From Escherichia phage vB_EcoM_ESCO47: a stretch of 64,000 bases of DNA. Positions within the stretch are counted from its first letter, which is position 1. Each line of letters begins with the position of its first letter. Below are positions 1 through 64,000 of this stretch, piece after piece. The notes beneath the pieces were generated by a model. That model was not told the origin of the DNA. It saw nothing but the letters and a program-made list of their open reading frames with translations, and ran no database searches. The stretch is taken from sequence record OM386662.1. The stretch is one strand, 5' to 3'. The translations under genes and the position numbers were made by a program.

Positions 1-1
1 T

Positions 2-364
2 AATCTTTGTTTTGATGTCGATGATTGCATCACGGAATGGAATAACACTCGTGATTACGTGAACTTCAAGCCAGACAGCGAAATGGTGTCTGCTATTAAT
101 GCCTTGTATGATGCAGGGCATACCATAACGCTTTACACTGCTCGCGGTATGAAGTCGGTAGGTCCTGGTCGTATAGCAATTGACATTCTCCCAAGTCTGA
201 TTCAGAACTTGGAAAACATTGGTTTGAAGTACCATAATTTGCTAACACATAAACCAGTATATGATTGGATTATCGACGACAAAGCTATGCGTCCTGACGA
301 ATTCAAAGCTCTTATGAATAAAGGCGAATTCGAAACATTTAAATCATATAAACCTAATCTATAA
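2..364 (+). CDS. HAD-superfamily phosphatase, small IIIA-like type; 5' end lies outside the window
   Basis: Frame is open from the window edge; FDVDDC nucleophile motif near the visible N-terminus and a later WIIDDK motif; the listed ORF start at 59 is an internal GTG. Confidence 0.6.
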   Translation, partial: NLCFDVDDCITEWNNTRDYVNFKPDSEMVSAINALYDAGHTITLYTARGMKSVGPGRIAIDILPSLIQNLENIGLKYHNLLTHKPVYDWIIDDKAMRPDEFKALMNKGEFETFKSYKPNL

Positions 365-421
365 TAATTTAAGTAAGACCTGCAAAAACCATCGCGTCAA
401 TTAACGTGAGATGCAAAAAAA

Positions 422-1582
422 ATGAATACTTTTAAAATCGGAACGAATTTTGATTTAGCTCTTCTTGATAAAATCGTAGAGCTCAATAAAACTTATCCTA
501 ATAGCTTAATAAACGAAGTATACGGCTCTACAAGAGAAATGGCTTTTGTAGCAGCCAGACCTGATTTTAGGCTTCCTGACGTTGACAAAAAGATGTTAGA
601 AGATTACGTTAAACGTTGTAACGAATTAGGTATTTGCTTTAACTATACACTCAACACGATAAATCCTGGTTCAAAAAGAGAACTAGTTGAGTGGAAGAAG
701 AAAGCTATTCAGGATTATGTTCAGTATCTTTGGTCAATAGGCGTATGGCGTATTACTATCGCTAACCCTGTTGTTATGGAAATTGTTCGTGAAGTCAATA
801 AAGACATTGAGATTGAAGTTTCAACAATTCTACATGTCGATGCTGTAACTCAAATCAAATACTTGCATGACCAATATAATATTAAAAAGGTCTGTTGCGG
901 AATTCATAAGAACCGTTCAGTTTCTTTCCTGAAGCGTGCAGCAGAGTTTTGCAATAAGAACAATATAATATTTGAAGTTCTTGTAAATGAGTTCTGTTCT
1001 AATGCTGGTAAAGGGTATACAACACATTGTAGTTATCGTGACTCTTGCTATATTTTCCATAGTACTGATGTTACAGTTGATGATGCTAAATCCTTAAACG
1101 GATATCCAATGCAACACTGCATTAAAGCTCGTGATACAGACCCATTTAACTGGTTGAGAACTCGTTTTGTTCGTCCTCAAGATTTGAAACTTTATAATGA
1201 TATTGGTATCACTCAATTCAAAGTTTCAGGACGTACAGGTAGCACAGACTACATTTTGAAAGTTCTTGAAGCATACGCTTCTGAAAAGTTTGAAGGTAAT
1301 TTGTTAGAACTGTGGAAGCCTTTAGAGACTATTTTCACTCTTGAAAATGAAACTGAGTTTTCACATACAGTAAATATTGAAACCTCTTTGTTAGATGGCT
1401 TTTTAGAAAAAAGGTGGTTCAGACATCCAGATTTCGATTGTGCTAATGAAATCTGCGGGACGACGTGTACATATTGTGAAAGATATTATAAACGTCAATT
1501 ATCTAAAAACGGGTTATCAGAAAATTCTATATCTATTATTGATATAACTAACTCTGATGACGCTTTGAGGTACCCGGAATGA
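422..1582 (+). CDS. U32-family-like TIM-barrel protein with Cys-rich C-terminus (putative Fe-S enzyme)
   Basis: 386 aa; NYTLNTIN, VSTILH and FEVLVNEFC...HCSYRDSC segments resemble the peptidase-U32 core; C-terminal CANEICGTTCTYC (CX4CX3CX2C). Confidence 0.45.
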   Translation: MNTFKIGTNFDLALLDKIVELNKTYPNSLINEVYGSTREMAFVAARPDFRLPDVDKKMLEDYVKRCNELGICFNYTLNTINPGSKRELVEWKKKAIQDYVQYLWSIGVWRITIANPVVMEIVREVNKDIEIEVSTILHVDAVTQIKYLHDQYNIKKVCCGIHKNRSVSFLKRAAEFCNKNNIIFEVLVNEFCSNAGKGYTTHCSYRDSCYIFHSTDVTVDDAKSLNGYPMQHCIKARDTDPFNWLRTRFVRPQDLKLYNDIGITQFKVSGRTGSTDYILKVLEAYASEKFEGNLLELWKPLETIFTLENETEFSHTVNIETSLLDGFLEKRWFRHPDFDCANEICGTTCTYCERYYKRQLSKNGLSENSISIIDITNSDDALRYPE

Positions 1583-1818
1583 TTTCTAGAAAAACTTTTA
1601 ACCACCAACTTAATGAAGAGATTTTGACTATGAAAATTAACAGCATCGAACAAATTCTTAAAAAGGCCCTTATGGGCCTGTTTGAAACTAAAGCGGCTAA
1701 AGTGATTAAAGAACCTGTTCAACTAGAATATTACGCTGATGCATTTCTTCATAGTGTTCTTGGAAGTATCGATGCTGAAGCTTTACGTTATATCAACATC
1801 GCTAAGAAATTCAAATAA
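1579..1818 (+). CDS. hypothetical protein (79 aa)
   Basis: ATGA stop/start overlap with upstream gene; no motif recognised. Confidence 0.4.
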   Translation: MISRKTFNHQLNEEILTMKINSIEQILKKALMGLFETKAAKVIKEPVQLEYYADAFLHSVLGSIDAEALRYINIAKKFK

Positions 1819-1860
1819 GCTTTATGAATTGAGTATATAATAAATTGTATTGAGGTAAAC

Positions 1861-2577
1861 ATGGGAAAACATAACACAATGAAATATATCAAAGCCGCAG
1901 ATTTTCAAGCCGCATTTAAAGCAGTCAATCGTGAAATTTTAGAAAACCCGGAATTCGTAACTGATTCTCGTATTGGTCGTTGTAATGAAATTGGGTCTAT
2001 GACAGTAGTTGTTGACACTCCATCATCATTCAAAATGACCGACCCACGTATTAACCGCATCTCTTATGAATATGCCGAAGACTTCTGGAAATTTATGATT
2101 TCTGGTGGTACTGATGCAGAAGAAGCATTTAAGGCATATCCTAACGTTGCTAAATTTATTTCTAAACCAAAATCAGATGCTTTGCCTGCGAACTTCAACA
2201 CTTTCTATGGTCCTCGCATTGCGGCCCAATTACCAACTCTTCTAAAAGAACTTAAAGAGAAGCCTAACTCTCGAAGAGTTGTGTTCCAAATTCTAGAAAG
2301 TTCTGATCAGGCTTTGCTTGATTCGGACGAAACACTTGAATATCCATGTACTGACTCGGTGACTTATTATATTCGCGATGGTAAGCTTTATACCCACTGT
2401 CATATGCGTTCTCAGAACTGTGCTGTTGTTATGCAGTTGGATTTTTATCTCCAAGGAAAATTACTTCATTATATCGCTAACGAATGTGGTGTAGAAGTTG
2501 GTGATTATACTCATACCATGGTAAGTGCCCATGTGTTTGAACGTGATTTTGATTATGTTAAAGGATTCCTTGACTAA
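1861..2577 (+). CDS. 42: deoxycytidylate hydroxymethylase-like enzyme (thymidylate synthase fold)
   Basis: NSRR, YPCTDSVTYYIRDGKL (Cys nucleophile) and RSQN motifs align with the TS family; Asp at the position of TS Asn177; sits where T4 has gene 42, upstream of uvsX. Confidence 0.75.
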   Translation: MGKHNTMKYIKAADFQAAFKAVNREILENPEFVTDSRIGRCNEIGSMTVVVDTPSSFKMTDPRINRISYEYAEDFWKFMISGGTDAEEAFKAYPNVAKFISKPKSDALPANFNTFYGPRIAAQLPTLLKELKEKPNSRRVVFQILESSDQALLDSDETLEYPCTDSVTYYIRDGKLYTHCHMRSQNCAVVMQLDFYLQGKLLHYIANECGVEVGDYTHTMVSAHVFERDFDYVKGFLD

Positions 2578-3476
2578 TGGCTATTTTCCGCGTACCTATC
2601 TTGAGTATGCGGTCTTATGAAACCGGACAGTATGCTATCCTTAAGGATGGCAACTTCCAACTTCATTTGCACCGTGCTAATCCAGGTGATGTGATTACAT
2701 ATCCACGTAATGCATCTGATATTAAAGAATGTGAACGTCTTTTCCCAGAATTTAAGTTTGTTCCATTATGGTATAAAGATAACGCGTATAACACTCGTAA
2801 ATATTTCTGGTCTGAAAATGAATTTGTGGTTGATTCATTAATTGCTTATTATGATTGTGATTTTCTAATCACAGATATCACTGGATATGATGGTGTTTTT
2901 GATGTAGAATTCAATTTCAATATCACTGCAGACCCTAATAAACCACGTTTTTATATTGACGAATTCTTAAAAACCGATATGTTGTCGGTTAATCGTTCAC
3001 TTCAAACTACTGTGTTGAATGAACGTCAAAAAGAAGTGCTGGTTAACGCAGGTGCAGATGGTAATAAGATTATCGTAACGCAGAAAGTTATACGTCCTTC
3101 CATCATGCAGCGTCTTGTAGGTGATTTGGCTCCTATTCATCTAGATGGTATTTTTCATCCATTTCGAATTAGTGACCCGTGCTATCGTTTTGAACAAGTG
3201 GTTGAATGTGCAATTCAATTAGGCCAACCACTTTATATAACCGATCCAAATAATAGCTTCGACAGAAATAAGTATCCTGAAGAAGCGCTGATTCGAATTT
3301 TTAAACCAACTAAAACTGAGTACTATCAAATTCTTAAAGGACGTCCGAAGATTCAATATTTCGAAAATCCTGAAGAAGTATTCCATCCAGGTCTTGGTGA
3401 GTTCATCTACTTTAACGCTTTAATTTCTTCGCCGTATAATATACCTAAATATGAAGATGTCGTAATCGAGGAATAA
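2577..3476 (+). CDS. hypothetical protein (299 aa) in the slot T4 uses for beta-glucosyltransferase
   Basis: TAATG stop/start overlap with gene 42; no resemblance to T4 Bgt as I recall it; no motif recognised. Confidence 0.55.
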   Translation: MAIFRVPILSMRSYETGQYAILKDGNFQLHLHRANPGDVITYPRNASDIKECERLFPEFKFVPLWYKDNAYNTRKYFWSENEFVVDSLIAYYDCDFLITDITGYDGVFDVEFNFNITADPNKPRFYIDEFLKTDMLSVNRSLQTTVLNERQKEVLVNAGADGNKIIVTQKVIRPSIMQRLVGDLAPIHLDGIFHPFRISDPCYRFEQVVECAIQLGQPLYITDPNNSFDRNKYPEEALIRIFKPTKTEYYQILKGRPKIQYFENPEEVFHPGLGEFIYFNALISSPYNIPKYEDVVIEE

Positions 3477-3477
3477 A

Positions 3478-4026
3478 ATGGCTAAAATTATTTTAGTAGA
3501 TGGCCCAGATAATGCTGGTAAAACAACTTTCATTAATGACATAATGGAAATTAGTGAAAGATATGTAAAGATTGATTTCCCTAAACGAACTGTAGATGGA
3601 CGCTTTGATGTTAAGTCTCGAAATGAAGTAGGCTGTTTCGAAACAATGCTAAATTATTTAGACCCTACTAAGATTTATCTGTTAGACCGTGGATATATTA
3701 GTAACTGGGTTTACGGACGTATTCGACAAGATGCGGACTCGGTTCTTGACGTTTATGAACAGGATTATGTTCGTCTTTGCCAAAACCATGATGTGTTCAC
3801 AATTATTTTAACACGTAACGAAATGACTGAAAGTTTTGAAGACGACCTTATCACGTTGTCTGCTCATGGCTTTAATTTTGTTATCTCACTTTTTGAAGAG
3901 TTTGCTGCTCATAATGGAATACAATCTTATCAGTTATTAAACCATGATGGTGCTAACAAAGTTATAGGATTTAATGTAAGTGAACGCAATGCATTGATTG
4001 CAGAAATTATCAAATGGGCTCGTTAA
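3478..4026 (+). CDS. P-loop nucleotide/nucleoside kinase (thymidylate-kinase / deoxynucleoside-kinase-like)
   Basis: Walker A ILVDGPDNAGKTT at N-terminus; LLDRGYIS (DR motif) as in Tmk/dNK kinases; 182 aa. Confidence 0.6.
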   Translation: MAKIILVDGPDNAGKTTFINDIMEISERYVKIDFPKRTVDGRFDVKSRNEVGCFETMLNYLDPTKIYLLDRGYISNWVYGRIRQDADSVLDVYEQDYVRLCQNHDVFTIILTRNEMTESFEDDLITLSAHGFNFVISLFEEFAAHNGIQSYQLLNHDGANKVIGFNVSERNALIAEIIKWAR

Positions 4027-4047
4027 GAGCCTATTTAAAGTTTAAAA

Positions 4048-4072
4048 TGCTGTATAACCTGTAGTATATAAT
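4048..4072 (+). promoter_or_regulatory. candidate MotA-dependent middle promoter upstream of uvsX
   Basis: MotA-box-like TGCTGTA 4048-4054, 12 bp, then -10 TATAAT 4067-4072. Confidence 0.35.
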
Positions 4073-4126
4073 CATCCTATCTTTTAAACGTGAGTAAAAT
4101 ATAATGACGCCTATGGAAAAAATACA

Positions 4127-5299
4127 ATGTCTGATTTAAAATCTCGTCTGATTAAAGCTTCTACTTCCAAAATGACCGCTGACTTGACTAAGTCTAAGCT
4201 CTTTAATAATCGTGATGAAGTCCCTACTCGTATTCCTATGTTGAATATTGCATTAGGTGGTGCATTGAATGCTGGTTTGCAGTCTGGTTTGACTATTTTT
4301 GCTGCCCCGTCTAAACACTTTAAAACATTGTTTGGGTTGACAATGGTTGCCGCATATATGAAGAAATACCCAGATGCGATCTGTTTGTTCTATGATTCAG
4401 AATTTGGTGCTTCAGAATCTTATTTCCGTTCAATGGGTGTTGATTTGGACCGCGTAGTTCACACTCCAATCCAATCAGTAGAACAACTTAAAGTTGATAT
4501 GACTAATCAGCTTGATGCAATCGAACGCGGTGAAAAGGTTATCATCTTTATTGACTCAATCGGTAACACAGCGTCTAAGAAAGAAACTGAAGATGCATTG
4601 AACGAAAAAGTTGTTGGTGATATGTCTCGTGCTAAGGCACTTAAATCTCTGTTCCGCATTGTGACCCCGTATCTGACTATTAAAGATATTCCGTGTGTTG
4701 CAATTAACCATACAGCAATGGAAATCGGCGGATTGTATCCTAAAGAGATTATGGGCGGCGGTACAGGTATTCTTTATTCTGCCAACACGGTATTTTTTAT
4801 CTCTAAACGTCAGGTTAAAGAAGGTACAGAATTGGCCGGTTATGACTTCACGTTGAAAGCAGAAAAATCTCGCACAGTTAAAGAGAAATCTACATTCCCG
4901 ATCACTGTTAATTTTGATGGTGGTATCGACCCATTCAGTGGCTTGTTAGAAATGGCAACTGAAATTGGTTTTGTAGTTAAGCCTAAAGCAGGTTGGTATG
5001 CTCGTGAATTCCTTGACGAAGAAACCGGTGAAATGGTTCGTGAAGAAAAATCCTGGCGAGCTAAAGCCACAGATTGCGTAGAATTCTGGGGACCTTTGTT
5101 TAAACACAAACCTTTCCGAGATGCAATTGAAACTAAATATAAACTAGGTGCTATCTCTTCTATTAAAGAAGTTGACGACGCAGTTAACGAATTAATCAAT
5201 GCTAAAACGTCTTCGAAAATTCCGGTAAAAGCTTCTGGTGCTCCATCTGCAGCTGATATCGAAAATGATTTAGACGATATGGAAGATTTTGATGAATAA
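4127..5299 (+). CDS. uvsX: UvsX recombinase (RecA-like)
   Basis: 390 aa; N-terminus MSDLKSRLIKASTSK and long stretches matching T4 UvsX as I recall it; RecA-type ATPase core. Confidence 0.96.
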   Translation: MSDLKSRLIKASTSKMTADLTKSKLFNNRDEVPTRIPMLNIALGGALNAGLQSGLTIFAAPSKHFKTLFGLTMVAAYMKKYPDAICLFYDSEFGASESYFRSMGVDLDRVVHTPIQSVEQLKVDMTNQLDAIERGEKVIIFIDSIGNTASKKETEDALNEKVVGDMSRAKALKSLFRIVTPYLTIKDIPCVAINHTAMEIGGLYPKEIMGGGTGILYSANTVFFISKRQVKEGTELAGYDFTLKAEKSRTVKEKSTFPITVNFDGGIDPFSGLLEMATEIGFVVKPKAGWYAREFLDEETGEMVREEKSWRAKATDCVEFWGPLFKHKPFRDAIETKYKLGAISSIKEVDDAVNELINAKTSSKIPVKASGAPSAADIENDLDDMEDFDE

Positions 5300-5633
5300 T
5301 CTTGATGATTTGAATCTAGAAATCGTTGATGAATCCCCTTCTTCGGAAGGGGAGGACATTCGCAAAGAACGTGTGTTTAATGAATCTCTTAAAGTTATCC
5401 AATCGGCAATGGAGAACGTCATTCAAGAGATTCTTATTACACTTGAAGATGGTTCTCATCATATAGTCTATATTACAAAATTAGACTGGGTTGATGGAAA
5501 AATCGTAATGGACTTTGCAGTTCTTGATCAGGACAGAAAAGCAGAACTTGTGCCGCATGTTGAAAAGTGTGTTACAATGCAAGTACAACAAGCTTTTAAT
5601 GAACGAACCAAGAAAAAATTTAAATTCTTTTAA
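5289..5633 (+). CDS. 40: gp40-like head vertex assembly protein
   Basis: 114 aa; overlaps uvsX stop and immediately precedes gene 41 as in the T4 uvsX-40-41 operon; assigned by synteny. Confidence 0.6.
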   Translation: MMNNLDDLNLEIVDESPSSEGEDIRKERVFNESLKVIQSAMENVIQEILITLEDGSHHIVYITKLDWVDGKIVMDFAVLDQDRKAELVPHVEKCVTMQVQQAFNERTKKKFKFF

Positions 5634-5642
5634 GGAGTTATC

Positions 5643-7085
5643 GTGGTAGAAATTATTTTGTCTCATCTTGTATATGACCAGACTTATTTTTCTAAAGTCT
5701 GGCCGTATATGGATTCTGAGTATTTTGAGCGTGGACCGGCAAAAAATGTCTTTAAAATTATAAAGAACCACGTTAACGAATACAGTGCTATGCCATCTAT
5801 TAACGCATTAAAGGTGGCTTTAGATAATAGTTCTTTAACCGAAAACGAGTATAAAGGAACTTCCGATTTAATCGATAAATTGGTCGATTCTCCTGAAGAC
5901 CCTGATTGGTTGGTTAAAGAAACCGAGAAATATGTCCAGCAAAAAGCAATGTATAATGCTACGTCTAAAATCATTGAGATTCAGACTAATGCTGAACTTC
6001 CACCTGAACAACGTAATAAGAAAATGCCTGACGTAGGAGCTATTCCAGACATTATGCGTCAAGCACTTTCAATCTCATTTGATAGTTATGTCGGTCATGA
6101 CTGGATGGATGACTATGAAGCTCGTTGGTTATCTTATCAGAATAAAGCACGTAAGGTCCCGTTCAAATTAAACATTTTGAATAAAATCACTAAAGGTGGT
6201 GCTGAAACCGGTACACTGAATGTTTTAATGGCTGGTGTTAACGTCGGTAAATCTTTAGGCCTTTGTTCACTTGCTGCAGATTATCTTCAAACAGGTCATA
6301 ATGTTCTTTATATTTCCATGGAAATGGCTGAAGAAGTTTGTGCTAAGCGTATAGATGCAAACATGCTTGACGTATCACTTGATGATATCGATGATGGTAA
6401 TGTATCTTATGCTGAATATAAAGCCAAGATGGAAAAATGGCGTTCAAAATCCACATTAGGACGTTTAGTAGTTAAACAGTATCCTACCGGCGGAGCTAAT
6501 GCTAATACATTCCGTGCATTACTTAACGAATTAAAACTCAAGAAGAACTTCGTTCCTTCTGTAATCATGATTGACTACTTGGGTATTTGTGGGTCTTGTC
6601 GTATCAGAGTTTACACTGAAAATAGCTACACATTAGTTAAAGCTATCGCAGAAGAACTTCGTGCTTTAGCGGTAGAATCTGAAACTGTTCTATGGACTGC
6701 AGCTCAGGTTGGTCGAGCAGCATGGGACGCTTCTGATATGAACATGAGTGATATCGCAGAATCAGCAGGTTTACCGGCGACAGCAGACTTCATGTTAGCA
6801 GTAATTGAGACCGAAGAACTTGCTCAAGCAGAACAGCAGCTCATTAAACAAATCAAATCACGGTATGGTGATAAGAACAAATGGAATAAATTCCTGATGG
6901 GTGTACGTAAAGGCAATCAGAAGTGGGTTGAAATTGAACAAGAAGGTATGAACACCACAAACACGGTAAATGAAAACGCAGGTGCTCAGATGCGTCACGC
7001 GGAAGCGAATCGTACGGAACGCGTAGGAAAAGCTAAAGCGACTAGAGCAGATTTAGACAATCTAGCCAATGAATTAAAATTTTAA
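5643..7085 (+). CDS. 41: replicative DNA helicase gp41 (DnaB-like)
   Basis: 480 aa; Walker A GVNVGKS; DnaB-family architecture; synteny with uvsX/40/61. Confidence 0.95.
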   Translation: MVEIILSHLVYDQTYFSKVWPYMDSEYFERGPAKNVFKIIKNHVNEYSAMPSINALKVALDNSSLTENEYKGTSDLIDKLVDSPEDPDWLVKETEKYVQQKAMYNATSKIIEIQTNAELPPEQRNKKMPDVGAIPDIMRQALSISFDSYVGHDWMDDYEARWLSYQNKARKVPFKLNILNKITKGGAETGTLNVLMAGVNVGKSLGLCSLAADYLQTGHNVLYISMEMAEEVCAKRIDANMLDVSLDDIDDGNVSYAEYKAKMEKWRSKSTLGRLVVKQYPTGGANANTFRALLNELKLKKNFVPSVIMIDYLGICGSCRIRVYTENSYTLVKAIAEELRALAVESETVLWTAAQVGRAAWDASDMNMSDIAESAGLPATADFMLAVIETEELAQAEQQLIKQIKSRYGDKNKWNKFLMGVRKGNQKWVEIEQEGMNTTNTVNENAGAQMRHAEANRTERVGKAKATRADLDNLANELKF

Positions 7086-7091
7086 TAAAAA

Positions 7092-7110
7092 GGAGACTTC
7101 GGTCTCCTTT
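7092..7110 (+). terminator. terminator-like hairpin after gene 41
   Basis: GGAGAC-TTCG-GTCTCC then TTT; short T tract. Confidence 0.4.
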
Positions 7111-7114
7111 CGGG

Positions 7115-7144
7115 GTTTACACCGCTCTTAAATCATGTTACTAT
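7115..7144 (+). promoter_or_regulatory. early promoter-like element
   Basis: -35 GTTTAC 7115-7120, 18-bp spacer, -10 TACTAT 7139-7144, then conserved AGACCTATCAA; ATG at 7171. Confidence 0.5.
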
Positions 7145-7170
7145 AGACCTATCAACTACTGGAGAACAAA

Positions 7171-7488
7171 ATGAAAACTATCGATTGCAAAGCAGAGTTT
7201 AAAGTTTTTTACCATGGCTCAAGCAGTGCAGCAAACATCGAAAACATGCTTTGTCCTCCTGAAGAAACAGGTGTACTGTCTGAAACCGGACGTAAGAAAA
7301 ACCTAAATCGAGTATTCTTTACTGAAGACATTGGTTTAGCAAAGATTTATGCAGGACGAGCAGCACGATCCTATGGAGGTGAACCACGTCTTTATCGAGT
7401 AATCACTCCGGTAGACGTAGTTCAAATGAATGATACTAAAGGTGCTACGGTATATCACGCCGAATGGGCCTTCTGTGAGGAAATATGA
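7171..7488 (+). CDS. hypothetical protein (105 aa)
   Basis: Preceded by an early promoter element; contains FYHGSS motif; function not recognised. Confidence 0.5.
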   Translation: MKTIDCKAEFKVFYHGSSSAANIENMLCPPEETGVLSETGRKKNLNRVFFTEDIGLAKIYAGRAARSYGGEPRLYRVITPVDVVQMNDTKGATVYHAEWAFCEEI

Positions 7489-7673
7489 GCAAATTAACTA
7501 AAGTTACTTTTATCGGTTGGTTTAAAAGCGGTGAGATGTTCACTAAAGATATCATGTTATCAGGTGATCGCGAAGAAATCGAGTGGGTTACGGTACAACT
7601 TGCTGAAGTGAACAACGCATTAGTTAAAGCATTTGTTAATGACGAGAAAGTTTTCGAAGCAGATTTTCGATAA
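7485..7673 (+). CDS. hypothetical protein (62 aa)
   Basis: Stop/start overlap with upstream ORF; no motif recognised. Confidence 0.4.
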   Translation: MSKLTKVTFIGWFKSGEMFTKDIMLSGDREEIEWVTVQLAEVNNALVKAFVNDEKVFEADFR

Positions 7674-7686
7674 TTTTAAAATAACT

Positions 7687-7716
7687 GTTTACAGGCCCCA
7701 CATACTGTGTTACTAT
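7687..7716 (+). promoter_or_regulatory. early promoter-like element
   Basis: -35 GTTTAC 7687-7692, -10 TACTAT 7711-7716, CTATCAA downstream; ATG at 7745. Confidence 0.5.
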
Positions 7717-7744
7717 CTTTCTATCAACTACAGAGGAAATTGAA

Positions 7745-8113
7745 ATGAAAAAATTAATCGCTTTAGCAATGGTATTTGGATTAACCGGATGTGGTGCCCA
7801 TGGCTTTATCCCTAATAACGTCGGCCAATTGATTTACAATCCGAATGTTAAACAGTATGACCAACCTAAAGTTGAAGTGGAAGACCCAGTTACTGTAGGT
7901 AATCGAATGATTCAAGCTGATGCTCATGCTCAACGTTATCGTGATTCTGATACTGTAGCTGTGTCAAAAGAACAGCGCGTTAAAGAACATTGCTTACAGG
8001 CTACTGAAATCGCATTCATTCGCTATGTTGAAACAACTGGTAAAGAGCCTTCCCAGAAACAAATCGCGAATAACTACGTCCAGTGTATTGAACGTTTAAA
8101 CAAATTTAATTAA
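7745..8113 (+). CDS. putative lipoprotein (122 aa)
   Basis: N-terminal signal peptide with lipobox-like LTGC; promoter element upstream. Confidence 0.55.
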   Translation: MKKLIALAMVFGLTGCGAHGFIPNNVGQLIYNPNVKQYDQPKVEVEDPVTVGNRMIQADAHAQRYRDSDTVAVSKEQRVKEHCLQATEIAFIRYVETTGKEPSQKQIANNYVQCIERLNKFN

Positions 8114-8116
8114 TTG

Positions 8117-8146
8117 GTTTACGCCAAAGTTAAAACAAGATACTAT
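8117..8146 (+). promoter_or_regulatory. early promoter-like element
   Basis: -35 GTTTAC 8117-8122, -10 TACTAT 8141-8146; ATG at 8175. Confidence 0.5.
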
Positions 8147-8174
8147 AAACATAACAAATCAAGAGGAAATTAAC

Positions 8175-8423
8175 ATGGAATTATTCGTAGCTAGTTCAGT
8201 AGCAGTTTTAATCGCAGGTATTGGTTCAATCATCATTTACATGTTGCCTTGGGTAATCGCACTTATTCGTGGCACAAAAAGCACAACAGCAATCTTCTTT
8301 GTATCTTTACTCTTTAACTGGACGATGGTTGGTTGGATTGGAACTTTAATTTGGTCTATCGTTGCCAAAAAGAAATCGGCTCAGCAGCCTCAACAAGTAA
8401 TTATTATTCGAGAAAAAGAATAA
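8175..8423 (+). CDS. imm: superinfection-immunity (Imm-family) membrane protein
   Basis: 82 aa, two predicted TM helices; LPWVIALIRG...FNWTMVGWIGTLIW matches the conserved core of the Imm superinfection-immunity family. Confidence 0.6.
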   Translation: MELFVASSVAVLIAGIGSIIIYMLPWVIALIRGTKSTTAIFFVSLLFNWTMVGWIGTLIWSIVAKKKSAQQPQQVIIIREKE

Positions 8424-8427
8424 ACTT

Positions 8428-8462
8428 GTTTACATTATAGATGGACTATAGTATAGTAGTCC
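8428..8462 (+). promoter_or_regulatory. early promoter-like element with inverted repeat around -10
   Basis: -35 GTTTAC 8428-8433, -10 TATAGT 8452-8457 inside GGACTA...TAGTCC repeat 8443-8462; ATG at 8487. Confidence 0.5.
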
Positions 8463-8486
8463 TATCAAATCAACTAAGGAGATAAA

Positions 8487-8780
8487 ATGAAAAAGTTATC
8501 ATTGGCAGCAATCTTACTTGCAGTATCATGCGCACCGGCTCCAGTTACGGCAGGTTATGATAAAGACCTCTGTGAGTGGTCAATGACTGCAAATCAAGAA
8601 GATGTTGAACAACAAATCTTCTCTGATATCATGAACATCACTAAACGAGACCGTCCTAATATGGTTAATAAAGTTGTTGAACAACTTAAGTCTGGCGGTA
8701 TCATGCAGTACAATTATGTTTTGTATTGTGACCCTAATTTTGATAACAAAGATATCGTAACCGAAATCACAGGTGAATAA
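8487..8780 (+). CDS. sp: spackle-like periplasmic protein (superinfection exclusion)
   Basis: 97 aa with signal peptide; GYDKDLCEWSMTA...QYNYVLYCD resembles T4 Sp as I recall it; adjacent to imm-like gene. Confidence 0.6.
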   Translation: MKKLSLAAILLAVSCAPAPVTAGYDKDLCEWSMTANQEDVEQQIFSDIMNITKRDRPNMVNKVVEQLKSGGIMQYNYVLYCDPNFDNKDIVTEITGE

Positions 8781-8781
8781 T

Positions 8782-9432
8782 ATGATTTATTATATGCACA
8801 AAAATGCGCCATTTAAATATGGTAAATTTCCTAATGCACAATGTTATAATATAACGCCGAATGAAAATAATAACGGATATCATCTCGGTGTAATTTTTGT
8901 AATTGTTAAAGATAACGAAATCGTCGCCTGGGCGGATTTTAAAGGTACAACATATGATGTTAATCCTGTGCCTTTCACATATTACAATATAACGGATTTG
9001 GCATATGATTATAATTGGTTTAATCATGACACGTTGGCTCATATTGAAGGTGTAGGATTTGACATCTCTTATTCTAGCTATTCATTATGTCCTATGAGCC
9101 GAGCTCACGGTAAAGATGCATCATATCTTTCAATTCGTAAACGTGTAAACTTCAAACGTAGTACAGATTATGTTGGTGGTCTCTTTGTTAAAGATAATAA
9201 AATAACCCGTATTAGTTATCCTTTAAGTGTAGGTCAAAAAGATGTTGATGTTGATTTAGACTTAACTGAAAATAACATTAATCGTATTGCTTCTGTATAT
9301 TTTGATATCGATGAAAAAATTGTAGTGTGTGGATACGAATTACCACCTGAAGAAAAGGCTGAAGCAATTGAAGTCGAATTAGAAATTTCTGTTGATGACC
9401 AAATATTTAATGCATTTATGAATCGAGGTTAA
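8782..9432 (+). CDS. hypothetical protein (216 aa)
   Basis: Listed ORF begins at GTG 8773; first ATG at 8782 follows GGTGA; no motif recognised. Confidence 0.5.
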   Translation: MIYYMHKNAPFKYGKFPNAQCYNITPNENNNGYHLGVIFVIVKDNEIVAWADFKGTTYDVNPVPFTYYNITDLAYDYNWFNHDTLAHIEGVGFDISYSSYSLCPMSRAHGKDASYLSIRKRVNFKRSTDYVGGLFVKDNKITRISYPLSVGQKDVDVDLDLTENNINRIASVYFDIDEKIVVCGYELPPEEKAEAIEVELEISVDDQIFNAFMNRG

Positions 9433-9433
9433 A

Positions 9434-9631
9434 ATGGCTACTGCAATTTGCACTGGTTCTAAAATTAGTGTTTTTACAAGTTTTGAAGATTATGAAGTTG
9501 TTTCAAAACACCAATGCCATATTAGCGTAAAAGCTAATGACGGTGTAATTTGGAATATTCCACAGTATGAAGGCACTACATATGAAGTCACAGATATAAA
9601 TGGTGACAAAGCAATCTTTGTAATTGATTAA
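9434..9631 (+). CDS. hypothetical protein (65 aa)
   Basis: Tightly packed after upstream ORF; no motif recognised. Confidence 0.4.
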   Translation: MATAICTGSKISVFTSFEDYEVVSKHQCHISVKANDGVIWNIPQYEGTTYEVTDINGDKAIFVID

Positions 9632-9650
9632 ATATACTCAGGAGGTACCT

Positions 9651-10118
9651 ATGGGTATTATTAACACCGCAATAGATTCTGTTTACGCATATAAGTTTAT
9701 TCGACTAATGCAAAAACCTTTTACCGAATGGAAAGCATACGAAGCCAAAATTATCGATGAACGTGGAAGTGTTCTTAAACGTCCTTCTACTCCCGAAGAA
9801 AAAGCGGCGTATACACCTTTTCATGCTTCAGTTCGTTCAATGAAGCGAATGATGAGCACTGTTCCGGGTCTTAATGGAATGGCCTCAATGATGTCTGCCT
9901 GGAGTGCTGTAGCTTCACGCTATAACATTACGGAAGAACAACAGAAAGAAATATTTAAAGAACTCCCTTTATTTGAGGATATGGTTGCTGGTGATTCAGG
10001 CGGCAGTCCTCAAGCTATTGCATCAGGAACAACTACAGGTGCAGTCGTAAATAAAGGTCCAGACCAAATTCCTTCCAAGAAAAGAAAGCGAATTAAAGTA
10101 AATATTAATAAGTTGTGA
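9651..10118 (+). CDS. hypothetical protein (155 aa)
   Basis: ATG at 9651 preceded by AGGAGG; listed ORF start 9624 is upstream in frame. Confidence 0.5.
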   Translation: MGIINTAIDSVYAYKFIRLMQKPFTEWKAYEAKIIDERGSVLKRPSTPEEKAAYTPFHASVRSMKRMMSTVPGLNGMASMMSAWSAVASRYNITEEQQKEIFKELPLFEDMVAGDSGGSPQAIASGTTTGAVVNKGPDQIPSKKRKRIKVNINKL

Positions 10119-10157
10119 TAAGATGGCCTTATTAATTTAAGGCCTCTGGAGAATACT

Positions 10158-11180
10158 ATGGCTGAATGGATAGATAATGAATTTGCTTATCGTGCGTTTT
10201 CTCACCTACCTCGTTTTAGACAAATCAATAATTCAAGCACATTTAAATTAACATTTCGTTGTCCAGTTTGTGGCGACTCCCAGACAGATGCAATGAAAGC
10301 CCGCGGTTGGTATTATGGCGGTACTCCTGGCAATGTACATTGTTATAACTGTCAATATCATAATACAATTTCTGGATACTTAAAAGAGTATGATGAAGAG
10401 CTTTATCGCGAATATCTAATGGAAGTTCGTAAAGAAAAAGCTAGAATGGAACCAAAGATTGAAAAGTTTCCTGAAGCTAAGCCGGAACCAGAGAAAAAGA
10501 CTATAAATTCTTTGCCGTCTTGTTCTCGTCTGGACAAGTTGCCTGAAGAGCATCCTATTGTGAAATATGTTAAGTCTCGATGCATTCCTAAAGAATCATG
10601 GAATAGACTATGGTTCACATTAGAATGGCCTAAATTGGTCAACAAGATTCAACCAGGGACATACAAGAAAGAGATTCCTGAACCACGTTTAGTGATTCCT
10701 ATTTTTAATAAAGATGGGAAGGCCGAGTCATTCCAAGGACGTGCACTTCGTAAAGATGCTCCTCAGAAATATATCACTATTAAAGCGTTTGAGACGGCAA
10801 CGAAAATATACGGTGTTGAACGTGTTAAGGAAGGAGATGTCTGGGTAATGGAAGGTCCTATTGATAGTTTATTCATACCCAATTCAATAGCTATTACAGG
10901 CGGCTCGATAGATTTAGATATGGTACCATTTAAAGAACGTCGGGTATGGGTAATGGATAATGAACCTAGGCATCCGGATACTATAGCTCGTATGAAACGT
11001 TTGGTAGATGCAGGCGAACGTGTCATGTTCTGGGATAAAGCTCCATGGAGATCAAAGGATGTGAATGATATGGTAATGAAAGAAAATGCAACACCAAATG
11101 AAATCCTTGAATATATGAAACAGAATATTTCAAGTGGGTTGCATGCTAAAATGAGATTATCTAAATATTCTAAAATTTAG
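10158..11180 (+). CDS. 61: DNA primase gp61
   Basis: 340 aa; zinc-ribbon CPVCGDS...CYNC and near-colinear match to T4 gp61 as I recall it. Confidence 0.95.
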   Translation: MAEWIDNEFAYRAFSHLPRFRQINNSSTFKLTFRCPVCGDSQTDAMKARGWYYGGTPGNVHCYNCQYHNTISGYLKEYDEELYREYLMEVRKEKARMEPKIEKFPEAKPEPEKKTINSLPSCSRLDKLPEEHPIVKYVKSRCIPKESWNRLWFTLEWPKLVNKIQPGTYKKEIPEPRLVIPIFNKDGKAESFQGRALRKDAPQKYITIKAFETATKIYGVERVKEGDVWVMEGPIDSLFIPNSIAITGGSIDLDMVPFKERRVWVMDNEPRHPDTIARMKRLVDAGERVMFWDKAPWRSKDVNDMVMKENATPNEILEYMKQNISSGLHAKMRLSKYSKI

Positions 11181-11374
11181 ACCAATCCTACTAGTGCAAA
11201 AGCAATATCAACTACTGTGTCAAGAGGCACAGAAGGAACGATAATACCGTTAGCAACTAGCAATGGAGCAATACCGAAATTCCAAGAAATGATTCCACCA
11301 ATAACAACAGCGGCTAAAATCGTTTTCTTTTTATGTCCTTTGATAGCGGCGATTAACAACGGTAACTTAAGCAT
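11177..11374 (-). CDS. small membrane protein (65 aa), antisense to the early-gene flow
   Basis: Hydrophobic; GGAG 9 nt upstream of ATG; paralogous to the adjacent minus-strand ORF. Confidence 0.5.
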   Translation of the reverse strand: MLKLPLLIAAIKGHKKKTILAAVVIGGIISWNFGIAPLLVANGIIVPSVPLDTVVDIAFALVGLV

Positions 11375-11570
11375 GCAAATTAACTCCGATTGCTTTGATT
11401 ATTGAAAGTATATGCTGTAACTCCACTTGTGGTAATATAATAGCTTGAGTTGCGGCCAATGGAACTATTACTAGATTCCATACTAAAACGTCCACAGCAA
11501 GAAAAAAGAATATCAACTTACGTGATTCTTTATTTGTTAACTTCCAGATTTGATAGAACACAGTTCCCAT
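11367..11570 (-). CDS. small membrane protein (67 aa), antisense to the early-gene flow
   Basis: AGGAGG 4 nt upstream of ATG; overlaps downstream ORF by 8 nt; shared WN(F/L)xI(A/V)PL core with its neighbour. Confidence 0.5.
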   Translation of the reverse strand: MGTVFYQIWKLTNKESRKLIFFFLAVDVLVWNLVIVPLAATQAIILPQVELQHILSIIKAIGVNLHA

Positions 11571-11598
11571 AAATCCTCCTACGTTATAGGTTTATTTA

Positions 11599-11623
11599 TG
11601 CTTTTTATCAGGTTTGGTATAAT
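11599..11623 (+). promoter_or_regulatory. candidate middle promoter upstream of gene 56
   Basis: TGCTTT 11599-11604 followed 13 bp later by -10 TATAAT 11618-11623. Confidence 0.4.
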
Positions 11624-11658
11624 TAACATCTCTTAAACATGAATTGAAAGGAAATAAA

Positions 11659-12180
11659 ATGGCGCACTTTAACGAATGTTCACAACTGATTGCTGGTGTT
11701 GATAAAGCTGAAGAAGCTTATTTTAATGCTCTTATTCACGAAGATAAAGACCCGTTGCAGGTAATGCTTGATATGCAGAAATCTTTACAGGTTCGTCTGG
11801 CAAATGACAAGCCTGAACATAACAAACATCCTGATGAATTGGCCACTGCTGGTGAAGTCGTTGATTGGCTACGCAATCAGAAAGATTATATTGACGATGA
11901 ATTCCGTGAACTTCTGACTTCTCTTGGTGGTATGAGCAATGGTGAAAAAGCCGCCAGCAGTGTATGGAAGCCGTGGAAGGCGCAACATGCTGAATATCGA
12001 AATCGTCGTATCGATGAACTGTCTCCTGAAGACCAGCTTGAAATCAAATTTGAAATGATTGATATTCTCCATTTCGTTCTGAATATGTTCCAAGGTCTTG
12101 GTCTTACTGCTGAAGAAATCTTTAAATTGTACTACCTGAAGAACAAACATAATTTTGAACGCCAGGATAATGGATATTAA
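11659..12180 (+). CDS. 56: dCTP pyrophosphatase gp56 (dCTPase/dUTPase-like)
   Basis: MAHFNEC...DPLQVMLDMQ...YYLKNK...RQDNGY matches T4 gp56 as I recall it; listed ORF starts at TTG 11644, ATG at 11659. Confidence 0.9.
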   Translation: MAHFNECSQLIAGVDKAEEAYFNALIHEDKDPLQVMLDMQKSLQVRLANDKPEHNKHPDELATAGEVVDWLRNQKDYIDDEFRELLTSLGGMSNGEKAASSVWKPWKAQHAEYRNRRIDELSPEDQLEIKFEMIDILHFVLNMFQGLGLTAEEIFKLYYLKNKHNFERQDNGY

Positions 12181-12182
12181 GA

Positions 12183-12190
12183 TATAAATA
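12183..12190 (+). promoter_or_regulatory. late promoter (TATAAATA) for soc
   Basis: Exact TATAAATA 29 nt upstream of the soc ATG. Confidence 0.7.
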
Positions 12191-12218
12191 CACCTGTAAT
12201 TAACTAAAGGAGTAAATT

Positions 12219-12470
12219 ATGGGTGGATATGTAAATATCAAAACGTTCGACCATGAAGTAGCAGGTGGTACAGTAGAAGGTACCGAGGTTTCTGTTGCAT
12301 TTGAAGTTTATTCTAATGCTCATCGAATCTCAGGTGCGCACTATCAGACTTTCCCGTCTGAAGAACCAGCCTATGATACTGTGGTTGACACCGCAGATGA
12401 TTGGGCAACAGCAAATGAAGCTATGTTTACCCCAGAACCTGCACCGGTTCCTCCAGGACCCGGTGCATAA
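12219..12470 (+). CDS. soc: small outer capsid protein Soc
   Basis: 83 aa; GYVNIKTF...VSVAF..Y...H.ISGAHYQTFPSE matches T4 Soc as I recall it; TATAAATA late promoter upstream. Confidence 0.85.
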   Translation: MGGYVNIKTFDHEVAGGTVEGTEVSVAFEVYSNAHRISGAHYQTFPSEEPAYDTVVDTADDWATANEAMFTPEPAPVPPGPGA

Positions 12471-12480
12471 GTTAATTATA

Positions 12481-12506
12481 AGGAATCCTTCGGGATTCCT
12501 TTTTTC
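12481..12506 (+). terminator. rho-independent terminator after soc
   Basis: AGGAATCC-TTCG-GGATTCCT then TTTTT. Confidence 0.7.
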
Positions 12507-12515
12507 GTTTCTACA

Positions 12516-12545
12516 GTTTACATCCTTGTAAAACAGTGTTATAGT
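12516..12545 (+). promoter_or_regulatory. early promoter-like element
   Basis: -35 GTTTAC 12516-12521, -10 TATAGT 12540-12545, then AGTCCTATCAA; ATG at 12574. Confidence 0.5.
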
Positions 12546-12573
12546 AGTCCTATCAAAACAAGAGGAGAACACT

Positions 12574-12789
12574 ATGTTAAATCGTTGGATTAAACCTAAT
12601 CAAACCTTAGATGAAGTTATTGCTCGTCAGGTTATACAGAAATATGATCTTCAACTATGGTATGCTGAAGTTGTTGTGCATTCATTCATGATGCATGCTG
12701 ATGGCTCAGTCGAATTTAATGCAGAAATCCGTAATGATTTTGAAGATGAAGGCCTGCCTAAAGTTGCATTTGTAAGAGGGTTCTTATAA
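12574..12789 (+). CDS. hypothetical protein (71 aa)
   Basis: Early promoter element and RBS upstream; no motif recognised. Confidence 0.45.
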   Translation: MLNRWIKPNQTLDEVIARQVIQKYDLQLWYAEVVVHSFMMHADGSVEFNAEIRNDFEDEGLPKVAFVRGFL

Positions 12790-13130
12790 TGTTTAAGTGG
12801 TTTAAAGAATTGTTTGCTTCCACCCCAGGACAAGGAATGGTTCCTATTGATACCCATGCACCTAAAAAAGAGTATATCTACGCGGGTGATGGTATGATGG
12901 AAGAAGTGGTTTGTCCGGCTGAAAAAGCAGATAATGTTGGACAGGTGGCATCTAGTTTAAACGCGTCAGAGTTAAAGTCTCAATTAGAAAAATTAAAAGA
13001 AGAACGTTCTCAAAGGCAAACATACATAGACGCTGCGGCAATAACGACAGTAGCTTCTGTAAGCTCATGGTCTGGGGATTCCTGTTCAAGTTCTTCTGAT
13101 TGTAGTTCAAGCTCTGGGAGCTGCGACTAA
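12789..13130 (+). CDS. hypothetical protein with Ser/Cys-rich C-terminal tail
   Basis: 113 aa; C-terminus SWSGDSCSSSSDCSSSSGSCD. Confidence 0.45.
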   Translation: MFKWFKELFASTPGQGMVPIDTHAPKKEYIYAGDGMMEEVVCPAEKADNVGQVASSLNASELKSQLEKLKEERSQRQTYIDAAAITTVASVSSWSGDSCSSSSDCSSSSGSCD

Positions 13131-13309
13131 TGAATAAAATTGTCAAGTGGTTTAAAAGTTGGAACGATGGTATTGAGCATAAAGACTGGCTTGATGTTCT
13201 TGATGAGAATTTATCTAAAGAGATTCAAGAACACGAAAAGAAGCAAGTTGAAGCCGAAGGTATCCGTCTTGTGAAACTTTATATGGGCGAACCTAGGAGA
13301 ACATTATGA
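13130..13309 (+). CDS. hypothetical small protein (59 aa)
   Basis: TAATG stop/start overlap with upstream ORF; below the ORF-track length cutoff. Confidence 0.3.
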
Positions 13310-13455
13310 CGTGTACCAAAGAAGCTGAAGCCAGAGCAAAGGAAGCTTTAGATTTGCTTCTCAAAATCGGTAGTAAAATGATGGAAGAGAACGAAAAATA
13401 CATCCAAGAAAATAAAACTCCGGATGGTCCATTAGTTGGTAAGAGGAAATCATAA
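13306..13455 (+). CDS. hypothetical small protein (49 aa)
   Basis: ATGA overlap with upstream ORF and ends exactly at the next ATG; below the ORF-track cutoff. Confidence 0.3.
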
Positions 13456-13853
13456 TGAAAGCTAATTTATACCACATACATATCGACGGTCAAAAATTCC
13501 CTATTGAAGTATTGATCCCTAGTGAGTGGTCAGCGTATAACACTGAAATGTACCGGCGCATTGAAGAACAGTTTTTAACGAGTATTTCTCCTAAAGGTTA
13601 CGAAGTAGAAATCCGACTGGCCGGTGAATTCCACTATGACCCATCTTCGCCATTTGACGTAAGTGAAATCATCATTAATAAAGGATTCGTTAGTCCTGGC
13701 AATAGTTCGTCTCTTTATGGTTACATAAACGATATCATTATCTGCGGAAATAAATTCAGTATATTCCATGAAGAAGACTTGAGAGAGTTCAAAAAGTTGG
13801 TATGGAACTACTTCGGTGAAACCGGGTTTAATTTTATTAAGGCGCCTAAATGA
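13455..13853 (+). CDS. hypothetical protein (132 aa), paralog of next gene
   Basis: Shares SSPFDVSEIIINKGFVSPGN-type block with the downstream ORF. Confidence 0.5.
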   Translation: MKANLYHIHIDGQKFPIEVLIPSEWSAYNTEMYRRIEEQFLTSISPKGYEVEIRLAGEFHYDPSSPFDVSEIIINKGFVSPGNSSSLYGYINDIIICGNKFSIFHEEDLREFKKLVWNYFGETGFNFIKAPK

Positions 13854-14332
13854 TGGCTAAAATACTCGAATTAGAATTTTATATTCGTGATAACCGTGGC
13901 CAAACTCGTCCTTATGATGACACAGTTTGCGTTATCTTAGTACCATCTGACACTAGTAACAGTTCATCTGAAAGCCTCGAAAAGGCTATTAATAGTATGG
14001 CTCTTCCTGAAAACGTTATGCTTAAAATAAAGCATAATAAAAATGTTGAGATGCAACCAGGTAGCCCATTTACAGTAGTAGAAGCATTGCTGATTAAAGG
14101 TTATAGTTATCCTAACAACAGATCAGAAGGCGAGAACTCTAAAGAAATTTTCTTTACAACTCCTGATAAAGACTGTCTCGAAGGACGAAGCTATCTTGTA
14201 GGAAGCACTTCTGACGTACTCGAAATCCAACGTCAGATCTGGACGCATTTTGATATCGGACTTCGCTTTACGTTAACAGAGTCAGCCCTTCTAGAACAAT
14301 CTCTTCGTCGACGCATGTACGGTGGTTTCTAA
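13850..14332 (+). CDS. hypothetical protein (160 aa), paralog of previous gene
   Basis: GSPFTVVEALLIKGYSYPNN block similar to the upstream ORF; ATGA overlap. Confidence 0.5.
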   Translation: MMAKILELEFYIRDNRGQTRPYDDTVCVILVPSDTSNSSSESLEKAINSMALPENVMLKIKHNKNVEMQPGSPFTVVEALLIKGYSYPNNRSEGENSKEIFFTTPDKDCLEGRSYLVGSTSDVLEIQRQIWTHFDIGLRFTLTESALLEQSLRRRMYGGF

Positions 14333-14511
14333 TGGATTTAATGAGCATGTTTGATGAGCCTGAAGTTGAGGCTCCTAAAGCACAACGTGGAGAACTCGTT
14401 GACGAACTGGACATTATTATACAGCGTCACGGGTTTAATCTTCCTATAGAAGTCCTGAAAGACCTAGCGTCTTACTACGATGATCCACCTCCTTGGGCCC
14501 CTTGGTCATAA
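14332..14511 (+). CDS. hypothetical small acidic protein (59 aa)
   Basis: TAATG overlap with upstream ORF; below the ORF-track cutoff. Confidence 0.3.
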   Translation: MDLMSMFDEPEVEAPKAQRGELVDELDIIIQRHGFNLPIEVLKDLASYYDDPPPWAPWS

Positions 14512-14596
14512 CAGTTATCCCTCCTTAACGACGTGGTATCCAACTATCACGTCGCCTCTTAGAGTATACATCACTCACAATTTAGCCGAATTTTTA

Positions 14597-14626
14597 GTGT
14601 ACATCCTTAAAGAACAGTGTTACTAT
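14597..14626 (+). promoter_or_regulatory. early promoter-like element
   Basis: -35 GTGTAC 14597-14602, -10 TACTAT 14621-14626; ATG at 14655. Confidence 0.45.
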
Positions 14627-14654
14627 TCTCCTATCAACTTCAGGAGAAATCAAA

Positions 14655-15266
14655 ATGTTTTTACCTTATAATGAATGTGAAATTGAAGAAATGGTTCGCC
14701 GAGCACAAGACCCTGTGTTCCAAGAAGACCTGCAATACAAAATTGATGAAGTGTTCAGTGATTCTGAGCAGAGCACTCTTTGGCAGTGCATGGAAAATAA
14801 ACCGGATTGCATTCAACAAGAGTTGGATTCAATCATTCGTAAAAATTGGTCATCTTCTGTGCCAACGGTCCTTTATCGTGGAATTTCTAAGAAAACTCTA
14901 AAAATGTTAGATTCTGTAGGATGTGTAGGAGCTACTATCAAGTTTGACCGAGTAATGAGCTTTAGTTCAGTATTTGGTGTAGCACGTAATTTTGCTTCAC
15001 ACAATTTTTATGGAACTAAACAAATATTCTGTGTTAAGAATGCTCCATTCGCTTTTAACTTCAGAGAAACAATGCTTGACATGATTTTGGCTGCGCCATC
15101 TTGCGAGTTCAGCGGAGCTTTCCCTGAAGCGACTAGACGGTCTAATGTTCGTTTAGTATCTGATGAGTGTGAATTTATGTTCCCGATCGGGACTACACTA
15201 CGTGTAGATTCTGTTACTGAAGAAGGAACTTATCGGATATGGAATCTGTCTATTATCGGTTACTGA
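14655..15266 (+). CDS. ADP-ribosyltransferase (ModA/ModB-like)
   Basis: R-S-ExE triad: YRG, FSS and ECEF motifs in correct order; position matches the T4 modA/modB locus between 56 and dda. Confidence 0.7.
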   Translation: MFLPYNECEIEEMVRRAQDPVFQEDLQYKIDEVFSDSEQSTLWQCMENKPDCIQQELDSIIRKNWSSSVPTVLYRGISKKTLKMLDSVGCVGATIKFDRVMSFSSVFGVARNFASHNFYGTKQIFCVKNAPFAFNFRETMLDMILAAPSCEFSGAFPEATRRSNVRLVSDECEFMFPIGTTLRVDSVTEEGTYRIWNLSIIGY

Positions 15267-15417
15267 CCGGATTGGAATAACCGGAAGGAACTCAGAACCA
15301 TTATAATACATAAATTTTTAAAGCATTTTACGAAAAAGAGTGTACAATACCTGAGAACATGATACTACAGACTTATCAGCTAAATGCCCCAACGTCCGTA
15401 AGACGGAAGAAAATATT

Positions 15418-16170
15418 ATGAAATTATCAAACATCCAAATCAAGAAAATCGAACGTCGTTTAGATCACACCAGAGCTTCTGCAAAGAGGCGCTCTAAGGA
15501 TTTTAACTTAGACTTTAATTACCTTAAAAACATTCTTGATCAAAAGGTCTGCGCTTACTCAGGTGAAACCTTTGATAACAAGGTTGAAGGTGAGAAATTA
15601 TCCTTAGAACGTTTTAATAACGATATCGGTTACATTAAAGGTAACGTTATTCCTGTCAAGAAAAAATATAACGCAGCACGTTCAGATTTTACTTTAGCCG
15701 AACTCATCGAGAAACGTGAAATAATCGCTGGACGTATCGCTACTCCTAGCGCAAAGAAAGTTGAAAAGCTTAATCTCGATGAAAAGAAATGGGCTGAAAT
15801 CAAACACACTTATACACAAATTAAAAATATCCAAAACAAACGTAAGAGCCGTATCGATCATATTGAAAAAATGACTAAAGGTAAAAGCACCTTATCTAAA
15901 GAAGACCAATTAAAAGTTGTCGGATTAAAAGCCCGCATCGATGGTTCCAGAGTTGCCGAAGGACGTGAAGTAACAAAGTTAAATGTTCTTCTTAAAGGTT
16001 CTGATTGGAAAACTAAAACCAAGTTATCCGACGCAGAAACGCTTTTTGATACATATGATAAAGTTATCCAAGGATTACAACGTTTCGAAAAGATTGGTTT
16101 CATCGGTAAATTAAAATTGAAACGTGGTTTACCACTTAACACTTCTATCTTTAAATTGATTAAAGGTTGA
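15418..16170 (+). CDS. hypothetical protein (250 aa), Srd-like by position
   Basis: Lys-rich; lies between the mod-like gene and dda where T4 has srd; no diagnostic motif. Confidence 0.4.
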   Translation: MKLSNIQIKKIERRLDHTRASAKRRSKDFNLDFNYLKNILDQKVCAYSGETFDNKVEGEKLSLERFNNDIGYIKGNVIPVKKKYNAARSDFTLAELIEKREIIAGRIATPSAKKVEKLNLDEKKWAEIKHTYTQIKNIQNKRKSRIDHIEKMTKGKSTLSKEDQLKVVGLKARIDGSRVAEGREVTKLNVLLKGSDWKTKTKLSDAETLFDTYDKVIQGLQRFEKIGFIGKLKLKRGLPLNTSIFKLIKG

Positions 16171-16171
16171 T

Positions 16172-16483
16172 ATGATGTATTATGCTTATTCAATAGCTTA
16201 TCGGGATTTCGAAGGATTCGTCCAACCGGTTCAGCTAGACTCTGAAAAACCGGCAATATTTTTTAAAAAGGAAGTTGCTGACAAAGTTTTCGATTATATT
16301 AAAAAGGAATACAAACAGGCTTTACGCATGGGAAGAATGAAAATGGTGGTTACACCTCGTAAGTTTTGGTTTGATAAAGTCGAAATGAAACATATAAAAT
16401 TAGATGAGGAGACTGAAAAATTATACCGACGAATTCTTGAAACAGGACGAGTCATTCGTGTACAGGTGGCAGGATTATTATGA
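16172..16483 (+). CDS. hypothetical protein (103 aa), dda.1 position
   Basis: Immediately upstream of dda with overlap; assigned by position only. Confidence 0.45.
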   Translation: MMYYAYSIAYRDFEGFVQPVQLDSEKPAIFFKKEVADKVFDYIKKEYKQALRMGRMKMVVTPRKFWFDKVEMKHIKLDEETEKLYRRILETGRVIRVQVAGLL

Positions 16484-17793
16484 AATTTGATGATTTGACG
16501 GACGGCCAGAAAAACGCCTTTAATGTTGTTATGAAGGCAATCAAAGAAAAGAAACACCATGTAACTATTAATGGTCCGGCTGGTACAGGTAAAACAACAC
16601 TCACACGGTTTATTGTTGAAGCTCTTATTTCAGCAGGTGAATCAGGTGTTATCTTAGCAGCCCCGACTCACGCCGCCAAAAAGGTTCTAAGTAAATTGGC
16701 CGGACAAGAAGCATCTACTATCCATAGTATTCTTAAAATCAACCCAACAACATACGAAGAAAACGTGTTATTTGAACAGAAACAGGCTCCTGATCTGGCA
16801 CTATGTCGAGTATTAGTGTTTGATGAAGCATCGATGTGTGATCGAAAACTTTTCCAGATTATGTTGGCAAGTATTCCAAAATGGTGTACAGTAATTGGCG
16901 TAGGTGACAGATGTCAGATTCGTCCTGTTGACCCAGGTGAAACAACAGCATATTTGAGCCCATTCTTTACGCATAAAGATTTTGTCCAATGTGACCTTAC
17001 AGAAGTCAAACGTAGTAATGCACCAATTATTGATGTTGCTACCGATATTCGTAATGGTAAATGGATTTATGATAAAATTGTTGACGGACATGGCGTTCAT
17101 GGCTACACTGATTTAAAATCATATATGATGAACTATTTTAATATCGTCAAAACGCCGGAAGACCTTTTCGAAAATCGAATGATGGCCTTCACAAATAAAT
17201 CTGTGGATAAATTAAATTCTGTTATTCGACGTAAGCTTTATCAAACAGAAGCTCCATTTATTAAAGATGAAGTTATTGTCCTTCAAGAACCTGTCACCAA
17301 GTCGTATAAACTCGATGGCAAAAATATGACTGAAATGCTTTTCAATAATGGCCAATTCGTTCGTATTAGAGACGCAGTTGAAACGTCCACATTTGTTAAA
17401 GCAAAGGGTGTTCCAGGCGAATATATGATACGATACTGGAATCTTAGTATTGAAACCTACGGTGATGATGAAGAATATAACAGAGAAGATATAAAGGTTA
17501 TTTCTTCGGATGAAGAGCTTTACAAATTTAATCTATTTTTAGCAAAAACAGCTGAAACGTATAAGTTCTGGAATAAAGGCGGTAAAGCTCCTTGGAATGA
17601 TTTCTGGGATGCTAAGCGAATGTTCACAAAGGTTAAAGCCCTTCCGGTATCAACCTTCCATAAAGCACAAGGTATGTCTGTTGATACGGCCTTTGTTTAT
17701 ACACCGTGTATCCATTACGCTGATTCTGAATTAGCAAAACAACTTCTGTACGTCGGTGCCACTCGTGGACGATTTGACGTCCATTATATTTGA
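16480..17793 (+). CDS. dda: Dda DNA helicase (SF1)
   Basis: 437 aa; Walker A GPAGTGKTT; near-colinear match to T4 Dda as I recall it. Confidence 0.95.
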   Translation: MKFDDLTDGQKNAFNVVMKAIKEKKHHVTINGPAGTGKTTLTRFIVEALISAGESGVILAAPTHAAKKVLSKLAGQEASTIHSILKINPTTYEENVLFEQKQAPDLALCRVLVFDEASMCDRKLFQIMLASIPKWCTVIGVGDRCQIRPVDPGETTAYLSPFFTHKDFVQCDLTEVKRSNAPIIDVATDIRNGKWIYDKIVDGHGVHGYTDLKSYMMNYFNIVKTPEDLFENRMMAFTNKSVDKLNSVIRRKLYQTEAPFIKDEVIVLQEPVTKSYKLDGKNMTEMLFNNGQFVRIRDAVETSTFVKAKGVPGEYMIRYWNLSIETYGDDEEYNREDIKVISSDEELYKFNLFLAKTAETYKFWNKGGKAPWNDFWDAKRMFTKVKALPVSTFHKAQGMSVDTAFVYTPCIHYADSELAKQLLYVGATRGRFDVHYI

Positions 17794-18482
17794 TTGAGGA
17801 AATTATGAATAATGATGTTATTATAGACTTTGAAACATTCGGTAATACGTCTAAAGCTGCGGTTATTGACCTTGCAGTTATTGCGTATAATTCCAACCCT
17901 GAAGTCGTAGAGACGTTTGAAGAACTCGTTCAACGTGGTAAACGAATTAAATTTAATCTTGCTTCACAGAAAGGAAAACGTGTTTTTGCTAAGACTACTA
18001 TGAAATGGTGGAAAGAGCAGTCAGATGAAGCTCGCAAAAACTTGGCACCAACTGAAGACGATGTTACCACTTTAGAGGGTATTAAAATCTTTTTGGACTA
18101 TTGCCGAGATAATAAAGTGGACCAATGGAAATCACAGATGTGGTGTCGTGGTATGAGCTTTGACTTTCCGATTCTGGTTGATTTAATTCGAGATCTTTAT
18201 CGTGACGAAGGTGTCCCAGAAGCAGAAATCGATACTGATAAACTTGAACCGGTTAAATTCTGGGCTCAACGTGACATCCGTACTGCAATTGAAGCTTACT
18301 CGTTGACGCGTGGATTAAGTATGTGTCCATTGCCAATGGGTACATTAAAAGGATTCGTTGCCCACGACAGTATTCATGATTGTGCTAAAGATATTTTGAT
18401 GTTAAAATATGCTCAACGTTATGCACTTGGACTTGAAGATGTGCCCGAGAATCCAGACCCATTAAGTGTAAAACAACGATAA
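17790..18482 (+). CDS. dexA: exonuclease A (DEDD 3'-5' exonuclease)
   Basis: IIDFETFG exo motif I near N-terminus; follows dda as in T4. Confidence 0.75.
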   Translation: MIEEIMNNDVIIDFETFGNTSKAAVIDLAVIAYNSNPEVVETFEELVQRGKRIKFNLASQKGKRVFAKTTMKWWKEQSDEARKNLAPTEDDVTTLEGIKIFLDYCRDNKVDQWKSQMWCRGMSFDFPILVDLIRDLYRDEGVPEAEIDTDKLEPVKFWAQRDIRTAIEAYSLTRGLSMCPLPMGTLKGFVAHDSIHDCAKDILMLKYAQRYALGLEDVPENPDPLSVKQR

Positions 18483-18486
18483 AACA

Positions 18487-18536
18487 GTTTACATCCTCTG
18501 TAGATATGTTATAATTCGTTCTATCAACTACAGAGG
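18487..18536 (+). promoter_or_regulatory. early promoter-like element with inverted repeat
   Basis: -35 GTTTAC 18487-18492, -10 TATAAT 18510-18515; arms CCTCTGTAG 18495-18503 and CTACAGAGG 18528-18536. Confidence 0.5.
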
Positions 18537-18556
18537 TAAGTAATACGATTACTGAT

Positions 18557-19048
18557 ATGGATCTAGCAAGTATGTACGGCACTCTTATTAAACCATTAAA
18601 AATTAAGGAACCAAAAATGGCTATCAAAATCGGCAAAACCTACAAACTGGTTGAACCTGAAATTAAAACTCCTGTACTGGTCGCTTCATATCATACTTTA
18701 AGCCTCCTTTTAGGTGATGAAGATTTCGAAATCGTATCTTTTAAAAGACATGTTTGGTTTGAAGGTTATGAAATAACGACTCGTCATCGTTCTTCAGGCC
18801 GAGTGGAAAATATTACTGTTTATACACACGAACTCGAGTTGTTTGAAGAATTGGTTCAAAAAGTTGTTGAAGACCCCACCGATCTTCTGTGTAAAGCAGT
18901 AAGCATTCGTCGTCCATTTGATAATCGTCGGATTTGTGGATGGGTAACTGATCAGTGGATTGAAGATGGTGTTGAGCTCTTGAACGTGGTCCATGATGGT
19001 GATTTTACTGTATGTCCACGTAGTGCAGTGGTTAATGTATTGAATTAA
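18557..19048 (+). CDS. hypothetical protein
   Basis: Alternative start ATG 18617 has AAGGAA RBS (143 aa); promoter element upstream. Confidence 0.45.
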   Translation: MDLASMYGTLIKPLKIKEPKMAIKIGKTYKLVEPEIKTPVLVASYHTLSLLLGDEDFEIVSFKRHVWFEGYEITTRHRSSGRVENITVYTHELELFEELVQKVVEDPTDLLCKAVSIRRPFDNRRICGWVTDQWIEDGVELLNVVHDGDFTVCPRSAVVNVLN

Positions 19049-19051
19049 TAG

Positions 19052-19099
19052 TTTTACTTCTCCTCTAGACATGATACTATAAACTTATCAACTAGAGGA
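19052..19099 (+). promoter_or_regulatory. early promoter-like element with inverted repeat
   Basis: -35 TTTTAC 19052-19057, -10 TACTAT 19075-19080; arms TCCTCTAG 19061-19068 and CTAGAGGA 19092-19099; ATG at 19107. Confidence 0.45.
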
Positions 19100-19106
19100 G
19101 AATAAT

Positions 19107-19634
19107 ATGTTAGTTTATCGAGTAGAACGTAGTTTTTGTACCCAAAGAGAATATTTGCCTTCAGTCGGATACGAAAACGGTGAAATGGTTCGTACCTGGG
19201 AGATATCCTGGAATAAAGAACCACGCTCACCTTACGGATGGTCTGGCACCGACAACTCTGAAGAAACCTGGGAATTCCTTGATAAACACGGGATATTGTC
19301 AGGCAACTTCTATCATAACGACGGCAATATAAACGCCCCTAATCGTCCTACAATCAAAAATGATCACCTCTTATCAAAAAATATTTTAAAACAAAATAAC
19401 CTTGATTTCATAGACCAAATAGCTGATTGGTTAGAGACAGGTGAATTTTACTTTGCGTTTGATACGGTCGACACGGTGTACCGATGGTTTGATAACTCCG
19501 ATGACATAGAACTCTTGAAGGCTAAAGGTTACTACATCGCGGTCTATGATGCTCCTGACGTCATTTTAGGCGACTCTCAACTTTTGTTCAAACGTTCTTC
19601 GGCAGAACAAGTTGATTTTATTTTAATAAAATGA
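19107..19634 (+). CDS. hypothetical protein (175 aa)
   Basis: Promoter element and GAGGAG RBS upstream; no motif recognised. Confidence 0.5.
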   Translation: MLVYRVERSFCTQREYLPSVGYENGEMVRTWEISWNKEPRSPYGWSGTDNSEETWEFLDKHGILSGNFYHNDGNINAPNRPTIKNDHLLSKNILKQNNLDFIDQIADWLETGEFYFAFDTVDTVYRWFDNSDDIELLKAKGYYIAVYDAPDVILGDSQLLFKRSSAEQVDFILIK

Positions 19635-19663
19635 TGTACAAACTGATAGTATTTTGTTACTAT
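19635..19663 (+). promoter_or_regulatory. early promoter-like element
   Basis: -35 TGTACA 19635-19640, -10 TACTAT 19658-19663, then AGACCTATCAA; ATG at 19692. Confidence 0.45.
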
Positions 19664-19691
19664 AGACCTATCAAAACAAGAGGAGAACATT

Positions 19692-19886
19692 ATGAAAACT
19701 TTATTAACTCAAGATCAATTTGAAGATATCCTTTTCGACCCAGAATTAGTTGTTGTTCAAAAAGAAATTACTAGTGGTCTTGAACACCATTCTTACGTAT
19801 ACGTTTATGAAAATGACAAACCAGTTATGGTTGCAGTACGTCACATCACAGGCGAAGGCACAACTTACTGGAAGGAAGCAATCTAA
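19692..19886 (+). CDS. hypothetical protein (64 aa)
   Basis: Promoter element and AGGAG RBS upstream. Confidence 0.45.
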
Positions 19887-20308
19887 TGGCTATTAAATTT
19901 GAAGTTAACAAATGGTACCAATTTAAAGATAAACGTGCCCAAGAAGAGTTTATTAAAGACCACACTGATAATGGGATTTATGCACGACGTCTTGGCATGG
20001 AACCATTTAAAGTATTAGATGTTGACCATCTTGGTCGTCCTACTAAAATTGTGACATCTACTGGCATGGTTGGATACGCAACAGGCGGTGATATCCTTGA
20101 TGAAAACTTTATCTGGCTCTCCACGAATGAAGCAGAGTTCTTTGTCGAAGTTGGAAATCCATACCAGGCAGCTGAAGAACAAGAACATGAAGAGCAAGAA
20201 CCAATGCCAGAATTGACTGAGTTCCCTTTACTGAAAGTTACTATTGAAAATAATGAACAAGCATGGTCTTTGTATCAAATGTTGAAAGCTCACTTTAAGG
20301 AACAATAA
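19886..20308 (+). CDS. hypothetical protein (140 aa)
   Basis: Stop/start overlap with upstream ORF; acidic C-terminal half. Confidence 0.5.
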
Positions 20309-20487
20309 TGCCGTTATACGACTATAAATGCCAATCTGAAGATTGTGGTCATGAATATGAAAAAATTAAAAGAATTTCTGAACGAGAAAACGATGTTTGC
20401 CCTGAATGTCATCGTCTGTCTACTCGTCGGGTTTCTGCTCCTAAACATGTGAACGGTGGTTTTTACGACTTACTTAAGAAGGATTGA
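20308..20487 (+). CDS. zinc-ribbon protein (FmdB-like, 59 aa)
   Basis: [18 protein letters not shown]...CPECHRLS: two CxxC pairs typical of FmdB-family Zn ribbons; below the ORF-track cutoff. Confidence 0.45.
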   Translation: MPLYDYKCQSEDCGHEYEKIKRISERENDVCPECHRLSTRRVSAPKHVNGGFYDLLKKD

Positions 20488-20489
20488 TT

Positions 20490-20915
20490 ATGGCTTTTAA
20501 AGGTTTTGAAGTTGGTAAGAAATATCGTATTATCAAAGGACAGGAAGATAATTTCTTGAGAATTCTTAATACGACTGGTAAACGTCTTAATACTAATCTG
20601 CATACTACTTTATTGTCCAAAGATTTTATTGTGGAAGAGATGATTGGTTATGGTGTTTCGATTATTGCTGTAGAAGCTGTAGGCGATTACGGCCGAACTA
20701 TTCATAGTATGCAAGGTGATATTCTGCTTTATGGTGCAGAATTTAAATTCTTTGAAGAAGTTCCGGAACCAGATACAGCTGTCGATTTCAAAAAAGGCTC
20801 TATAGAATTTGTTGATGGTTCGGTGATCGTATCAGGCGATGTGGTCATTACAGTTAAAAGTGAACAAGGGCGTTTGGCTGCAATTGATGCACTTCAGAAA
20901 ATTAAATTTAAATAA
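20490..20915 (+). CDS. hypothetical protein (141 aa)
   Basis: ATG 20490 preceded by AAGGA; listed ORF begins at TTG 20484; terminator follows. Confidence 0.5.
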   Translation: MAFKGFEVGKKYRIIKGQEDNFLRILNTTGKRLNTNLHTTLLSKDFIVEEMIGYGVSIIAVEAVGDYGRTIHSMQGDILLYGAEFKFFEEVPEPDTAVDFKKGSIEFVDGSVIVSGDVVITVKSEQGRLAAIDALQKIKFK

Positions 20916-20933
20916 GGGCTTCGGCCCTTTTTG
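20914..20933 (+). terminator. rho-independent terminator
   Basis: AAGGGC-TTCG-GCCCTT then TTT directly after stop at 20915. Confidence 0.6.
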
Positions 20934-20956
20934 CTTTAGATTTCGGATGATAGAAT
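20932..20956 (+). promoter_or_regulatory. candidate MotA-dependent middle promoter upstream of gene 39
   Basis: MotA box core TGCTTTA 20932-20938, 12-bp spacer, -10 TAGAAT 20951-20956. Confidence 0.5.
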
Positions 20957-20978
20957 ACCTTCATAACGAGGAGACAAC

Positions 20979-22796
20979 ATGATTAAAAATGAAATTAAAG
21001 TATTATCAGACGTAGAACATATTAAGAAACGTAGTGGTATGTATATTGGTTCTTCGGCTAAAGAAGCACATGAGCGTTTTTTGTTTGGTAAATATCAACA
21101 AGTTGAATATGTTCCTGGTCTGGTTAAATTAATCGATGAGATTATTGACAACTCGGTTGATGAAGCTATTCGTACATCATTTAAGTTCGCAAATAAAATT
21201 GATGTGCAAATTAAAAATAATCAAGTTTCGGTGGAAGATAACGGACGTGGTATTCCTCAAGGTTTAGTTACCGACCAAACAGGTGAACAAATTCCTGGGC
21301 CTGTAGCAGCCTGGACTATTCCAAAGGCCGGCGGTAACTTTGGCGATGACTCTGAACGCAAGACCGGTGGTATGAACGGCGTCGGGAGTAGTTTAACTAA
21401 TATCTTCTCTACGTTGTTTACAGGCATCACGTCAGATGGCGAAAATGAAATCACTGTTAATTGTTCAAACGGAATGGAAAACAAATCATGGTCTTCTAAG
21501 AAATCTAAAGGTAAAGGAACTAAAGTAATCTTCACTCCTGATTTCTCTTCATTTGAAGAGCATAATTTATCTCAAATTTATTTAGATATTACTTTAGACC
21601 GACTTCAAACATTGGCAGTCGTTTATCCTGATATCAAGTTCACATTTAATGGTAAAAAGGTTGATGGTAATTTTAAACGATTTGCTAAACAATTTGGCGA
21701 AGATAACATCATTCAAGAAAACGATAAAGTGTCAATCGCATTCACAACATCGCCTGACGGTTTTCGACATTTGACGTATGTGAACAACATTCATACTAAA
21801 AATGGTGGACATCATGTTGAATGTGTAATGGATGATATCTGCGAACATCTTTTGCCCGGTATTAAAAAGAAATATAAGGGTATTGAGGTAACTAAAGCTC
21901 GTGTTAAAGAATGTCTCACGATGCTGATGTTTATTCGTGATATGAGCAACATGCGTTTTGATTCTCAGACTAAAGAACGTTTAACGTCAACGTATGGTGA
22001 TATTCGTAATCATATCCAATTAGATGCTAAGAAAATTGCTCAGTCACTTCTTAAAAATGAAGCTCTGATTATGCCTATTGTTGAAGCAGCATTAGCTCGT
22101 AAATTAGCAGCAGAAAAGGCCGCCGAAACTAAAGCAGCTAAAAAGGCCACTAAAGCAAAAGTTCATAAGCATATTAAAGCTAATCAATGTGGTAAAGATG
22201 CAGATACGACATTGTTCTTAACAGAAGGTGATTCGGCAATTGGTTATCTCATTGATGTTCGTGACCGTGAACTACACGGCGGATTCCCATTACGTGGTAA
22301 GGTGATGAATAGCTGGGGTATGTCATATGCTGATATGATGAAGAACAAAGAGCTCTTTGATATCTGTGCTATCACAGGTCTTATTCTCGGTGAAAAGGCA
22401 GAGAACACGAACTATCGTAATATCGCAATTATGACCGATGCCGATCATGACGGTCTTGGAAGTATCTATCCGGCTTTGCTTGCTTTCTTTAGTAATTGGC
22501 CTGAATTGTTTGAACAAGGACGTATTCGCTTTGTTAAAACTCCGGTAATTATTGCACAAATTGGCAAAACACAAAAATGGTTTTATACTGTAGCTGAGTA
22601 TGAAGAAGCTAAAGAATCATTACCAAAACACGGTATTCGATATATTAAAGGACTTGGTTCACTTGAAAAATCCGAATACCGTGAAATGATTCAGAATCCA
22701 GTTTATGACGTAGTTAAATTGCCTGAAAACTGGAAAGAGTTGTTTGAAATGTTGATGGGTAATGACCCGGATCTTCGTAAAGAATGGATGTCCTAA
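20979..22796 (+). CDS. 39: DNA topoisomerase II large (ATPase) subunit, fused gp39+gp60 equivalent
   Basis: 605 aa GyrB-like; continuous frame with no bypass gap or inserted element. Confidence 0.92.
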   Translation: MIKNEIKVLSDVEHIKKRSGMYIGSSAKEAHERFLFGKYQQVEYVPGLVKLIDEIIDNSVDEAIRTSFKFANKIDVQIKNNQVSVEDNGRGIPQGLVTDQTGEQIPGPVAAWTIPKAGGNFGDDSERKTGGMNGVGSSLTNIFSTLFTGITSDGENEITVNCSNGMENKSWSSKKSKGKGTKVIFTPDFSSFEEHNLSQIYLDITLDRLQTLAVVYPDIKFTFNGKKVDGNFKRFAKQFGEDNIIQENDKVSIAFTTSPDGFRHLTYVNNIHTKNGGHHVECVMDDICEHLLPGIKKKYKGIEVTKARVKECLTMLMFIRDMSNMRFDSQTKERLTSTYGDIRNHIQLDAKKIAQSLLKNEALIMPIVEAALARKLAAEKAAETKAAKKATKAKVHKHIKANQCGKDADTTLFLTEGDSAIGYLIDVRDRELHGGFPLRGKVMNSWGMSYADMMKNKELFDICAITGLILGEKAENTNYRNIAIMTDADHDGLGSIYPALLAFFSNWPELFEQGRIRFVKTPVIIAQIGKTQKWFYTVAEYEEAKESLPKHGIRYIKGLGSLEKSEYREMIQNPVYDVVKLPENWKELFEMLMGNDPDLRKEWMS

Positions 22797-22818
22797 GCTC
22801 CTTCGGGAGCTTTATTTT
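22796..22818 (+). terminator. rho-independent terminator after gene 39
   Basis: AGCTCC-TTCG-GGAGCT then TTTATTTT. Confidence 0.6.
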
Positions 22819-22838
22819 AATTTTAATAAGGCTTAATT

Positions 22839-23939
22839 ATGAAAGTTATGTTTATCCCATCTCGTGCAGTCCCATTTAATCCTGACCGTGTACAAGGTGG
22901 TCTTGAAGCGGTACATTTAAATGTGTTGAAATATTTAGTTTCTATCGGTGCCGATATTGATTATATCGGTTTTGATAACGACACATTTGGTGATTGGAAA
23001 GTTACACACCATCCTGTTGGCCATCTTACTAAATTCAGTCTAGGTATGAGTTATACTATGGCTCGTAAGATTGTTGAACTGGCCGGCATCCATGAATACG
23101 ATTTTGTTGTTACTATGGAACCGACTAAACTAACCGTTCAGGCAATTAAAGACGCAGGTCTCTCTAAAGTTCATAAGAATTTTATGGCAACACCATTTGA
23201 ACCTGTATCTCGTGGCATTGTTCAAATTTGGGACCAGACTATTCAAATTCATAAGAACGGTGGTAAGAGTTATGCTCCTACTAAAGCCTTCCGTGAATTT
23301 GAACGCAAATATTGTCATATGACTTCAGGTCTGACAGACAAAATTGATTATGATTATTGGCGAGCAAATCCGTTGTTTGAAGCCGAAGATTATCCGGTTA
23401 TTTGTTTGAATGAGAAACCTGAAGTTCTTCCAGCAACTGATCTGATTATTAGTGCACAACGTTATGACACTAAAATGCGTCGTACTGATGTTGCTCTTGA
23501 AGCGATTAAAGCGCTCGGCGAAAATGGTGCAGGATACTGTCCTAGTAAATGGGCACCACCGGCTAAGTATCCAGTAACTATTGATGCTCCACATAGTGAA
23601 ATCATGGAACGCCTTAAAACAGCTAAAGCACTTATCAATACGTGTCCTGACACCGGCACGGTAGAGAATAGTTCTATTGAAGCTATTTCTAAAGGTGTAC
23701 CTGTGATTCAGCTAGTCTTTAAAGATTATCCACATGCTACGTTTGAATATGACCCTGACACGGTACGTGTAGAGATTGATGCTTCCACCCCTAAGAAAGA
23801 AGTAGTTATGCTTTACACAAAAGCTGTATTAGAATTCACTGACACATACGAATCACGAGTCAAACGTGCAGAATATGTATGGCAAAAGTATAATCGGGAT
23901 GCAGTTGTAGCGATGTGGGATAAAATCTTCACAGCGTAA
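22839..23939 (+). CDS. GT-B fold glycosyltransferase (candidate DNA hmC glycosyltransferase)
   Basis: 366 aa; C-terminal TGTVENSSIEAISKGVPVIQ resembles the nucleotide-sugar binding motif of GT-B enzymes; T4 has no such gene between 39 and rIIA. Confidence 0.55.
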   Translation: MKVMFIPSRAVPFNPDRVQGGLEAVHLNVLKYLVSIGADIDYIGFDNDTFGDWKVTHHPVGHLTKFSLGMSYTMARKIVELAGIHEYDFVVTMEPTKLTVQAIKDAGLSKVHKNFMATPFEPVSRGIVQIWDQTIQIHKNGGKSYAPTKAFREFERKYCHMTSGLTDKIDYDYWRANPLFEAEDYPVICLNEKPEVLPATDLIISAQRYDTKMRRTDVALEAIKALGENGAGYCPSKWAPPAKYPVTIDAPHSEIMERLKTAKALINTCPDTGTVENSSIEAISKGVPVIQLVFKDYPHATFEYDPDTVRVEIDASTPKKEVVMLYTKAVLEFTDTYESRVKRAEYVWQKYNRDAVVAMWDKIFTA

Positions 23940-24031
23940 ATCCTGAATAGCCTGAGGCACTATTACACATAAGATGATAAATTATATGGTCTTTGGTAAT
24001 AGTGTCATAGGAATCTACTGAAGAGAATATT

Positions 24032-24232
24032 ATGAGAACATATAACGTGGACTTGGAACTTTTTGATAAAGCGGTGCTCCGGGAATTCCGGCTTATCCAA
24101 AGATTTTTTGATATCGAGTCAGCAGAGTCCTTTAAAGAACGCTTTAAAGAAATTCGATATAAAATACAAACCGATACAGCTACTAAAGAAGAACTTCTTG
24201 AAGTAGCAGAAATTTTTAAACGTAACTTGTGA
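24032..24232 (+). CDS. hypothetical protein (66 aa)
   Basis: Immediately upstream of rIIA; no motif recognised. Confidence 0.45.
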   Translation: MRTYNVDLELFDKAVLREFRLIQRFFDIESAESFKERFKEIRYKIQTDTATKEELLEVAEIFKRNL

Positions 24233-24244
24233 CGAGAGAAAAAT

Positions 24245-26458
24245 ATGATTATTGAAACGGCTAAAGAAACGATTATTGGTTCAGGCGGTAAGAGCACAGC
24301 ATTCACTATTCAAGCAAACAGTAAAGTGTATAAGATTCTTTCTAACGATCTTTACACAAACAAAGAACGAGCTTGTGTACGTGAATTAATCACAAACTGT
24401 ATTGATGGGCAAATTCTTAATGGCTGCACTGATAAGTTTATTGTTCAGGCACCAGGTCGTTTAGACCCACGTTTTGTAGTTCGAGACTTTGGTCCTGGTA
24501 TGAGTGATTTCACCATTCGAGGTAATGACGAAGAGCCAGGAATTTATAACTCATATTTTGCTTCAACTAAAACATCGAGTAACGATTTCATTGGTGGATT
24601 CGGACTCGGTTCTAAAGCTCCATTAGCATATACTGATACGTTTAACATTACTTCTTATCATAATGGTGAAGTTCGTGGTTATGTAATTTATCAAGATGAC
24701 AGTGGTCCACAGATTAAGCCAACCTTCGTAGATAAGATGGGTCCTGATGACCGGACCGGTGTTGAAGTAGTTGTGCCTGTTAACCCAGAAGATTTTGAAA
24801 AGTTCGCATCCGAAATTGCTTATGTTATGCGTCCTCTCGGCGATATTGCAGAAGTTCGTGGTGTTAAAGATATCAAATACTTCCCTGATTTCGACGACGT
24901 TTATCTGGCCAAGGATGCTCCATGGGGTGAACGTGGTAACATCATGGCTGTTTATGGTGGTATTGTATATCCTATCAGTGACGCTATTAAAGAACAAACA
25001 TGGATGATGACGCGATGCACTACAGCTTATATTAAATTCCCCATGGGTGAACTAGATGTAGCCCCGTCTCGTGAAGCATTGTCATTTGATAAACGTACAG
25101 TAGCAAATATCCATAAACGTGTTGCAGAAATTGATGCAAAATTATTTGCTGAAGATTCTAAGAAATGGATTGATTGTGAATATCCACGTCATGTATTCCG
25201 TGAAATCGATTCTCTTGGTTACTCTGCTCGTAAATACATGGAAAAAGCTGGTTCTAATATTGAATCACTGAAATATTCTAAAGAACAGCTAACTTATTCT
25301 GAGTTGTACAAACGTTTTAAAATGGGTCCTGAATGGTGCAACCTTGGTGTTGTATACGATATCGTTTCAGACCCACGTCTTCGTCGTATTCGTGAAAGCG
25401 GAAGCTCGTCTGCAACTATTTCAATTAATAGCCTGCTAGGTATTAGCCGTAAGCATATTGATATTGTTATTGACGATGTGAAAGGCCGCGTACCAATGAT
25501 GCGTGCTCTGAACGATGCTTTGACTTCCACTGATGCATCAACACTCGTTGATAAGGTTCCTTCCGGATGGGGTAGTAGCGTATTATTCATTAACCCGGAA
25601 GATGAAGTTGCAATGAAACTTCTAGAACGATTAAAGGTTATTTTCGCTGGGGATAGCCTTAAATTTTATAAGACATCTGAAATTCTTGCATTAGTTAAAC
25701 CGTGGATTGAAGTTAAAGAACGTTCATCGCAGCCTCGTCCTAAATCCCCAAGTGCTCATCGGTTCTTTAAGAATGAAAACGATGTTTGGGTATCAGAAGA
25801 TCTCTTTATTCCAGCGAGTGAAGCTGATGAAATCCAAGGTTATGCTATAGTTCGTAATCGTTCTAATGCTGAATGTCTTGACGCAGATAAAGGTTGGTTG
25901 AACTATGACTCCAATTTCTTGACCCGTATTGCTGATTTGTCAGGTATTAAAGAGTTCACTGTAGTCCGTCCACAGATTGCTAAGAAAGTTCGTAAACTTG
26001 GTGAAGTAGAATGCTTGTTCGAAAAATCAATTAATGACTATATTACGCTAATTGATAAAGTGGATTATGATGAGTATGTATCACCAAGTCGTAGAGCACA
26101 GCCTTATTTGAATCATATTACTCGTAATGAAGAGCTTAACTTCCTTAGTAAGTATTTTAGCTCTAAGAACAAAGAAATCAGTAAAGATTTTGCAAAACTT
26201 TCAACAGTAAATAATCGTTGGGGATGGAATCGATTCTCAGGTGTTACTAACAGAGAACTGAATAAGAAGTTGGAATTGTGTGCTAAAATTTTCGATAAGC
26301 TTAAAGATAATGCTTACGATAATGATGATAAAATGGTTATTGAATTCGAAACCAATTATCATATTGTGTCAGACTACATGGGACGACGTGGTACTCTTTC
26401 CAAAGAACAGGTCGCTCAAATCGTTAAATTCATGAAGGCCGTGGAAGCGGCCAAATAA
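24245..26458 (+). CDS. rIIA: rIIA membrane-associated protein (GHKL ATPase-like N-domain)
   Basis: 737 aa; Bergerat-fold motifs ELITNCIDG, DFGPGM, GGFGLGSKA; followed by rIIB. Confidence 0.9.
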   Translation: MIIETAKETIIGSGGKSTAFTIQANSKVYKILSNDLYTNKERACVRELITNCIDGQILNGCTDKFIVQAPGRLDPRFVVRDFGPGMSDFTIRGNDEEPGIYNSYFASTKTSSNDFIGGFGLGSKAPLAYTDTFNITSYHNGEVRGYVIYQDDSGPQIKPTFVDKMGPDDRTGVEVVVPVNPEDFEKFASEIAYVMRPLGDIAEVRGVKDIKYFPDFDDVYLAKDAPWGERGNIMAVYGGIVYPISDAIKEQTWMMTRCTTAYIKFPMGELDVAPSREALSFDKRTVANIHKRVAEIDAKLFAEDSKKWIDCEYPRHVFREIDSLGYSARKYMEKAGSNIESLKYSKEQLTYSELYKRFKMGPEWCNLGVVYDIVSDPRLRRIRESGSSSATISINSLLGISRKHIDIVIDDVKGRVPMMRALNDALTSTDASTLVDKVPSGWGSSVLFINPEDEVAMKLLERLKVIFAGDSLKFYKTSEILALVKPWIEVKERSSQPRPKSPSAHRFFKNENDVWVSEDLFIPASEADEIQGYAIVRNRSNAECLDADKGWLNYDSNFLTRIADLSGIKEFTVVRPQIAKKVRKLGEVECLFEKSINDYITLIDKVDYDEYVSPSRRAQPYLNHITRNEELNFLSKYFSSKNKEISKDFAKLSTVNNRWGWNRFSGVTNRELNKKLELCAKIFDKLKDNAYDNDDKMVIEFETNYHIVSDYMGRRGTLSKEQVAQIVKFMKAVEAAK

Positions 26459-26467
26459 GGAAACATT

Positions 26468-27403
26468 ATGTACAATATCAAATGCTTGTCCCAAGAAGAA
26501 CAGTTAGAAGCTTACGGCCTGGTTGAATCAGGCAAATGGACCCGTAAAGAAATTGCCGATTACTTTGACATTTCAACAGATACTCTTCGTAAGATTGTTA
26601 AGAATTTTAAAGCTGAAGAGAAAGCCTCTGAATTTGAAGACGAAGAACAGGTCCCAGAAAATAATGAACCTATTATTACAGGTCATCGTCCAGAAATCGT
26701 ATGGAACGCGTCGTCTAAATTTATTTCAATTATTGAAGGACGCGATTCATATAATGCGACACCAACAAGCCATGCGAATTTTGAAGAAATTAAAGCTAAT
26801 TTGGTCGCAGGAAACTTTGCTAAAGCTATCGAACTTATTAACCTCAAGAAAGCTATTACTAAGTATGTTGATGGTAATATTATTATTGAAGGTGGTCGCC
26901 TATTTTATCAAGGAATAGAAATTCGTTCAGGACTTGTCGATCGTATTATCGACTCTATGGAAAAAGGCGAAGACTTTAAATTTTATCTGCCATTCCTTGA
27001 AAACTTGTTAGAAAACCCAAGTGAAAAAGCAGTTCAACGCTTATTCGACTTCTTGGTTGCAAACGATATTGAAATCACTGAAGACGGTCATTTCTACGCA
27101 TGGAAAGTAGTTCGTAAAGACTATTTAGATTGCTATAGTGGCACATTTGATAACTCGCCTGGTAAAGTTGTTTCAATGCCTCGTACTCGTGTTAACGATG
27201 ATGATACTCAAACTTGTTCCAGTGGTCTACATGTTTGTGCTAAATCATATATTCGTTACTTTGGTTCTAGCTCAGATAAAGTTGTTAAGGTTAAAGTTCA
27301 TCCACGTGATGTTGTATCCATCCCAGTTGACTACGGTGATGCTAAGATGCGTACTTGTCGTTATGAAGTAATTTCAGACGTTACTGAATTATTTGCAGAA
27401 TAA
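26468..27403 (+). CDS. rIIB: rIIB protein
   Basis: 311 aa; MYNIKCL... and C-terminal half closely match T4 rIIB as I recall it. Confidence 0.93.
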   Translation: MYNIKCLSQEEQLEAYGLVESGKWTRKEIADYFDISTDTLRKIVKNFKAEEKASEFEDEEQVPENNEPIITGHRPEIVWNASSKFISIIEGRDSYNATPTSHANFEEIKANLVAGNFAKAIELINLKKAITKYVDGNIIIEGGRLFYQGIEIRSGLVDRIIDSMEKGEDFKFYLPFLENLLENPSEKAVQRLFDFLVANDIEITEDGHFYAWKVVRKDYLDCYSGTFDNSPGKVVSMPRTRVNDDDTQTCSSGLHVCAKSYIRYFGSSSDKVVKVKVHPRDVVSIPVDYGDAKMRTCRYEVISDVTELFAE

Positions 27404-27408
27404 TAATT

Positions 27409-27431
27409 GGGGACTTCGGTCCCCTTTTTTC
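27409..27431 (+). terminator. rho-independent terminator after rIIB
   Basis: GGGGAC-TTCG-GTCCCC then TTTTTT. Confidence 0.75.
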
Positions 27432-27444
27432 TTTAGGGGTAATT

Positions 27445-27732
27445 ATGATTCATCCATTTGACGTATCAGAATCCAAAATTGCTAATCTTCGCGGTCATCA
27501 TAAGTGTAAATCAGTTTATTGTGCTAAATTGGTAAAACATCCTGGCGATGCACACTACGGCTGGTTAGAATGTGACGAAGTTGTTATTGAAATCCCTCCT
27601 GTGGATGCAGAATACCTTGAAGAAGGTGATCGCATTTATTTAGGTGAACTACATATTAGAGGTATCTATGGTAAAGACGAACTTGGGACTACTGAGACTG
27701 AAGAGTCTTCCGACATTTATCCTGTCGAATGA
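27445..27732 (+). CDS. hypothetical protein (95 aa)
   Basis: Follows rIIB terminator; Cys/His-containing N-terminal half. Confidence 0.5.
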   Translation: MIHPFDVSESKIANLRGHHKCKSVYCAKLVKHPGDAHYGWLECDEVVIEIPPVDAEYLEEGDRIYLGELHIRGIYGKDELGTTETEESSDIYPVE

Positions 27733-27748
27733 GTTTCTGACTAGCGAA

Positions 27749-28225
27749 ATGAAGGTAAAGATCGCGGATACAGCCAAGTATTCTCTTAGTCAAGACCCTG
27801 ATCAAATCAAAGAAGACGTAGTTCGTCGTTGTAAGGTTGCAGTCTTTGCCGAGTATGTAGTCGCTAATTGGTTAGATGGATATGTTAATAAAGGCATTGA
27901 AGATGTTGAAGACCCTTACACGTATGCATGGGATGTTCTAGCTCATCCTAAATACTGTGGATTGCGTGTAGAAGTCAAGACTCATCAGATGGACTCACGT
28001 TGGATTTCAGTCACTACAGGATATAGTGGCGATTATCCGGGTGGTAATGGAATCAATATAGGGCCCTTCTTGAATCATCGAGTCGCAGATTGCATTATTA
28101 TATTAAATGCCAAAGAAACCTCACCTGACGTCTTCTCTTATTCTATAAAGTTCGCGGGAGACCATGAAGACCTAAAGAAAATCGTCCGCAAGAGCAACTA
28201 CAACGGGTGGTATCTTCATCTTTAA
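27749..28225 (+). CDS. putative PD-(D/E)xK-type nuclease (DenB position)
   Basis: D...EVK-like motif WDVLAHPKYCGLRVEVKT; start ambiguous (GTG 27644, ATG 27668 with AGAGG, or ATG 27749). Confidence 0.4.
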   Translation: MKVKIADTAKYSLSQDPDQIKEDVVRRCKVAVFAEYVVANWLDGYVNKGIEDVEDPYTYAWDVLAHPKYCGLRVEVKTHQMDSRWISVTTGYSGDYPGGNGINIGPFLNHRVADCIIILNAKETSPDVFSYSIKFAGDHEDLKKIVRKSNYNGWYLHL

Positions 28226-28237
28226 TTTCATAAAAGT

Positions 28238-28273
28238 GTTTACAGCTAAGTAGGACTATGATATAGTAGTCCT
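28238..28273 (+). promoter_or_regulatory. early promoter-like element with inverted repeat
   Basis: -35 GTTTAC 28238-28243, -10 TATAGT 28262-28267; arms AGGACTA 28252-28258 and TAGTCCT 28267-28273; ATG at 28294. Confidence 0.5.
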
Positions 28274-28293
28274 ATCTAAAGGAGGATAACATC

Positions 28294-28557
28294 ATGAAAT
28301 TTAAATTTTTCTACGCAAAACATAAAGTGACCGGTGAGTTTGTTTCAATGTACAACACCGCAGATGACGAAGGGATGATTTATACCCATTTGGGTCTATC
28401 TCATTGGGATTCAGACGTGCCTTATATGTCATCTGAAGCCGAAATAACTCGTCTGGTTAATGGACATATGAACGACCATTTTGGTGTTATTCTTTCTAAA
28501 GACCTTAAAGAGGTTATCAACAAAGGATATATGGAACTCGCGGAAGTTGAGATATGA
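28294..28557 (+). CDS. hypothetical protein (87 aa)
   Basis: Promoter element and GGAGGA RBS upstream. Confidence 0.5.
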   Translation: MKFKFFYAKHKVTGEFVSMYNTADDEGMIYTHLGLSHWDSDVPYMSSEAEITRLVNGHMNDHFGVILSKDLKEVINKGYMELAEVEI

Positions 28558-28640
28558 GCTCTAAAATGTGGATAGGAATATGGTTGCTTAGTATCCCAAT
28601 GATTTGTATAATATTTTCAATTGCATTGAGGTACTTATGA
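28554..28640 (+). CDS. hydrophobic micro-protein (28 aa)
   Basis: ATGA-coupled to upstream ORF; single predicted TM segment. Confidence 0.25.
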   Translation: MSSKMWIGIWLLSIPMICIIFSIALRYL

Positions 28641-28747
28641 AAAATGCACTTCTTATTGTACTAAGAACAATTTGTGATACGGGTTTTTACATTGCATGTT
28701 CGTTCACTGGAACATGGTTGGCTTTAACATATTTTAATGTAATTTAA
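28637..28747 (+). CDS. hydrophobic micro-protein (36 aa)
   Basis: ATGA-coupled to preceding micro-ORF; hydrophobic. Confidence 0.25.
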   Translation: MKNALLIVLRTICDTGFYIACSFTGTWLALTYFNVI

Positions 28748-28749
28748 TT

Positions 28750-28779
28750 GTTTACATCAAGGTAGGATTATGGTATAGT
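28750..28779 (+). promoter_or_regulatory. early promoter-like element
   Basis: -35 GTTTAC 28750-28755, -10 TATAGT 28774-28779, then AGTCCTATCAA; ATG at 28808. Confidence 0.5.
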
Positions 28780-28807
28780 AGTCCTATCAAAATATGAGGA
28801 ACACAAA

Positions 28808-29008
28808 ATGACTAAGCTTTTTAAAGATGTTGAAATTGGTGAAAAATTTGTCCTGAATAATGGTCAGCAGCTTATTCGTGTAGCTTCTATAGCCGGACAA
28901 ACTCATAACTGCATCGCCCCGACGTATTGGACCCGATTCTTTATTGAGGATGACACCGAATGTTTAACTGTTGAAGAGCTTTTTGAACGTTCTGATATAA
29001 CCGAATAA
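28808..29008 (+). CDS. hypothetical protein (66 aa)
   Basis: Promoter element and GAGGAA RBS upstream. Confidence 0.45.
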   Translation: MTKLFKDVEIGEKFVLNNGQQLIRVASIAGQTHNCIAPTYWTRFFIEDDTECLTVEELFERSDITE

Positions 29009-29010
29009 AA

Positions 29011-29046
29011 TTGTACAAACTCCTGAGAGCAGAGTATAATGCTCTC
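29011..29046 (+). promoter_or_regulatory. promoter-like element (TTGTAC type) with inverted repeat
   Basis: TTGTAC 29011-29016, -10 TATAAT 29035-29040; arms GAGAGCA 29025-29031 and TGCTCTC 29040-29046; near-identical copy at 56780; ATG at 29085. Confidence 0.5.
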
Positions 29047-29084
29047 ATGGATTACAAAACATCAACTTACTTGAGGAAATTTAT

Positions 29085-29534
29085 ATGAACAATTACATGA
29101 CTCGTCGCGATATCCTGGCAGCTGGTGGTACTACGGTTGCTTACGTTCAGAATGGTAAATACCAGTCAGGTGAACCATCTAAAGCGGTTGCAGCACAACC
29201 TGGATTCTACTTCTTTGTTAAAGGTTTTAGTAACTCTCGTGTAGTAGCTGCCCGGTTTTATGTAGGTAATCAACGTTCTAAACAGGGACTTGATGGTATT
29301 GTAGCTAATATCCGTAAACAACGTTCTCAAGCTGCTCGCACCATGGCCACCAACAACGTAATTTACGAAGTGTTATACGTCCCAGCATCTAAGATGAAAC
29401 CTCTGACAACCGGCATTGGTAAAAGACAGTTAGTGATGGCTTTCACTCGCAATCACAGTTCAGATCTACAGACACTGGAAGAAATGAACCGAATTCTGGC
29501 CGACAACTTTAAATTCATCTTACAGAGTTACTAA
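29085..29534 (+). CDS. ndd: nucleoid disruption protein Ndd-like
   Basis: 149 aa; [13 protein letters not shown]...[12 protein letters not shown]...TLEEMNR.LADNFKF matches T4 Ndd as I recall it; position between rIIB and 52. Confidence 0.6.
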
Positions 29535-29576
29535 TCCGGTAATAAAACGGCGTCTTAGGACGCCACTGGGGAAATT

Positions 29577-29741
29577 ATGCAACCGATTTTAACTTTTATC
29601 TGGTTAGTGACTGTTATTGTGTTGGTAACCCTTTTTGCAGCAGGTGTATGGGTTCCAGGTCCTTTTGTTGTTGGATTTATTTGTGTGTGGTTCATACTAG
29701 ACGCAATCGTTAAATTTTTAGTAACGGTATTTAACCGATGA
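29577..29741 (+). CDS. small membrane protein (54 aa)
   Basis: Hydrophobic; between ndd and 52 where T4 carries small peptides (stp/ac region). Confidence 0.4.
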   Translation: MQPILTFIWLVTVIVLVTLFAAGVWVPGPFVVGFICVWFILDAIVKFLVTVFNR

Positions 29742-29878
29742 TTAAACAAATCTTTGGCTACTCGATAGCCCTTGCTGCTTTATTAGTGGCATTATATTAT
29801 GGTGTTATGTTCGGGCTAATCCAAGTCGTGCTTTTCATTTCTGATGTTATTATGGCACTACATTCACTAGTATGGTAA
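29738..29878 (+). CDS. small membrane protein (46 aa)
   Basis: ATGA-coupled to upstream ORF; hydrophobic. Confidence 0.35.
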   Translation: MIKQIFGYSIALAALLVALYYGVMFGLIQVVLFISDVIMALHSLVW

Positions 29879-29882
29879 ATTT

Positions 29883-31208
29883 ATGCAACTGAATAATCGT
29901 GATTTAAAAAGTATTATTGATAATGAAGCACTAGCGTATGCAATGTATACGGTTGAAAACCGTGCAATCCCAAACATGATTGATGGGTTTAAACCGGTTC
30001 AACGATTTGTTATTCATCGTGCATTGGACTTGGCTCGTGGAAACAAAGAAAAATTCCATAAACTGGCTTCAATCGCTGGTGGTGTAGCTGATCTCGGTTA
30101 TCACCACGGTGAATCTTCAGCACAAGATGCCGGTGCTCTGATGGCTAACACATGGAATAACAACTATCCATTATTAGATGGACAAGGCAACTTTGGTTCA
30201 CGAACGGTTCAAAAGGCTGCAGCATCTCGTTATATTTTTGCTCGTATCAGTAAAAATTTCTATAACGTCTATAAAGATTCTGAGTATGCTCCAGAACATG
30301 AAGATAAAGAACACGTTCCACCAAAATTCTATCTTCCAATTATCCCGACGGTTCTATTGAACGGTGTTTCTGGTATCGCAACCGGGTATGCAACAAGCAT
30401 TCTGCCTCATAGTTTTAAATCTGTTAAGAAGGCTGTATTACAAGCTCTTCAAGGTAAAAATATCACTAAGCCTAAAGTTGAATTCCCAGAGTTTCGCGGC
30501 GAAGTGCATGAAGTTGAAGACCGATATGAAATTCACGGCACATATAAATTCACATCTCGGACTCAAATGCAAATCACCGAGATTCCATATAAATTTGATC
30601 GTGAAACGTATGTGAGTAAAGTTCTCGACCCGTTAGAAGATAAAGGGTTGATTACATGGGAAGATGACTGCGGTGAACATGGTTTCGGATTTAAGGTGAA
30701 GTTCCGTAAAGAGTATTCGCTTCCGGACGATGAAGCTCTTCGTCATGAGAAAATCATGAAAGACTTTAGTCTTATTGAACGTCGTTCCCAGAACATTACT
30801 GTTATCAATGAAAAAGGCAAGTTGGCTGTATATGATAACGTTGTTGATTTGATTAAAGATTTTGTTGAAGTCCGTAAGACTTACGTTCAAAAACGTATTG
30901 ACAACAAAATCGTTGAATCAGAAAAAGCTTTTAAACTAGCTTTTGCCAAGGCGCATTTTATCAAGAAAGTTATTGCCGGTGAAATCGTGATTCAAGGCAA
31001 GACTCGTAAAGCTTTGACCGAAGAGTTATCACAAGTGGAAATGTATAAAGAACATGTAGACAAGTTAGTAGGTCTTAACATCTTCCATATCACATCAGAT
31101 GAAGCACGTAAACTAGCAGAAGAAGCTAAAGCTAAGAAAGAAGAAAATGAGTACTGGAAATCTACAGATGTCGTAGCAGAGTACACTAAAGACCTGGAGT
31201 CTCTATGA
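29883..31208 (+). CDS. 52: DNA topoisomerase II medium subunit gp52 (GyrA-like)
   Basis: 441 aa; MIDGFKPVQRFV motif. Confidence 0.93.
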   Translation: MQLNNRDLKSIIDNEALAYAMYTVENRAIPNMIDGFKPVQRFVIHRALDLARGNKEKFHKLASIAGGVADLGYHHGESSAQDAGALMANTWNNNYPLLDGQGNFGSRTVQKAAASRYIFARISKNFYNVYKDSEYAPEHEDKEHVPPKFYLPIIPTVLLNGVSGIATGYATSILPHSFKSVKKAVLQALQGKNITKPKVEFPEFRGEVHEVEDRYEIHGTYKFTSRTQMQITEIPYKFDRETYVSKVLDPLEDKGLITWEDDCGEHGFGFKVKFRKEYSLPDDEALRHEKIMKDFSLIERRSQNITVINEKGKLAVYDNVVDLIKDFVEVRKTYVQKRIDNKIVESEKAFKLAFAKAHFIKKVIAGEIVIQGKTRKALTEELSQVEMYKEHVDKLVGLNIFHITSDEARKLAEEAKAKKEENEYWKSTDVVAEYTKDLESL

Positions 31209-31288
31209 GCTTCACAGGCCTAGCCCTCGGGTTCTTGGTCACAGTCACATTGTTAGTCATCTTACTTCTATGGTTAGACCGTGAATGA
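31205..31288 (+). CDS. hydrophobic micro-protein (27 aa)
   Basis: ATGA-coupled to gene 52 stop; ends at the terminator hairpin. Confidence 0.25.
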   Translation: MSFTGLALGFLVTVTLLVILLLWLDRE

Positions 31289-31310
31289 GGAGCCTTCGGG
31301 CTCCTTTTTG
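31288..31310 (+). terminator. rho-independent terminator after gene 52 region
   Basis: GGAGCC-TTCG-GGCTCC then TTTTT. Confidence 0.7.
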
Positions 31311-31329
31311 TGCATTTTTACACAAAACA

Positions 31330-31358
31330 GTTTACATGCGCGTCAAGCATGATATTAT
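31330..31358 (+). promoter_or_regulatory. early promoter-like element upstream of motA
   Basis: -35 GTTTAC 31330-31335, -10 TATTAT 31353-31358; CATGC...GCATG repeat in spacer; ATG at 31397. Confidence 0.5.
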
Positions 31359-31396
31359 AGACCTATCAAAACAAAACAACCATTTGGAGAAATAAA

Positions 31397-32029
31397 ATGT
31401 CTAAAGTTACTTACATCATCAAAGCTTCTGAAAACGTCCTGAATGAAAAAACCGCTGCGATAATGGTTTATATCATTAAGAACAACTTCTGCACCGCTGC
31501 TGATGTCCGTGAAGCCCTGGAAGCAGAATACAATGCATCAATTGTTAACTCTAACATTGGTGTACTGATTAAGAAAGGTTTAATCGAAAAATCAGGTGAT
31601 GGACTTGTAGCAACTGGTGAAGCAATGGATATAGTCCAGAAAGCAGCTGATCTGTTTGCTCAAGAAAATGCACCGGAACTTCTGCGGAAACGTAACACTC
31701 GTAAAGCTCGCGGAGTTACTCCTGAGATGCAAGTTCTTGCAGATTTTGTTTTCGAAAATATTAAAGACAAAGTTGAAGTTAAAGAAATTGGTGAAAACCG
31801 TAGTAACTTAGAAGTTCGATTCGCAAAACGAGTTTTAGGTATTCGTCAAATTGAAATTCGTCGAGATGGATGTCTTCGTATCTTTGCATACAACATGACA
31901 GAAACCGAGTCAAAACTGTTTACTTCTCTTGAAAACGGTGTTAAGATAAAAGTCGGTGGTAAATATACCTACATTGATTTCCCTAATGTAACAAAAGAAA
32001 TCATTACTCTTGTAACTAACGTACTGTGA
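31397..32029 (+). CDS. motA: middle-transcription activator MotA
   Basis: 210 aa; MSKVTYIIKAS...NSNIGVLIKKGL.EKSGDGL matches T4 MotA as I recall it. Confidence 0.9.
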   Translation: MSKVTYIIKASENVLNEKTAAIMVYIIKNNFCTAADVREALEAEYNASIVNSNIGVLIKKGLIEKSGDGLVATGEAMDIVQKAADLFAQENAPELLRKRNTRKARGVTPEMQVLADFVFENIKDKVEVKEIGENRSNLEVRFAKRVLGIRQIEIRRDGCLRIFAYNMTETESKLFTSLENGVKIKVGGKYTYIDFPNVTKEIITLVTNVL

Positions 32030-32039
32030 GGAATACACG

Positions 32040-32369
32040 ATGAATAAGTTGAATATTGTTAATGAACTTCGTAAATGTGCAGAACCTACTCAGGAAGGAT
32101 GGGATATTTGGTACCACGGTGCTTATCTTGGAACTATTGTAAAGATTAAAGCTGGTAAATATATGATTCTTCGTGAAGATAAGGATGCTCCAGTAGGTAT
32201 TCGCAATAACTTCATGGCTGCAATTGGTTCATTCGTTGATGCTGCATACGAAGTGTATAAAGAAGATTACAAAGAACTTATGGAATCACAACCAGTTATT
32301 CGTTCGATTGGCGTTAACAAAGTTCAACAGAAAAGCCTATGGCAACGTGTTAAAGGATGGTTCAAATGA
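32040..32369 (+). CDS. hypothetical protein (109 aa)
   Basis: Directly downstream of motA. Confidence 0.5.
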
Positions 32370-32827
32370 AAACCTTTGAAGAACGTTTAGCTTTGTTAGA
32401 TAAAGCCCTATCACGTGAGACCCCTGAAAGTCTGGCTGCTAAATTACAGTCATATGGATACGAATATACGAAACAAGATGTTTTAGATGAAGTTCCTGAA
32501 ATTTGTTGGGAAATTGGTCATTGGTGTAATGACCAGAAATTCCAACGACGAATTGTCTGTGCAGCCAACCGATTTAAATTAAAGGATGGTGGAACACTTG
32601 TTATTCCAGGTGCTCGTCATTATTCTAAAGATATGGCTGCGGTATTAGATGCAGTTGAAGATAAGGTTGTTTCATGTCAGGTTTGTGGCGACGACCAAGG
32701 CTTTATCGACCAGTATAGCAATTATTGGACTCGTAAAGAAGCAATGATTATTGCTACTTATGCCGGTCAGGTACGTATTGAACGCGGTGGTCGTGAAGAC
32801 GAACTTTATTCAGAGGACCTTTACTAG
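32366..32827 (+). CDS. hypothetical protein (153 aa)
   Basis: ATGA coupling at 32366; listed ORF starts at 32357; Cys pairs CWEIGHWC and CQVC. Confidence 0.5.
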
Positions 32828-33105
32828 TGAATCTTAAACAAATGCAGATTGATGATATTGAAACCCATATTAATCATATCAACCGCGGGAATGCCATGGT
32901 GGAAGATAATTGGGGAACTTATGTTAACCAACCTGCATGGGACGCTTTAGATCACGAATATATAAACAATATTTCTCCTATTGACATTCACAAAAATATG
33001 AACGGTTTAAAACCATTTTTACGTGATATGTATATTGCTACAAACAAAGAAATTATTAGTTCGTTGGAATATCAATTAAGGAAACTAAAAGATGAGGACT
33101 CTTGA
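32827..33105 (+). CDS. hypothetical protein (92 aa), Arn position
   Basis: Between motA and asiA where T4 has arn; by position only. Confidence 0.45.
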   Translation: MNLKQMQIDDIETHINHINRGNAMVEDNWGTYVNQPAWDALDHEYINNISPIDIHKNMNGLKPFLRDMYIATNKEIISSLEYQLRKLKDEDS

Positions 33106-33301
33106 TTCAAAGTCGGAATATTTTAATTCTTTAAATGACAAAACCAAAGCTTTAATACGTCATTTTATAGTTGAAATGGGCTATACCAACTCAAGCGACC
33201 TTAGAGAACATATAATTGAATGTGGTGTAGCCAAGAAATTCTCATTCACTGGAAAATGTTTAAACGTGGTAATTGCCCATTATGAACAATCTTGTAGCTA
33301 A
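33092..33301 (+). CDS. hypothetical protein (69 aa)
   Basis: Overlaps upstream ORF end. Confidence 0.45.
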   Translation: MRTLDSKSEYFNSLNDKTKALIRHFIVEMGYTNSSDLREHIIECGVAKKFSFTGKCLNVVIAHYEQSCS

Positions 33302-33390
33302 GCACAACTTCAATAAGGCTTCCGTCCACAAAGACAAGAAGAAAAACTTTAAAGAGTCTAACCGTAAGCAGAAACATAAAGGGAAAGGCT

Positions 33391-33678
33391 ATGATTACTA
33401 AGATCAAAGAACTACCGGCAACTGAACTTGTTCTGCACTGCGAATTGTTAGCCGAGTTATATTCCGTCAATAAAAATGTCTACCGTAGTGTCATTGTTGA
33501 TATGGAAGATGAAGTGTGTTCTCGCGTCAGGTTTCCTGTCGAGTTTAGTTACCATCCACCAGGTAACATTACGGTTGTTTTTGGTTCTGATTTTACCGAA
33601 GAAGAGGTCTTAGCAAAGCTCAAAGAAGAAATTGAAGCCTTTGAATTGCAAGATTATATTGACGACTATAGAGGGTAA
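33391..33678 (+). CDS. hypothetical protein (95 aa)
   Basis: No motif recognised. Confidence 0.5.
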   Translation: MITKIKELPATELVLHCELLAELYSVNKNVYRSVIVDMEDEVCSRVRFPVEFSYHPPGNITVVFGSDFTEEEVLAKLKEEIEAFELQDYIDDYRG

Positions 33679-33681
33679 AGT

Positions 33682-33840
33682 ATGAGCCATAACTTAGAGA
33701 ACGTAGTAGATGCCGAACGTGAAAGGGAAGCCTTAGTCTATAATGAACTATTATCTCATCTTACTACCTTACACTCGTATGAGCAGGAAGACTATACAAA
33801 ATATGTAGAAAGTGTAGAAAAATATGTTTACAATCCGTAA
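33682..33840 (+). CDS. hypothetical small protein (52 aa)
   Basis: GAGGG RBS 5 nt upstream of ATG; below the ORF-track cutoff. Confidence 0.35.
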   Translation: MSHNLENVVDAEREREALVYNELLSHLTTLHSYEQEDYTKYVESVEKYVYNP

Positions 33841-33854
33841 GGATATGTTAATAT
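33826..33854 (+). promoter_or_regulatory. early promoter-like element upstream of asiA
   Basis: -35 GTTTAC 33826-33831, 17-bp spacer, -10 TAATAT 33849-33854, CCTATCAA downstream; ATG at 33889. Confidence 0.45.
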
Positions 33855-33888
33855 ACACCTATCAACTAAATGGAATGAATAAAACATT

Positions 33889-34164
33889 ATGACTACCAAA
33901 AATATTGAAATCGTCCGTGAAATTATTACTGTTGCTTCTATTCTGATGAAATTTTCAAGGGAAGACATTGTTGAGGATCGTCAAACATTTATCGAATTCT
34001 TGAATGAGATAGGAATTAGAAATGATGGCCGACAGTTAAATCAAAACTCATTTAAAAAGCTAGTTTCGAATTTAACTGTCGAAGAAAAGAAAACACTGAT
34101 CAGTGAATTCAATGAGGGTTACGAAAATATTTATCGTCATTTAGTGATGCATTCTAACAATTGA
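33889..34164 (+). CDS. asiA: anti-sigma70 factor AsiA
   Basis: 91 aa; IEIVREIITVASILMKFSREDIV...LNEIG matches T4 AsiA as I recall it. Confidence 0.9.
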   Translation: MTTKNIEIVREIITVASILMKFSREDIVEDRQTFIEFLNEIGIRNDGRQLNQNSFKKLVSNLTVEEKKTLISEFNEGYENIYRHLVMHSNN

Positions 34165-34169
34165 TTCAA

Positions 34170-34829
34170 TTATTTAGCCCTTCCTAAAATCCTGGCCGCT
34201 TGGTTACAAATAGAAGCTAAGCGGTCTTCTCCTATTATTTTAGTCCCCTTATACCAATACATTGAAACAGCCCCAGCATATACGTTGTCCAAATTAAAAT
34301 AAGGGCAACTATACATGTAGTTTAGTTCCTCAGTTTTAGACTTTGTTGGCAGAAATGCGAACTCTGTTTTAGAATCAAAGTGCCTTCCACTTAAATGAAT
34401 TAAATATTCATTCATAGTCTTATCCACCGGAAATCCACCTAAAGACTTCTCGGAAATGGTAGTAGGTAGTTTACCCTCATATGCAATAAGGTCCACAAAA
34501 TAATTTAAATTTTTAGGGCGGAAAGAATACACTGCACTAAAATCTGCACCGGAAGAGATATGAACTATCTGTAATTGTTCTAAAGCCGCAGATTCAAAAC
34601 GTTGGTCTCTTTCCTTTTGTATAACTTCTGTGTATGTGTCATATTTGGCTCTCACATAATAGTCGAGGAATATAGTTCCTTTATACCATATCAAAGCCAT
34701 AATGAATAAAAGAACAACAACGGCCACACGAGAAACAAGAACTTTCCCGGTGGCATTATCTTTGAAAATACGATCTAACAACCCAAATAGAATATCACTA
34801 GGAGAGAATGATACTCTAGGCGCTGCCAT
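34170..34829 (-). CDS. t: holin T
   Basis: 219 aa; MAAPRVSFSPSDILFG...single TM...C-terminal periplasmic domain matching T4 T as I recall it. Confidence 0.93.
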   Translation of the reverse strand: MAAPRVSFSPSDILFGLLDRIFKDNATGKVLVSRVAVVVLLFIMALIWYKGTIFLDYYVRAKYDTYTEVIQKERDQRFESAALEQLQIVHISSGADFSAVYSFRPKNLNYFVDLIAYEGKLPTTISEKSLGGFPVDKTMNEYLIHLSGRHFDSKTEFAFLPTKSKTEELNYMYSCPYFNLDNVYAGAVSMYWYKGTKIIGEDRLASICNQAARILGRAK

Positions 34830-34839
34830 AATACCTCCT

Positions 34840-35391
34840 TTATCTGAAGATATTTATCACTCTTTTAAAAAATGATTTTCGTTCTTTTTCTGGCCATGCC
34901 GGGAATTCGCCACCTAAATGCTCATGCTTTTCATAAAGAGCAAAGAAACGTTTAAGATTCTGGTAATAGAATTTCTCGTCTTTATTTGCAACAGAAGCTT
35001 CAACCAAATTAGACAAGACTTGGTACTCTTTAAAAAGTTGATCAAGTTTTCTATTTCTAAGAGTCAAACGTTTATAACACTCATCCTCTTTCCAGCCGCC
35101 ATCTATCCAAAGATCAAACTCGCCAGGCTCATCAAATGTTGCACCCTGTAAGCTTCCTATACTATCAATTTTAACGGGTTGTTTATCGAAGGTCCAAGCT
35201 AGTTTACCGCGATGATCTTCTTCGTAAATCCAATCTTGAATGCGTTCGTCAAAAACAATCGCATATCCTTCTTTATGATCAAGTGGTTTTTTAGTTGTAG
35301 AATGCGCCGGGAGCCCAATGCCTTTAACAGGTTTATATGTTTCTTCTTTATAAAATTCTTTAGTGTCAAAATAGTAGTGGTAAATTTTCAT
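34840..35391 (-). CDS. 38: tail fibre assembly protein gp38 (T4-type)
   Basis: 183 aa; MKIYHYYFDTKEFYKEE...HLGGEFP matches T4 gp38 as I recall it. Confidence 0.9.
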   Translation of the reverse strand: MKIYHYYFDTKEFYKEETYKPVKGIGLPAHSTTKKPLDHKEGYAIVFDERIQDWIYEEDHRGKLAWTFDKQPVKIDSIGSLQGATFDEPGEFDLWIDGGWKEDECYKRLTLRNRKLDQLFKEYQVLSNLVEASVANKDEKFYYQNLKRFFALYEKHEHLGGEFPAWPEKERKSFFKRVINIFR

Positions 35392-35399
35392 TATTATAA

Positions 35400-35415
35400 A
35401 GGGCCCGAAGGCCCT
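35400..35415 (-). terminator. hairpin between genes 37 and 38 (minus strand)
   Basis: Minus-strand AGGGCC-TTCG-GGCCCT with weak U tract; likely attenuator or stability element. Confidence 0.35.
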
Positions 35416-35419
35416 CTCC

Positions 35420-38400
35420 TTAAGCTAAACGAACGATATAGTTAAACGCAACGTTTTTAACAGTGTTCTCTGTATTACCTGTTGCGTTAACTGTTATTGT
35501 GTGACTATGTGAGCCTAATGCAACGGTGTGTGTATGAGCACCAATACCTACAGTATGCGTATGAGCACCAACGGCCACGTTATGTGTATGTGCTCCAGCC
35601 GAAGCAGCAGTACCAGATAAAGAGTGACTGTGGTTGCCCTGACTGTCTGTTTTCGCACAATAACCAGCTCCCTGCTGGTTGGTTCCTTTAACCGTGGATA
35701 CACTTGCCGGAATGGTTACTGTTCCGTATTGGCTCCAACCACTACTGCTCATCCTTAAACCATCTGTGTGAGCATGGGCGCCGGTTGAGTTTGTGGAACC
35801 GCTCAGACTATGTGTATGCGCACCAGCTGAAGCAGCAGATTTGGTACCGTAGTCAAAACTCGAACTTGTCTTAGTACCGTAGTCAAAACTTGACGACGTT
35901 TTTGTACCTAGATCAACCGAGTTAGAAGAAGCACTATGGGTATGAGATTTAACACCATCTGCTTCTGTACTCAACACTGCACGACCACTCGGTTTACCTT
36001 TAATAGTTTGTCCACGCATATCAGGAATAGTTCCTGAAGTATATACTGCACCTAATTTAGGATACGCCGCTTTGTCAAAAGTCTGGCCTTCCATAATAGC
36101 ATAACCCACAGGAGGTGTATCAGTTGGCCATGGAATCGGAGCACCAATCGGATAACTAGAGATGATATCCGTCTTAAGACTATTTATCGTCGTATTTAGG
36201 TTAGCAAAGTTACCAGTACCACCTGTGATATTACCATCAGTACCAATTATAACGGTATTAATTTCAATTTTATTAGGTGAACGGAACGAGCCATCACGTC
36301 TAAATTGCCATGCTAAATCCGCCTTTTGTGGACCTGTTGAATCATTATCACCGCCTTCATGATAGTGAATTCTAAAATCACCCGTACTAATTAATGTACC
36401 CAAAGAATAACAACTATCGCCCTGGACATATCGTTGTTTCAAAATAGGAACGTAAGTACTTGTATCTGTACGATTAATATTCATGTAGAATGGGGCACGA
36501 ACATTTTCATTATTTTGCGAGACAAATGAACCAGCCCCTGCTGGTTTAACAATATCAGTACATTCAGCATCAATATATGTCGACTGCCCTAATTGCATAC
36601 GGAAATTAGGACTTATACGCGAATTAGTGGTCAACACAACGAGTTTTGTATCATTGTCTACGGTGACCATATTACCGCCGGCACCATCATCACCTAATGT
36701 AACGGTATGACGCATTTGTACCATGCCATTATTAAGACTAATACTTAATGGGCGGAGATTACTTATTCCACCGCTTTCACCAGCATCTTTGGGAGTTGGA
36801 ATAATATGCAATGCTGCTTCAGAGCGGCGGAAAATAGCACCGTATTCGGCATTCCAAATTCTTAATGCATCATTAGTTCCACCAATTTTAACTTGACCAC
36901 TAATAGAAGAACCGCCTGTTAAACTAAGTCCATTGCTCATGGTAACTGCACCATTTAAAGTGCTCAAACCATCAACTTTAAGACTTCCTGCAGTGTTAAT
37001 AGAGCCGTTAGCATTAACTTGTCCATTGAACTGGGATACAACAGGCCCAGTAGTTTCAGAGCCACTTGGAGCCATACGCTGTGAATAAAAATAATATCCT
37101 TGTCCATCAGAAACTTCGAATACTGTTTCGCGCGCTTTGTCACCGGTAGCATTAAAACTATTACCCCAAGCTTTAACAGTCACATAACTTTTATTCTGTC
37201 CTGCTCTAGAACCAGCTTCCCACAAGATTTGTTTTGTGCCGTCTACCCCTGTAGGAGCTTTAAATGTTAAAGCCGACGTATTATCGTCACCTGCAAAATA
37301 CATGCCGGATCGTATAGAAATACGTTGGGTTGAATAGATGGTACCATCAGCCCTAAGATTTAATTCATTATTACCGGTTTTGATGTTTAATATGCCAGGT
37401 TCAACAATAAGACCCTCGGACATAGATACTGCCATACGTCCTGTGCCACGGAAATAATGATAAAACTTACCATTACTATTATACCCAAGATGAGTTTGTC
37501 CATCACCGTTAGCATTACCATCAGGAGTTGTTTGAATTGTTAAAACAGAAGCGTTATTTCCAGGCATTACCCAGGTGGCACCAGAGTCATCTGAGCGACC
37601 GACAGTCAAACGTTTCGTACTTAAAAATACCCCATTTGTTAAAGTCGCAGTAGAAGTACCTTGTGCAACAAAATCAATTTTACCTGAAGCGATAGATTTG
37701 AATCCAGTAGATGGGTCCCCTAGAACTATATAACATTCGCCCATAGCGCCAGTTGAACCATAGTTATTAATGTTTTCATCTGCGGTAATTGTGCCAATTG
37801 CGAGAGAACGACGTAATACTAAAGATCCATCATTACGAAGACCCATCCGTTTATTAATCGCGGTGTCACCTGTCCACCAAGAAATCTCTTCGCTTTTACC
37901 AGTTTGTGAAGAAACTAATTCATGATAAATCGTGCCGCCGGATTTTGCGCGGAATTTACGAAGATAGTTAATACCGTTTTCTTCACCTGTGCCAGGATAA
38001 ACATACTGAACTAATGATTGCGAATCGTATTGTCCAAATGCTTTTGTGTCTAAAACAATGGTTTTCGTATTAACTTGTGGAGCAGAAACTATACCAGTAG
38101 CGGAGTTAATATTGCCTGACGCAGAAATATTACCTGTTGCAACAACCAAGCTACCAGAATCAACCGTAAATCCACCATCGCGTCGGAAAGTCCAATATTT
38201 CGAAGTGCCTGTTTCATCAATATAATGCATCTTCATTGAGCCTTCATTAACTAAGGTCCCTAATGAGAAAGTACCATCTTTATAACGTTGCTTAATTAAC
38301 GGGTTATATTCTGAAGTAGCGGTTGATGCGGAAATATCCATGAAAATAGGGGCTTTTGCCGTGTGTTGACCGGCCCAAGAACCAACTCCGGTGCCCTTAT

Positions 38401-38674
38401 AAGCAAATTCGATATATCCACCTGATGCAACATTTTGTGAGCCTATTAAATTAAATGTACCTGTCTGAGTATAGTTACCTACATGAGTTACATTACCATT
38501 AATATCCCCACCTTTAGCGAACCCAAGGTTAATAATATTGCCTAAATCATCTTTTGTAAAAATAGTACGATCTTTTAAGTTTATAGCCAATTCACCTTCG
38601 GCTAATTGCGCAGCTGTTGGATTAACACCAGCTACTTTGCTTCTTTTAAATTGTATTTGCTTAATAGTAGCCAT
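35420..38674 (-). CDS. 37: long tail fibre distal subunit gp37
   Basis: 1084 aa; C-terminal His boxes GAHTHN/GAHTHT/GAHTHT/GSHSHT and terminal [11 protein letters not shown]. Confidence 0.9.
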
Positions 38675-38688
38675 AAGTCCTCTTTAAC

Positions 38689-39351
38689 TTAATAATAGCC
38701 GAAATCTTGTACAGAATCTTTAATAACAATTTGGTCAAAACGAGGAACGTGTGAAGGATCTGACGCAGGGTTCTGGGAGAAAAAGTTTGGAGCTGTTAAT
38801 GCACCAATCATAGTATCGCCTGAACGAAGTACACGGCTGTTTGCGTTATTATTAACTGTATTTATTTGCCCATCAACATAATCTTTACGAGTAAGGTCAT
38901 TAGCCGCGATAGGAGCAACTGCATTACTTCTTATTTGACCTACTGCTGTCACAACGCCTTTTGTACTAATATCACCATTACGTGCATTAATTACAACAGT
39001 TCGGTCTGCTGAACCTTGTGATGATTTAAAACCAATACCATTCCACGAAACGATGTCGATATTTGCCATATCAAAAGTAGCTGAATCACCGTTACCTGGA
39101 TAAACACCACACTGTTGACTACTACCTACGGTAGGAACATGTACGCCTCCATTAAATCGAACAGTTGCAGCGTAAGTACCACCATTAGCTTTAGAAACGA
39201 AATCGTTATCAGCCGCTTGTGGTTTGTTATATTCAGAATATAATTTAAACGTTTTGTATAAGATGTCGTCGCCAGCTGGCATTAAAGGGAAATTACCTTG
39301 GTGCCAAATGACCGAACCACCTGTTGTTGAACCTGCTTTTAAATCTGCCAT
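38689..39351 (-). CDS. 36: long tail fibre protein gp36
   Basis: 220 aa; size and position between 35 and 37. Confidence 0.85.
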   Translation of the reverse strand: MADLKAGSTTGGSVIWHQGNFPLMPAGDDILYKTFKLYSEYNKPQAADNDFVSKANGGTYAATVRFNGGVHVPTVGSSQQCGVYPGNGDSATFDMANIDIVSWNGIGFKSSQGSADRTVVINARNGDISTKGVVTAVGQIRSNAVAPIAANDLTRKDYVDGQINTVNNNANSRVLRSGDTMIGALTAPNFFSQNPASDPSHVPRFDQIVIKDSVQDFGYY

Positions 39352-39377
39352 TATTTGGCCTCCTTATAAGTATACCG

Positions 39378-39385
39378 TATTTATA
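39378..39385 (-). promoter_or_regulatory. late promoter (TATAAATA) for gene 36
   Basis: Plus strand TATTTATA = minus TATAAATA, about 27 nt upstream of the gene 36 start codon at 39351. Confidence 0.7.
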
Positions 39386-39410
39386 CAAAAATGGGAGACC
39401 GAAGTCTCCC
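39386..39410 (-). terminator. rho-independent terminator after gene 35 (minus strand)
   Basis: Minus-strand GGGAGAC-TTCG-GTCTCCC then ATTTTTG; immediately precedes the gene 36 late promoter. Confidence 0.6.
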
Positions 39411-39414
39411 TAAA

Positions 39415-40542
39415 TTATTCCGATGCTTCTCTAAATTCTTGACCAAATACTTTACCCGTATCAGTTGAAGATTGGGTAGGGAACGTCATAATATCTGGAG
39501 GACTTAAAGATTCTGAAACATAATTTACACGAATACCATTTACACCAAATTCTGCGGCCTTCGGTATACTTCCATTACACGAAACTTCAGTGAATATAAT
39601 ATTTCGTAATCCACCTTGACCGGCTGCCGCAGTTCGATAACAATAAATTGTGAACCCGTCAGCATCAGCAGGAATTTTAGTATACTCTTCAAATATCTTC
39701 CATTGTCCTGCTGTTCCATCAAAGTTTAAATCTTTAAATGAAATAGGAGACGTTGAAGGAGATTTAAAGAAACGTATAGAAAGTCTTGTGGTTCCTTGAG
39801 CTAACAAATCAGCGTCAGCCATCATCTGGAATTTCGTATAAAGAAAATCACCAGGCTTTAAATTGTAGTTAGCAAGAGGAGTCACTAGTGATGTTGTAGG
39901 CATCCTTTTAACTTCATTATTAGTTCCACCAACGGTAGATAAAAATGTATCCGTCGATTCAAATGTGCGAACAGGGAAACCGGTAGCACCTATATCATCA
40001 ATTGTATCATAAACGACTTCTAACGGAGTGCTATAATCAGCACGAGACTTTTTATTTCCATATTTTATATGCTCTAAAGCAATAGCGTTCTTTCCTGACA
40101 CATAAAACGCGGAATATGAAATGTCCACGATATTTAACACCGGTTGAGCCATAGGAATAACTGAACTACCTGCTTTAGTGAACCAAGTTAAAACTTCAGG
40201 CGGGAAGTTAGTCTTATTATTTGTCACAAAAGCAAATATGAATCCGGGAGCGTAAGAGTTCATAAATGCAACAAAAGCATTTGAAGTTGCGTCGTTTACA
40301 GTAGAAAAATTATAAACTTTACTTTCTACTATGGCACCTGACGACGGATTTATAATGCGAACATTTAATCCAACTGCGAAAACTTGACCACCGAGCGGAC
40401 TATCCTGAAAATTTATATACGGGTTTGTAGTTGAAAGCGGGCATGAACCCGCTATACTTAATTTAAATCTTACTGAATTGCTTTCCGATAAAAATGGCGT
40501 TTGGACGTATCCTTGTCCAAACTTAGCCATAAATTTTTCCAT
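39415..40542 (-). CDS. 35: long tail fibre hinge protein gp35
   Basis: 375 aa; size and position between 34 and 36. Confidence 0.85.
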   Translation of the reverse strand: MEKFMAKFGQGYVQTPFLSESNSVRFKLSIAGSCPLSTTNPYINFQDSPLGGQVFAVGLNVRIINPSSGAIVESKVYNFSTVNDATSNAFVAFMNSYAPGFIFAFVTNNKTNFPPEVLTWFTKAGSSVIPMAQPVLNIVDISYSAFYVSGKNAIALEHIKYGNKKSRADYSTPLEVVYDTIDDIGATGFPVRTFESTDTFLSTVGGTNNEVKRMPTTSLVTPLANYNLKPGDFLYTKFQMMADADLLAQGTTRLSIRFFKSPSTSPISFKDLNFDGTAGQWKIFEEYTKIPADADGFTIYCYRTAAAGQGGLRNIIFTEVSCNGSIPKAAEFGVNGIRVNYVSESLSPPDIMTFPTQSSTDTGKVFGQEFREASE

Positions 40543-40550
40543 AATACCTC

Positions 40551-43500
40551 TTATTCAATCCATTCGAATTTAACGGTTTTATTAATTGGATCTGGAACAA
40601 TTCTAACATTACCTATACGCAAGAAGTCACGAATAGTAAGGTTACCAATTACCGCGTTATCTGAAGGCAGAGCACCGACATCTGACGGTGAAGGTGGGTT
40701 ACCACTATCAAACACCATAGCAAAAGACGTCCAAGCATCTTTATTTCTCTGCCAGGTTCTAGTGTAACGTATACTACCGCCATTAGCTCCTGTCGGATAA
40801 CAAATCCAATCTTGATAAAGAGAATTTAAACTATTACCGAATTGGGTTAATGTGCCTGGATATTTAATTTCTTGAACACGATTACCTGCAGCATCCCTAG
40901 TCCAATAACCTGGGAACTGAGTATATGTCGCTTCATCATTAATATCGATAGACCAGAATCCAACCGTGCCTTCGGTAGGTTTACGAGTATAAAGATCAGC
41001 CGTTTTAGAGCCACTAGAAATGATTCGACTGTTTACAGTTAAACCACCTGAAGTAATAGTAGCACCATTTGTTATCTGTACACCGTTATCTAATCTAACC
41101 AGACCTGTAGCATTATTGATAGTCAATGGGCGTAATGAGTTAAATGTCCCAGACTGATTACCAGAATCGGTTAAAACGAAATATGAACTATTTCCGGCGT
41201 TATGAATCATAAAGCCGTAGTTACCATTAATCGCTCTAAATGCTATAGGAGATCGAGAAACAATTTCACCATTAGACGAAATAGAACCGGTAGAAGTGGT
41301 CGTACCTGTCACAGTCAAATTACCTGTTGCATTAAGGTTTACGGATGTCAATCCACCATTAACGTTCATCTGGATATTGCCAAGATTATTTCTCTGAGTA
41401 TAGAAATGATGGCTTGTTTCATCACTAACTTCAAATACTGTAGCTCGTGTTTTATCAGCACCGCTGCCAAACGTATTACCAAAAACTCGAATAGAAACGT
41501 TTTCTGTTGAACTTGTGGCGTACTGATTTCCCTTTTCGAAAATTAGACGCGGAGCAGTATCGGTATTAGCAATAGTTAATGTACTATTTGCGGATACTGA
41601 ACCACCAAAGAATCCGGTGCTTGTAGATACTAAAGGAGCACTCAGGTTCAATTGTTTAGTCAGACTTAAAGAACCATTAACTGTCTGGTCGATATCTCTA
41701 CGGATAAACTGAAGAGAATCCAGGCCATCTAACAACTCAGTATCAGCGGCTTTTGCTTTCAATGGTAAATAGTTAGCAAGCACACGGTTAAATTCATAAG
41801 GAGAAATAGCATAACTATTTTTCTCGTATAAGTTTAGATCCTGAGTATTGCCTTGTGTATCATTACCAACAAAAGTGATAGAACCGGATGAAGTTTTAAC
41901 GAATCCGCGAATCGCCGTAGTAGCAGCCCATGTTGGTTCATTCTGGACAATCCATTTTAAATTCTTAGGAGATACAGCGGTATTAGCTGAAGTACCAGTA
42001 ACTGTTTCTGCTTGGGTGGCGACTTTAATTACACCTTCAGAAGTTTCAGTGGACTTAGTCCCTAAAAGCTTTTTAGGAGTAATAAGAACATCATCTAAAG
42101 TTCCTGCATTAGATTCTGCCTGGGTCGCTACGCGAAGTGTACCACGTTGTGTTTCATTTGCTTTAGAAATATCGAGAGTATAATGGTTCCACAAGGTTCC
42201 TTCTTCAATAAGTCCGGAATCAGAATTAACACCAGTACGGTCAGAAGAATCAAAATGAGTTTTAACTTTCAAGGGAGTTGAAATTCGAGTATCATCAGTC
42301 CCAGCATCAAATTCAACTTGAGTTGCAATCTCTGCAATACCACTTAAAGCTTCTGTAGCTTTCCTGTCATTTAACGTTTTAGGCGTTACCGCACGAGTAT
42401 AATCAGTCCCAGCATCAGTCTCTGCTTGCGTAGCAATTTCAATTAAACCAATACGTCCGTCTGTAGAAGTTTTCTTATGCAGAGTTTCGGGGGTGACAAC
42501 AGCATGAGAATAACCAGCTTGAGATTGACCTGCAATTACTTCACTTTCAAGAGCCAGAATAGTAGCACCCTGTTGAGTAGAAGTCGCTTTATACTGATCG
42601 AGAGCTTTAGGCGAAATAGTTAACGTAGTTGTGTCTTTATTATAAACGTTAGTGCCTGCAGTCCCACGAGTAGCAGCAGGAGTAGCTGAAGCAGTCGATA
42701 CATATTTAACTATACCTGATAGAGTTTCTGAACCCTGACGTGCCTGTAATTTCTTAGGAGTGATAATAGTTGTATCATCGGTCCCAGCATCAGTCTCTGC
42801 TTGAGTAGCTATTTCTGCTAAACCGCGACGAGTTTCAGTCGCTGTACGCTCATTTAATTTCTTAGGTGTAACAATTGTATCATCAACAAATGTTGCAGTA
42901 GAATCCTGATTAACTTGAGCGGTAGTAGCAGTTTTTGCAATACCACGTCGAGTTTCAGTCGCTGTACGATTAGCTAATGTCTCTGGGGTAATTGCAACTT
43001 CTTTAGCCGGAGAATTTTCTAAATCAACATTTGCTTGTGCTTGGTTAGCCAAAGCAATAACACCTACACGAGCACGAGTAGTATCATTTAATGAATCAAC
43101 ACGTTCTACAGTCGGTATGTTTTGTTGAACAATCCAATAGTTGTTTCTACCGGCTTCTTCGATATAAGCTAATTCAATTACAGGAACATAAGAAGTAGTC
43201 CCATTAAATTCTAACTCTGTAACGGAAACCCAATCGGCATCAGGTGGATATTCTGAACGTTTAGGGAACTGAAGAAGTTCTACACTACTATAAATTGTAT
43301 CGGTACTTGCGGCTTTAATTTTAACCGTTTGACCTTTACGCATATAGTTTAATGAAATTTTAACAGTGTCTCCACTCAAAATTCCGGTAGGAAGAGTAAG
43401 ATTCACAGTTGATACTGAAGCATTGTTAGCACCAAACACGAGAATTTCTTCGTTAGGGCTAATTACGGTGTCAGTTCGTACAATGCGCAGTCGTGATTTC

Positions 43501-44396
43501 TGGTCACCTTCCCATACTCTCCACAAACTAGATGCTGCATCAAAAATAAAAAGAGCATCAGCAAAATTACGACCTTCAGCGATATGTGTCCCAACTTCAC
43601 GGATAGAAGTCGTATCATCAAATGTTTTAACAATTGTATGATACAAAGGGTTTAATTTATCCAAATCGACGAGATTAATTACGTCACCGTTATTAGCGTT
43701 GCGTGGCAATGTAATATTAATAGGAGCTGCACTGGTAAAACGACGAATAATAAAATCATTAGCTTGCGCCTGATAAGGTGCCGCTGGAGTTACTATAGTA
43801 GATTTGTTACCATAATCAACAAGATACATGTGCCATAAACGATTGCTGAAAACTAAAACAATCTGAGATTTAGGGTGAGTCATTAAAACCGAACGAACCT
43901 GTTCGCCTTTAAAGTTCACAATACTCTGAACTGAAGCGTTGATTTGCACTTTAACTGTGCCTGGTTTGCCACCAATATCCGCTAAAACGATTGTATCACC
44001 ATCAACAGGAGAGCTAGGCAAAGTGAAGTCCATGTCATTCCCGGCGGCTGTATTAACAGAAATCGATTCACCTGATGCTAATTGATATGACCCAGTAGAA
44101 ACGGTTATCCACTGTGCATCTGTACGAACTGCACGCCACAGACCTAAATTGAAATTACCTGCCGGAGAAGGAATATCATTAATTGCTTGATATAAGCGGT
44201 TATCATAAAGAACAACAAACCCGCGCACGTATCCGCGTGTATTACTATAATTCTGTACGGTGTTTTCTTGTACCAGGAAGTCAACGTTTACGCCATCAGT
44301 ACCAACTGTACGGTCGGCTAATGCTACGTTAACAATCTTGTCGCCACCGGCGTCCAGTCCGTCTTCGGCTCTGAACTTACGTTTGATGTCGGCCAT
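40551..44396 (-). CDS. 34: long tail fibre proximal subunit gp34
   Basis: 1281 aa; internal repeats of roughly 30 aa (ATQAETDAGTDDT...TPKKL type). Confidence 0.9.
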   Translation of the reverse strand: MADIKRKFRAEDGLDAGGDKIVNVALADRTVGTDGVNVDFLVQENTVQNYSNTRGYVRGFVVLYDNRLYQAINDIPSPAGNFNLGLWRAVRTDAQWITVSTGSYQLASGESISVNTAAGNDMDFTLPSSPVDGDTIVLADIGGKPGTVKVQINASVQSIVNFKGEQVRSVLMTHPKSQIVLVFSNRLWHMYLVDYGNKSTIVTPAAPYQAQANDFIIRRFTSAAPINITLPRNANNGDVINLVDLDKLNPLYHTIVKTFDDTTSIREVGTHIAEGRNFADALFIFDAASSLWRVWEGDQKSRLRIVRTDTVISPNEEILVFGANNASVSTVNLTLPTGILSGDTVKISLNYMRKGQTVKIKAASTDTIYSSVELLQFPKRSEYPPDADWVSVTELEFNGTTSYVPVIELAYIEEAGRNNYWIVQQNIPTVERVDSLNDTTRARVGVIALANQAQANVDLENSPAKEVAITPETLANRTATETRRGIAKTATTAQVNQDSTATFVDDTIVTPKKLNERTATETRRGLAEIATQAETDAGTDDTTIITPKKLQARQGSETLSGIVKYVSTASATPAATRGTAGTNVYNKDTTTLTISPKALDQYKATSTQQGATILALESEVIAGQSQAGYSHAVVTPETLHKKTSTDGRIGLIEIATQAETDAGTDYTRAVTPKTLNDRKATEALSGIAEIATQVEFDAGTDDTRISTPLKVKTHFDSSDRTGVNSDSGLIEEGTLWNHYTLDISKANETQRGTLRVATQAESNAGTLDDVLITPKKLLGTKSTETSEGVIKVATQAETVTGTSANTAVSPKNLKWIVQNEPTWAATTAIRGFVKTSSGSITFVGNDTQGNTQDLNLYEKNSYAISPYEFNRVLANYLPLKAKAADTELLDGLDSLQFIRRDIDQTVNGSLSLTKQLNLSAPLVSTSTGFFGGSVSANSTLTIANTDTAPRLIFEKGNQYATSSTENVSIRVFGNTFGSGADKTRATVFEVSDETSHHFYTQRNNLGNIQMNVNGGLTSVNLNATGNLTVTGTTTSTGSISSNGEIVSRSPIAFRAINGNYGFMIHNAGNSSYFVLTDSGNQSGTFNSLRPLTINNATGLVRLDNGVQITNGATITSGGLTVNSRIISSGSKTADLYTRKPTEGTVGFWSIDINDEATYTQFPGYWTRDAAGNRVQEIKYPGTLTQFGNSLNSLYQDWICYPTGANGGSIRYTRTWQRNKDAWTSFAMVFDSGNPPSPSDVGALPSDNAVIGNLTIRDFLRIGNVRIVPDPINKTVKFEWIE

Positions 44397-44426
44397 TCGT
44401 TTTTCCTTTATTGTTTCAATAATACT

Positions 44427-44434
44427 TATTTATA
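44427..44434 (-). promoter_or_regulatory. late promoter (TATAAATA) for gene 34
   Basis: Plus strand TATTTATA = minus TATAAATA, about 30 nt upstream of the gene 34 start codon at 44396. Confidence 0.7.
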
Positions 44435-44437
44435 CCA

Positions 44438-44467
44438 GTTTACGCTTTCAAACGGTTATGTTACTAT
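44438..44467 (+). promoter_or_regulatory. early promoter-like element upstream of rnh
   Basis: -35 GTTTAC 44438-44443, -10 TACTAT 44462-44467; ATG at 44500. Confidence 0.5.
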
Positions 44468-44499
44468 AGACAAGTTGACTAACTGAACAAGAGGTTCAT

Positions 44500-45417
44500 A
44501 TGGATTTAGAAATGATGTTGGATGAAGATTATAAAGAAGGTGTTGTGCTTGCAGACTTTAGTAACATCGCGTTAGCTGCAGCATTAAACAACTTTGAAGA
44601 CGGTGATAAGATCACAGTACCTATGGTTCGCCATGTAATCTTGAATTCTATTCGTAAAAACGTTGTGATGTTTCGTAAACAAGGTTATTCAAAATTTGTT
44701 CTATGTATGGATAACGCTACTTCGGGTTACTGGCGACGTGACTTTGCATACTACTACAAGAAAAACCGTAAAACTGATCGCGAAGCTTCAAAATGGGATT
44801 GGGAAGGTTATTTCACTGCTCTCCGTCAAGTTGTTGATGAGCTAAAGAAATATATGCCTTATGTTGTAATGGACATTGACAAATATGAAGCGGATGACCA
44901 TATTGGTGTTCTTTCTAAACACTTATCCCTTTTAGGATATAAAGTTCTCATCGCTGCATCTGATGGTGACTTTACACAATTGCACAAATATCCTAACGTA
45001 AAACAATGGTCTCCACCACAGAAAAAATGGGTTAAAACTAAGAATGGTTCTGCTGAAATCGATTGCATGACCAAAATTCTTAAAGGTGACCGTAAGGATG
45101 GTGTCGCATCGGTTCGAGTTCGTGGTGATTTCTGGTTCACACGTCTTGAAGGTGAACGAACTCCAAGCATGAAAACAAGCATTATTGAAGCTATTGCTAA
45201 TGATCGTAGTCAAGCCGAAGTGCTTCTTAGCGCTGAAGAATATAAACGTTATCAAGAAAACTTGGTTTTAATTGATTTCGATTATATTCCTGACAATATT
45301 GCTTCAAACATTATAGAGTATTATAACTCTTACAAACCACAACCTAAAGGCAAGATTTATTCATATTTCGTTAAATCAGGTCTTTCTAAATTAACAAGCG
45401 TAATTAATGAATTCTGA
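44500..45417 (+). CDS. rnh: RNase H (5'-3' exonuclease, FEN family)
   Basis: 305 aa; MDLEMMLDEDYKEG... near-colinear with T4 RNase H as I recall it. Confidence 0.93.
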   Translation: MDLEMMLDEDYKEGVVLADFSNIALAAALNNFEDGDKITVPMVRHVILNSIRKNVVMFRKQGYSKFVLCMDNATSGYWRRDFAYYYKKNRKTDREASKWDWEGYFTALRQVVDELKKYMPYVVMDIDKYEADDHIGVLSKHLSLLGYKVLIAASDGDFTQLHKYPNVKQWSPPQKKWVKTKNGSAEIDCMTKILKGDRKDGVASVRVRGDFWFTRLEGERTPSMKTSIIEAIANDRSQAEVLLSAEEYKRYQENLVLIDFDYIPDNIASNIIEYYNSYKPQPKGKIYSYFVKSGLSKLTSVINEF

Positions 45418-45424
45418 GGTAAAC

Positions 45425-45694
45425 ATGGCTAAGAAAGAAGCAGTCGAATTTAATCAAGATGTACACGGTGAAGAACTGGCGAAACTGGTCAAGGAAGCTT
45501 CCGATAATAAACTTAAAATTTCTGGGTATAACGAACTGATTAAAGACATTCGTATTCGTGCTAAAGACGAACTTGGCGTCGATGGTAAAATGTTTAATCG
45601 TTTGCTGGCTCTTTATCATAAAGATGCTCGCGATCAATTTGAAGCCGAAACCGAAGAAGTGGTGGAATTATATGACACTGTTTTCACTAAGTGA
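45425..45694 (+). CDS. dsbA: double-stranded DNA-binding protein DsbA
   Basis: 89 aa from ATG 45425 (GAGG RBS); listed ORF begins at 45407. Confidence 0.8.
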   Translation: MAKKEAVEFNQDVHGEELAKLVKEASDNKLKISGYNELIKDIRIRAKDELGVDGKMFNRLLALYHKDARDQFEAETEEVVELYDTVFTK

Positions 45695-46010
45695 TATTAA
45701 ACCGGTCGATGAGGCCGGTCTCTCCGAAAAAGAGTTAGCGGTAAAACAAGACAAAGATGATATTGCTAAACTCCTTGATCGCCAAGAAAATGGCTTCTTA
45801 ATCGAGTCTATGGTAAATCAGTACGGTATGACTTATTTAGAAGCAACGACTGCTTTTCTGGAAGAGAACTCTATTCCTGAAACCCAGTTTGCTAAATTTA
45901 TTCCATCAGGAATTATTGAAAAAATTACAAGCGAAGCCGTTGATGAGAATATGCTTCGCCCTTCAATTGCTCGCGGTGAAAAAACTAATACGTTAGATTT
46001 CTTATTATGA
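45672..46010 (+). CDS. 33: late transcription co-activator gp33
   Basis: 112 aa from ATG 45672; ...LDRQENGF...EATTAFLEENSIPETQFAKFIPSGIIEKI matches T4 gp33 as I recall it. Confidence 0.8.
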   Translation: MTLFSLSDIKPVDEAGLSEKELAVKQDKDDIAKLLDRQENGFLIESMVNQYGMTYLEATTAFLEENSIPETQFAKFIPSGIIEKITSEAVDENMLRPSIARGEKTNTLDFLL

Positions 46011-46660
46011 TTAAAATACGCATGCCTCCTGATGGAGAACGTTATATTAATGGAAAATCGGTATACAAACTATACTTGATGTGCAAACAACATTTCAACG
46101 GTCGGTATGACGTAATCAAATATAACTGGTGCATGCGTGTTTCGGATAATGCATATCAAAAACGCCGAGATAAATATTTCTTTGAGAAACTAGCAGAGAA
46201 ATATAAGTTAAAGGAACTCACTCTGATATTCATTAGTAACTTAGTTGCTAACCAAGATGCTTGGATTGGTGAGATATCAGACGCTGATGCATTAGTTTTT
46301 TATAGGGAATATATTGGACGTCTTAAACAAGCCAAGGAGTCGTTCGCTGAAGACGTACGTAACATCTACTATTTCAGTAAGAAAGTGGAAGTTAACGCGC
46401 TTCAAGAAATATTTGATTATAATAATAAAGTTCAGTCGAGCTACATATTCAAACTACTACAAAGTAGTATAATTTCATTTGAGACCTTCTTGTTGTTGGA
46501 CTCATTCCTGAATATTATAGATAAGCATGACGAACTAACCGATAATTTAGTCTGGCAAAACTATTCTACCAAATTAAAGGCATATCGAAAAATACTTCAA
46601 ATCGATAGTAATGCCGCTAAGAAATTGTTCATAGAAACAATCAAATCTTGTAAATATTAA
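46007..46660 (+). CDS. 59: helicase loader gp59
   Basis: 217 aa; near-colinear with T4 gp59 as I recall it. Confidence 0.93.
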   Translation: MIKIRMPPDGERYINGKSVYKLYLMCKQHFNGRYDVIKYNWCMRVSDNAYQKRRDKYFFEKLAEKYKLKELTLIFISNLVANQDAWIGEISDADALVFYREYIGRLKQAKESFAEDVRNIYYFSKKVEVNALQEIFDYNNKVQSSYIFKLLQSSIISFETFLLLDSFLNIIDKHDELTDNLVWQNYSTKLKAYRKILQIDSNAAKKLFIETIKSCKY

Positions 46661-46690
46661 GCTTTATGCTTTGTGTGATAAAATTTATCG

Positions 46691-46698
46691 TATAAATA
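46691..46698 (+). promoter_or_regulatory. late promoter (TATAAATA) upstream of gene 32
   Basis: Exact TATAAATA in the gene 32 leader. Confidence 0.6.
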
Positions 46699-46708
46699 AA
46701 ACATACCA

Positions 46709-46734
46709 GCTACGAGGTGTAGTGTCGTAGCACC
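46709..46734 (+). promoter_or_regulatory. candidate gene 32 leader pseudoknot (translational operator)
   Basis: Stem GCTACG 46709-46714 / CGTAGC 46726-46731; loop GGTG 46716-46719 can pair with CACC 46731-46734; followed by A/U-rich leader to the RBS. Confidence 0.4.
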
Positions 46735-46769
46735 AACTGTAAAATTTAATAATCTAAAAGGTAAATATA

Positions 46770-47678
46770 ATGTTTAAACGTAAATCTACTGCTGACCTCG
46801 CTGCTCAAATGGCTAAACTGAATGGTAATAAAGGTTTCTCTTCAGAAGATAAAGGCGAATGGAAGCTGAAGCTAGATGCATCAGGTAATGGTCAGGCGGT
46901 AATTCGTTTCTTGCCAGCAAAAACTGATGATGCACTACCATTTGCAATTCTTGTTAACCACGGTTTCAAGAAAAATGGTAAATGGTATATTGAAAATTGC
47001 TCTTCTACACATGGTGATTACGACTCTTGTCCTGTATGTCAGTACATTAGTAAAAATGACCTGTACAATACCAACAAAACCGAATATTCTCAACTGAAAC
47101 GTAAAACTTCTTATTGGGCTAATATTCTGGTTGTTAAAGACCCTCAAGCTCCAGATAACGAAGGTAAAGTATTTAAATATCGTTTCGGTAAAAAGATTTG
47201 GGACAAAATCAATGCAATGATTGCTGTTGATACCGAAATGGGTGAAACTCCGGTTGATGTTACTTGTCCTTGGGAAGGTGCTAACTTTGTTCTTAAAGCC
47301 AAGCAGGTTTCTGGTTTCAGTAACTACGATGAATCTAAATTCTTGGGTCAATCTGAAATTCCTCGTATTAACGACGAATCTTTCCAGAAAGAATTGTTTG
47401 ACCAGATGGAAGACCTGTCTGAAATGACTGCTAAAGACAAGTTCAAGTCCTTTGAAAAATTGACTGAATCTTTTGTTAAGGTTCTTGGTACTGCAGCAAT
47501 GGGTGGTGCAGCAGCTGCCGCAGCTAGTGTTGCAGATAAAGTTGCTTCTGATCTTGATGATTTTGATAAAGACATGGAAGCATTCAATACAACATCCACC
47601 AAATCCGCTGATGATTTCATGAGTTCTAGCACATCTTCTGATGATGGCGACCTCGATGACCTGTTAGCTGGTCTATAA
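46770..47678 (+). CDS. 32: single-stranded DNA-binding protein gp32
   Basis: 302 aa; zinc-site CxxC...C region and acidic C-terminal tail. Confidence 0.95.
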
Positions 47679-47684
47679 TAAATC

Positions 47685-47706
47685 GGGAGACTTCGGTCTC
47701 CCTTTT
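47685..47706 (+). terminator. rho-independent terminator after gene 32
   Basis: GGGAGAC-TTCG-GTCTCCC then TTTT. Confidence 0.75.
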
Positions 47707-47732
47707 GAGTATCTGTAAATTGCCGAAAAGTT

Positions 47733-47761
47733 GTTTACTTCTTCCCTGGATGTGTTAGTAT
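47733..47761 (+). promoter_or_regulatory. early promoter-like element
   Basis: -35 GTTTAC 47733-47738, -10 TAGTAT 47756-47761, then AGACCTATCAA; ATG at 47791. Confidence 0.5.
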
Positions 47762-47790
47762 AGACCTATCAACAACATGAGGAAATCAAA

Positions 47791-48183
47791 ATGGAAATCG
47801 GAAAATCTTATATCATTAACCCTTTATTTAAAGACGACTTTGTTCAAGAAGCACCGCACAATAACGCTAAGATGTTAAAATTGATTGAACTCCATGGGCC
47901 CAGTTTTGTTGTAAACGGAATGGAACCTGATTATGATAGCGATACGCTAAACGTAGTAAGTGTAACTATGGAAGACGGTACTGTATGTTCTGCCGGCGGT
48001 GAAATTGAAACTTATTTTGAGATTTATTACGATGAGTTCAAATACTTTACTGAGGTAGATTTAGTAAAGCCTCAACCTACTAACAAAGGTATAGCTTTAG
48101 GTGTAACAAAAATCCATTGTATCGTAGATGAAACCAATGTCGACGAAGTCATCGAACTTTTGCAAAAAACTTTTAAAAAGTAG
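47791..48183 (+). CDS. hypothetical protein (130 aa)
   Basis: Promoter element upstream; no motif recognised. Confidence 0.5.
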   Translation: MEIGKSYIINPLFKDDFVQEAPHNNAKMLKLIELHGPSFVVNGMEPDYDSDTLNVVSVTMEDGTVCSAGGEIETYFEIYYDEFKYFTEVDLVKPQPTNKGIALGVTKIHCIVDETNVDEVIELLQKTFKK

Positions 48184-48222
48184 TTTATAACAAGATAGGG
48201 CTATGTTATAGTAGCCCTATCT
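48183..48222 (+). promoter_or_regulatory. early promoter-like element with long inverted repeat
   Basis: -35 GTTTAT 48183-48188, -10 TATAGT 48207-48212; 11-bp arms AGATAGGGCTA 48193-48203 and TAGCCCTATCT 48212-48222; ATG at 48247. Confidence 0.5.
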
Positions 48223-48246
48223 AATAAAAGTGAAGAGGAGAATAAA

Positions 48247-49926
<1,680 letters not shown>

Positions 49927-50181
49927 ATGATTTTACGTTTTATTAATTCATATGGCACCACAATTTTTGAAATAAAAAATCCTACCGAACTAGATATCCC
50001 TTCACCGAATAGTGAAATCACAGTTAAAGGTGAACGATTCATTTGTTATTCACACGAACGAATTTATGAATATCGCGAATTTTGTGGTGGTTACGGTATG
50101 GAAAAAGAACCATTGGTTTATTTCGATATCACGGTCTTGACACCTAAAGAATACAAAGAAATTATTGCTGAGGATAATTAA
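49927..50181 (+). CDS. hypothetical protein (84 aa)
   Basis: Between td and nrdA. Confidence 0.5.
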   Translation: MILRFINSYGTTIFEIKNPTELDIPSPNSEITVKGERFICYSHERIYEYREFCGGYGMEKEPLVYFDITVLTPKEYKEIIAEDN

Positions 50182-50268
50182 CGCTTCAGTTTAAAAGTGT
50201 ATAATAAATTAACGGGATAAATACTATCCCGTTTGGAGTAATGATTACCAACCTATGCTGAGGAATAT

Positions 50269-52524
50269 ATGCAAGTAACTAAGAGCAGTGGTGTATCCCA
50301 AAATTTTGATGCACAGAAAATTATTCAAGTCTTAACTTGGCAATGTGAAGGAACACAAATTGACCCATATGAATTGTACGAAGAAATTAAGACCCATCTT
50401 GTCGACGGGATGAGCACCAAAGATATCCAGAAGATTTGTATTAAAGTTGCAGCTAACTCGATTTCTGTCGAAGAACCTGATTATCAGTATGTCGCTGCCA
50501 AAGGGCTAATGTTTGCACTTCGTAAAGATGTATATGGGCAGTTTGAACCGCCTGCTTTTATCGACCATATTTCTTATTGTGTTAATGAAGGCAAATATGA
50601 TCCTGAGTTGTTGTCTAGATATTCTGCAGAAGAAATCATTTATCTTGATTCTCGGATTAAACATGAGCGAGATTTTGATCTGACTTATGCTGGTGCTATG
50701 CAGCTTAAAGAAAAATACCTGGTTAAAGATAAAACAACTGGTAAGATTTATGAAACTCCACAGTTTGCTATCATGGCTATCGGTATGGCCTTACATCAAG
50801 ACGAAACTCATGACCGTTTGAAACATATTATTCGTTTTTATGATGCCGTTTCTACTCATCAAGTTTCATTGCCTACTCCAATTATGGCAGGTGCTCGTAC
50901 TCCGACTAGACAGTTTTCCAGCTGTGTAGTTATTGAATCCGGTGATTCGTTGAAGTCTATTAACAAAACGTCAGCATCAATTATCGAATATATTTCCAAA
51001 CGAGCTGGTATTGGTATTAACGTTGGTATGCTTCGCGCTGAAGGTTCTAAAATTGGCATGGGTGAAGTGCGTCATACAGGTGTTATTCCGTTCTGGAAAC
51101 ATTTCCAAACAGCAGTAAAATCTTGTTCTCAAGGTGGTATTCGTGGTGGTGCTGCAACCGCATATTATCCGATGTGGCATTTGGAAGTAGAGAACCTGTT
51201 AGTTCTTAAAAATAACAAAGGTGTTGACGAAAACCGTATCCGTCATATGGACTATGGAATTCAGATTAATGACCTTATGATGGAACGCCTTGGTAAAAAT
51301 GATTATATTACTTTATTTAGCCCTCACGAAATGTCCGGCGAATTGTATTACTCGTTCTTTGAAGACCAAGATAAGTTCCGTGAGCTTTATGAAAAAGCAG
51401 AAAAAGACCCGGCAATCAGAAAGAAACGAATCAAAGCATTAGAACTTTTTGAATTGTTTATGACTGAACGTTCAGGTACTGCTCGAATTTATCCACAGTT
51501 TGTTGATAACACGAATAACTACACTCCGTTTATTCGTGAAAAAGCTCCAATTCGTCAGAGTAACTTATGTTGTGAAATCGCTATTCCGACTAATGATGTT
51601 AACAGTCCTGACGCTGAAATTGGTTTATGCACGTTATCTGCTTTTGTATTAGATAAATTTGATTGGCAAGACCAAGATAAAATTAATGAACTTGCTGAAG
51701 TACAAGTACGTGCACTTGATAACCTGTTAGACTATCAAGATTATCCGGTTCCAGAAGCTTTAAAAGCTAAAAAGCGTCGAAATCTCGGTGTCGGTGTTAC
51801 TAACTATGCAGCTTGGTTAGCTTCTAACTTTGCCTCATATGAAGATGCTAACGATTTGACCCACGAATTATTTGAGAGATTACAGTATGGACTCATTAAA
51901 GCTTCAATCAAGTTGGCCAAAGAAAAAGGACCTTGCGAGTATTATTCAGACACTAAATGGTCTCGAGGCGAATTACCTATCGACTGGTACAATAAAAAGA
52001 TTGACCAAATCGCAGCTCCAAAATACGTTTGTGACTGGTCGGGGCTACGTGAAGACCTTAAGCTCTTTGGCATTCGCAACAGCACATTATCAGCTCTTAT
52101 GCCATGTGAATCAAGCAGCCAGGTTTCCAACTCTACAAACGGTATCGAGCCTCCACGTGGTCCGGTAAGTATTAAAGAATCTAAAGAAGGTAATTTCCGC
52201 CAGGTAGTTCCTAATATCGAACACAACATTGGTCTTTATGACTACGCCTGGAAACTTGCTAAGAAAGGTAATAAACCTTATTTGACTCAAGTTGCTATTA
52301 TGTTGAAATGGGTATGTCAATCGGCTTCAGCCAATACGTACTACGACCCAGAGAATTACGAGAAAGGTAAAGTGCCAATGTCTGTAATGCTTGACGATTT
52401 GCTTTACTTCTGGTACTTCGGCGGTAAAAACCTCTACTATCATAATACTCGCGATGGTTCTGGTACTGACGACTATGAACTAGAAACTCCAAAAGTTGAT
52501 GATTGTTCAGCTTGTAAGCTTTAA
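50269..52524 (+). CDS. nrdA: ribonucleotide reductase class Ia large subunit
   Basis: 751 aa; N-terminal ATP-cone; catalytic core. Confidence 0.95.
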   Translation: MQVTKSSGVSQNFDAQKIIQVLTWQCEGTQIDPYELYEEIKTHLVDGMSTKDIQKICIKVAANSISVEEPDYQYVAAKGLMFALRKDVYGQFEPPAFIDHISYCVNEGKYDPELLSRYSAEEIIYLDSRIKHERDFDLTYAGAMQLKEKYLVKDKTTGKIYETPQFAIMAIGMALHQDETHDRLKHIIRFYDAVSTHQVSLPTPIMAGARTPTRQFSSCVVIESGDSLKSINKTSASIIEYISKRAGIGINVGMLRAEGSKIGMGEVRHTGVIPFWKHFQTAVKSCSQGGIRGGAATAYYPMWHLEVENLLVLKNNKGVDENRIRHMDYGIQINDLMMERLGKNDYITLFSPHEMSGELYYSFFEDQDKFRELYEKAEKDPAIRKKRIKALELFELFMTERSGTARIYPQFVDNTNNYTPFIREKAPIRQSNLCCEIAIPTNDVNSPDAEIGLCTLSAFVLDKFDWQDQDKINELAEVQVRALDNLLDYQDYPVPEALKAKKRRNLGVGVTNYAAWLASNFASYEDANDLTHELFERLQYGLIKASIKLAKEKGPCEYYSDTKWSRGELPIDWYNKKIDQIAAPKYVCDWSGLREDLKLFGIRNSTLSALMPCESSSQVSNSTNGIEPPRGPVSIKESKEGNFRQVVPNIEHNIGLYDYAWKLAKKGNKPYLTQVAIMLKWVCQSASANTYYDPENYEKGKVPMSVMLDDLLYFWYFGGKNLYYHNTRDGSGTDDYELETPKVDDCSACKL

Positions 52525-52575
52525 GAATTTTAATTATAATTGACTCATGGATGAGTCACTATTGAGAGAATATAA

Positions 52576-53754
52576 ATGAGTACAGTTTTTAATACACAAC
52601 AAGTTGATGTTTTGAACGAACCTATGTTCTTCGGTTCAGGTCTCGGTCTTGCACGTTACGATATTCAACGACATAAAGTTTTTGAAGAGCTTATCGAAAA
52701 GCAGCTCTCGTTCTTTTGGCGTCCCGAGGAAGTAAACTTGATGTTGGATTCAGCCCAGTTTAATAAGCTTCCACAGTTCCAACAGGACATCTTTACCAAC
52801 AACCTTAAGTATCAATCATTATTAGATTCTATCCAAGGCAGAGCACCATCTGCGGTACTTATGTCATTGCTTTCAGACCCTTCATTAGATACATGGGTCG
52901 CTACATGGACTTTCAGTGAAACTATTCACTCTCGTTCATATACTCATATTATGCGAAATCTTTATACAGATCCATCGAAAGTATTTGATGAGATTGTATT
53001 AGATGACGCAATTATGAAGCGTGCCGAATCTATCGGACGATATTATGATGATGTTCTGGTTAAAACTCGAGCTTGGGAAAATTCTAAAGAATTTGTAGAA
53101 CAAGCTAAAGAATCTCCTGATGCCGACCTTCGTTTAAACCAAGCTATTAAACAAGAGTCTGAAGCTAAACGAGACCTAATGAAATCTCTTTATCTTTGTT
53201 TGCATGTCATCAATGCATTGGAAGCTATTCGTTTTTACGTGTCTTTTGCTTGTACTTTCAACTTCCATAAGAATATGGAAATTATGGAAGGCAATGCGAA
53301 GATTATGAAGTTCATTGCTCGTGATGAACAGCTCCACCTCAAGGGCACTCAATATATTATTCGTGCTTTACAAGACGGTGAAGACGGTGATGAATGGGTC
53401 AAAATTGCTCAAGAGTGTGAACAAGAAGCAGTTGATATTTTCATGGAAGTTAACGCTCAAGAAAAAGAATGGGCTGAACACTTGTTTAAAGATGGTGCTC
53501 TTCCAGGCCTAAATGTTAAAATCCTAAGTGAATTTGTAGATTATCTAACCGTGTCTCGTATGCGTAGTTGCGGTCTACCATGTCCTCTTAAAGACATATC
53601 AACTCGTCATCCTATTCCATGGATTCGTGAGTATTTGAACTCTGATTTGGTTCAAGCTGCACCACAAGAAGTTGAGATCAGTTCTTATCTTGTCGCTCAA
53701 ATTGATAATGACGTCAACCAAGATGTAATAAATTCATACAAAAAATATTTCTAA
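52576..53754 (+). CDS. nrdB: ribonucleotide reductase class Ia small subunit (uninterrupted)
   Basis: 392 aa continuous; di-iron/tyrosyl radical protein pattern. Confidence 0.95.
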   Translation: MSTVFNTQQVDVLNEPMFFGSGLGLARYDIQRHKVFEELIEKQLSFFWRPEEVNLMLDSAQFNKLPQFQQDIFTNNLKYQSLLDSIQGRAPSAVLMSLLSDPSLDTWVATWTFSETIHSRSYTHIMRNLYTDPSKVFDEIVLDDAIMKRAESIGRYYDDVLVKTRAWENSKEFVEQAKESPDADLRLNQAIKQESEAKRDLMKSLYLCLHVINALEAIRFYVSFACTFNFHKNMEIMEGNAKIMKFIARDEQLHLKGTQYIIRALQDGEDGDEWVKIAQECEQEAVDIFMEVNAQEKEWAEHLFKDGALPGLNVKILSEFVDYLTVSRMRSCGLPCPLKDISTRHPIPWIREYLNSDLVQAAPQEVEISSYLVAQIDNDVNQDVINSYKKYF

Positions 53755-53757
53755 GGA

Positions 53758-53773
53758 AGGGACTTAGGTCCCT
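53758..53773 (+). terminator. hairpin between nrdB and denA
   Basis: AGGGAC-TTAG-GTCCCT; weak T tract. Confidence 0.3.
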
Positions 53774-53781
53774 CTTATATT

Positions 53782-54192
53782 ATGAAAGATATCGCCGCAG
53801 AATATTCTTTTATTAAATATACAGAGTTAGAATTATTGGAAGACGCGACAATTAAAACGGTTGAAGTCCCTAATAAGAAAAACGTTATCTATGCGATTGT
53901 AATAGATGATGAACTCATGTATATTGGTAAAACTAAGAATCTAAAGAAACGCATTAACTATTATCGAACTGCTATAAATCGAAAAGACCAGACTTCAGAC
54001 TCTAGAAAATCTTTAATGATTTTAGACGCGTTAATGCAAGGTCTAAAGGTCGAATTCTGGGCCCGCCAATGTTTCGACCTATCGGTCACCAACGAACTCG
54101 GTTCTATGACCATCGCAACGATGGACCTTGAAGAGCCACTGTTTATTAAGAAGTTCAACCCGCCTTGGAATATCCAATACAAGAAAAAGTAG
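53782..54192 (+). CDS. denA: endonuclease II (GIY-YIG family)
   Basis: 136 aa; YAIVIDDELMYIGKTKNLKKRINYY GIY-YIG-like motif; position after nrdB. Confidence 0.8.
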   Translation: MKDIAAEYSFIKYTELELLEDATIKTVEVPNKKNVIYAIVIDDELMYIGKTKNLKKRINYYRTAINRKDQTSDSRKSLMILDALMQGLKVEFWARQCFDLSVTNELGSMTIATMDLEEPLFIKKFNPPWNIQYKKK

Positions 54193-54221
54193 TTTACATA
54201 CCACATGGACTGTGGTATAAT
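54192..54221 (+). promoter_or_regulatory. early promoter-like element upstream of rnlA
   Basis: -35 GTTTAC 54192-54197, -10 TATAAT 54216-54221; CCACA...TGTGG repeat in spacer; ATG at 54248. Confidence 0.5.
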
Positions 54222-54238
54222 TTTTAAAAATCAAATGA

Positions 54239-55372
<1,134 letters not shown>

Positions 55373-55374
55373 TG

Positions 55375-55404
55375 GTTTACAAACGCCAAGGATGGTGTTA
55401 CTAT
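55375..55404 (+). promoter_or_regulatory. early promoter-like element upstream of alc
   Basis: -35 GTTTAC 55375-55380, -10 TACTAT 55399-55404; ATG at 55433. Confidence 0.5.
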
Positions 55405-55432
55405 GGACATATCAATTACCTAGGAGAACATT

Positions 55433-55933
55433 ATGAACATGCAATTGATTACTAATGATATGGTTGTAGCAGCATTTGGGGATTCAACCGACGGCATCCA
55501 AGTCTTTAAGAAAGGACGTGCAGTTGGTTACCTCACTGATCTTCGTACTACCCTGGCTAAAAATGCTAAAAAGAAGGTGAAGCAAAAGGAATACTCTACA
55601 CGATATGTTGAAGAAAAACGCGAAGCAATGCCGGAAGCAGTAAACGCAATGGTAGAGTTCCTTCAAAACAATCTGTCTAAATATGACGCTAATGTGTTCA
55701 TTAATATTAGTCAACCTAATGTTCATATTGCTGATAACAAATTTTATATCATTTGCGATCCTTTGTCTGATAAATTCAATCGTCTCGGAATTTCAAGCCC
55801 TTATCATACAGCAGAAGAGTTGTGTGTACTGTTTGAGACTTATAAAATCCAATGTGATGGTCCTAAGACAGTCTTGATTAATGGTTTGTCCCGAGACGAA
55901 ATCATTGAGATTATTGAAAAATGCTTAAAGTAA
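55433..55933 (+). CDS. alc: Alc-like transcription termination protein (by position)
   Basis: 166 aa; between rnlA and pseT as in T4; no diagnostic motif. Confidence 0.6.
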   Translation: MNMQLITNDMVVAAFGDSTDGIQVFKKGRAVGYLTDLRTTLAKNAKKKVKQKEYSTRYVEEKREAMPEAVNAMVEFLQNNLSKYDANVFINISQPNVHIADNKFYIICDPLSDKFNRLGISSPYHTAEELCVLFETYKIQCDGPKTVLINGLSRDEIIEIIEKCLK

Positions 55934-56277
55934 ATCCGATTTATGCTGTCATCGGAGCATTTGCTCTGGTTTCAGTGGTTACAATAGTTTTCTTAAATCA
56001 TAAAGTTGACTCGTTAACAACCGAATTGACCACAGTTAAACAGGTCGCTAAAAACAACGCTGAAGCGTTAGATTCATTCAAGATTCAATATGAGTCCATT
56101 AAAACCATGACTTATAAGAATCAGGCATTAGTTGAGCAAATTAAGGCTGAAAATGAAAAACTCCGGAAGGATGCGAAGAAGAGCAGCGTGGTGGCAAAGA
56201 AACCAGGACTCGTCGAGAACCAAATCAACAAGTCCTTTAACGCCTATGCAGAAGACCTCAGGAAGCTTTCAGAATGA
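55921..56277 (+). CDS. inner-membrane spanin-like protein
   Basis: N-terminal TM anchor followed by coiled-coil-type sequence; precedes lipoprotein gene. Confidence 0.55.
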   Translation: MLKVNPIYAVIGAFALVSVVTIVFLNHKVDSLTTELTTVKQVAKNNAEALDSFKIQYESIKTMTYKNQALVEQIKAENEKLRKDAKKSSVVAKKPGLVENQINKSFNAYAEDLRKLSE

Positions 56278-56564
56278 TTAAATTATCTGTACTTGTATTA
56301 TCTATTGGTCTTTTGGTTGGATGTGCTCAGGACATTCCTGTAAGCCCTAAAGAGACTTTACACCCATCATGGCCTAGTCCTATTGCAGAGTATAACCAAA
56401 AATGGCAAGTTAAAGTCATTGACGGTATTCCATGGGTAGGTATGCCTTTTGAAGACTCTCAAGAATTCCGAATCTGGATGAATGACGTAAAAAGATATGT
56501 ACATGACCAGAAAACTATGATATGTTATTATCGTAGTGGTTTAAAAGAGGACAAATGCAAATGA
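56274..56564 (+). CDS. outer-membrane spanin-like lipoprotein
   Basis: Signal peptide with lipobox LLVGC; ATGA coupling to the upstream i-spanin-like gene. Confidence 0.55.
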   Translation: MIKLSVLVLSIGLLVGCAQDIPVSPKETLHPSWPSPIAEYNQKWQVKVIDGIPWVGMPFEDSQEFRIWMNDVKRYVHDQKTMICYYRSGLKEDKCK

Positions 56565-56779
56565 CACCTACTCAACTAGAACATCTTAAAGGGTTGATCT
56601 ATGAGTCTGAAATGGCCGCAATGATTTACGGACGGCAGATTCAACGTTTAGAATCTTTACCTCCTTCAGGTGACCCACTGATAGTTCAGTCTAGAGCTAA
56701 TCTTAAAAATGAGTACCAAAACAAGTGGGGCAAAGCGGCCAATGCACTTCATGAGTACATTCAAACTCTAGTAAAATAG
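56555..56779 (+). CDS. hypothetical protein (74 aa)
   Basis: Immediately upstream of pseT. Confidence 0.45.
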   Translation: MQMTPTQLEHLKGLIYESEMAAMIYGRQIQRLESLPPSGDPLIVQSRANLKNEYQNKWGKAANALHEYIQTLVK

Positions 56780-56814
56780 TTGTACAAACTCTTGGGAGCA
56801 GAGTATAATGCTCC
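56780..56814 (+). promoter_or_regulatory. promoter-like element (TTGTAC type) with inverted repeat, upstream of pseT
   Basis: TTGTAC 56780-56785, -10 TATAAT 56804-56809; arms GGAGCA 56795-56800 and TGCTCC 56809-56814; near-identical to element at 29011. Confidence 0.5.
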
Positions 56815-56826
56815 TATGGACAATAA

Positions 56827-57743
<917 letters not shown>

Positions 57744-57744
<1 letters not shown>

Positions 57745-57935
57745 TGAAACTATTATATGAAGTGATTGAGGCCATCGAACAGCATAAAGAATATTTGTTT
57801 GTAGCCTGGCCTTTAGTAAATGGACAGTTCGGTATTGATGTGCTGGACTATGAGCATGAAGAACGTTTGGACGGTGGTATATTTGATAACGTCGACCAGG
57901 CAATTGAATGGTTAAATGAAAACTATGTACGATAA
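57744..57935 (+). CDS. hypothetical protein (63 aa)
   Basis: Overlaps pseT stop. Confidence 0.4.
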
Positions 57936-58140
57936 ACATCATGAAATCGAAGATGAAGCATACAAAATGCTTCGTAAACTAGTGGGACTTAATATGAGTC
58001 CTACATTAATCAACAAACTCGCAGGAATTCGTAATGATCTGAATACTCGTTACAAAGGCGAATATCATGTAGAGTTTGTTCCTGTAGGTGAACCGACCGA
58101 GCGATTTGTTGTTCGAGTTAAAGTAAATACTGTACACTGA
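57916..58140 (+). CDS. hypothetical protein (74 aa)
   Basis: Overlaps upstream ORF. Confidence 0.4.
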   Translation: MKTMYDKHHEIEDEAYKMLRKLVGLNMSPTLINKLAGIRNDLNTRYKGEYHVEFVPVGEPTERFVVRVKVNTVH

Positions 58141-58147
58141 GGTAATT

Positions 58148-58423
58148 ATGTTCCCAACTTATTCTGAAATTGTAAAGGTAGTCTTCAGTCAGATTATTGC
58201 TAATAATATGTTTGAAGTGCTTGATAATGCAGCCGAACTCAGAGTTCATGCTCAACTAACTCATGTACTCAATGCTTTGCTCCCGGACCAAGTAGATTCT
58301 ATTGCTATTACTCTTCTCCCTGGGTCTGCACACGTCATAGTGGTATTTGATCTTGACGGCGATTTAGTTATCCAATGTGATATCAATTTCGGTACACAAA
58401 AAATTGAATGCAAAGCAATTTAA
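58148..58423 (+). CDS. hypothetical protein (91 aa)
   Basis: No motif recognised. Confidence 0.45.
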   Translation: MFPTYSEIVKVVFSQIIANNMFEVLDNAAELRVHAQLTHVLNALLPDQVDSIAITLLPGSAHVIVVFDLDGDLVIQCDINFGTQKIECKAI

Positions 58424-58425
58424 TG

Positions 58426-58455
58426 GTTTACAACATGGTGGAGTTGTGATACTAT
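58426..58455 (+). promoter_or_regulatory. early promoter-like element
   Basis: -35 GTTTAC 58426-58431, -10 TACTAT 58450-58455; ATG at 58484. Confidence 0.5.
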
Positions 58456-58483
58456 AACTCTACCAACAAATGAGGAAATAGAA

Positions 58484-58720
58484 ATGCTAAGTGAAAACCC
58501 AATTACAGTACACGAATTTCAGATTAAAGTAAAAGAATTTGCTCAAGCACTCATCAATAAAGTGTCTGAACGTTTCCAAGATGCAACATTACGAGTTATT
58601 CAAGAATCTCCACGTTCTTTTCTCATAATCGTTAATCCTAAAGACGGTGACCAAATTACTAATCTTAAATTAGGCAGTGATGGTCTTGTTGAAGCAACTC
58701 GAGTATATGGAACACTATAA
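58484..58720 (+). CDS. hypothetical protein (78 aa)
   Basis: Promoter element and GAGGAA RBS upstream. Confidence 0.45.
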   Translation: MLSENPITVHEFQIKVKEFAQALINKVSERFQDATLRVIQESPRSFLIIVNPKDGDQITNLKLGSDGLVEATRVYGTL

Positions 58721-58828
58721 TGAGAGCTATCTCATTACTATCGAGAATGGTCATAAATCTGAGCACTACCAACTTAGCCTGTCTAATCCGGTTAAAGGTA
58801 TTGTTGTTTATATCTCCTAAGGATTGTT

Positions 58829-59821
58829 ATGTTACCTGTCATCAGAAAACTTATTTCTCCAAAAGAACTGGCTGAGATTATTCCTTTGTCGGAAGCTTAC
58901 GCATCACAAGTGGCTTCTCATCGCGAACAAGTTAATTCGATTATGAACGGTGAAGACCCACGCAAACTTATTGTTGTAGGTCCTTGTTCAATTCATGACC
59001 CTATTGCTGCTGTTGAATACGGCAAACGTCTGGCTGAACTTCAAACTCGTCTTCCTAATGTTCTGTTAGTGATGCGCGTTTATTTTGAAAAGCCTCGAAC
59101 TACCGTAGGTTGGAAAGGTCTTGTAAATGATCCATATCTTGACGGAAGTTTTGATATGAACCACGGTCTTATAGTTGCACGAACATTGTGTCGTAAACTT
59201 CTGCGTATGGGACTTCCATTAGCAACTGAAGTATTAGACCCATTCACGATTAAGTATCTTTCTGGTATTTTCTCATGGGTTGCTATTGGCGCCCGTACGA
59301 CTGAAAGTCAGACACATCGTGAAATTGCTTCAGGTCTACCGATGTGCGTAGGCTTCAAGAACGCAACCAATGGTTCTATTAAAGTAGCTACAGACGCGAT
59401 GTATAGTGCCGCCCAGCCTCATCGGTATATGGGTATGGACGTCGATGGTACTGTAGGCATTGTTGAAGCTGAAGGTAATCAGAATACGCATATCGTATTG
59501 CGTGGTGGGACTAACGGTCCGAACTATCATTCTTCTGATATTCAAGAAGCTTCTAACAAAGCAAGTGCGGTAGGTCTGAATCATTATGTAATGGTTGACT
59601 GTAGCCATGCAAACGCTGGTGGGTATTATAGCAATCAAATTGATATTGGTAAAAATTTAGCAGCTAATGATTTGGTCAAAGGAATTATGATAGAATCATT
59701 CCTACATGAAGGAAATCAAAAAATTTCTGATAATATGTCCTATGGCGTTTCCATTACCGATGCGTGCATCAGTTGGGAACAAACTAAAGAGCTGTTAACT
59801 TATATTAATAAGGTTCAATAA
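58829..59821 (+). CDS. 3-deoxy-D-arabino-heptulosonate-7-phosphate (DAHP) synthase, class I AroG/AroF/AroH-like
   Basis: 330 aa; hallmark motifs GPCSIHD, RVYFEKPRTTVGWKGL, GARTTESQ, GFKN and ESFLHEGNQ; AAGGA RBS. Confidence 0.85.
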   Translation: MLPVIRKLISPKELAEIIPLSEAYASQVASHREQVNSIMNGEDPRKLIVVGPCSIHDPIAAVEYGKRLAELQTRLPNVLLVMRVYFEKPRTTVGWKGLVNDPYLDGSFDMNHGLIVARTLCRKLLRMGLPLATEVLDPFTIKYLSGIFSWVAIGARTTESQTHREIASGLPMCVGFKNATNGSIKVATDAMYSAAQPHRYMGMDVDGTVGIVEAEGNQNTHIVLRGGTNGPNYHSSDIQEASNKASAVGLNHYVMVDCSHANAGGYYSNQIDIGKNLAANDLVKGIMIESFLHEGNQKISDNMSYGVSITDACISWEQTKELLTYINKVQ

Positions 59822-60402
59822 TGAAAGCTAGCACATATCTTCAAATTGCTTATTTGATTTCTCAAGAATCAAAATGTTGTTCATGGAAAGTTGGTGCCGT
59901 CATTGAAAAAGATGGACGCATTATCTCTACTGGATATAATGGTTCACCTGCAGGTGGCGTTAACTGTTGCGAACAGGCATCCGAAAATGGTTGGTTGAAG
60001 AATAAACCGAGTCCGGTCATCGTTGCTGGACATAAAGAAGGCACTACGGCATTTGGACGGGCAGATAATTTTGTTTTGGCTAAAGAACATCGAGCGGCTC
60101 ATAGTGCATGGTCTGCTAATAATGAAATCCATGCTGAACTGAATGCAATTTTATTTGCAGCTCGTAAAGGTAATTCTATTGAAGGTGCTACGTTGTATAC
60201 GACGCTTTCTCCGTGTCCTGATTGCACTAAAGCTATTACACAGTCGGGTATTAAAAAGGTTGTATACGCAGAATTATATGACAGATCTCCTGAAAATTGG
60301 GCAGACATTCTTAAACAAGCTGGTATTGAAGTAATTCAGTACTCTCGTAATAATCTTCGTTCTCTGAATTGGGAACAAATCCGAAACTTTTGTGGTGAAT
60401 AA
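59821..60402 (+). CDS. cd: dCMP deaminase
   Basis: 193 aa; zinc-binding HAELNAI and SPCPDCT motifs. Confidence 0.9.
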   Translation: MKASTYLQIAYLISQESKCCSWKVGAVIEKDGRIISTGYNGSPAGGVNCCEQASENGWLKNKPSPVIVAGHKEGTTAFGRADNFVLAKEHRAAHSAWSANNEIHAELNAILFAARKGNSIEGATLYTTLSPCPDCTKAITQSGIKKVVYAELYDRSPENWADILKQAGIEVIQYSRNNLRSLNWEQIRNFCGE

Positions 60403-60403
60403 T

Positions 60404-60700
60404 ATGATTTTAACTGAACAAGAAACTACGGTTCTTCGTGAACGTATTAAAACTATTCTGTCTGTAGGCGTTCATTGTGTTGTATTTGAAAAGGCTAATG
60501 GTGATGTTCGTACGATGTTTGCCTCCCGCGATGAACTTGAAGTCAAATATGAAAATAGAAATCCGGCAACAGAAGTTCGTTCTGAACCTCGTGAATCAGT
60601 TCGAGCATTCGATACCAAGTTAGGTCAGTGGCGTTCTTTTCGCCTTGATAAAGTAATTTCGGTTGATGGTACTCCGGTAGAACGTTTGCTTCTTCTGTAA
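60404..60700 (+). CDS. hypothetical protein (98 aa)
   Basis: ATG 60404 just after cd stop; listed ORF begins at GTG 60392. Confidence 0.5.
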   Translation: MILTEQETTVLRERIKTILSVGVHCVVFEKANGDVRTMFASRDELEVKYENRNPATEVRSEPRESVRAFDTKLGQWRSFRLDKVISVDGTPVERLLLL

Positions 60701-60702
60701 TT

Positions 60703-60727
60703 TGCTTTACGTTTAATATGTTATTAT
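60703..60727 (+). promoter_or_regulatory. candidate MotA-dependent middle promoter upstream of gene 31
   Basis: MotA box core TGCTTTA 60703-60709, 12-bp spacer, -10 TATTAT 60722-60727. Confidence 0.45.
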
Positions 60728-60757
60728 TAATCTATCGTTAAACAAAAAGGAAATAAG

Positions 60758-61090
60758 ATGTCTGAAGTACAACTCCCAATTCGTGCTGTTGGTGAATATG
60801 TTATTCTGGTTTCTGAACCCGCTCAAGCAGGTGATGAAGAAGTTACCGAATCAGGACTTGTGATTGGTAAACGTGTTCAAGGTGAAGTTCCTGAACTATG
60901 TGTAGTTCATTCTGTAGGTCCTGATGTTCCTGAAGGTTTCTGTGAAGTTGGTGATTTGACTCCACTACCAGTTGGACAAATTCGAAATGTTCCACATCCA
61001 TTTGTGGCTTTAGGACTTAAACAACCTAAAGAAATTAAACAGAAATTTGTCACTTGTCATTACAAAGCAATCCCGTGTCTTTATAAGTGA
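60758..61090 (+). CDS. 31: co-chaperonin gp31 (GroES-like)
   Basis: 110 aa; matches T4 gp31 as I recall it. Confidence 0.9.
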
Positions 61091-61098
61091 TATAAATA
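61091..61098 (+). promoter_or_regulatory. late promoter motif (TATAAATA) downstream of gene 31
   Basis: Exact TATAAATA immediately after the gene 31 stop, upstream of the rIII-like gene. Confidence 0.5.
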
Positions 61099-61216
61099 AT
61101 AATATGAATTGAGTTCCAATTCTATGAGGTAGTCTACAACTGAGAGATCTGTCGAAAGAAGATGAAATTCAGAAGAACGTGACTACCAAGTTTTAATCTC
61201 TAACGAGAATTTTTAA

Positions 61217-61465
61217 ATGATTAAACAATTACAACACGCTCTCGAACTGCAACGCTCTGCATGGAACAACGGTCACGAAAACTACGGTGCATCAATTGAT
61301 GTTGAAGCCGAAGCACTGGAAATCCTGCAGTATTTCAAACATCTGAATCCTGTCCAAGCTGATCTTCGTGATGTTCTGGCTCAGAAAGATGAACTGAAAT
61401 ATGCTAAGCCTCTGGCTTCTGCCGCACGTAAAGCAGTTCGTCATTTTGTTATTACTTTGAAATAA
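61217..61465 (+). CDS. rIII: rIII-like lysis inhibition accessory protein
   Basis: 82 aa; position after gene 31; MIKQLQHALELQR... resembles T4 rIII as I recall it. Confidence 0.65.
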   Translation: MIKQLQHALELQRSAWNNGHENYGASIDVEAEALEILQYFKHLNPVQADLRDVLAQKDELKYAKPLASAARKAVRHFVITLK

Positions 61466-61628
61466 TTGCTATCATGCGTCAGCAAAAGGTTAGCTGTGTA
61501 AGTCATGGTAGGTATGATGACAGGTTTATGGTTATCCTGTCGGTAAATATACAAAACCTATGTTCCCCTCGAGGGCTTACGCAGGCAATGTCAATAAGTC
61601 CTGCATTTTCATTTAAAGAGAATTTATA

Positions 61629-61808
61629 ATGGCAAAACAAGCTAAAGCAAAGAAAGCAGTTGAAAAGAAAGTTGATGGTACCTCTAAACGCGCTGGATAC
61701 AAGCGTGGGTCGAACTCTCGTATTAATCAAACCGTTGAGAAGATCATGCGCAGAGCACGTGCAGTTCTTCGAGATGATGCTTCTCGTTTTGGAAAGGTTG
61801 TTGCATAA
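61629..61808 (+). CDS. small basic protein (59 aa)
   Basis: Lys/Arg-rich; followed by a strong terminator; weak RBS; below the ORF-track cutoff. Confidence 0.4.
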   Translation: MAKQAKAKKAVEKKVDGTSKRAGYKRGSNSRINQTVEKIMRRARAVLRDDASRFGKVVA

Positions 61809-61813
61809 TTTTA

Positions 61814-61836
61814 GGGAGACTTCGGTCTCCCTTTTG
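61814..61836 (+). terminator. rho-independent terminator
   Basis: GGGAGAC-TTCG-GTCTCCC then TTTT; same hairpin sequence as at 47685. Confidence 0.75.
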
Positions 61837-61872
61837 TGCGTTTAGGGCAGAAAAAGTTTAAAAAAAAAAGAT

Positions 61873-61902
61873 GTTTACTCTCCTGTAGGATGTGTTACTA
61901 TA
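61873..61902 (+). promoter_or_regulatory. early promoter-like element
   Basis: -35 GTTTAC 61873-61878, -10 TACTAT 61897-61902; ATG at 61943. Confidence 0.5.
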
Positions 61903-61942
61903 GACTTGTACCACCTAATCAATAAAACAACCGGAGAATAAA

Positions 61943-62314
61943 ATGAACACTATCAATTTAAATGCTACAATTAAATGCCGTGACCATGATGGATATAAAT
62001 CTCAAGTTGTTAACGAGTTACAGTGGATGGTTCGTTCAGTTCAAGGTGATGTGGTTTATTGTACAACTCCTGATGGCCCTTCAGACGATTTTTGTTATCA
62101 TATCGAAATCGAAAACTTTTTCACTGGTGAAATTTACCGTCTGAATTCTACAGTTTATGGCTGTATTCGTTCTAAAACTTACGAAGATGAAGAAACTGGT
62201 TACTCTGAAGATGTTGTATGGTACGAAAACGCCAGAAATCGCGCAGAGACATTAATCGAGAAGATTAAAGCAAAAGGTGTTATTGATTCAGCTAAGTGGA
62301 CAAAAATCAAATAA
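61943..62314 (+). CDS. hypothetical protein (123 aa)
   Basis: Promoter element and GGAG RBS upstream. Confidence 0.5.
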   Translation: MNTINLNATIKCRDHDGYKSQVVNELQWMVRSVQGDVVYCTTPDGPSDDFCYHIEIENFFTGEIYRLNSTVYGCIRSKTYEDEETGYSEDVVWYENARNRAETLIEKIKAKGVIDSAKWTKIK

Positions 62315-62318
62315 AAAT

Positions 62319-62358
62319 GTTTACTTTGGTACAGGATATGTTATTATATACCTGTACC
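62319..62358 (+). promoter_or_regulatory. early promoter-like element with inverted repeat
   Basis: -35 GTTTAC 62319-62324, -10 TATTAT 62342-62347; arms GGTACAGG 62328-62335 and CCTGTACC 62351-62358; ATG at 62389. Confidence 0.5.
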
Positions 62359-62388
62359 AACAAACAACTTAAACATCTGGAGAATAAA

Positions 62389-62754
62389 ATGAACTACACC
62401 AACTTCGAACGCAAATATGTTTCTAACGGTATCGCTGGTTCTATTGATACGATTTGCTTATGGAAACATAACAATGGTTCAGTATGTGAAATTGAGCAGT
62501 ATATGACACCTAATTATGTTTATATGCGATTTGAAAATGGTATCACCCTTTCAATTACAATGGAAGGTTCCAACTTCAAAATCGCTCTGGATGATGACTT
62601 CCGTCAACGTGATTTAGGTACTCATCCTTGTTGGAATGGTGATAATCGTAAGCTTCTGGTTAAAACTTGGATTCGCCATATTCTGAGTAATAGAGCTAAA
62701 CCTGAACATCTTGAAGCAATCTTTGATGTAGTTCTTAACGAATTCGATATTTGA
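62389..62754 (+). CDS. hypothetical protein (121 aa)
   Basis: ATG 62389 with GGAG RBS and promoter element upstream; listed ORF start 62296 lies inside that promoter element. Confidence 0.5.
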   Translation: MNYTNFERKYVSNGIAGSIDTICLWKHNNGSVCEIEQYMTPNYVYMRFENGITLSITMEGSNFKIALDDDFRQRDLGTHPCWNGDNRKLLVKTWIRHILSNRAKPEHLEAIFDVVLNEFDI

Positions 62755-62764
62755 TCTAACAAAC

Positions 62765-62780
62765 AGGGGCTTCGGCCCCT
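62765..62780 (+). terminator. terminator-like hairpin
   Basis: AGGGGC-TTCG-GCCCCT; weak T tract. Confidence 0.35.
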
Positions 62781-62795
62781 ATTGAGGAAATTAAA

Positions 62796-62990
62796 ATGAA
62801 TTTATTTGTATCGCAAACTGTCCGGTTAAAAGGCGATGGAATTCCCGGAATGATTTCTAAAGTGTTACCTGCATTTAAATTGGGAGATATTCAGATCAAA
62901 GAAACCTATGTGGTCTTATGGGTAGACGGTACTGAAGATGTTCGTATGGGTTCTGAATTAGCAGTAATCAAATGTTTAAAGCGAGGATAA
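62796..62990 (+). CDS. hypothetical protein (64 aa)
   Basis: GAGGAA RBS upstream. Confidence 0.45.
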   Translation: MNLFVSQTVRLKGDGIPGMISKVLPAFKLGDIQIKETYVVLWVDGTEDVRMGSELAVIKCLKRG

Positions 62991-63115
62991 TATGATTAAG
63001 AAGCTAATCCAAAAATTGCTTGGCACTGAAATAGTTGAAGTTACTTATCGTGTGACTGACGTAAGCCCACGGACCCGAAATATTGGACCGTACTAAAACA
63101 ATTGAGAGATTCATT

Positions 63116-63952
63116 ATGAAACCCGTGATTTTAACCGATATTGATGGAGTATGTTTGAGCTGGCAGTCAGGTCTTCCATATTTTGCACAAAAATATAATC
63201 TGCCTTTAGAACATATCCTTAAAATGATTCAAGACGAAAAGTTTATTGCTCCTGGTAAACTTTTCAATACTGACGATAATCTTGGTAAACAATTAATCGA
63301 AAAATATAATTGTTCTGATTTTATTCGTTATTTAGCTCCATATACTGACGCTTTGCGTGTAATCAATAAGCTCAAATCCGACTACAATTTTGTAGCTGTA
63401 ACGGCTCTAGGTGATTCAATTGATGCCCGTTTGAATAGACAATTTAATCTAAACGCATTGTTCCCTGGCGCTTTCTCAGAAGTTATGATGTGCGGTCATG
63501 ATTCTTCAAAGGAACAATTGTTTAAAAAGGCTAAAGAGAAATATAATATTGTATGTTATGTCGATGATTTGGCTCACCACTGTGACCATGCATCAGAAAT
63601 TCTTAATGTGCCGGTATACTGGTTAGCTCGTGGTGAACGTGATGCAATTCCACGTACTGCACAACGTGTTTATACGTGGGACGATATTGAGCATCGTTTG
63701 GTTCCACCCGAGCATAATTCAGATTCAGATCGTGAAGACCTTTTAAAACGATTGGCGGATTTGCTTAAAGAATCCGGTGCAACAAGTCCAGGTGCGTGGC
63801 CTAATCAAATTGGCGCTCCGTCGAATCCGTATACCTGGCGAACCCCAGGACCAACCGATATGCAGCCTCATTGGCGATACACTAATGTAGGCGAACATCC
63901 TGTTCCTCCGTATTGGGCAGTTCCACAAGGTTACGGCACAACTAAGGGTTAA
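63116..63952 (+). CDS. HAD-family 5'(3')-deoxyribonucleotidase-like protein with Pro/Trp-rich C-terminal extension
   Basis: ATG 63116; VILTDIDGV nucleophile motif; C-terminal 80 aa Pro-rich (PGPTDMQPHWRY...PPYWAVPQGYG). Confidence 0.55.
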   Translation: MKPVILTDIDGVCLSWQSGLPYFAQKYNLPLEHILKMIQDEKFIAPGKLFNTDDNLGKQLIEKYNCSDFIRYLAPYTDALRVINKLKSDYNFVAVTALGDSIDARLNRQFNLNALFPGAFSEVMMCGHDSSKEQLFKKAKEKYNIVCYVDDLAHHCDHASEILNVPVYWLARGERDAIPRTAQRVYTWDDIEHRLVPPEHNSDSDREDLLKRLADLLKESGATSPGAWPNQIGAPSNPYTWRTPGPTDMQPHWRYTNVGEHPVPPYWAVPQGYGTTKG

Positions 63953-64000
63953 TTATGTTTGTAGTTCATGATATTACAGACGGCAAAAACACAACGCGTG

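What the first reader, a model, noticed from the sequence alone, without database searches (positions are those of the whole stretch)
20308..20487. FmdB-like zinc-ribbon micro-protein in the dexA-39 interval
A 59-aa ORF with two CxxC pairs (CQSEDCGHEY...CPECH) matches the FmdB-type zinc ribbon pattern. It is coupled to flanking ORFs by overlapping stop/start codons and is below the ORF-track length cutoff.
Basis: inference. Interest (0 to 1): 0.3.

Follow-up and report, generated by a model that had tools for sequence, protein, structure and literature searches.

The report
Phage gene 39.2, GroEL-modulating zinc ribbon
The small ORF is real: it is gene 39.2 of T4-like phages, a 59-residue zinc-ribbon protein already annotated in hundreds of phage genomes, whose T4 version has been shown experimentally to adjust the host's GroEL protein-folding machine, so the finding is correct but ordinary.

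Summary
Window 20308-20487 (+) is a genuine 59-aa gene. It scores above the curated cut-offs of Pfam Zn_ribbon_8 (49.3 vs 34.4 bits) and NCBIfam TIGR02605, the FmdB family zinc ribbon (48 vs 31.3 bits). Its frame is kept in 954 phage records. It is under strong purifying selection (dN/dS 0.02-0.15). It sits in the same dda-dexA...39 interval in five further genera.

It is the ortholog of T4/RB69 gene 39.2: 58/59 residues match RB69 and about 82% match T4. RB69, T4 and many other records already annotate it, usually as "FmdB-like transcriptional regulator". That name has no experimental basis. T4 Gp39.2 (NwgI; Ang & Georgopoulos 2012) shifts host GroEL toward its open state and is required on certain groEL mutant hosts.

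Two details in the finding are wrong. The first Cys pair is C-x4-C, not CxxC. Only the upstream junction overlaps (TAATG); the downstream gene most likely starts at an ATG 2 nt after the stop.

One link may be new. M. tuberculosis Ruc (Rv0991c), a redox-regulated chaperone, belongs to the same Pfam family and aligns with the 39.2 clade over its whole length (hhalign 99.4%). Both experimentally studied members therefore act in chaperone networks.

Verdict: already known, low interest.

The parts
20308..20487 (+). Gene 39.2 (NwgI ortholog) coding sequence, 59 codons plus TGA
   Evidence: ORF list. 58/59 residues identical to RB69 RB69p006. 99.4% nt identity to RB69. dN/dS 0.02-0.15. Pfam and NCBIfam scores above cut-off.
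20308..20433 (+). Zinc-ribbon core, residues 1-42 (MPxYxYxC ... CPxC); four beta-strands
   Evidence: Pfam match covers residues 1-42. AlphaFold2 model has pLDDT about 87-89 over residues 1-40, with strands 3-8, 16-20, 28-30 and 37-41.
20329..20346 (+). First zinc knuckle, C8-x4-C13 (TGC 20329-20331, TGT 20344-20346)
   Evidence: Read from the sequence. C8 is invariant in the clade. The second ligand varies between Cx4C, CxxC, CxC and CxxH.
20398..20409 (+). Second zinc knuckle, C31-P-E-C34 (TGC 20398-20400, TGT 20407-20409)
   Evidence: Read from the sequence. C34 is invariant. C31 and P32 are at least 90% conserved across 104 family members.
20437..20469 (+). Post-ribbon motif A44-P45-x-x-V-N-G50-G51-F52-Y53-D54, the clade signature
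   Evidence: P45 and G51 are invariant. A44, G50, Y53 and D54 are at least 90% conserved in 23 clade members. hhalign aligns the motif to the KGxG[FW]YxTD motif of cellular FmdB/Ruc proteins. Model confidence is lower here, pLDDT about 66.
20297..20310 (+). Translation start region: AAGGA Shine-Dalgarno (20297-20301) and TAATG stop/start overlap with the goF-like gene (20306-20310)
   Evidence: Read from the sequence.
19886..20308 (+). Upstream gene, goF-like (140 aa); its stop overlaps the 39.2 start
   Evidence: phrog_622 at E=1.9e-39 plus goF phrogs. Annotated goF in RB69, RB32 and T4 at the same position.
20490..20915 (+). Downstream gene (141 aa, RB69ORF005c type); ATG lies 2 nt after the 39.2 stop, with its own AAGGA at 20479-20483
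   Evidence: Sequence. Annotated start in NRG-P0074. phrog_622 at E=1.5e-21.
20914..20929 (+). Intrinsic-terminator-like hairpin (AAGGGC-TTCG-GCCCTT followed by a T run); likely end of the transcription unit that contains 39.2
   Evidence: Scan. A terminator is annotated at the same place in NRG-P0074 and Miller.
18488..18515 (+). Best sigma-70-like promoter match upstream (TTTACA-16-TATAAT with TG); candidate early promoter for the unit
   Evidence: Scan, 11 of 12 matches. This is a consensus match only. The total number of promoter-like sites in the region is no higher than in shuffled sequence.

Best explanation
The ORF is the ortholog of T4/RB69 early gene 39.2 (product Gp39.2, also called NwgI), a minimal member of the Zn_ribbon_8 ('FmdB') family.

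Residues 1-42 fold into a four-stranded zinc ribbon. It is predicted to hold one Zn through C8, C13, C31 and C34. A short conserved tail follows (AP..VNGGFYD).

The gene is read from a polycistronic message together with the goF-like gene, to which it is translationally coupled (TAATG), and the following gene. The unit ends at the terminator at 20914-20929.

The function is transferred from T4. The protein acts on the host GroEL chaperonin and shifts its open/closed equilibrium toward the open state that accepts the co-chaperonin (host GroES or phage Gp31). This keeps folding of phage proteins working in hosts whose GroEL is suboptimal. The gene is dispensable on ordinary laboratory hosts.

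Shown here: the gene is real, it is under selection, it is syntenic, it belongs to the family, and it is orthologous to 39.2.

Taken from the literature on T4: the GroEL effect.

Inferred: that this 98%-RB69-identical protein does the same, that it binds zinc, and (speculatively) that the GGFYD tail is the contact surface.
For: Orthology: 58/59 residues are identical to RB69 RB69p006. The protein is 82.5% identical to T4 and 80.7% to RB32, where the gene is labelled 39.2. The order goF - 39.2 - (39.1-type gene) - 39 is the same.

Conservation: 954 phage records carry a match, 911 of them over at least 80% of the protein. dN/dS is 0.02-0.15, with synonymous sites saturated between genera. The gene lies in the dda-dexA...39 interval in Krischvirus, Pseudotevenvirus, Muldoonvirus and Moonvirus.

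Family: Pfam 49.3 bits and NCBIfam 48 bits, both above cut-off.

Fold: the AlphaFold2 model has mean pLDDT 80.7 with a confident ribbon core. The best viral structural match is T4 Q01434, the protein 'in the Gp39-comCA intergenic region'.

Function: PMC4396842 states that Gp39.2 shifts the open/closed equilibrium of GroEL and permits T4 growth on several groEL mutants. PMC5153855, by the discoverer, describes a 58-aa peptide that shifts GroEL toward the open conformation able to bind GroES; a T4 39.2 deletion is blocked on specific groEL hosts. Both cite Ang & Georgopoulos, Genetics 190:989 (2012).

From my own recollection of that abstract, not checked here: the gene was first isolated from RB69, and the RB43 and RB49 homologs behave alike.

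Support from a relative: M. tuberculosis Ruc, a zinc-binding chaperone co-regulated with hsp60/hsp70, is in the same family.
Against: No experiment exists on this phage's protein. The primary paper could not be read here, so the biochemical details rest on secondary summaries and my memory. How Gp39.2 contacts GroEL is unknown. The tail motif is also conserved in cellular family members that are not known to act on GroEL, so it may be structural rather than a GroEL-binding element. Zinc binding is predicted, not measured. Some clade members have odd ligand spacings (CxC, CxxH). No solved structure resembles the model beyond generic zinc ribbons (all Foldseek E > 0.1 against PDB).
Confidence: 0.78

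Rival explanations
1. It is a transcriptional regulator, as the common annotation 'FmdB-like transcriptional regulator' says: a zinc ribbon that binds DNA or RNA polymerase and changes early or middle phage transcription.
For: The label is carried by phrog_1076 and by RefSeq records of RB69, T4 and others. The neighbouring genes are early transcription or RNA modulators (MotB-like, goF, cef). Weak Foldseek resemblance to RNA-polymerase-associated zinc ribbons (RbpA, RpoP/Rpb12, YdjO-SigA model), with E 0.5-2.5.
Against: No experimental basis for the name turned up in the literature searches. No DNA-binding domain was detected beyond the ribbon. The structural matches are not significant and include unrelated ribbons such as MCM, ribosomal proteins and aRF1. 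The two members that have been studied both act on chaperones.
Confidence: 0.07
2. It works like M. tuberculosis Ruc: a redox switch that releases zinc on oxidation and then holds unfolded proteins (a holdase) for the host's Hsp70/Hsp60 systems, rather than acting on GroEL itself.
For: Both are in the same Pfam family: Ruc P0163 scores 52.6 bits and the window protein 49.3 bits. Profile-profile alignment gives probability 99.4%, E=1.2e-21, over 57 columns. Ruc binds one zinc through C8, C11, C29 and C32, with the same 17-residue spacer, and is linked to chaperone genes including groES/groEL.
Against: Ruc needs its long disordered C-terminal half for holdase activity, and a 1-49 fragment is inactive. 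The phage protein ends 5 residues after the GGFYD motif. Several clade members replace a knuckle cysteine with histidine (CxxH), which fits poorly with a disulfide switch. The T4 genetics are allele-specific for groEL and groES (and my recollection of the 2012 abstract).
Confidence: 0.1
3. It is an accessory factor of the phage type II topoisomerase, because it sits just upstream of gene 39 in several genera.
For: It lies immediately upstream of the topoisomerase large-subunit gene in Krischvirus ECD7 and Pseudotevenvirus Miller, and one gene away here and in RB69.
Against: A terminator separates it from gene 39 here and in Miller and NRG-P0074. In Muldoon and KM16 several unrelated genes intervene. 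No topoisomerase phenotype is reported in the papers read, whereas a GroEL phenotype is.
Confidence: 0.03
4. It is a chance ORF, not a gene.
For: The region is AT-rich and the mechanical list holds 78 ORFs of at least 25 aa in 6 kb.
Against: Curated family thresholds are passed. dN/dS is 0.02-0.15. The frame is kept across six genera. A Shine-Dalgarno sequence is present at the correct spacing. The T4 gene has a genetic phenotype.
Confidence: 0.01

Closest known systems
Bacteriophage T4/RB69 Gp39.2 (NwgI), modulator of host GroEL (Ang & Georgopoulos 2012)
   Same: Same gene. 58/59 residues are identical to RB69 and about 82% to T4. Length is the same (58-59 aa). Position between goF and gene 39 is the same. 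Zinc-ligand pattern (Cx4C...CxxC) and GGFYDLL tail are the same.
   Different: Only the last residue differs from RB69 (D instead of G). The upstream genes in this phage are a different mosaic: goF is 87% and cef about 77% nt-identical to RB69, against 99.4% for 39.2. Activity was not tested for this copy.
Pfam PF09723 Zn_ribbon_8 / NCBIfam TIGR02605 'FmdB family zinc ribbon protein' (CxxC_CxxC_SSSS)
   Same: N-terminal MPxYxYxC, two cysteine knuckles 17 residues apart, and a following (S)AP...GxG[FW]Y motif. Scores are above both curated cut-offs.
   Different: The first knuckle carries a 2-residue insertion (Cx4C). The Ser-rich, low-complexity C-terminal tail that gives the family its 'SSSS' name is absent. 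The tail motif is NGGFYD rather than KGxGWYxTDY.
Mycobacterium tuberculosis Ruc (Rv0991c), redox-regulated chaperone (Becker et al. 2020, PMC7448276)
   Same: Same Pfam family. Alignable over the entire phage protein (hhalign 99.4%). Four ligands with the same spacer. Both are functionally tied to the Hsp60/Hsp70 folding machinery.
   Different: Ruc is 110 aa with a disordered tail of about 60 residues that is required for holdase activity, and it interacts with DnaK. The phage protein has no such tail, and its reported target is GroEL. Pairwise identity is only 28% over 40 residues.
Phage co-chaperonins Gp31 (T4) and CocO (RB49)
   Same: Phage-encoded proteins that adapt host GroEL to phage needs. 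This is established knowledge and is cited in PMC5649160.
   Different: They are GroES-like heptameric lids with a different fold and are essential. Gp39.2 is a monomer-sized zinc ribbon, non-essential on standard hosts, and acts as a modulator rather than a lid.

Membership tests
Pfam Zn_ribbon_8 (PF09723) / TIGR02605 FmdB family zinc ribbon | Profile score above the curated cut-off | tested here: met
   PF09723: 49.3 bits against 34.4, E=5e-13. TIGR02605: 48 bits against 31.3, E=9.4e-13.
Pfam Zn_ribbon_8 (PF09723) / TIGR02605 FmdB family zinc ribbon | N-terminal MP-x-Y-x-Y-x-C start and two cysteine knuckles about 17 residues apart | tested here: met
   MPLYDYKC. C13 to C31 is separated by 17 residues. 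M1, P2, Y4, C8, C13, C31, P32 and C34 are at least 90% conserved in 104 family members. The first knuckle is Cx4C instead of CxxC.
Pfam Zn_ribbon_8 (PF09723) / TIGR02605 FmdB family zinc ribbon | Post-ribbon GxG[FW]Y motif | tested here: met
   NGGFYD aligns with KGxGWYxTD in the profile-profile comparison. 53 of the 150 listed representatives carry the cellular form and 17 the phage form.
Pfam Zn_ribbon_8 (PF09723) / TIGR02605 FmdB family zinc ribbon | Ser-rich or low-complexity C-terminal extension ('SSSS') | tested here: not met
   The protein ends 5 residues after GGFYD. This extension lies outside both models' core and is variable in the family, so it does not bar membership of the domain family.
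T4-like phage Gp39.2 / NwgI orthologous group | High sequence identity to T4/RB69 Gp39.2 over the full length | tested here: met
   58/59 to RB69. 82.5% to T4 GT7 and 80.7% to RB32 '39.2'.
T4-like phage Gp39.2 / NwgI orthologous group | Conserved position in the early dda-dexA...goF-39.2-39 cluster, same strand | tested here: met
T4-like phage Gp39.2 / NwgI orthologous group | Modulates GroEL: suppresses groEL/groES alleles and is required on certain groEL hosts | not testable with these tools
   Known for T4 from the literature only.
Ruc-type redox-regulated chaperones | N-terminal four-ligand zinc ribbon homologous to Ruc | tested here: met
   hhalign probability 99.4%, E=1.2e-21. Ruc's identity was verified against the published primers. 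Ruc scores 52.6 bits on Pfam.
Ruc-type redox-regulated chaperones | Disordered hydrophilic C-terminal domain needed for holdase activity | tested here: not met
   Only about 9 residues follow the position equivalent to Ruc G49, and they are not hydrophilic or disordered in composition (GFYDLLKKD).
Ruc-type redox-regulated chaperones | Oxidation-triggered zinc release and anti-aggregation activity | not testable with these tools
   Needs biochemistry.
Transcriptional regulators (as the annotation implies) | A recognisable DNA-binding or RNA-polymerase-binding domain | tested here: not met
   Pfam finds only the ribbon. Foldseek hits to RNAP-associated ribbons are non-significant, E > 0.1.

The most novel reading that the evidence does not exclude
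The whole Zn_ribbon_8 ('FmdB') family may be a chaperone-network family rather than a family of regulators. On this reading the conserved module (zinc ribbon plus GxG[FW]Y) docks onto Hsp60/Hsp70 machines. Cellular members such as Ruc add a disordered tail that holds client proteins. T4-like phages have captured a tail-less version (Gp39.2) that keeps only the docking and modulating part and uses it to bias host GroEL. No held paper mentions both NwgI and Rv0991c, and the Ruc paper does not mention phages. The homology between the two characterised proteins therefore appears not to have been pointed out.
Probability: 0.3. Interest if true: 0.5.

Novelty: already known. Interest (0 to 1): 0.17.

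Why it matters
For this window, very little: the gene is a known, annotated and functionally studied early gene of T4-like phages.

Two practical points follow. First, the widespread annotation 'FmdB-like transcriptional regulator' is misleading for this gene. The only experimental data for the phage protein point to GroEL modulation, and the only studied cellular relative (Ruc) is a chaperone. Second, recognising that NwgI and Ruc are homologous over the whole phage protein gives a testable idea for a very large family of unknown function. Ruc homologs are reported in most bacterial phyla. The idea is that the ribbon plus GxG[FW]Y module is a chaperone-machine interaction unit.

Tried and rejected
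- The primary paper (Ang & Georgopoulos 2012) is not held under its PMC id or its DOI. I relied on two papers that summarise it.
- A literature search for a demonstrated function of 'FmdB' zinc-ribbon proteins gave nothing useful, apart from a Tn-seq note that the domain of Burkholderia BCAL0878 looks essential.
- A sequence search of PDB gave only chance-level hits to ribosomal protein bL31, E 0.3-0.5.
- Foldseek against PDB gave nothing below E=0.1, only generic zinc ribbons. No solved structure informs the mechanism.
- The first word-indexed homolog search found only 8 close relatives. The exhaustive representative search was needed to see the family: 255 representatives at E<=1e-3.
- Rfam found no RNA family in 17000-24000. 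PADLOC found no defence-system match. An overlapping RNA element or a defence/anti-defence label is therefore not supported.
- Promoter scan: the number of sigma-70-like sites is no higher than in shuffled sequence (14 against 11.5±3.3). Only the 11/12 match at 18488-18515 is worth naming, and even that is just a consensus match.
- I considered that the GGFYDLL tail mimics the GroES mobile loop (GGIVL). I keep this only as speculation, because the same motif is conserved in cellular family members and the model is less confident there.
- A GroEL complex could not be modelled with the tools at hand.

Full report
**1. The observation.**
The + strand carries an ORF at exactly 20308-20487. It runs from ATG to TGA and encodes 59 aa: [59 protein letters not shown].

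- An AAGGA Shine-Dalgarno sequence lies at 20297-20301, 6 nt before the ATG.
- The stop of the upstream ORF (19886-20308) overlaps the start as TAATG.
- The first cysteine pair is C8-x4-C13, not CxxC. Only C31-x2-C34 is CxxC.
- Downstream, the mechanical ORF list starts the next ORF at TTG 20484, which overlaps the TGA. An ATG at 20490, 2 nt past the stop, has its own AAGGA at the same 6-nt spacing. That ATG is the start annotated in relatives.

Two details do not.

**2. Is it a gene?**
Yes, on four lines of evidence.

- Family match: Pfam Zn_ribbon_8 at 49.3 bits (gathering score 34.4, E=5e-13). NCBIfam TIGR02605 'FmdB family zinc ribbon protein' at 48 bits (cut-off 31.3). phrog_1076 at E=2e-12.
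- Spread: tblastn finds the frame in 954 of 50,697 phage records, 911 of them over at least 80% of the protein.
- Selection: among 16 distinct coding sequences from Mosigvirus- and Tequatrovirus-type genomes, every informative pair has dN/dS between 0.02 and 0.15. Synonymous sites are saturated between genera while the proteins stay 80-93% identical.
- No competing feature: no Rfam family and no defence-system model overlaps the region.

**3. What it is.**
The window is a T4-like (Mosigvirus/RB69-type) phage. The gene order is dda, dexA..., cef, goF, this ORF, a 141-aa gene, a terminator, then gene 39 (topoisomerase II large subunit). This matches RB69, RB32 and T4, where the ORF at this position is gene 39.2.

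- The RB69 product differs only in the last residue.
- The coding sequence is 99.4% nt-identical to RB69, whereas goF is 87%, cef about 77% and the motB.2-like gene 73% identical.
- The gene also sits in the dda-dexA...39 interval in Krischvirus ECD7, Pseudotevenvirus Miller, Muldoonvirus and Moonvirus KM16.

**4. Anatomy of the clade.**
An alignment of 23 members gives this signature: MPxYxYxC ... (K/R)ISER ... CPxC ... AP..[VI][NH]GG[FY]YD.

- Invariant positions: M1, C8, C34, P45, G51.
- Nearly invariant positions: P2, Y4, Y6, R26, A44, G50, Y53, D54.
- The second ligand of the first knuckle varies: Cx4C here, and CxxC, CxC or CxxH elsewhere.
- In some members the second knuckle is CxC.

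AlphaFold2 with a 104-sequence alignment gives mean pLDDT 80.7. It shows a confident four-stranded ribbon (residues 1-42, pLDDT about 88) and a less confident tail (about 66).

Foldseek finds nothing significant in PDB, only generic zinc ribbons with E > 0.1. A sequence search of PDB also finds nothing. In the viral library the top hit is T4 Q01434, followed by phage 'FmdB' proteins.

**5. What it does.**
The label 'FmdB-like transcriptional regulator' is only a family name. I found no experimental support for a regulatory role.

The T4 gene has been studied. PMC4396842 states that Gp39.2 shifts the open/closed equilibrium of host GroEL and permits T4 growth on several groEL mutants. PMC5153855, by the discoverer, describes a 58-aa peptide that shifts GroEL toward the open conformation able to bind GroES or the phage co-chaperonin. 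It also reports that a T4 39.2 deletion is blocked on specific groEL mutant hosts. Both cite Ang & Georgopoulos, Genetics 190:989 (2012), which is not held here.

From my own memory of that abstract, unverified here: the gene was first isolated from RB69, and overproduction is toxic.

With 98% identity to RB69, the most likely function of the window's protein is the same modulation of GroEL. That transfer is an inference.

**6. A link that may not have been noted.**
M. tuberculosis Ruc (Rv0991c) has these published properties:

- It is a redox-regulated chaperone that binds one zinc through C8, C11, C29 and C32.
- It needs its disordered C-terminal half for holdase activity.
- It interacts with DnaK and is co-regulated with hsp60/hsp70.
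- Its gene neighbours chaperone genes, including groES/groEL, in many phyla.

I retrieved the mycobacterial protein (P0163) and confirmed its identity against the primers published in that paper: the N-terminal codons, the C8S/C11S and C29S/C32S primers, the 1-49 truncation and the C-terminal TTAAAAV.

It scores 52.6 bits on Pfam Zn_ribbon_8. A profile of the 39.2 clade aligns to a profile of Ruc/FmdB proteins with probability 99.4% and E=1.2e-21 over 57 columns. That is the entire phage protein, with GGFYD matched to GxGWYxTD.

The phage protein is therefore in effect the Ruc N-terminal module without the client-holding tail. The Ruc paper does not mention phages, and no held paper mentions both proteins. 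Both experimentally studied members of this family act in chaperone networks. This weakens the 'regulator' label and suggests a family-wide hypothesis, stated under the novel case.

**7. Rivals.**

- A transcription-factor role rests on the name and on non-significant fold resemblances.
- A Ruc-like holdase role is disfavoured by the missing tail and by Cys-to-His replacements in the clade.
- A topoisomerase accessory role rests only on adjacency, which is broken by a terminator here and by intervening genes in other genera.
- A chance ORF is excluded.

**8. Verdict.**
The feature is an already known, annotated and functionally characterised gene. Interest is low. The one modest point of added value is the NwgI-Ruc homology.

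Noticed in passing
window 19886-20308 and 20490-20915: Gene 39.2 is flanked on both sides by members of the same PHROG (phrog_622, GoF family). The goF-like gene matches at E=1.9e-39 and the downstream 141-aa gene (RB69ORF005c type) at E=1.5e-21, both over full length. Direct BLASTP between the two is not significant. The downstream gene may be a further member of the LSm-like GoF/MotB.1/Frd.2 family described in PMC12152347.
   Followed up: partly
window 19107-20978: There is a sharp mosaic boundary near the goF/39.2 junction. Nucleotide identity to RB69 is 73.5% (19107-19634), about 77% over part of cef, 87.5% (goF), 99.4% (39.2), 92% (20490-20915) and 100% for the intergenic region before gene 39. 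The cef allele here is shorter (64 aa against 75 aa) and divergent.
   Followed up: partly
window 18496-19060: The dexA-cef interval lacks the two MotB-like genes present in RB69 and NRG-P0074. It carries instead a single 163-aa gene (18557-19048; phrog_2333 with a MotB-like C-terminus). No record in the phage collection covers at least 80% of window 18400-20500.
   Followed up: partly
L004 (T4 RefSeq NC_000866) 5702-5839, minus strand: The T4 reference annotates a truncated 45-aa 39.2. It has one extra T (GCTTCC against GCTCC) and a few further base differences relative to T4 GT7, RB32 and this window. The extra T shifts the frame; the other genomes encode 58-59 aa. The T4 GT7 record leaves the gene unannotated.
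   Followed up: yes
window 20345-20452 (+1 frame ORF inside 39.2): Two database proteins (P0007 from Shigella phage vB_SsoM_113 and P0008 from Salmonella phage Manna, both 47 aa) are 39.2 N-termini that run into this alternative frame after the CP codons (...VCPNVIVCLLVG...). Their frame differs from the intact gene from the CPKC codons onward, where a one-base loss in the AAA (Lys) codon would produce this reading. They are assembly errors or natural frameshift variants.
   Followed up: no
window 20979-22796 and 22839-23939: Gene 39 here is the unsplit 605-aa form (39 plus 60 fused, as in RB69). It is followed directly by a 366-aa glycosyltransferase-like ORF. The homing endonuclease gene that NRG-P0074 carries between the two is absent.
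   Followed up: no
L039-L048, L054-L058 and others (IMG/VR contigs): Many unrelated environmental phage contigs encode 80-90-aa FmdB-type proteins that start with the identical MPLYDYKC. After the ribbon they carry a conserved '(R/K)PD(G/Q)GF(R/K)(E/D)V(I/M)SKIK...HP(K/R).T(I/M)RDY' extension. This is a distinct phage subfamily of unknown role.
   Followed up: no

What the first reader, a model, noticed from the sequence alone, without database searches (positions are those of the whole stretch)
20979..22796. Topoisomerase large subunit is a single fused ORF (no gene 60 split or bypass)
The 605-aa GyrB-like protein is continuous through the region that in T4 is split into genes 39 and 60 with the translational bypass element. 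This phage therefore carries the uninterrupted form.
Basis: partly seen in the sequence, partly recalled or inferred. Interest (0 to 1): 0.3.

Follow-up and report, generated by a model that had tools for sequence, protein, structure and literature searches.

The report
Unsplit T4-type topoisomerase II large subunit
This RB69-like (Mosigvirus) phage encodes its topoisomerase II large subunit as one ordinary 605-residue gene, the normal ancestral arrangement that about 98% of T4-like phages share. T4's famous gene 39/gene 60 split with the 50-nt ribosome hop is the rare exception, so the finding is correct but ordinary.

Summary
Window 20979..22796 (+) is a single 605-aa ORF. T4 gp39 residues 1-473 align to its residues 1-474 (79.7% identity), and T4 gp60 residues 27-159 align to its residues 473-605 (86.5%). 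Nothing is missing or inserted at the junction. The window has no mobA homing endonuclease, no 50-nt coding gap, no GGA take-off/landing codon pair, and no T4-type C- or N-terminal extension peptides.

All type IIA B-subunit motifs are present. The protein matches the solved, enzymatically active T6 gp39 end to end. The partner subunit gp52 is encoded at 29883..31208.

The window is a Mosigvirus. Its gp39 is 95% identical to RB69 gp39 and identical across the junction. RB69's GenBank record already notes that T4 is the split form.

In the phage collection, 2199 records hold a homologue, and 41 carry a near-full-length copy of the T4-type mobA/bypass cassette. The literature (Manning & Atkins 2022; Xin et al. 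2024) describes the continuous gene as the parental state and T4's split as a mobile-element insertion. "Fused" is therefore a misnomer: the gene was never split.

Verdict: real, correctly interpreted, already known, low interest.

The parts
20979..22796 (+). Gene 39 (uninterrupted '39+60' form): DNA topoisomerase II large subunit, 605 aa, GyrB/ParE-like
   Evidence: ORF. Pfam HATPase_c, DNA_gyraseB, Toprim and TOPRIM_C. phrog_543 'DNA topoisomerase II large subunit', E=1.5e-286, residues 1-605. Full-length match to T6 gp39, PDB 8ylu_C. 95% identical to RB69 gp39. dN/dS 0.12 against RB69.
20968..20973 (+). Shine-Dalgarno sequence GAGGAG, 5 nt before the ATG
   Evidence: Read directly from the sequence.
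20979..21668 (+). GHKL ATPase domain (about aa 1-230). Motifs: N-box DEIIDN at aa 53, DNGRGIP at aa 87, ATP-lid GGMNGVG at aa 130
   Evidence: Pfam PF02518 on aa 47-189. Motif positions. GyrB 24-kDa and 43-kDa fragments align to aa 5-230 and 5-382.
21723..22133 (+). Transducer (GyrB second) domain, aa 249-385, with the QTK loop at aa 330-332
   Evidence: Pfam PF00204, E=2.6e-14. QTK position.
22209..22535 (+). Toprim domain, aa 411-519, with catalytic EGDSA (aa 416-420), PLRGK (aa 437-441) and DADHDG (aa 487-492). In T4 this is the domain cut in two.
   Evidence: Pfam PF01751 on aa 411-519, below the gathering score (17.4 vs 23.1 bits). Motifs. ParE30 and topo II Toprim domains align to aa 400-604.
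22536..22790 (+). Toprim-associated C-terminal tail domain, aa 520-604 (within the part equivalent to T4 gp60)
   Evidence: Pfam PF16898 on aa 520-604, 27.0 bits, just under the 29-bit cutoff. 86.5% identical to T4 gp60.
22398..22454 (+). Intact site corresponding to the MobA-element insertion and replacement in T4 (codons A474 to G492). DNA similarity to T4 gene 39 ends at about 22399. The T4 50-nt gap would sit after 22454. The codons here are GGT-CTT, not T4's GGA-UAG take-off and GGA-UUA landing.
   Evidence: Matches to T4 and HY01 stop at query position 150, which is window 22399. The match to GRNsp7, a MobA-bearing Salmonella phage, stops at window 22396. The insertion site at aa 466-473 through D490/G491 is described in bioRxiv 10.1101/2022.08.31.505936.
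20914..20929 (+). UUCG-tetraloop hairpin followed by a T-run, upstream of gene 39 (terminator-like or RNA-stability element)
   Evidence: Terminator scan; sequence.
22795..22812 (+). UUCG-tetraloop hairpin (AAGCTCCTTCGGGAGCTT) followed by a T-rich tail. It overlaps the last 2 nt of the gene 39 stop codon.
   Evidence: Terminator scan; sequence.
29883..31208 (+). Gene 52: topoisomerase II medium subunit (GyrA/ParC-like cleavage-religation core), partner of gp39
   Evidence: Pfam PF00521, E=1.6e-78. Residues 1-440 match T4 gp52 chains 8yo3_A and 8ylu_A, E about 1e-264.

Best explanation
Window 20979..22796 is the ordinary, never-interrupted gene 39 of a Mosigvirus (RB69-like T-even phage). It encodes the complete B-type subunit of a type IIA topoisomerase: GHKL ATPase, transducer, Toprim and Toprim tail. 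Together with gp52 (window 29883..31208) it should form an A2B2 heterotetramer like the T2 and T6 enzymes. That enzyme uses ATP to pass one DNA duplex through a transient double-strand break in another, relaxing and decatenating phage DNA during replication. Translation is conventional, with one start, one stop and no recoding. The MobA homing-endonuclease/bypass cassette that splits the T4 gene has never inserted here, or at least has left no trace. Shown here: ORF continuity, colinearity with gp39+gp60, motif integrity, absence of the cassette, presence of the partner gene, and purifying selection. Inferred from homology: enzymatic activity and quaternary structure.
For: The ORF and its coordinates are. 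T4 gp39 aa 1-473 and gp60 aa 27-159 tile the protein with a 2-residue overlap and no insertion. Every catalytic motif is present. The end-to-end alignment (1-605 vs 1-604) to T6 gp39 has a single 1-residue gap far from the junction. T6 gp39 was solved by cryo-EM and shown active in relaxation with gp52 (PMC11461880). No mobA was found (tblastn best E=0.45). The T4 hairpin TAGCCTTCGGGCTA is absent. BLASTN of the T4 insert matches only the flanking topoisomerase codons. The protein is 95% identical to RB69 gp39 and identical through the junction, with the same gene order. dN/dS is 0.12 against RB69 and 0.07 against T4 gene 39. gp52 is present and full length. The T4-type cassette is found near full length in 41 of 2199 phage records with a homologue. 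All 31 sampled rows with at least 95% junction identity are uninterrupted.
Against: Nothing substantive. No biochemical data exist for this particular protein. Pfam Toprim (17.4 vs 23.1 bits) and TOPRIM_C (27.0 vs 29 bits) fall just below their gathering thresholds. The same domains nevertheless align full length to solved topoisomerases.
Confidence: 0.97

Rival explanations
1. Secondary re-fusion ('hit and run'). A MobA cassette once split the gene and was later excised precisely, recreating a single ORF, as proposed for a clade of Aeromonas phages.
For: Such cases exist in eight Aeromonas phages (bioRxiv 10.1101/2022.08.31.505936). A perfectly clean excision would leave no trace and cannot be formally excluded.
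Against: The known hit-and-run genes keep CTE- and NTE-derived insertions at the site. Here the protein aligns without any insertion at aa 466-492 to T6 and RB69, and at the DNA level over the junction to T2. Its length of 605 aa matches the parental forms (T2 605, RB69 606). The junction DNA resembles RB69 (about 98%) and T2, not the T4 element's homR copy. No sampled Mosigvirus relative carries the cassette.
Confidence: 0.02
2. The continuity is an artefact or hides a recoding event: an assembly collapse that removed an insert, or an in-frame stretch that is actually bypassed.
For: None found.
Against: 154 independent phage records are 95-99% identical over the 301-nt junction segment, and every sampled one is collinear. 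There is no extra sequence relative to T6, T2 or RB69. There is no stop codon, no GGA...GGA pair and no hairpin at the site.
Confidence: 0.005
3. The gene is an inactive relic, and the phage relies on host gyrase or topo IV.
For: From general knowledge, T4 topoisomerase mutants show a DNA-delay phenotype and are partly rescued by host gyrase, so the enzyme is not absolutely essential.
Against: All ATPase, QTK and Toprim catalytic motifs are intact. Purifying selection is strong, with dN/dS 0.07-0.12. The partner gp52 is intact.
Confidence: 0.005

Closest known systems
RB69 gp39 (NP_861694.1, RB69p004), DNA topoisomerase II large subunit of the type Mosigvirus
   Same: 95.0% aa identity over the full length. 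The sequence is identical through the junction (…GLILGEKAENTNYRNIAIMTDADHDGLGS…). The neighbours are the same: 39.1-like ORF, 39, ORF003c, rIIA.1, rIIA.
   Different: 605 vs 606 aa (one 1-residue indel). 93.1% nt identity. The window has fewer MotB-family paralogues upstream.
T6 and T2 gp39 (two-subunit T-even topo II; T6 cryo-EM structure PDB 8ylu, PMC11461880)
   Same: Single uninterrupted large subunit. The T6 protein aligns 1-605 vs 1-604 with all domains, and T2 gp39 is about 82% identical at the protein level. It pairs with gp52. Relaxation activity was shown experimentally for T6.
   Different: A different genus (Tequatrovirus). Junction-region DNA is about 80% identical.
T4 gp39 + gp60 (three-subunit topo II with the MobA cassette and 50-nt translational bypass)
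   Same: Same enzyme and same catalytic motifs. The two T4 polypeptides together cover the window protein.
   Different: T4 has a roughly 1.1-kb mobile element inserted in the Toprim domain. It adds a 43-aa C-terminal extension to gp39, the mobA HNH endonuclease, a 26-aa unique N-terminus plus an element-borne homR copy on gp60, and the 50-nt gap. None of these is present in the window.
Bacterial GyrB/ParE and the N-terminal half of eukaryotic topo II
   Same: Same domain order: GHKL ATPase, transducer, Toprim, tail. phmmer E-values run from 1e-37 to 1e-62.
   Different: The best-scoring aligned stretch to E. coli GyrB ends at query residue 535. The protein scores closer to eukaryotic topo II than to gyrase. 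From general knowledge, the T-even enzymes relax DNA and do not supercoil it.

Membership tests
Type IIA topoisomerase B subunit (T-even phage gp39, uninterrupted form) | GHKL ATPase domain with N-box, G1 (DxGxG) and G2 ATP-lid motifs | tested here: met
   PF02518, E=3.5e-11. DEIIDN at aa 53, DNGRGIP at aa 87, GGMNGVG at aa 130.
Type IIA topoisomerase B subunit (T-even phage gp39, uninterrupted form) | Transducer domain with the QTK-loop lysine | tested here: met
   PF00204, E=2.6e-14, 53.5 bits vs a 27-bit cutoff. QTK at aa 330-332.
Type IIA topoisomerase B subunit (T-even phage gp39, uninterrupted form) | Complete Toprim domain on one polypeptide, with the catalytic Glu (EGDSA) and the DxDxD metal-binding motif | tested here: met
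   EGDSA at aa 416 and DADHDG at aa 487 lie in the same ORF. The region aligns to ParE30 and topo II Toprim structures. The Pfam Toprim score alone is sub-threshold.
Type IIA topoisomerase B subunit (T-even phage gp39, uninterrupted form) | Full-length colinearity with an experimentally characterised member | tested here: met
   Residues 1-605 align to 1-604 of T6 gp39 (8ylu_C), 1157 bits. T6 activity and structure are reported in PMC11461880.
Type IIA topoisomerase B subunit (T-even phage gp39, uninterrupted form) | Cognate A-type subunit (gp52) encoded by the same genome | tested here: met
   Window 29883..31208. PF00521, E=1.6e-78. Matches T4 gp52 residues 1-440.
Type IIA topoisomerase B subunit (T-even phage gp39, uninterrupted form) | ATP-dependent DNA relaxation/decatenation activity | not testable with these tools
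   Inferred from about 82% identity to the active T6 enzyme.
MobA / gene 60 translational-bypass cassette (T4 type) | HNH homing endonuclease gene (mobA) between the two halves of the topoisomerase gene | tested here: not met
   tblastn of T4 MobA against the whole window gives a best E of 0.45. The ORF is continuous.
MobA / gene 60 translational-bypass cassette (T4 type) | 50-nt coding gap with matched GGA take-off and landing codons, a stop codon after take-off, and a UUCG hairpin at the take-off site | tested here: not met
   The window reads GAC GGT CTT GGA AGT (D-G-L-G-S) with no inserted bases. TAGCCTTCGGGCTA is absent from both strands.
MobA / gene 60 translational-bypass cassette (T4 type) | Element-derived C-terminal (about 44 aa) and N-terminal (about 45 aa) extension peptides, which persist even after hit-and-run excision | tested here: not met
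   No insertion relative to RB69 or T6 at aa 466-492. T4 gp39 aa 474-516 and gp60 aa 1-26 have no counterpart in the window.

The most novel reading that the evidence does not exclude
The most that could be new concerns the Mosigvirus lineage as a whole. It has about 154 sequenced relatives with 95-99% identical junction DNA, and none of the sampled ones carries a cassette. That absence might reflect a real barrier to MobA homing. One candidate barrier is the roughly 20% nucleotide divergence of the 22398-22454 target from Tequatrovirus genes. Another is the arabinosylated cytosine DNA and recombinational isolation of RB69-type phages. The alternative is simply lack of exposure or of sampling. 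This says nothing new about the gene itself.
Probability: 0.25. Interest if true: 0.15.

Novelty: already known. Interest (0 to 1): 0.04.

Why it matters
It matters little. The finding confirms correct annotation of a core replication gene. It also places the window in the large majority of T4-like phages that keep the parental two-subunit topoisomerase II. Its only use is as another "empty site" reference sequence for studies of the MobA/bypass mobile element. No open question becomes more testable because of it.

Tried and rejected
I searched the whole window for remnants of the T4 cassette.
- The exact hairpin string TAGCCTTCGGGCTA is absent.
- BLASTN of T4 nt 4400-5530 of locus L001 matched only the flanking topoisomerase codons.
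- tblastn of MobA found nothing (all).
- The CCTTCGGG string at 22800 looked briefly like a bypass-type hairpin. It is an intergenic UUCG terminator-like hairpin that begins within the stop codon, 2 nt before its end.

I considered hit-and-run excision and rejected it, because the junction carries no CTE/NTE-like insertion.

Rfam and tRNA scans of the window found nothing.

The primary paper on MobA homing (Bonocora et al. 2011, PNAS) is not in the held library. Its content is cited only through Manning & Atkins.

I did not run structure prediction or the large protein-database searches. An 82%-identical solved structure and more than 2000 annotated phage homologues already answer the question.

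Full report
**1. The observation**

The ORF listing returns an ATG-initiated ORF at exactly 20979..22796 on the + strand, 605 aa. A GAGGAG ribosome-binding site lies at 20968-20973, 5 nt upstream. Pfam finds the four domains of a type IIA topoisomerase B subunit:
- HATPase_c on aa 47-189
- DNA_gyraseB on aa 249-385
- Toprim on aa 411-519
- TOPRIM_C on aa 520-604

The last two fall slightly below their gathering scores. PHROGs assigns the whole protein to phrog_543, "DNA topoisomerase II large subunit" (E=1.5e-286, aa 1-605). Its C-terminal 154 residues also match phrog_7229, "DNA topoisomerase II" (aa 452-605), which by its length and position I take to be the gp60-type family.

**2.

I fetched the T4 locus with its annotation: gene 39, mobA, gene 60 joined across the annotated 50-nt "non-coding translational bypass region". 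I translated gp39 (516 aa) and gp60 (160 aa, gap removed) and compared them with the window protein.
- T4 gp39 aa 1-473 align to window aa 1-474 (79.7% identity).
- T4 gp60 aa 27-159 align to window aa 473-605 (86.5% identity, no gaps).

The two T4 polypeptides therefore tile the window protein completely. The last 43 residues of T4 gp39 and the first 26 of gp60 have no counterpart in the window.

At the DNA level, similarity to T4 gene 39 ends at about window 22399 and similarity to gene 60 resumes at about 22407. At the position of T4's take-off codon the window reads GAC GGT CTT GGA AGT (D-G-L-G-S), with no inserted bases, no stop codon and no GGA/GGA pair.

Three searches looked for cassette remnants:
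- The T4 hairpin string is absent from both strands of the 64-kb window.
- BLASTN of the T4 insert finds only the flanking topoisomerase codons.
- tblastn with MobA finds nothing (best E=0.45).

**3. What the gene is and how it works**

All catalytic signatures are present in one polypeptide:
- N-box DEIIDN (aa 53)
- DNGRGIP (aa 87)
- ATP-lid GGMNGVG (aa 130)
- QTK loop (aa 330)
- Toprim EGDSA (aa 416)
- PLRGK (aa 437)
- DADHDG (aa 487)

The best solved-structure match is T6 gp39 (8ylu_C). It aligns 1-605 to 1-604 with one single-residue gap far from the junction. That protein, together with gp52, was shown to relax DNA and was solved by cryo-EM (PMC11461880).

The partner subunit is encoded 7 kb downstream at 29883..31208. 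It matches PF00521 at E=1.6e-78 and aligns to residues 1-440 of T4 gp52.

dN/dS is 0.12 against RB69 and 0.07 against T4 gene 39, so the gene is under purifying selection.

The inferred mechanism is that of the T2/T6 enzyme: a gp39(2)gp52(2) heterotetramer that performs ATP-driven strand passage. The sequence features are shown here. The activity is inferred from homology.

**4. Context**

The window is a Mosigvirus. The best protein hits (98.3-98.8%) are Shigella phage ESh15, whose record is classified as Mosigvirus, Escherichia phage MM02 and Shigella phage phi25-307. Identities to RB69 are as follows:

| Protein | Identity to RB69 |
|---|---|
| gp39 | 95.0% |
| ORF003c | 97.5% |
| rIIA.1 | 100% |
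| rIIA | 97.2% |

The gene order is the same as in RB69. The junction peptide is identical to RB69's.

UUCG-tetraloop hairpins with T-runs flank the gene at 20914-20929 and 22795-22812.

**5. Comparison with what is known**

RB69's GenBank record already carries the note that [quoted passage not shown].

Manning & Atkins (bioRxiv 10.1101/2022.08.31.505936) make these points:
- The split is caused by a 1.1-kb MobA homing-endonuclease element that carries the bypass cassette.
- The element inserts at aa 466-473 of the large subunit and extends to D490/G491.
- Every clade with the element has near-identical "parental" relatives without it.

Xin et al. (PMC11461880) state that T2 and T6 have the two-subunit enzyme and that T4 is the only known three-subunit case.

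In the phage collection used here:
- 2199 records hold a homologue.
- 41 hold at least 80% of the T4-type cassette, and 43 match it at 95% identity or more.
- Over the 301-nt junction segment, 1038 of 1101 matching records cover it in one piece. The bottom-ranked half-matches are T4, HY01 and Acinetobacter phage Stupor, which are MobA-bearing or split forms.
- Salmonella phage GRNsp7, another cassette carrier, loses similarity at window 22396.
- All 31 sampled rows with at least 95% junction identity, the Mosigvirus group, are uninterrupted.

**6. Rivals**

- Hit-and-run excision, as proposed for an Aeromonas clade, would leave CTE/NTE-derived residues. None is present.
- An assembly artefact or hidden recoding is excluded by colinearity with 154 near-identical independent records and by the absence of extra sequence.
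- A dead relic is contradicted by intact motifs and strong purifying selection.

**7. Verdict**

The feature is the well-known default state of this gene in T-even-type phages. "Fused" should read "never split". Novelty: already known. Interest: very low.

The only residual speculation is whether the complete absence of the cassette among sampled Mosigvirus genomes reflects a barrier to MobA homing. Candidate barriers are target divergence of about 20% from T2 and the RB69-type arabinosylated DNA.

Noticed in passing
window 22839..23939 (+): A 366-aa ORF sits between gene 39 and rIIA.1, where T4 and T2 have no gene. It has no Pfam hit, and its PHROG family (phrog_8302) has unknown function. 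It is 97.5% identical to RB69 ORF003c/RB69p003. Thomas et al. 2018 (PMC6024577) proposed that protein as the DNA arabinosyltransferase, and a 2026 NAR paper (PMC13326640) proposed it as 'beta-arabinosyltransferase 2' acting on arabinosylated 5-hydroxycytosine. This suggests that the phage has RB69-type arabinosylated DNA.
   Followed up: partly
window 422..4026 (+): Four ORFs lie upstream of uvsX (4127..5299): 386 aa (phrog_5757, 'peptidase'), 238 aa (thymidylate-synthase-like), 299 aa (unknown, phrog_3891) and 182 aa (thymidylate-kinase-like). This looks like part of the RB69 gp45-gp50 cluster described for 5-hydroxy-dCMP synthesis and cytosine arabinosylation (PMC13326640). I did not compare it directly with the RB69 genes.
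   Followed up: partly
window 20914..20929 and 22795..22812 (+): Gene 39 is bracketed by two GC-stem hairpins with C(UUCG)G tetraloops followed by T-runs. The region 20300-24300 has 8 terminator-like sites against 2.6 expected from shuffles. Other CCTTCGGG strings occur at 12487, 31293 (+) and 28590 (-). They are probably the intercistronic UUCG hairpins typical of T4-like phages.
   Followed up: partly
window 18557..19634 (+), compared with L003 (RB69) 6849..8872: Between dexA and cef the window has only two MotB-family/motB.2-like ORFs (163 and 175 aa) in about 2.5 kb. RB69 has five ORFs in about 3.5 kb. The best megablast hits cover only 92-93% of window 18000-27000 at 91-93% identity, so this phage is mosaic here and not a near-clone of any deposited genome.
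   Followed up: no
window 19886..20308 and 20484..20915 (+): Two paralogous ORFs (140 and 143 aa) both match phrog_622 and weakly match goF families. They are separated by a 59-aa FmdB-like zinc-ribbon ORF (20308..20487). The second paralogue occupies the position of T4 39.1 but is larger (143 aa vs 86 aa).
   Followed up: no
window ~34000..44400 (- strand): There is a strand switch with a GC-skew sign change. The long tail fibre genes lie on the minus strand: the distal subunit (gp37-like) at 35420..38674 and the proximal subunit (gp34-like) at 40551..44396. No tRNA genes and no Rfam families were detected anywhere in the 64 kb.
   Followed up: no

What the first reader, a model, noticed from the sequence alone, without database searches (positions are those of the whole stretch)
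22839..23939. GT-B glycosyltransferase inserted between topoisomerase gene 39 and rIIA
T4 has only small ORFs between gene 60/39 and rIIA, and its glucosyltransferases sit elsewhere. Here a 366-aa protein with a GT-B-type nucleotide-sugar binding motif (TGTVENSSIEAISKGVPVIQ) occupies this junction, while the T4 beta-glucosyltransferase slot holds unrelated genes. This is a candidate DNA hydroxymethylcytosine glycosyltransferase; its sugar specificity cannot be read from sequence.
Basis: partly seen in the sequence, partly recalled or inferred. Interest (0 to 1): 0.6.

Follow-up and report, generated by a model that had tools for sequence, protein, structure and literature searches.

The report
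Known phage DNA arabinosyltransferase (RB69 gp3)
The gene is real, but it is the already described RB69 ORF003c/gp3-type sugar transferase, whose 97-98% identical HY126 counterpart has a crystal structure; it belongs to a pathway that decorates 5-hydroxycytosine (not hydroxymethylcytosine) in phage DNA with arabinose, so the finding is ordinary.

Summary
The ORF at 22839..23939 (+, 366 aa) exists as described, lies between topoisomerase gene 39 and rIIA.1/rIIA, and is under strong purifying selection (dN/dS about 0.05). It is 98% identical to RB69 ORF003c/gp3 and 97% to the phage HY126 glycosyltransferase, whose crystal structures (PDB 9IQZ apo, 9IR0 with UDP) were released in 2025. My AlphaFold model (pLDDT 91) superimposes on them at TM 0.94-0.97, and its next neighbours are GT4-type GT-B enzymes. 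The GT-B call is therefore right. The hmC part is wrong. The window's gene-42 homolog carries the D169N signature of 5-hydroxy-dCMP synthases, and published chemistry for RB69 and its relatives shows mono- and di-arabinofuranosyl-5-hydroxycytosine. The T4 beta-gt slot holds the proposed first arabinosyltransferase plus a kinase. Copy number of the ORF003c type tracks the number of arabinoses where both are known: 0 copies in mono-pentosylated Thanatos, 1 in di-arabinosylated Mosigviruses, 2 in tri-arabinosylated DLP3-type Acinetobacter phages. This supports the published proposal that the enzyme adds the second arabinose. That step is still unproven in the papers I could read. Verdict: already known, low interest.

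The parts
22839..23939 (+). ORF003c/gp3-type GT-B glycosyltransferase, 366 aa; proposed second (chain-extending) DNA arabinofuranosyltransferase
23652..23711 (+). Codons for residues 272-291 (TGTVENSSIEAISKGVPVIQ), the nucleotide-sugar-binding block of the C-terminal Rossmann domain
   Evidence: T272 G273 T274 V275 E276 S279 E281 A282 I283 S284 G286 P288 V289 Q291 are invariant in the 10-sequence family alignment. The block aligns with the EX7E region of a Pfam-GT4-positive protein: the second Glu is kept as E281, the first Glu position is G273.
22795..22812 (+). Hairpin AAGCTCC-TTCG-GGAGCTT followed by a T-run, between the gene 39 stop and the ORF; terminator-like or RNA-stability element
   Evidence: Only terminator-like site in 22600-24300, but this count is not above the shuffle expectation. 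Conserved in RB69 and HY126. Function not tested.
22828..22831 (+). AAGG ribosome-binding site, 7 nt upstream of the ATG
   Evidence: Read directly from the sequence; conserved in RB69 and HY126.
1861..2577 (+). Thymidylate-synthase homolog in the gene 42 position; 5-hydroxy-dCMP synthase, makes the base that is later arabinosylated
   Evidence: PF00303. D169N and N177D signature in an alignment with E. coli ThyA, T4 gp42 and RB69 gp48. E 1.6e-161 to the HY126 structures 9iqc/9ir2. Activity of RB69 gp48 shown in PMC13326640.
2577..3476 (+). 299-aa protein in the T4 beta-gt slot; homolog of RB69 gp47+gp46; proposed first arabinosyltransferase
   Evidence: Colinear with RB69 gp47/gp46. 47% identical to Lazarus gp075. 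Found in 348 phage records of many genera. No Pfam, NCBIfam or PDB sequence hit. The glycosyltransferase fold is claimed only in the literature and was not re-tested here.
3478..4026 (+). Nucleotide kinase-like protein (RB69 gp45 homolog)
   Evidence: PHROG 761 thymidylate kinase, E 2e-43; colinear with RB69 gp45.
422..1582 (+). Peptidase-U32-family protein (RB69 gp50 homolog) inside the cluster; role unknown
   Evidence: PF01136 E 6e-11; weak UbiU hit; 221 phage records. See Noticed in passing.
1..364 (+). 3' part of the HAD-like phosphatase gene (RB69 gp51 / HY126 AfhF homolog), cut by the window start
   Evidence: The window starts 23 nt into RB69 gp51 by colinearity. Function taken from PMC13326640.
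20979..22796 (+). Gene 39, topoisomerase II large subunit (fused 39+60 form); upstream flank
24032..24232 (+). rIIA.1; downstream flank
   Evidence: PF24210 E 2e-30.

Best explanation
The ORF encodes the Mosigvirus ortholog of RB69 ORF003c/gp3 and of the crystallised phage HY126 glycosyltransferase. It is a GT4-like GT-B enzyme that binds a UDP-sugar in its C-terminal domain. It belongs to the pathway that replaces cytosine in phage DNA with arabinofuranosyl-5-hydroxycytosine. In that pathway a ThyA-like synthase makes 5-hydroxy-dCMP, and the base is incorporated at replication. UDP-arabinofuranose is made by cluster genes that lie just upstream of the window. A first transferase, the 299-aa protein next to the synthase, is thought to attach alpha-Araf to the 5-OH. 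This enzyme most likely adds the second arabinofuranose, beta-1,3 to the first, on DNA. The thicker sugar coat blocks restriction and other DNA-targeting defences. Shown: orthology, fold, UDP binding by the 97-98% identical ortholog, the 5-hydroxy chemistry signature in the window, and the copy-number pattern. Inferred: donor identity for this protein, DNA-linked arabinose as acceptor, and the second-step role.
Against: No accessible paper shows activity for this protein or its RB69, HY126 or Bas46 ortholog. As of mid-2026 the sequential model is still described as hypothesised. Single DLP3 transferases were inactive in vitro on 5hoC-DNA, so the first step is also unassigned. The Thanatos homolog of the proposed first transferase was reported instead as a UDP-xylose pyrophosphorylase. 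All close structural neighbours are retaining GT4 enzymes, whereas the proposed product is a beta linkage after an alpha one from a single donor, so one of the two transferases must invert. The family lacks the first Glu of EX7E. The arabinose counts for LC53 and Maestro were not available to me. He et al. 2026 and Mahler et al. 2025, which probably hold direct data, could not be read.
Confidence: 0.6

Rival explanations
1. It is the primary transferase, attaching the first arabinose directly to 5-hydroxycytosine (on DNA or on the nucleotide), as first proposed for RB69 ORF003c. On this reading the 299-aa protein beside the synthase does something else, such as sugar-nucleotide metabolism.
For: Thomas et al. 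2018 proposed ORF003c as the arabinosyltransferase for the final step. The Bas46 record annotates the homolog as 'putative hmC-arabinosyltransferase' (H60). The HY126 group crystallised this protein and titled the entries 'phage HY126 glycosyltransferase' in the singular. The Thanatos homolog of the 299-aa protein showed UDP-xylose pyrophosphorylase activity, not transferase activity, in vitro. The 299-aa protein has no sequence-detectable glycosyltransferase signal.
Against: Arabinosylated or pentosylated phages LC53 and Thanatos, and more than 100 other records with the synthase-linked 299-aa type, have no ORF003c-type gene at E<=1e-3, so another enzyme must make the first bond there. Copy number tracks the number of arabinoses beyond the first. 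DLP3 paralogs of this family act on DNA that is already arabinosylated.
Confidence: 0.2
2. It is active only as part of a complex with the other transferase, or serves mainly as a non-catalytic or specificity subunit, rather than as a free-standing second-step enzyme.
For: In DLP3 neither gp76 nor gp77 alone gave product; both were needed for the third arabinose. The first Glu of the GT4 EX7E motif is missing in the whole family.
Against: The UDP-bound crystal structure of the ortholog, the invariant nucleotide-binding block and the conserved Arg residues point to a competent active site. The gene lies 19 kb from the other transferase in Mosigviruses, with no tandem partner.
Confidence: 0.1
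3. One reading: it is a hydroxymethylcytosine DNA glycosyltransferase, functionally equivalent to T4 alpha- or beta-glucosyltransferase.
Confidence: 0.02
4. It glycosylates a non-DNA acceptor such as a host envelope glycan, a protein or a small molecule, and sits at this junction for unrelated reasons.
For: The closest structural neighbours act on lipids, thiols, pterins and LPS. The gene is 19 kb from the cluster in Mosigviruses.
Against: Homologs are embedded in the arabinosylation cluster in three other phage lineages. The family is confined to phages that carry the 5hoC-arabinose genes: 12 representatives among 1.84 billion proteins. Paralogs act on DNA in vitro.
Confidence: 0.05

Closest known systems
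RB69 ORF003c / gp3 (NP_861693.1)
   Same: 366 aa, 357/366 identical, same position between rIIA.1 and gene 39, same upstream hairpin and RBS. Proposed arabinosyltransferase (2018) and second, beta-arabinosyltransferase (2026).
   Different: Nine substitutions (T56N, H160Y, T247I, A315S, M324A, T327I, S339A, Y346A, Q349K), none at a family-invariant or nearly invariant column. About 93% nucleotide identity.
Phage HY126 glycosyltransferase, PDB 9IQZ (apo) and 9IR0 (UDP complex)
   Different: About 8 to 10 substitutions. The biochemical results of the associated paper (He et al. 2026) could not be read.
Acinetobacter phage DLP3 gp77/gp76, represented here by Lazarus gp073/gp072 and Maestro 078/077
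   Same: Same family over the full length, 40-43% identity. UDP-Araf-dependent arabinosylation of already arabinosylated DNA shown in vitro for the DLP3 pair.
   Different: Two tandem paralogs, 57% identical to each other, a duplication after the split from the Mosigvirus lineage. They lie inside the cluster after the kinase, and both are needed to add a third arabinose. The window has a single copy 19 kb from the cluster.
GT4-type GT-B glycosyltransferases (sucrose-phosphate synthase 6kih, BshA, BGluT, PimA/PimB', MshA, WaaG)
   Different: 10-14% identity. No Pfam or NCBIfam hit at any threshold. The first Glu of EX7E is replaced (G273, with an invariant E276 three residues later). The acceptor is presumably a sugar on DNA. 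GT4 enzymes retain configuration, whereas a beta product has been proposed here.
T4 alpha-glucosyltransferase (1y6f) and beta-glucosyltransferase
   Different: No sequence or profile similarity. Different base (hmC versus 5-hydroxyC), sugar (glucose versus arabinofuranose), probable acceptor (base hydroxyl versus first sugar) and genome position.

Membership tests
RB69 ORF003c/gp3 - HY126 glycosyltransferase family (PHROG 8302) | Full-length sequence match to the founding members | tested here: met
   98% to RB69 gp3, 97% to HY126, E 3e-248 to 9iqz, PHROG 8302 E 3e-220 over 1-366.
RB69 ORF003c/gp3 - HY126 glycosyltransferase family (PHROG 8302) | Mosigvirus position between rIIA.1 and gene 39 | tested here: met
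   Same order in the window, RB69 and HY126. Stated in PMC13390438.
RB69 ORF003c/gp3 - HY126 glycosyltransferase family (PHROG 8302) | Co-occurrence with a 5-hydroxy-dCMP synthase (D169N) and UDP-arabinose genes | tested here: inconclusive
   Synthase with D169N, first-transferase homolog, kinase and the 3' part of the HAD phosphatase are in the window. The isomerase and the bifunctional kinase/pyrophosphorylase lie upstream of position 1 and cannot be seen; they are present in RB69 at the colinear place.
RB69 ORF003c/gp3 - HY126 glycosyltransferase family (PHROG 8302) | Arabinofuranosyl transfer from UDP-Araf to DNA | not testable with these tools
   Shown only for the DLP3 gp76+gp77 pair. 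No accessible assay for the RB69, HY126 or Bas46 orthologs.
GT-B fold glycosyltransferases, GT4-like | Two Rossmann-like domains with an inter-domain cleft | tested here: met
GT-B fold glycosyltransferases, GT4-like | Binds a nucleotide-diphosphate donor | tested here: met
   Indirect: the 97-98% identical ortholog was crystallised with UDP (9ir0). The nucleotide-binding block is invariant in the family.
GT-B fold glycosyltransferases, GT4-like | Passes the Pfam Glyco_transf_4 or Glycos_transf_1 model threshold | tested here: not met
   No Pfam family at E<=1 and no NCBIfam family. Only a distant relative, P0017, passes Glyco_transf_4.
GT-B fold glycosyltransferases, GT4-like | EX7E motif | tested here: inconclusive
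   The second Glu is kept (E281). The first Glu position is G273 in the hhalign alignment, with an invariant E276 three residues later. The alignment is with one sequence only.
T4-type hmC DNA glucosyltransferases (alpha-GT, beta-GT) | Sequence or profile homology to T4 a-gt or b-gt | tested here: not met
   BLASTP E>=7. hhalign probability 0.2% to each.
T4-type hmC DNA glucosyltransferases (alpha-GT, beta-GT) | The phage makes hydroxymethylcytosine as the acceptor | tested here: not met
   The gene-42 homolog has Asn at the ThyA D169 position, where T4 gp42 keeps Asp. It is near-identical to the HY126 hydroxylase structures. RB69 and NP DNA lack the methylene bridge.

The most novel reading that the evidence does not exclude
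The enzyme may be mechanistically unusual for its fold. It has a GT4 ('retaining') scaffold that has lost the first Glu of EX7E, yet it is proposed to make a beta-Araf-(1->3)-Araf bond on a sugar already attached to duplex DNA. If that is correct, one of two things follows. Either it is an inverting enzyme on a retaining-family scaffold, or the donor is the beta-anomer and the unrelated 299-aa first transferase is the inverting one. It may also work only together with that first transferase, as the DLP3 paralogs need each other.
Probability: 0.2. Interest if true: 0.45.

Novelty: already known. Interest (0 to 1): 0.15.

Why it matters
Arabinosylated 5-hydroxycytosine protects Mosigvirus-type phages, which are common therapy candidates, against restriction enzymes, CRISPR-Cas and DNA glycosylases, and the number of sugars seems to tune that protection. 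This gene is the likely switch from one to two arabinoses. The gene, its family, its crystal structure and this proposed role are all already published, so this window adds only one more ortholog. What remains open in the accessible literature is a direct biochemical assignment of first versus second transferase and the stereochemical mechanism.

Tried and rejected
Single-sequence AlphaFold gave an unusable model (pLDDT 35) and was replaced by a run on a 12-sequence alignment. Pfam, NCBIfam and HMMER profile searches of the PDB gave nothing beyond the HY126 entry. Three rounds of homolog search plus one exhaustive HMMER search converged on a tiny family, about 11 clusters at 90% identity and 12 representatives at 50%, so no deeper alignment was possible. 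BLASTP and hhalign against T4 a-gt, T4 b-gt and the window's own 299-aa protein showed no relationship. The promoter scan found nothing above chance on the + strand upstream of the ORF. He et al. 2026 (Nat Chem Biol) and Mahler et al. 2025 (Cell Host Microbe) are not held under DOI or PubMed id, and searches for the Afh and Aat names in other papers gave no detail on this enzyme's activity. I considered a specific orthology to DLP3 gp77 and rejected it, because the two Acinetobacter paralogs cluster together. I considered a foreign insertion and rejected it, because composition is normal.

Full report
OBSERVATION. The quoted motif begins at residue 272. Upstream is a fused gene 39 topoisomerase II large subunit (20979..22796). 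Downstream are rIIA.1 (24032..24232), rIIA and rIIB. A 42-nt spacer after gene 39 holds a GCTCC-TTCG-GGAGC hairpin with a T-run and an AAGG ribosome-binding site. Both are conserved in RB69 and HY126. The ORF is a real gene. Against RB69, 63 of 76 nucleotide differences are at third codon positions and dN/dS is 0.048. Composition is normal.

THE PATHWAY IS NOT hmC GLYCOSYLATION. The 5' end of the window is colinear with RB69 gp51 to gp45. It holds the 3' part of a HAD phosphatase gene (1..364), a U32-family protein (422..1582), a thymidylate-synthase homolog in the gene 42 position (1861..2577), a 299-aa protein (2577..3476), a kinase (3478..4026) and then uvsX. Lee et al. 2026 (PMC13326640) showed that this D169N signature marks enzymes that make 5-hydroxy-dCMP. 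They also showed that RB69 DNA carries beta-D-Araf-(1-3)-alpha-D-Araf linked directly to C5 through oxygen, with no methylene bridge. The window's protein is near-identical to the solved HY126 enzyme (9IQC/9IR2). NP, Bas46 and Bas47, all Mosigviruses, likewise carry mono- and di-arabinosylated 5-hydroxycytosine. The T4 beta-gt slot holds the protein that the literature proposes as the first arabinosyltransferase.

HOW IT MOST LIKELY WORKS, AND MY OWN TESTS. In three other lineages the homologs lie inside the arabinosylation cluster, directly after the kinase. Acinetobacter phages Lazarus and Maestro have two tandem copies, and an uncultured T4-like phage has one copy next to uvsX. This ties the family to the pathway independently of the Mosigvirus position. 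The window's protein is 43% and 40% identical to the two Lazarus paralogs. These are 57% identical to each other and branch together in a neighbour-joining tree. The Mosigvirus gene is thus co-orthologous to both, not specifically to the 'gp77 type'. The DLP3 pair (gp76 plus gp77) adds a third arabinose from UDP-Araf to RB69 DNA in vitro, which gives the family a demonstrated chemistry. The first-transferase type is found in 348 phage records of many genera. The ORF003c type is found in 211, confined to Mosigviruses and Acinetobacter phages. Copy number is 0 in Serratia phage LC53 and in Thanatos, 1 in Mosigviruses and 2 in Lazarus and Maestro. Reported sugars are one for Thanatos, up to two for RB69, NP, Bas46 and Bas47, and three for DLP3. 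This series is what a chain-extending enzyme predicts. I put 0.6 on the full statement: a UDP-Araf-dependent enzyme that adds the second arabinose on DNA. Orthology is essentially certain, and a role in DNA arabinosylation is about 0.85.

WHAT IS NOT SETTLED. No paper I could read shows activity for this protein or its close orthologs. Single DLP3 transferases were inactive on 5hoC-DNA. The Thanatos homolog of the proposed first transferase was reported as a UDP-xylose pyrophosphorylase. I found no sequence-level glycosyltransferase signal in the 299-aa protein. The rival reading, that ORF003c is the primary transferase, therefore keeps about 0.2. The stereochemistry is also open. An alpha bond followed by a beta bond from one donor needs one retaining and one inverting enzyme, yet this protein resembles retaining GT4 enzymes. 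He et al. 2026 and Mahler et al. 2025 probably answer part of this but are not held. A citing paper says only that deletion of 'Aat' in Bas46 sensitised the phage to a defence system.

VERDICT. Novelty: already known. Interest: low (0.15).

SIDE OBSERVATION. The cluster's U32-family protein (422..1582) is 82-88% identical across phages of many enterobacterial genera and Shewanella, and was not found in Acinetobacter phages. In LC53 and in one Klebsiella phage it sits next to a chorismate mutase. Cellular U32 proteins (RlhA, which makes 5-hydroxycytidine in rRNA; TrhP; UbiU/V) are O2-independent hydroxylases that depend on prephenate, the product of chorismate mutase (PMC5727448, PMC6599085, PMC10990095). 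The flavin-type 5-hydroxy-dCMP synthase needs O2. An anaerobic second route to 5-hydroxycytosine is therefore a testable idea, and I did not find it in the accessible literature. The Fe-S cysteine motif is only partly conserved, and many Dhakavirus-type phages lack the gene, so this remains a lead and not a result.

Noticed in passing
window 422..1582 (U32-family protein); L008 3796-5306 (Serratia phage LC53): A peptidase-U32-family gene sits inside the arabinosyl-5-hydroxycytosine cluster. In LC53 and in Klebsiella phage PP582757.1 it is adjacent to a type II chorismate mutase (PF01817 E 1.7e-11 in LC53). Cellular U32 proteins (RlhA for ho5C in rRNA, TrhP, UbiU/V) are O2-independent, prephenate-dependent hydroxylases, so this could be an anaerobic second route to 5-hydroxycytosine alongside the O2-dependent flavin synthase. 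It is 82-88% identical across genera and was not found in Acinetobacter phages. It is also missing from many Dhakavirus-type phages, and the Fe-S Cys motif is only partly kept. No held paper proposes this.
   Followed up: partly
window 2577..3476: The proposed first arabinosyltransferase is one intact 299-aa ORF here and in many Mosigviruses (single tblastn piece, 98-99.7% identity). The RB69 RefSeq record splits it into gp47 and gp46. This agrees with the published statement that the RB69 split is a sequencing error.
   Followed up: partly
window 2577..3476 and its Thanatos homolog TH1_063: This protein family has no Pfam, NCBIfam, PDB-sequence or profile link to any glycosyltransferase. Its Thanatos homolog was reported to act as a UDP-xylose pyrophosphorylase in vitro. 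The enzyme that makes the first base-sugar bond is therefore not yet demonstrated.
   Followed up: partly
L006 2244-3344 (HY126 GenBank PP658200.1) versus PDB 9iqz: The GenBank HY126 protein reads V-L-G at residues 287-289, whereas the crystallised HY126 chain, the window, RB69 and all family members read V-P-V (P288 and V289 are family-invariant). This is probably a sequence error in the GenBank record.
   Followed up: no
window 22795..22812: A stable hairpin with a UUCG-type tetraloop and a T-run lies directly after the gene 39 stop codon. It is conserved in RB69, and HY126 has one loop change. It may be a terminator or an mRNA-stability element separating gene 39 from the transferase gene. 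No + strand promoter above chance lies upstream of the ORF.
   Followed up: partly
window 1579..1818: This 79-aa ORF (RB69 gp49 homolog) occupies the place where LC53 has a chorismate mutase. It shows no similarity to that protein or to any Pfam family, and its function is unknown.
   Followed up: partly
window 8773..9432: Full-length match to AdfA, anti-DarT factor A (PF23813, E 3e-118), a known anti-defence gene of T-even phages.
   Followed up: no
window 1..64000: No tRNA genes and no Rfam family at gathering threshold anywhere in the window.
   Followed up: yes

What the first reader, a model, noticed from the sequence alone, without database searches (positions are those of the whole stretch)
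27644..28225. Putative nuclease at the DenB position with an ambiguous start
The product has a PD-(D/E)xK-like motif (D...EVK). Three candidate starts exist; the RBS-supported ATG at 27668 would overlap the upstream gene by 65 nt in another frame, so the real N-terminus is uncertain.
Basis: partly seen in the sequence, partly recalled or inferred. Interest (0 to 1): 0.3.

Follow-up and report, generated by a model that had tools for sequence, protein, structure and literature searches.

The report
Phage DenB endonuclease IV gene
This is the ordinary, already well-studied denB gene (endonuclease IV, a cytosine-specific single-strand DNA cutter) of an RB69-like T4-type phage, and comparison with relatives shows it most likely starts at the ATG at 27668, inside the end of the upstream gene.

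Summary
An ORF at 27644-28225 (+) has three in-frame starts: GTG 27644, ATG 27668 and ATG 27749. ATG 27668 overlaps the upstream gene (27445-27732, DUF7418) by 65 nt in another frame. The product carries D89...E102-V-K104.

The window is a Mosigvirus (RB69-like, about 92% nt identity). The gene lies in the T4 order rIIA-rIIB-(DUF7418)-denB-ndd-52. The product is 72% identical to T4 DenB (endonuclease IV, 185 aa) and matches phrog_1360 at E=1e-87.

The start question resolves in favour of ATG 27668 (185 aa):
- An ATG at the homologous position occurs in 47 of 48 loci, down to 34% identity.
- It has the only good Shine-Dalgarno (GAGGT, -7.1 kcal/mol against -2 to -3 for the others).
- Residues 1-27 stay conserved in lineages that lack the overlapping gene, and they fold confidently in AlphaFold2.
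- The Met at 27749 is not conserved and has no Shine-Dalgarno.

Public records disagree on this start (158, 185 and 206 aa).

The PD-(D/E)xK assignment is supported. E62, D89, E102 and K104 are invariant. A distant family member's model matches Hjc, RecU and EcoRV. A 2025 paper states the motif. The window protein's own model gave only sub-threshold PDB matches.

This is a known gene, so interest is low.

The parts
27668..28225 (+). denB coding sequence, preferred start (185 aa plus stop); orthologue of T4 endonuclease IV
   Evidence: 72% identity to T4 DenB over all 185 residues. phrog_1360 E=1.3e-87, covering residues 1-184. An ATG at the homologous position in 47 of 48 loci. AlphaFold2 mean pLDDT 89.7, with residues 1-30 at 90-95.
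27658..27663 (+). Shine-Dalgarno (AGAGGT) for denB, embedded in the Arg-Gly codons of the upstream gene
   Evidence: Anti-SD duplex energy is -7.1 kcal/mol here, against -3.3 (GTG 27644), -2.8 (TTG 27683) and -2.2 (ATG 27749). An SD-like match of at least 4 nt is found before the homologous ATG in 44 of 47 loci.
27668..27732 (+). 65-nt dual-coding overlap: denB codons 1-22 and the last 21 codons plus stop of the DUF7418 gene, in different frames
   Evidence: Overlaps of 53-80 nt in the same relative frame recur across several genera. Third-position freedom in the denB frame is reduced in the overlap (entropy 0.86, against 1.23 downstream).
27445..27732 (+). upstream gene, DUF7418 family (95 aa), function unknown
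   Evidence: PF24193 E=1.4e-37. phrog_2237 E=1.8e-35. RB69ORF272c homologue. Found in 700 phage records.
27851..27853 (+). codon for E62, an invariant acidic residue in helix 48-68 (the first acidic residue of the PD-(D/E)xK site)
   Evidence: Invariant in 26 diverse members. Lies in helix 48-68 of the model.
27929..27934 (+). codons for W88-D89. D89 is the 'D' of the PD-(D/E)xK motif. W88R abolishes T4 enzyme activity.
   Evidence: D89 is invariant. W88R leaves less than 0.4% activity in T4 (PMC2175332).
27971..27979 (+). codons for E102-V103-K104, the (D/E)xK of the motif, on beta strand 100-106
   Evidence: Invariant. Strand assignment from the model.
28193..28195 (+). codon for S176, which in T4 governs the restricted dC1-dC6 tract cleavage preference
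   Evidence: Invariant in close members. Residue confirmed in the window protein. T4 S176N data in PMC2175332.
27644..27646 (+). rejected start (GTG, 193 aa)
   Evidence: No Shine-Dalgarno (-3.3 kcal/mol). Directly preceded by an in-frame TAG at 27641. The upstream residues are not conserved as DenB sequence but reflect the DUF7418 frame.
27749..27751 (+). rejected start (ATG, 158 aa), the one annotated in RB69, moskry, LF82-41 and JS98
   Evidence: No Shine-Dalgarno (-2.2 kcal/mol). Met at this column in only 2 of 26 diverse members; others have D/S/A/T/I/L/N. Annotations.

Best explanation
This is the denB gene of an RB69-like (Mosigvirus) T4-type phage. It encodes endonuclease IV, a small Mg2+-dependent nuclease with a PD-(D/E)xK-type active site (E62, D89, E102, K104). 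The enzyme cuts single-stranded DNA on the 5' side of unmodified deoxycytidine. By analogy with T4, it spares the phage's own modified-cytosine DNA. It blocks replication of cytosine-containing (host or unmodified phage) DNA, is toxic to E. coli, and is the phage factor that nicks the msDNA of retron Eco2 and so triggers that defence.

Translation most likely starts at ATG 27668 and gives a 185-aa protein like T4's. Its ribosome-binding site and first 22 codons lie inside the 3' end of the upstream DUF7418 gene, read in another frame.

Shown here: orthology, synteny, conservation of the start, the Shine-Dalgarno and the catalytic residues, and a confident fold.

Inferred from T4/T2 literature, not tested on this protein: enzymatic specificity, Mg2+ dependence, biological role and retron triggering.
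For: Identity and context:
- The window is about 92% identical in nucleotide sequence to RB69-group phages.
- Gene order rIIB-ORF272c-denB-ORF270c-ndd.1-ndd-ac-52.1 matches RB69, and the rIIB...denB...ndd...52 order matches T4.
- The protein is 72% identical to T4 DenB (134 of 185 residues) and matches phrog_1360 'DenB-like DNA endonuclease IV' at E=1.3e-87.
- Functional residues known from T4/T2 are all present (PMC2175332; PMC12916289): W88, S176, G71, G180, W181.

Start codon:
- An ATG lies within +/-1 codon of the homologous position in 47 of 48 loci, from 96% down to 34% identity. The one exception is cut by a contig end.
- It has the best Shine-Dalgarno.
- The N-terminal pattern M-x-K-T/S-N-P-G-L/W-x-R-L...P-T-F persists in lineages with no overlapping upstream gene: T4-type, L026, L027, L036, L041, L048/49 and the metagenomic representatives P0024-P0036.
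- tblastn aligns query residues 1-185 in most relatives.
- In the AlphaFold2 model, residues 1-30 have pLDDT 90-95 and form helix 6-12 and strand 17-20.
- Active recombinant T4 enzyme was made from the equivalent ATG (PMC1635256).
- The TAG at 27641 closes the longer HX01-type extension.

Fold:
- E62, D89, R100, E102, V103, K104 and D141 are invariant.
- The AlphaFold2 model of distant member P0044 gives 50 of 50 top PDB hits to PD-(D/E)xK nucleases: Hjc at E=1e-3, prob 1.0, target-normalised TM up to 0.57, plus RecU, EcoRV, SwaI, DpnI and I-Ssp6803I.
- Weak Pfam hits to NOV_C/DUF3883 and Hjc, both PD-(D/E)XK families (PMC3424549).
- The PD_D/ExK motif in DenB is stated in PMC12405507.
Against: - There is no direct evidence for the N-terminus in any phage. 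No N-terminal proteomics or ribosome profiling was found, and the known T4/T2 denB mutations all lie downstream of residue 28, so they do not discriminate between starts.
- In lineages with the overlap, part of the nucleotide conservation in codons 1-22 is owed to the DUF7418 frame.
- The window protein's own model has no significant PDB match (best E=0.069, TM no more than 0.34).
- Sequence and profile searches of the PDB gave only chance hits.
- Several curated records (RB69, JS98 and others) annotate the 158-aa form.
Confidence: 0.85

Rival explanations
1. The gene is denB but translation starts at ATG 27749. This gives the 158-aa protein annotated in RB69 and many relatives, with no overlap of the upstream gene. 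On this reading the upstream in-frame conservation is only a by-product of DUF7418 coding.
For: RB69, moskry, LF82-41 and JS98 annotate this start. Met is present at this column in T4-, RB69- and JS98-type proteins. It avoids a 65-nt overlap.
Against: There is no Shine-Dalgarno (-2.2 kcal/mol). Met at this column occurs in only 2 of 26 diverse members. Residues 1-27 are conserved where no upstream gene overlaps. The N-terminal segment is confidently structured in the model. T4 work uses the 185-aa protein.
Confidence: 0.07
2. Both ATG 27668 and ATG 27749 are used, giving long and short DenB isoforms.
For: Both are in-frame ATGs, and Met28 is kept in the T4, RB69 and JS98 groups.
Against: The internal site has no ribosome-binding sequence. 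Met28 is absent from most of the family. There are no reports of two species. Purified T4 enzyme is described at the single predicted size of 21.1 kDa, but it was made recombinantly.
Confidence: 0.05
3. Translation starts at GTG 27644 (193 aa), the first start of the open frame.
For: It is the longest ORF.
Against: It has no Shine-Dalgarno. It immediately follows a stop codon. The eight extra residues correspond to nothing conserved in DenB. In relatives the open frame upstream varies in length and mirrors the DUF7418 frame.
Confidence: 0.02

Closest known systems
Bacteriophage T4 endonuclease IV (DenB, NP_049887, 185 aa)
   Same: 72% identity over the full 185 residues. Same length from the homologous ATG. 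Same genomic neighbourhood (rIIB upstream, ndd and gene 52 downstream). All residues with known phenotypes are conserved (G71, W88, S176, G180, W181), as is the E62/D89/E102/K104 set.
   Different: 28% of residues differ, and the N-terminal 27 residues are somewhat less conserved (17 of 27). In T4 the upstream DUF7418 gene is replaced by an unrelated denB.1 plus a 37-codon remnant, so T4 denB does not overlap an annotated gene.
RB69 DenB (AAP76170.1) and other Mosigvirus DenB proteins
   Same: 94-96% protein identity, with identical gene order and overlap geometry.
   Different: The RB69-type records annotate a 158-aa product from the downstream ATG, and HX01 annotates a 206-aa product. In this window a TAG at 27641 excludes the HX01-type start.
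PD-(D/E)xK nuclease superfamily (archaeal Hjc, RecU, EcoRV-type restriction enzymes)
   Same: An acidic residue on the first core helix. An Asp at the start of a strand. ExK on the next strand. A hydrophobic fourth strand. The distant DenB-family member P0044 matches Hjc, RecU and EcoRV structurally and Hjc weakly in Pfam.
   Different: No significant sequence similarity to any solved structure. The window protein's own model matches the PDB only below threshold. The family has extra N- and C-terminal elements. DenB acts on single-stranded DNA with dC specificity rather than on duplex sites or junctions (PMC1635256). DenB is not among the 121 groups catalogued in 2012.

Membership tests
DenB / T4 endonuclease IV family (phrog_1360; Pfam PF26887 in precomputed tables) | Full-length sequence homology to T4 DenB | tested here: met
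   72% identity across 185 residues. phrog_1360 E=1.3e-87. All 23 homologues carry PF26887. That family is absent from the local Pfam copy, so I could not read its name.
DenB / T4 endonuclease IV family (phrog_1360; Pfam PF26887 in precomputed tables) | Conserved genomic position between rIIB and ndd/gene 52 in T4-type phages | tested here: met
   ORFs of the window compared with the RB69 and T4 annotations.
DenB / T4 endonuclease IV family (phrog_1360; Pfam PF26887 in precomputed tables) | Residues with demonstrated function in T4/T2 (W88, S176, G71, G180, W181) | tested here: met
   All are present in the window protein. The phenotypes are described in PMC2175332 and PMC12916289.
DenB / T4 endonuclease IV family (phrog_1360; Pfam PF26887 in precomputed tables) | Mg2+-dependent, dC-specific cleavage of single-stranded DNA; no cleavage of modified-cytosine phage DNA | not testable with these tools
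   Known for the T4 enzyme only (PMC1635256, PMC2095790, PMC2175332). Inferred here from orthology.
PD-(D/E)xK nuclease superfamily | Catalytic signature: acidic residue on the core helix, Asp at a strand start, (D/E)xK on the following strand | tested here: met
   E62, D89, E102 and K104 are invariant in 26 diverse members. They lie on helix 48-68, bridge 89-90 and strand 100-106 of the model. The motif is also stated in PMC12405507.
PD-(D/E)xK nuclease superfamily | Core alpha-beta-beta-beta-alpha-beta fold similar to solved members (window protein's own model) | tested here: inconclusive
   In Foldseek against the PDB the best E is 0.069 and TM is no more than 0.34. The top hits (HincII, NlaIV, Sau3AI, Cas4 SSO0001, PvuRts1I, MGME1) are PD-(D/E)xK enzymes, but none is significant.
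PD-(D/E)xK nuclease superfamily | Fold similarity shown through a family member (transitive) | tested here: met
   P0044 matches the DenB profile at E=2.9e-5 and shares the invariant residues. Its model has pLDDT 85. All 50 top PDB hits are PD-(D/E)xK nucleases, with Hjc at E=1e-3, prob 1.00 and target-normalised TM 0.48-0.57. Its Pfam Hjc hit at E=0.0016 is just below the cut-off.

The most novel reading that the evidence does not exclude
The long out-of-frame overlap between the DUF7418 gene and denB is conserved across several T4-type genera (17-80 nt, always the same relative frame), with the denB ribosome-binding site buried in DUF7418 codons. It may be functional rather than incidental. 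It could throttle or couple translation of a highly toxic nuclease to the upstream gene, or DUF7418 (Cys/His-rich, with an acidic tail) could be a modulator of DenB. Nothing tested here supports more than the conservation of the arrangement. T4 itself manages without DUF7418.
Probability: 0.1. Interest if true: 0.35.

Novelty: already known. Interest (0 to 1): 0.1.

Why it matters
The scientific weight is small. denB is a textbook T4 gene, and its enzyme has been characterised biochemically.

There are two modest practical points:
- Public records of RB69-type and related phages annotate three or more different DenB N-termini (158, 185 and 206 aa, plus gene-caller variants). The comparative evidence here favours the 185-aa form, so more than a hundred RB69-type records probably carry a truncated DenB, and at least one carries an over-extended one that swallows the DUF7418 gene.
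- DenB has recently become relevant as the phage trigger of retron Eco2. Correct full-length sequences therefore matter to anyone expressing DenB homologues or predicting which phages activate that defence.

Tried and rejected
- Sequence and profile searches of the PDB with the protein and with two family profiles gave only chance-level hits (DHFR, PIL1).
- The local Pfam copy, NCBIfam and PADLOC have no model matching DenB.
- Rfam found nothing in 26000-30000.
- Foldseek of the window protein's own model against the PDB was not significant. I therefore modelled a distant family member instead, and that gave the PD-(D/E)xK link.
- The profile search of 1.84 billion representatives found only 26 proteins, so the family is narrow. 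One hit to a 4541-aa subtilase/beta-helix protein (P0046) is spurious.
- Codon-position entropy in the overlap shows dual constraint but cannot by itself say which frame is primary.
- I could not read model coordinates, so contacts between the N-terminal segment and the core were not measured.
- A +1 frameshift fusion of DUF7418 to DenB was considered and dropped. The conserved ATG plus Shine-Dalgarno, and the lineages lacking DUF7418, argue for independent initiation.
- TTG 27683, a gene-caller start in one metagenomic homologue, was rejected: no Shine-Dalgarno and not conserved.

Full report
**Observation.** An in-frame TAG sits at 27641. The in-frame start candidates are GTG 27644 (193 aa), ATG 27668 (185 aa) and ATG 27749 (158 aa), plus a weak TTG at 27683. 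The upstream ORF 27445-27732 (95 aa) ends 65 nt after ATG 27668, in a different frame. AGAGGT lies at 27658-27663, 4 nt before ATG 27668. The D...EVK motif is D89 and E102-V103-K104 in 185-aa numbering. All parts of the observation are confirmed.

**What the region is.** The 901 bases around the ORF match 155 phage records, nearly all at 90-95% identity, and all are RB69-group phages (genus Mosigvirus). The local gene order is:
- rIIA, 24245-26458
- rIIB, 26468-27403
- a DUF7418 gene, 27445-27732
- the ORF in question
- an RB69ORF270c homologue, 28294-28557
- ndd.1
- ndd, 29085-29534 (Pfam Phage_T4_Ndd, E=6e-67)
- ac
- 52.1
- gene 52

This is the order annotated in RB69 and, for the shared genes, in T4. 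The product is 72% identical to T4 DenB (134 of 185) and 94-96% identical to Mosigvirus DenB proteins. It matches PHROG 1360 'DenB-like DNA endonuclease IV' at E=1.3e-87 over residues 1-184. It is therefore the denB orthologue.

**The start codon.** Public annotation is inconsistent:
- T4 has 185 aa.
- RB69, moskry, LF82-41 and JS98 have 158 aa from the downstream ATG, which avoids the overlap.
- HX01 has 206 aa from a further upstream ATG, with the DUF7418 gene left unannotated.
- Metagenome gene callers give 180, 177, 172 or 158 aa.

I collected 46 related loci from IMG/VR, plus T4, RB69 and moskry, and examined the denB frame in each.
- An ATG lies within one codon of the position homologous to 27668 in 47 of 48 loci, from 96% down to 34% protein identity. 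The one exception is cut by the end of its contig.
- A Shine-Dalgarno-like match of at least 4 nt precedes it in 44 of 47.
- In the window, the predicted anti-SD duplex is -7.1 kcal/mol for ATG 27668. It is -3.3 for GTG 27644, -2.8 for TTG 27683 and -2.2 for ATG 27749.
- The Met at 27749 is not a family feature. In a 26-sequence alignment of diverse members it is Met in only two, and D, S, A, T, I, L or N elsewhere.

The 27 residues between the two ATGs carry a recognisable pattern (M-x-K-T/S-N-P-G-L/W-x-R-L-x-x-L/I-P/K-x-F). The pattern is kept in lineages where no upstream gene overlaps: T4-type phages, L026, L027, L036, L041, L048/L049 and many metagenomic representatives. This conservation therefore cannot be explained by the other reading frame.

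Three further points agree with this:
- In the AlphaFold2 model (mean pLDDT 89.7, pTM 0.86), the first three blocks of ten residues have pLDDT 90-95 and form a helix (6-12) and a strand (17-20).
- The strand is retained in the model of a relative that is only 23% identical.
- The T4 enzyme that was purified and shown active was built from the equivalent ATG (ATGCAGAAAACG...; PMC1635256), and the T4/T2 literature numbers residues on the 185-aa scale.

The TAG at 27641 excludes the HX01-type extension in this phage. I conclude that ATG 27668 is the start, at about 85% confidence. What is missing is any direct N-terminal evidence. The known denB mutations (Y38am, frameshift at nt 192/193, G71R, W88R, S176N, G180E, W181*) all lie downstream of residue 28 and do not discriminate.

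**The overlap.** The DUF7418 gene (PF24193, E=1.4e-37) is upstream of denB in 36 of 47 related loci. It usually overlaps the denB start by 53-80 nt (17 nt in one group), always in the same relative frame. It is present in 700 phage records, against 1090 with denB. The denB SD and ATG are made from the codons ...Arg-Gly-Ile-Tyr-Gly... of DUF7418.

In the overlap, variability by denB codon position is flattened (0.74/0.60/0.86) compared with downstream denB (0.53/0.42/1.23). This is the pattern expected of dual coding.

T4 has lost DUF7418. An unrelated denB.1 and a hairpin take its place, but T4 retains a 37-codon remnant whose tail (...SDSDIYPIEQ*) still ends 68 nt inside denB. In some T4-type phages and in L026 the remnant frame is broken by a stop while the nucleotides persist. 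That fits the denB frame being the constraint that keeps them.

**Fold and mechanism.** No solved structure is detectable by sequence, and the family is narrow: 26 representatives among 1.84 billion. Across diverse members the invariant residues are E62, D89, R100, E102, V103, K104 and D141. This corresponds to an acidic residue on the core helix, an Asp at a strand start and ExK on the next strand, which is the PD-(D/E)xK arrangement.

The structural and weak-homology evidence is as follows:
- The window protein's model gives only sub-threshold PDB matches (best E=0.069). The top ones are PD-(D/E)xK enzymes: HincII, NlaIV, Sau3AI, Cas4, PvuRts1I and MGME1.
- Against BFVD it matches DenB orthologues and 28 mostly unnamed phage proteins at E<1e-3.
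- Six of 23 members weakly hit Pfam NOV_C/DUF3883.
- The distant member P0044 hits Pfam Hjc at E=0.0016.
- Both of those Pfam families are PD-(D/E)XK families in the 2012 catalogue, which does not list DenB (PMC3424549).
- The AlphaFold2 model of P0044 (pLDDT 85) gives 50 of 50 top PDB hits to PD-(D/E)xK nucleases. These are led by archaeal Hjc (E=1e-3, probability 1.0, target-normalised TM 0.48-0.57) and include RecU, EcoRV, SwaI, DpnI and I-Ssp6803I.
- A 2025 paper independently states that DenB has a conserved PD_D/ExK motif (PMC12405507).

By orthology with T4/T2, the enzyme should be Mg2+-dependent, specific for single-stranded DNA and cut 5' of dC. It should prefer dC1-dC6 tracts, a preference governed by S176, and should be inactive on modified-cytosine phage DNA. 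It is expected to be toxic to E. coli, and it should be the trigger that nicks retron Eco2 msDNA (PMC1635256, PMC2095790, PMC2175332, PMC12916289). These properties are inferred, not tested, for this protein.

**Surroundings.** A terminator-like hairpin follows rIIB (27409-27424). A strong early-promoter-like site (TTTACA-17-TATAGT with TG, 28239-28267) follows denB, ahead of the next ORF. No promoter-like site lies between the hairpin and the DUF7418 start. DUF7418 and denB are therefore presumably read from upstream transcripts; this is an inference. Rfam, PADLOC and NCBIfam returned nothing for the region or proteins. The minus-strand ORFs across the region are short and have no support.

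**Verdict.** This is an ordinary, already known gene. The added value is a comparative resolution of the start codon (ATG 27668, 185 aa) and the note that many public records annotate a truncated or over-extended DenB.

Noticed in passing
window 27445-27732: The DUF7418 gene (95 aa) has a Cys/His-rich centre (HHKCKSVYCAKLVKHPGDAHYGWLEC) and an acidic tail. It lies upstream of denB in 36 of 47 related loci and overlaps the denB start in a fixed relative frame. It is present in 700 phage records. Its function is unknown.
   Followed up: partly
L003 (T4 NC_000866, reverse complement) about 1198-1311, i.e. between denB.1 and denB: T4 lacks DUF7418 but keeps an unannotated 37-codon remnant (MIYMNIGDSDIKESLNAENESWVTETISDSDIYPIEQ*) whose end lies 68 nt inside denB. 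In some T4-type phages the remnant frame is broken by a stop.
   Followed up: partly
L001 (RB69), L002, L050, L051 (JS98), L052 (HX01): Public records disagree on the denB start. RB69, moskry, LF82-41 and JS98 have 158 aa. HX01 has 206 aa with DUF7418 left unannotated. T4 has 185 aa. Metagenome gene callers give 180, 177 or 172 aa.
   Followed up: yes
window 28239-28267 and 28294-28557: A strong sigma-70/T4-early-like promoter (TTTACA, 17 nt, TATAGT with upstream TG) and an AGGAGG ribosome site precede an 87-aa ORF of unknown function (phrog_2390, RB69ORF270c homologue).
   Followed up: no
window 27409-27424: A GC-rich hairpin with a T-run (GGGGACTTCGGTCCCC TTTTTT) lies right after rIIB. An equivalent hairpin is annotated as a terminator in several relatives. 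No promoter-like site lies between it and the DUF7418 start.
   Followed up: no
proteins P0043-P0045: A distant DenB-like clade (21-24% identity) shares the invariant E/D/R-E-V-K/D residues. The model of one member (P0044) matches archaeal Hjc, RecU and EcoRV. BFVD also holds about 28 unnamed phage proteins with a DenB-like fold at 8-23% identity.
   Followed up: partly
window 29577-29878: As in RB69, there is no stp-like ORF between ndd and ac/52.1, unlike in T4.
   Followed up: no
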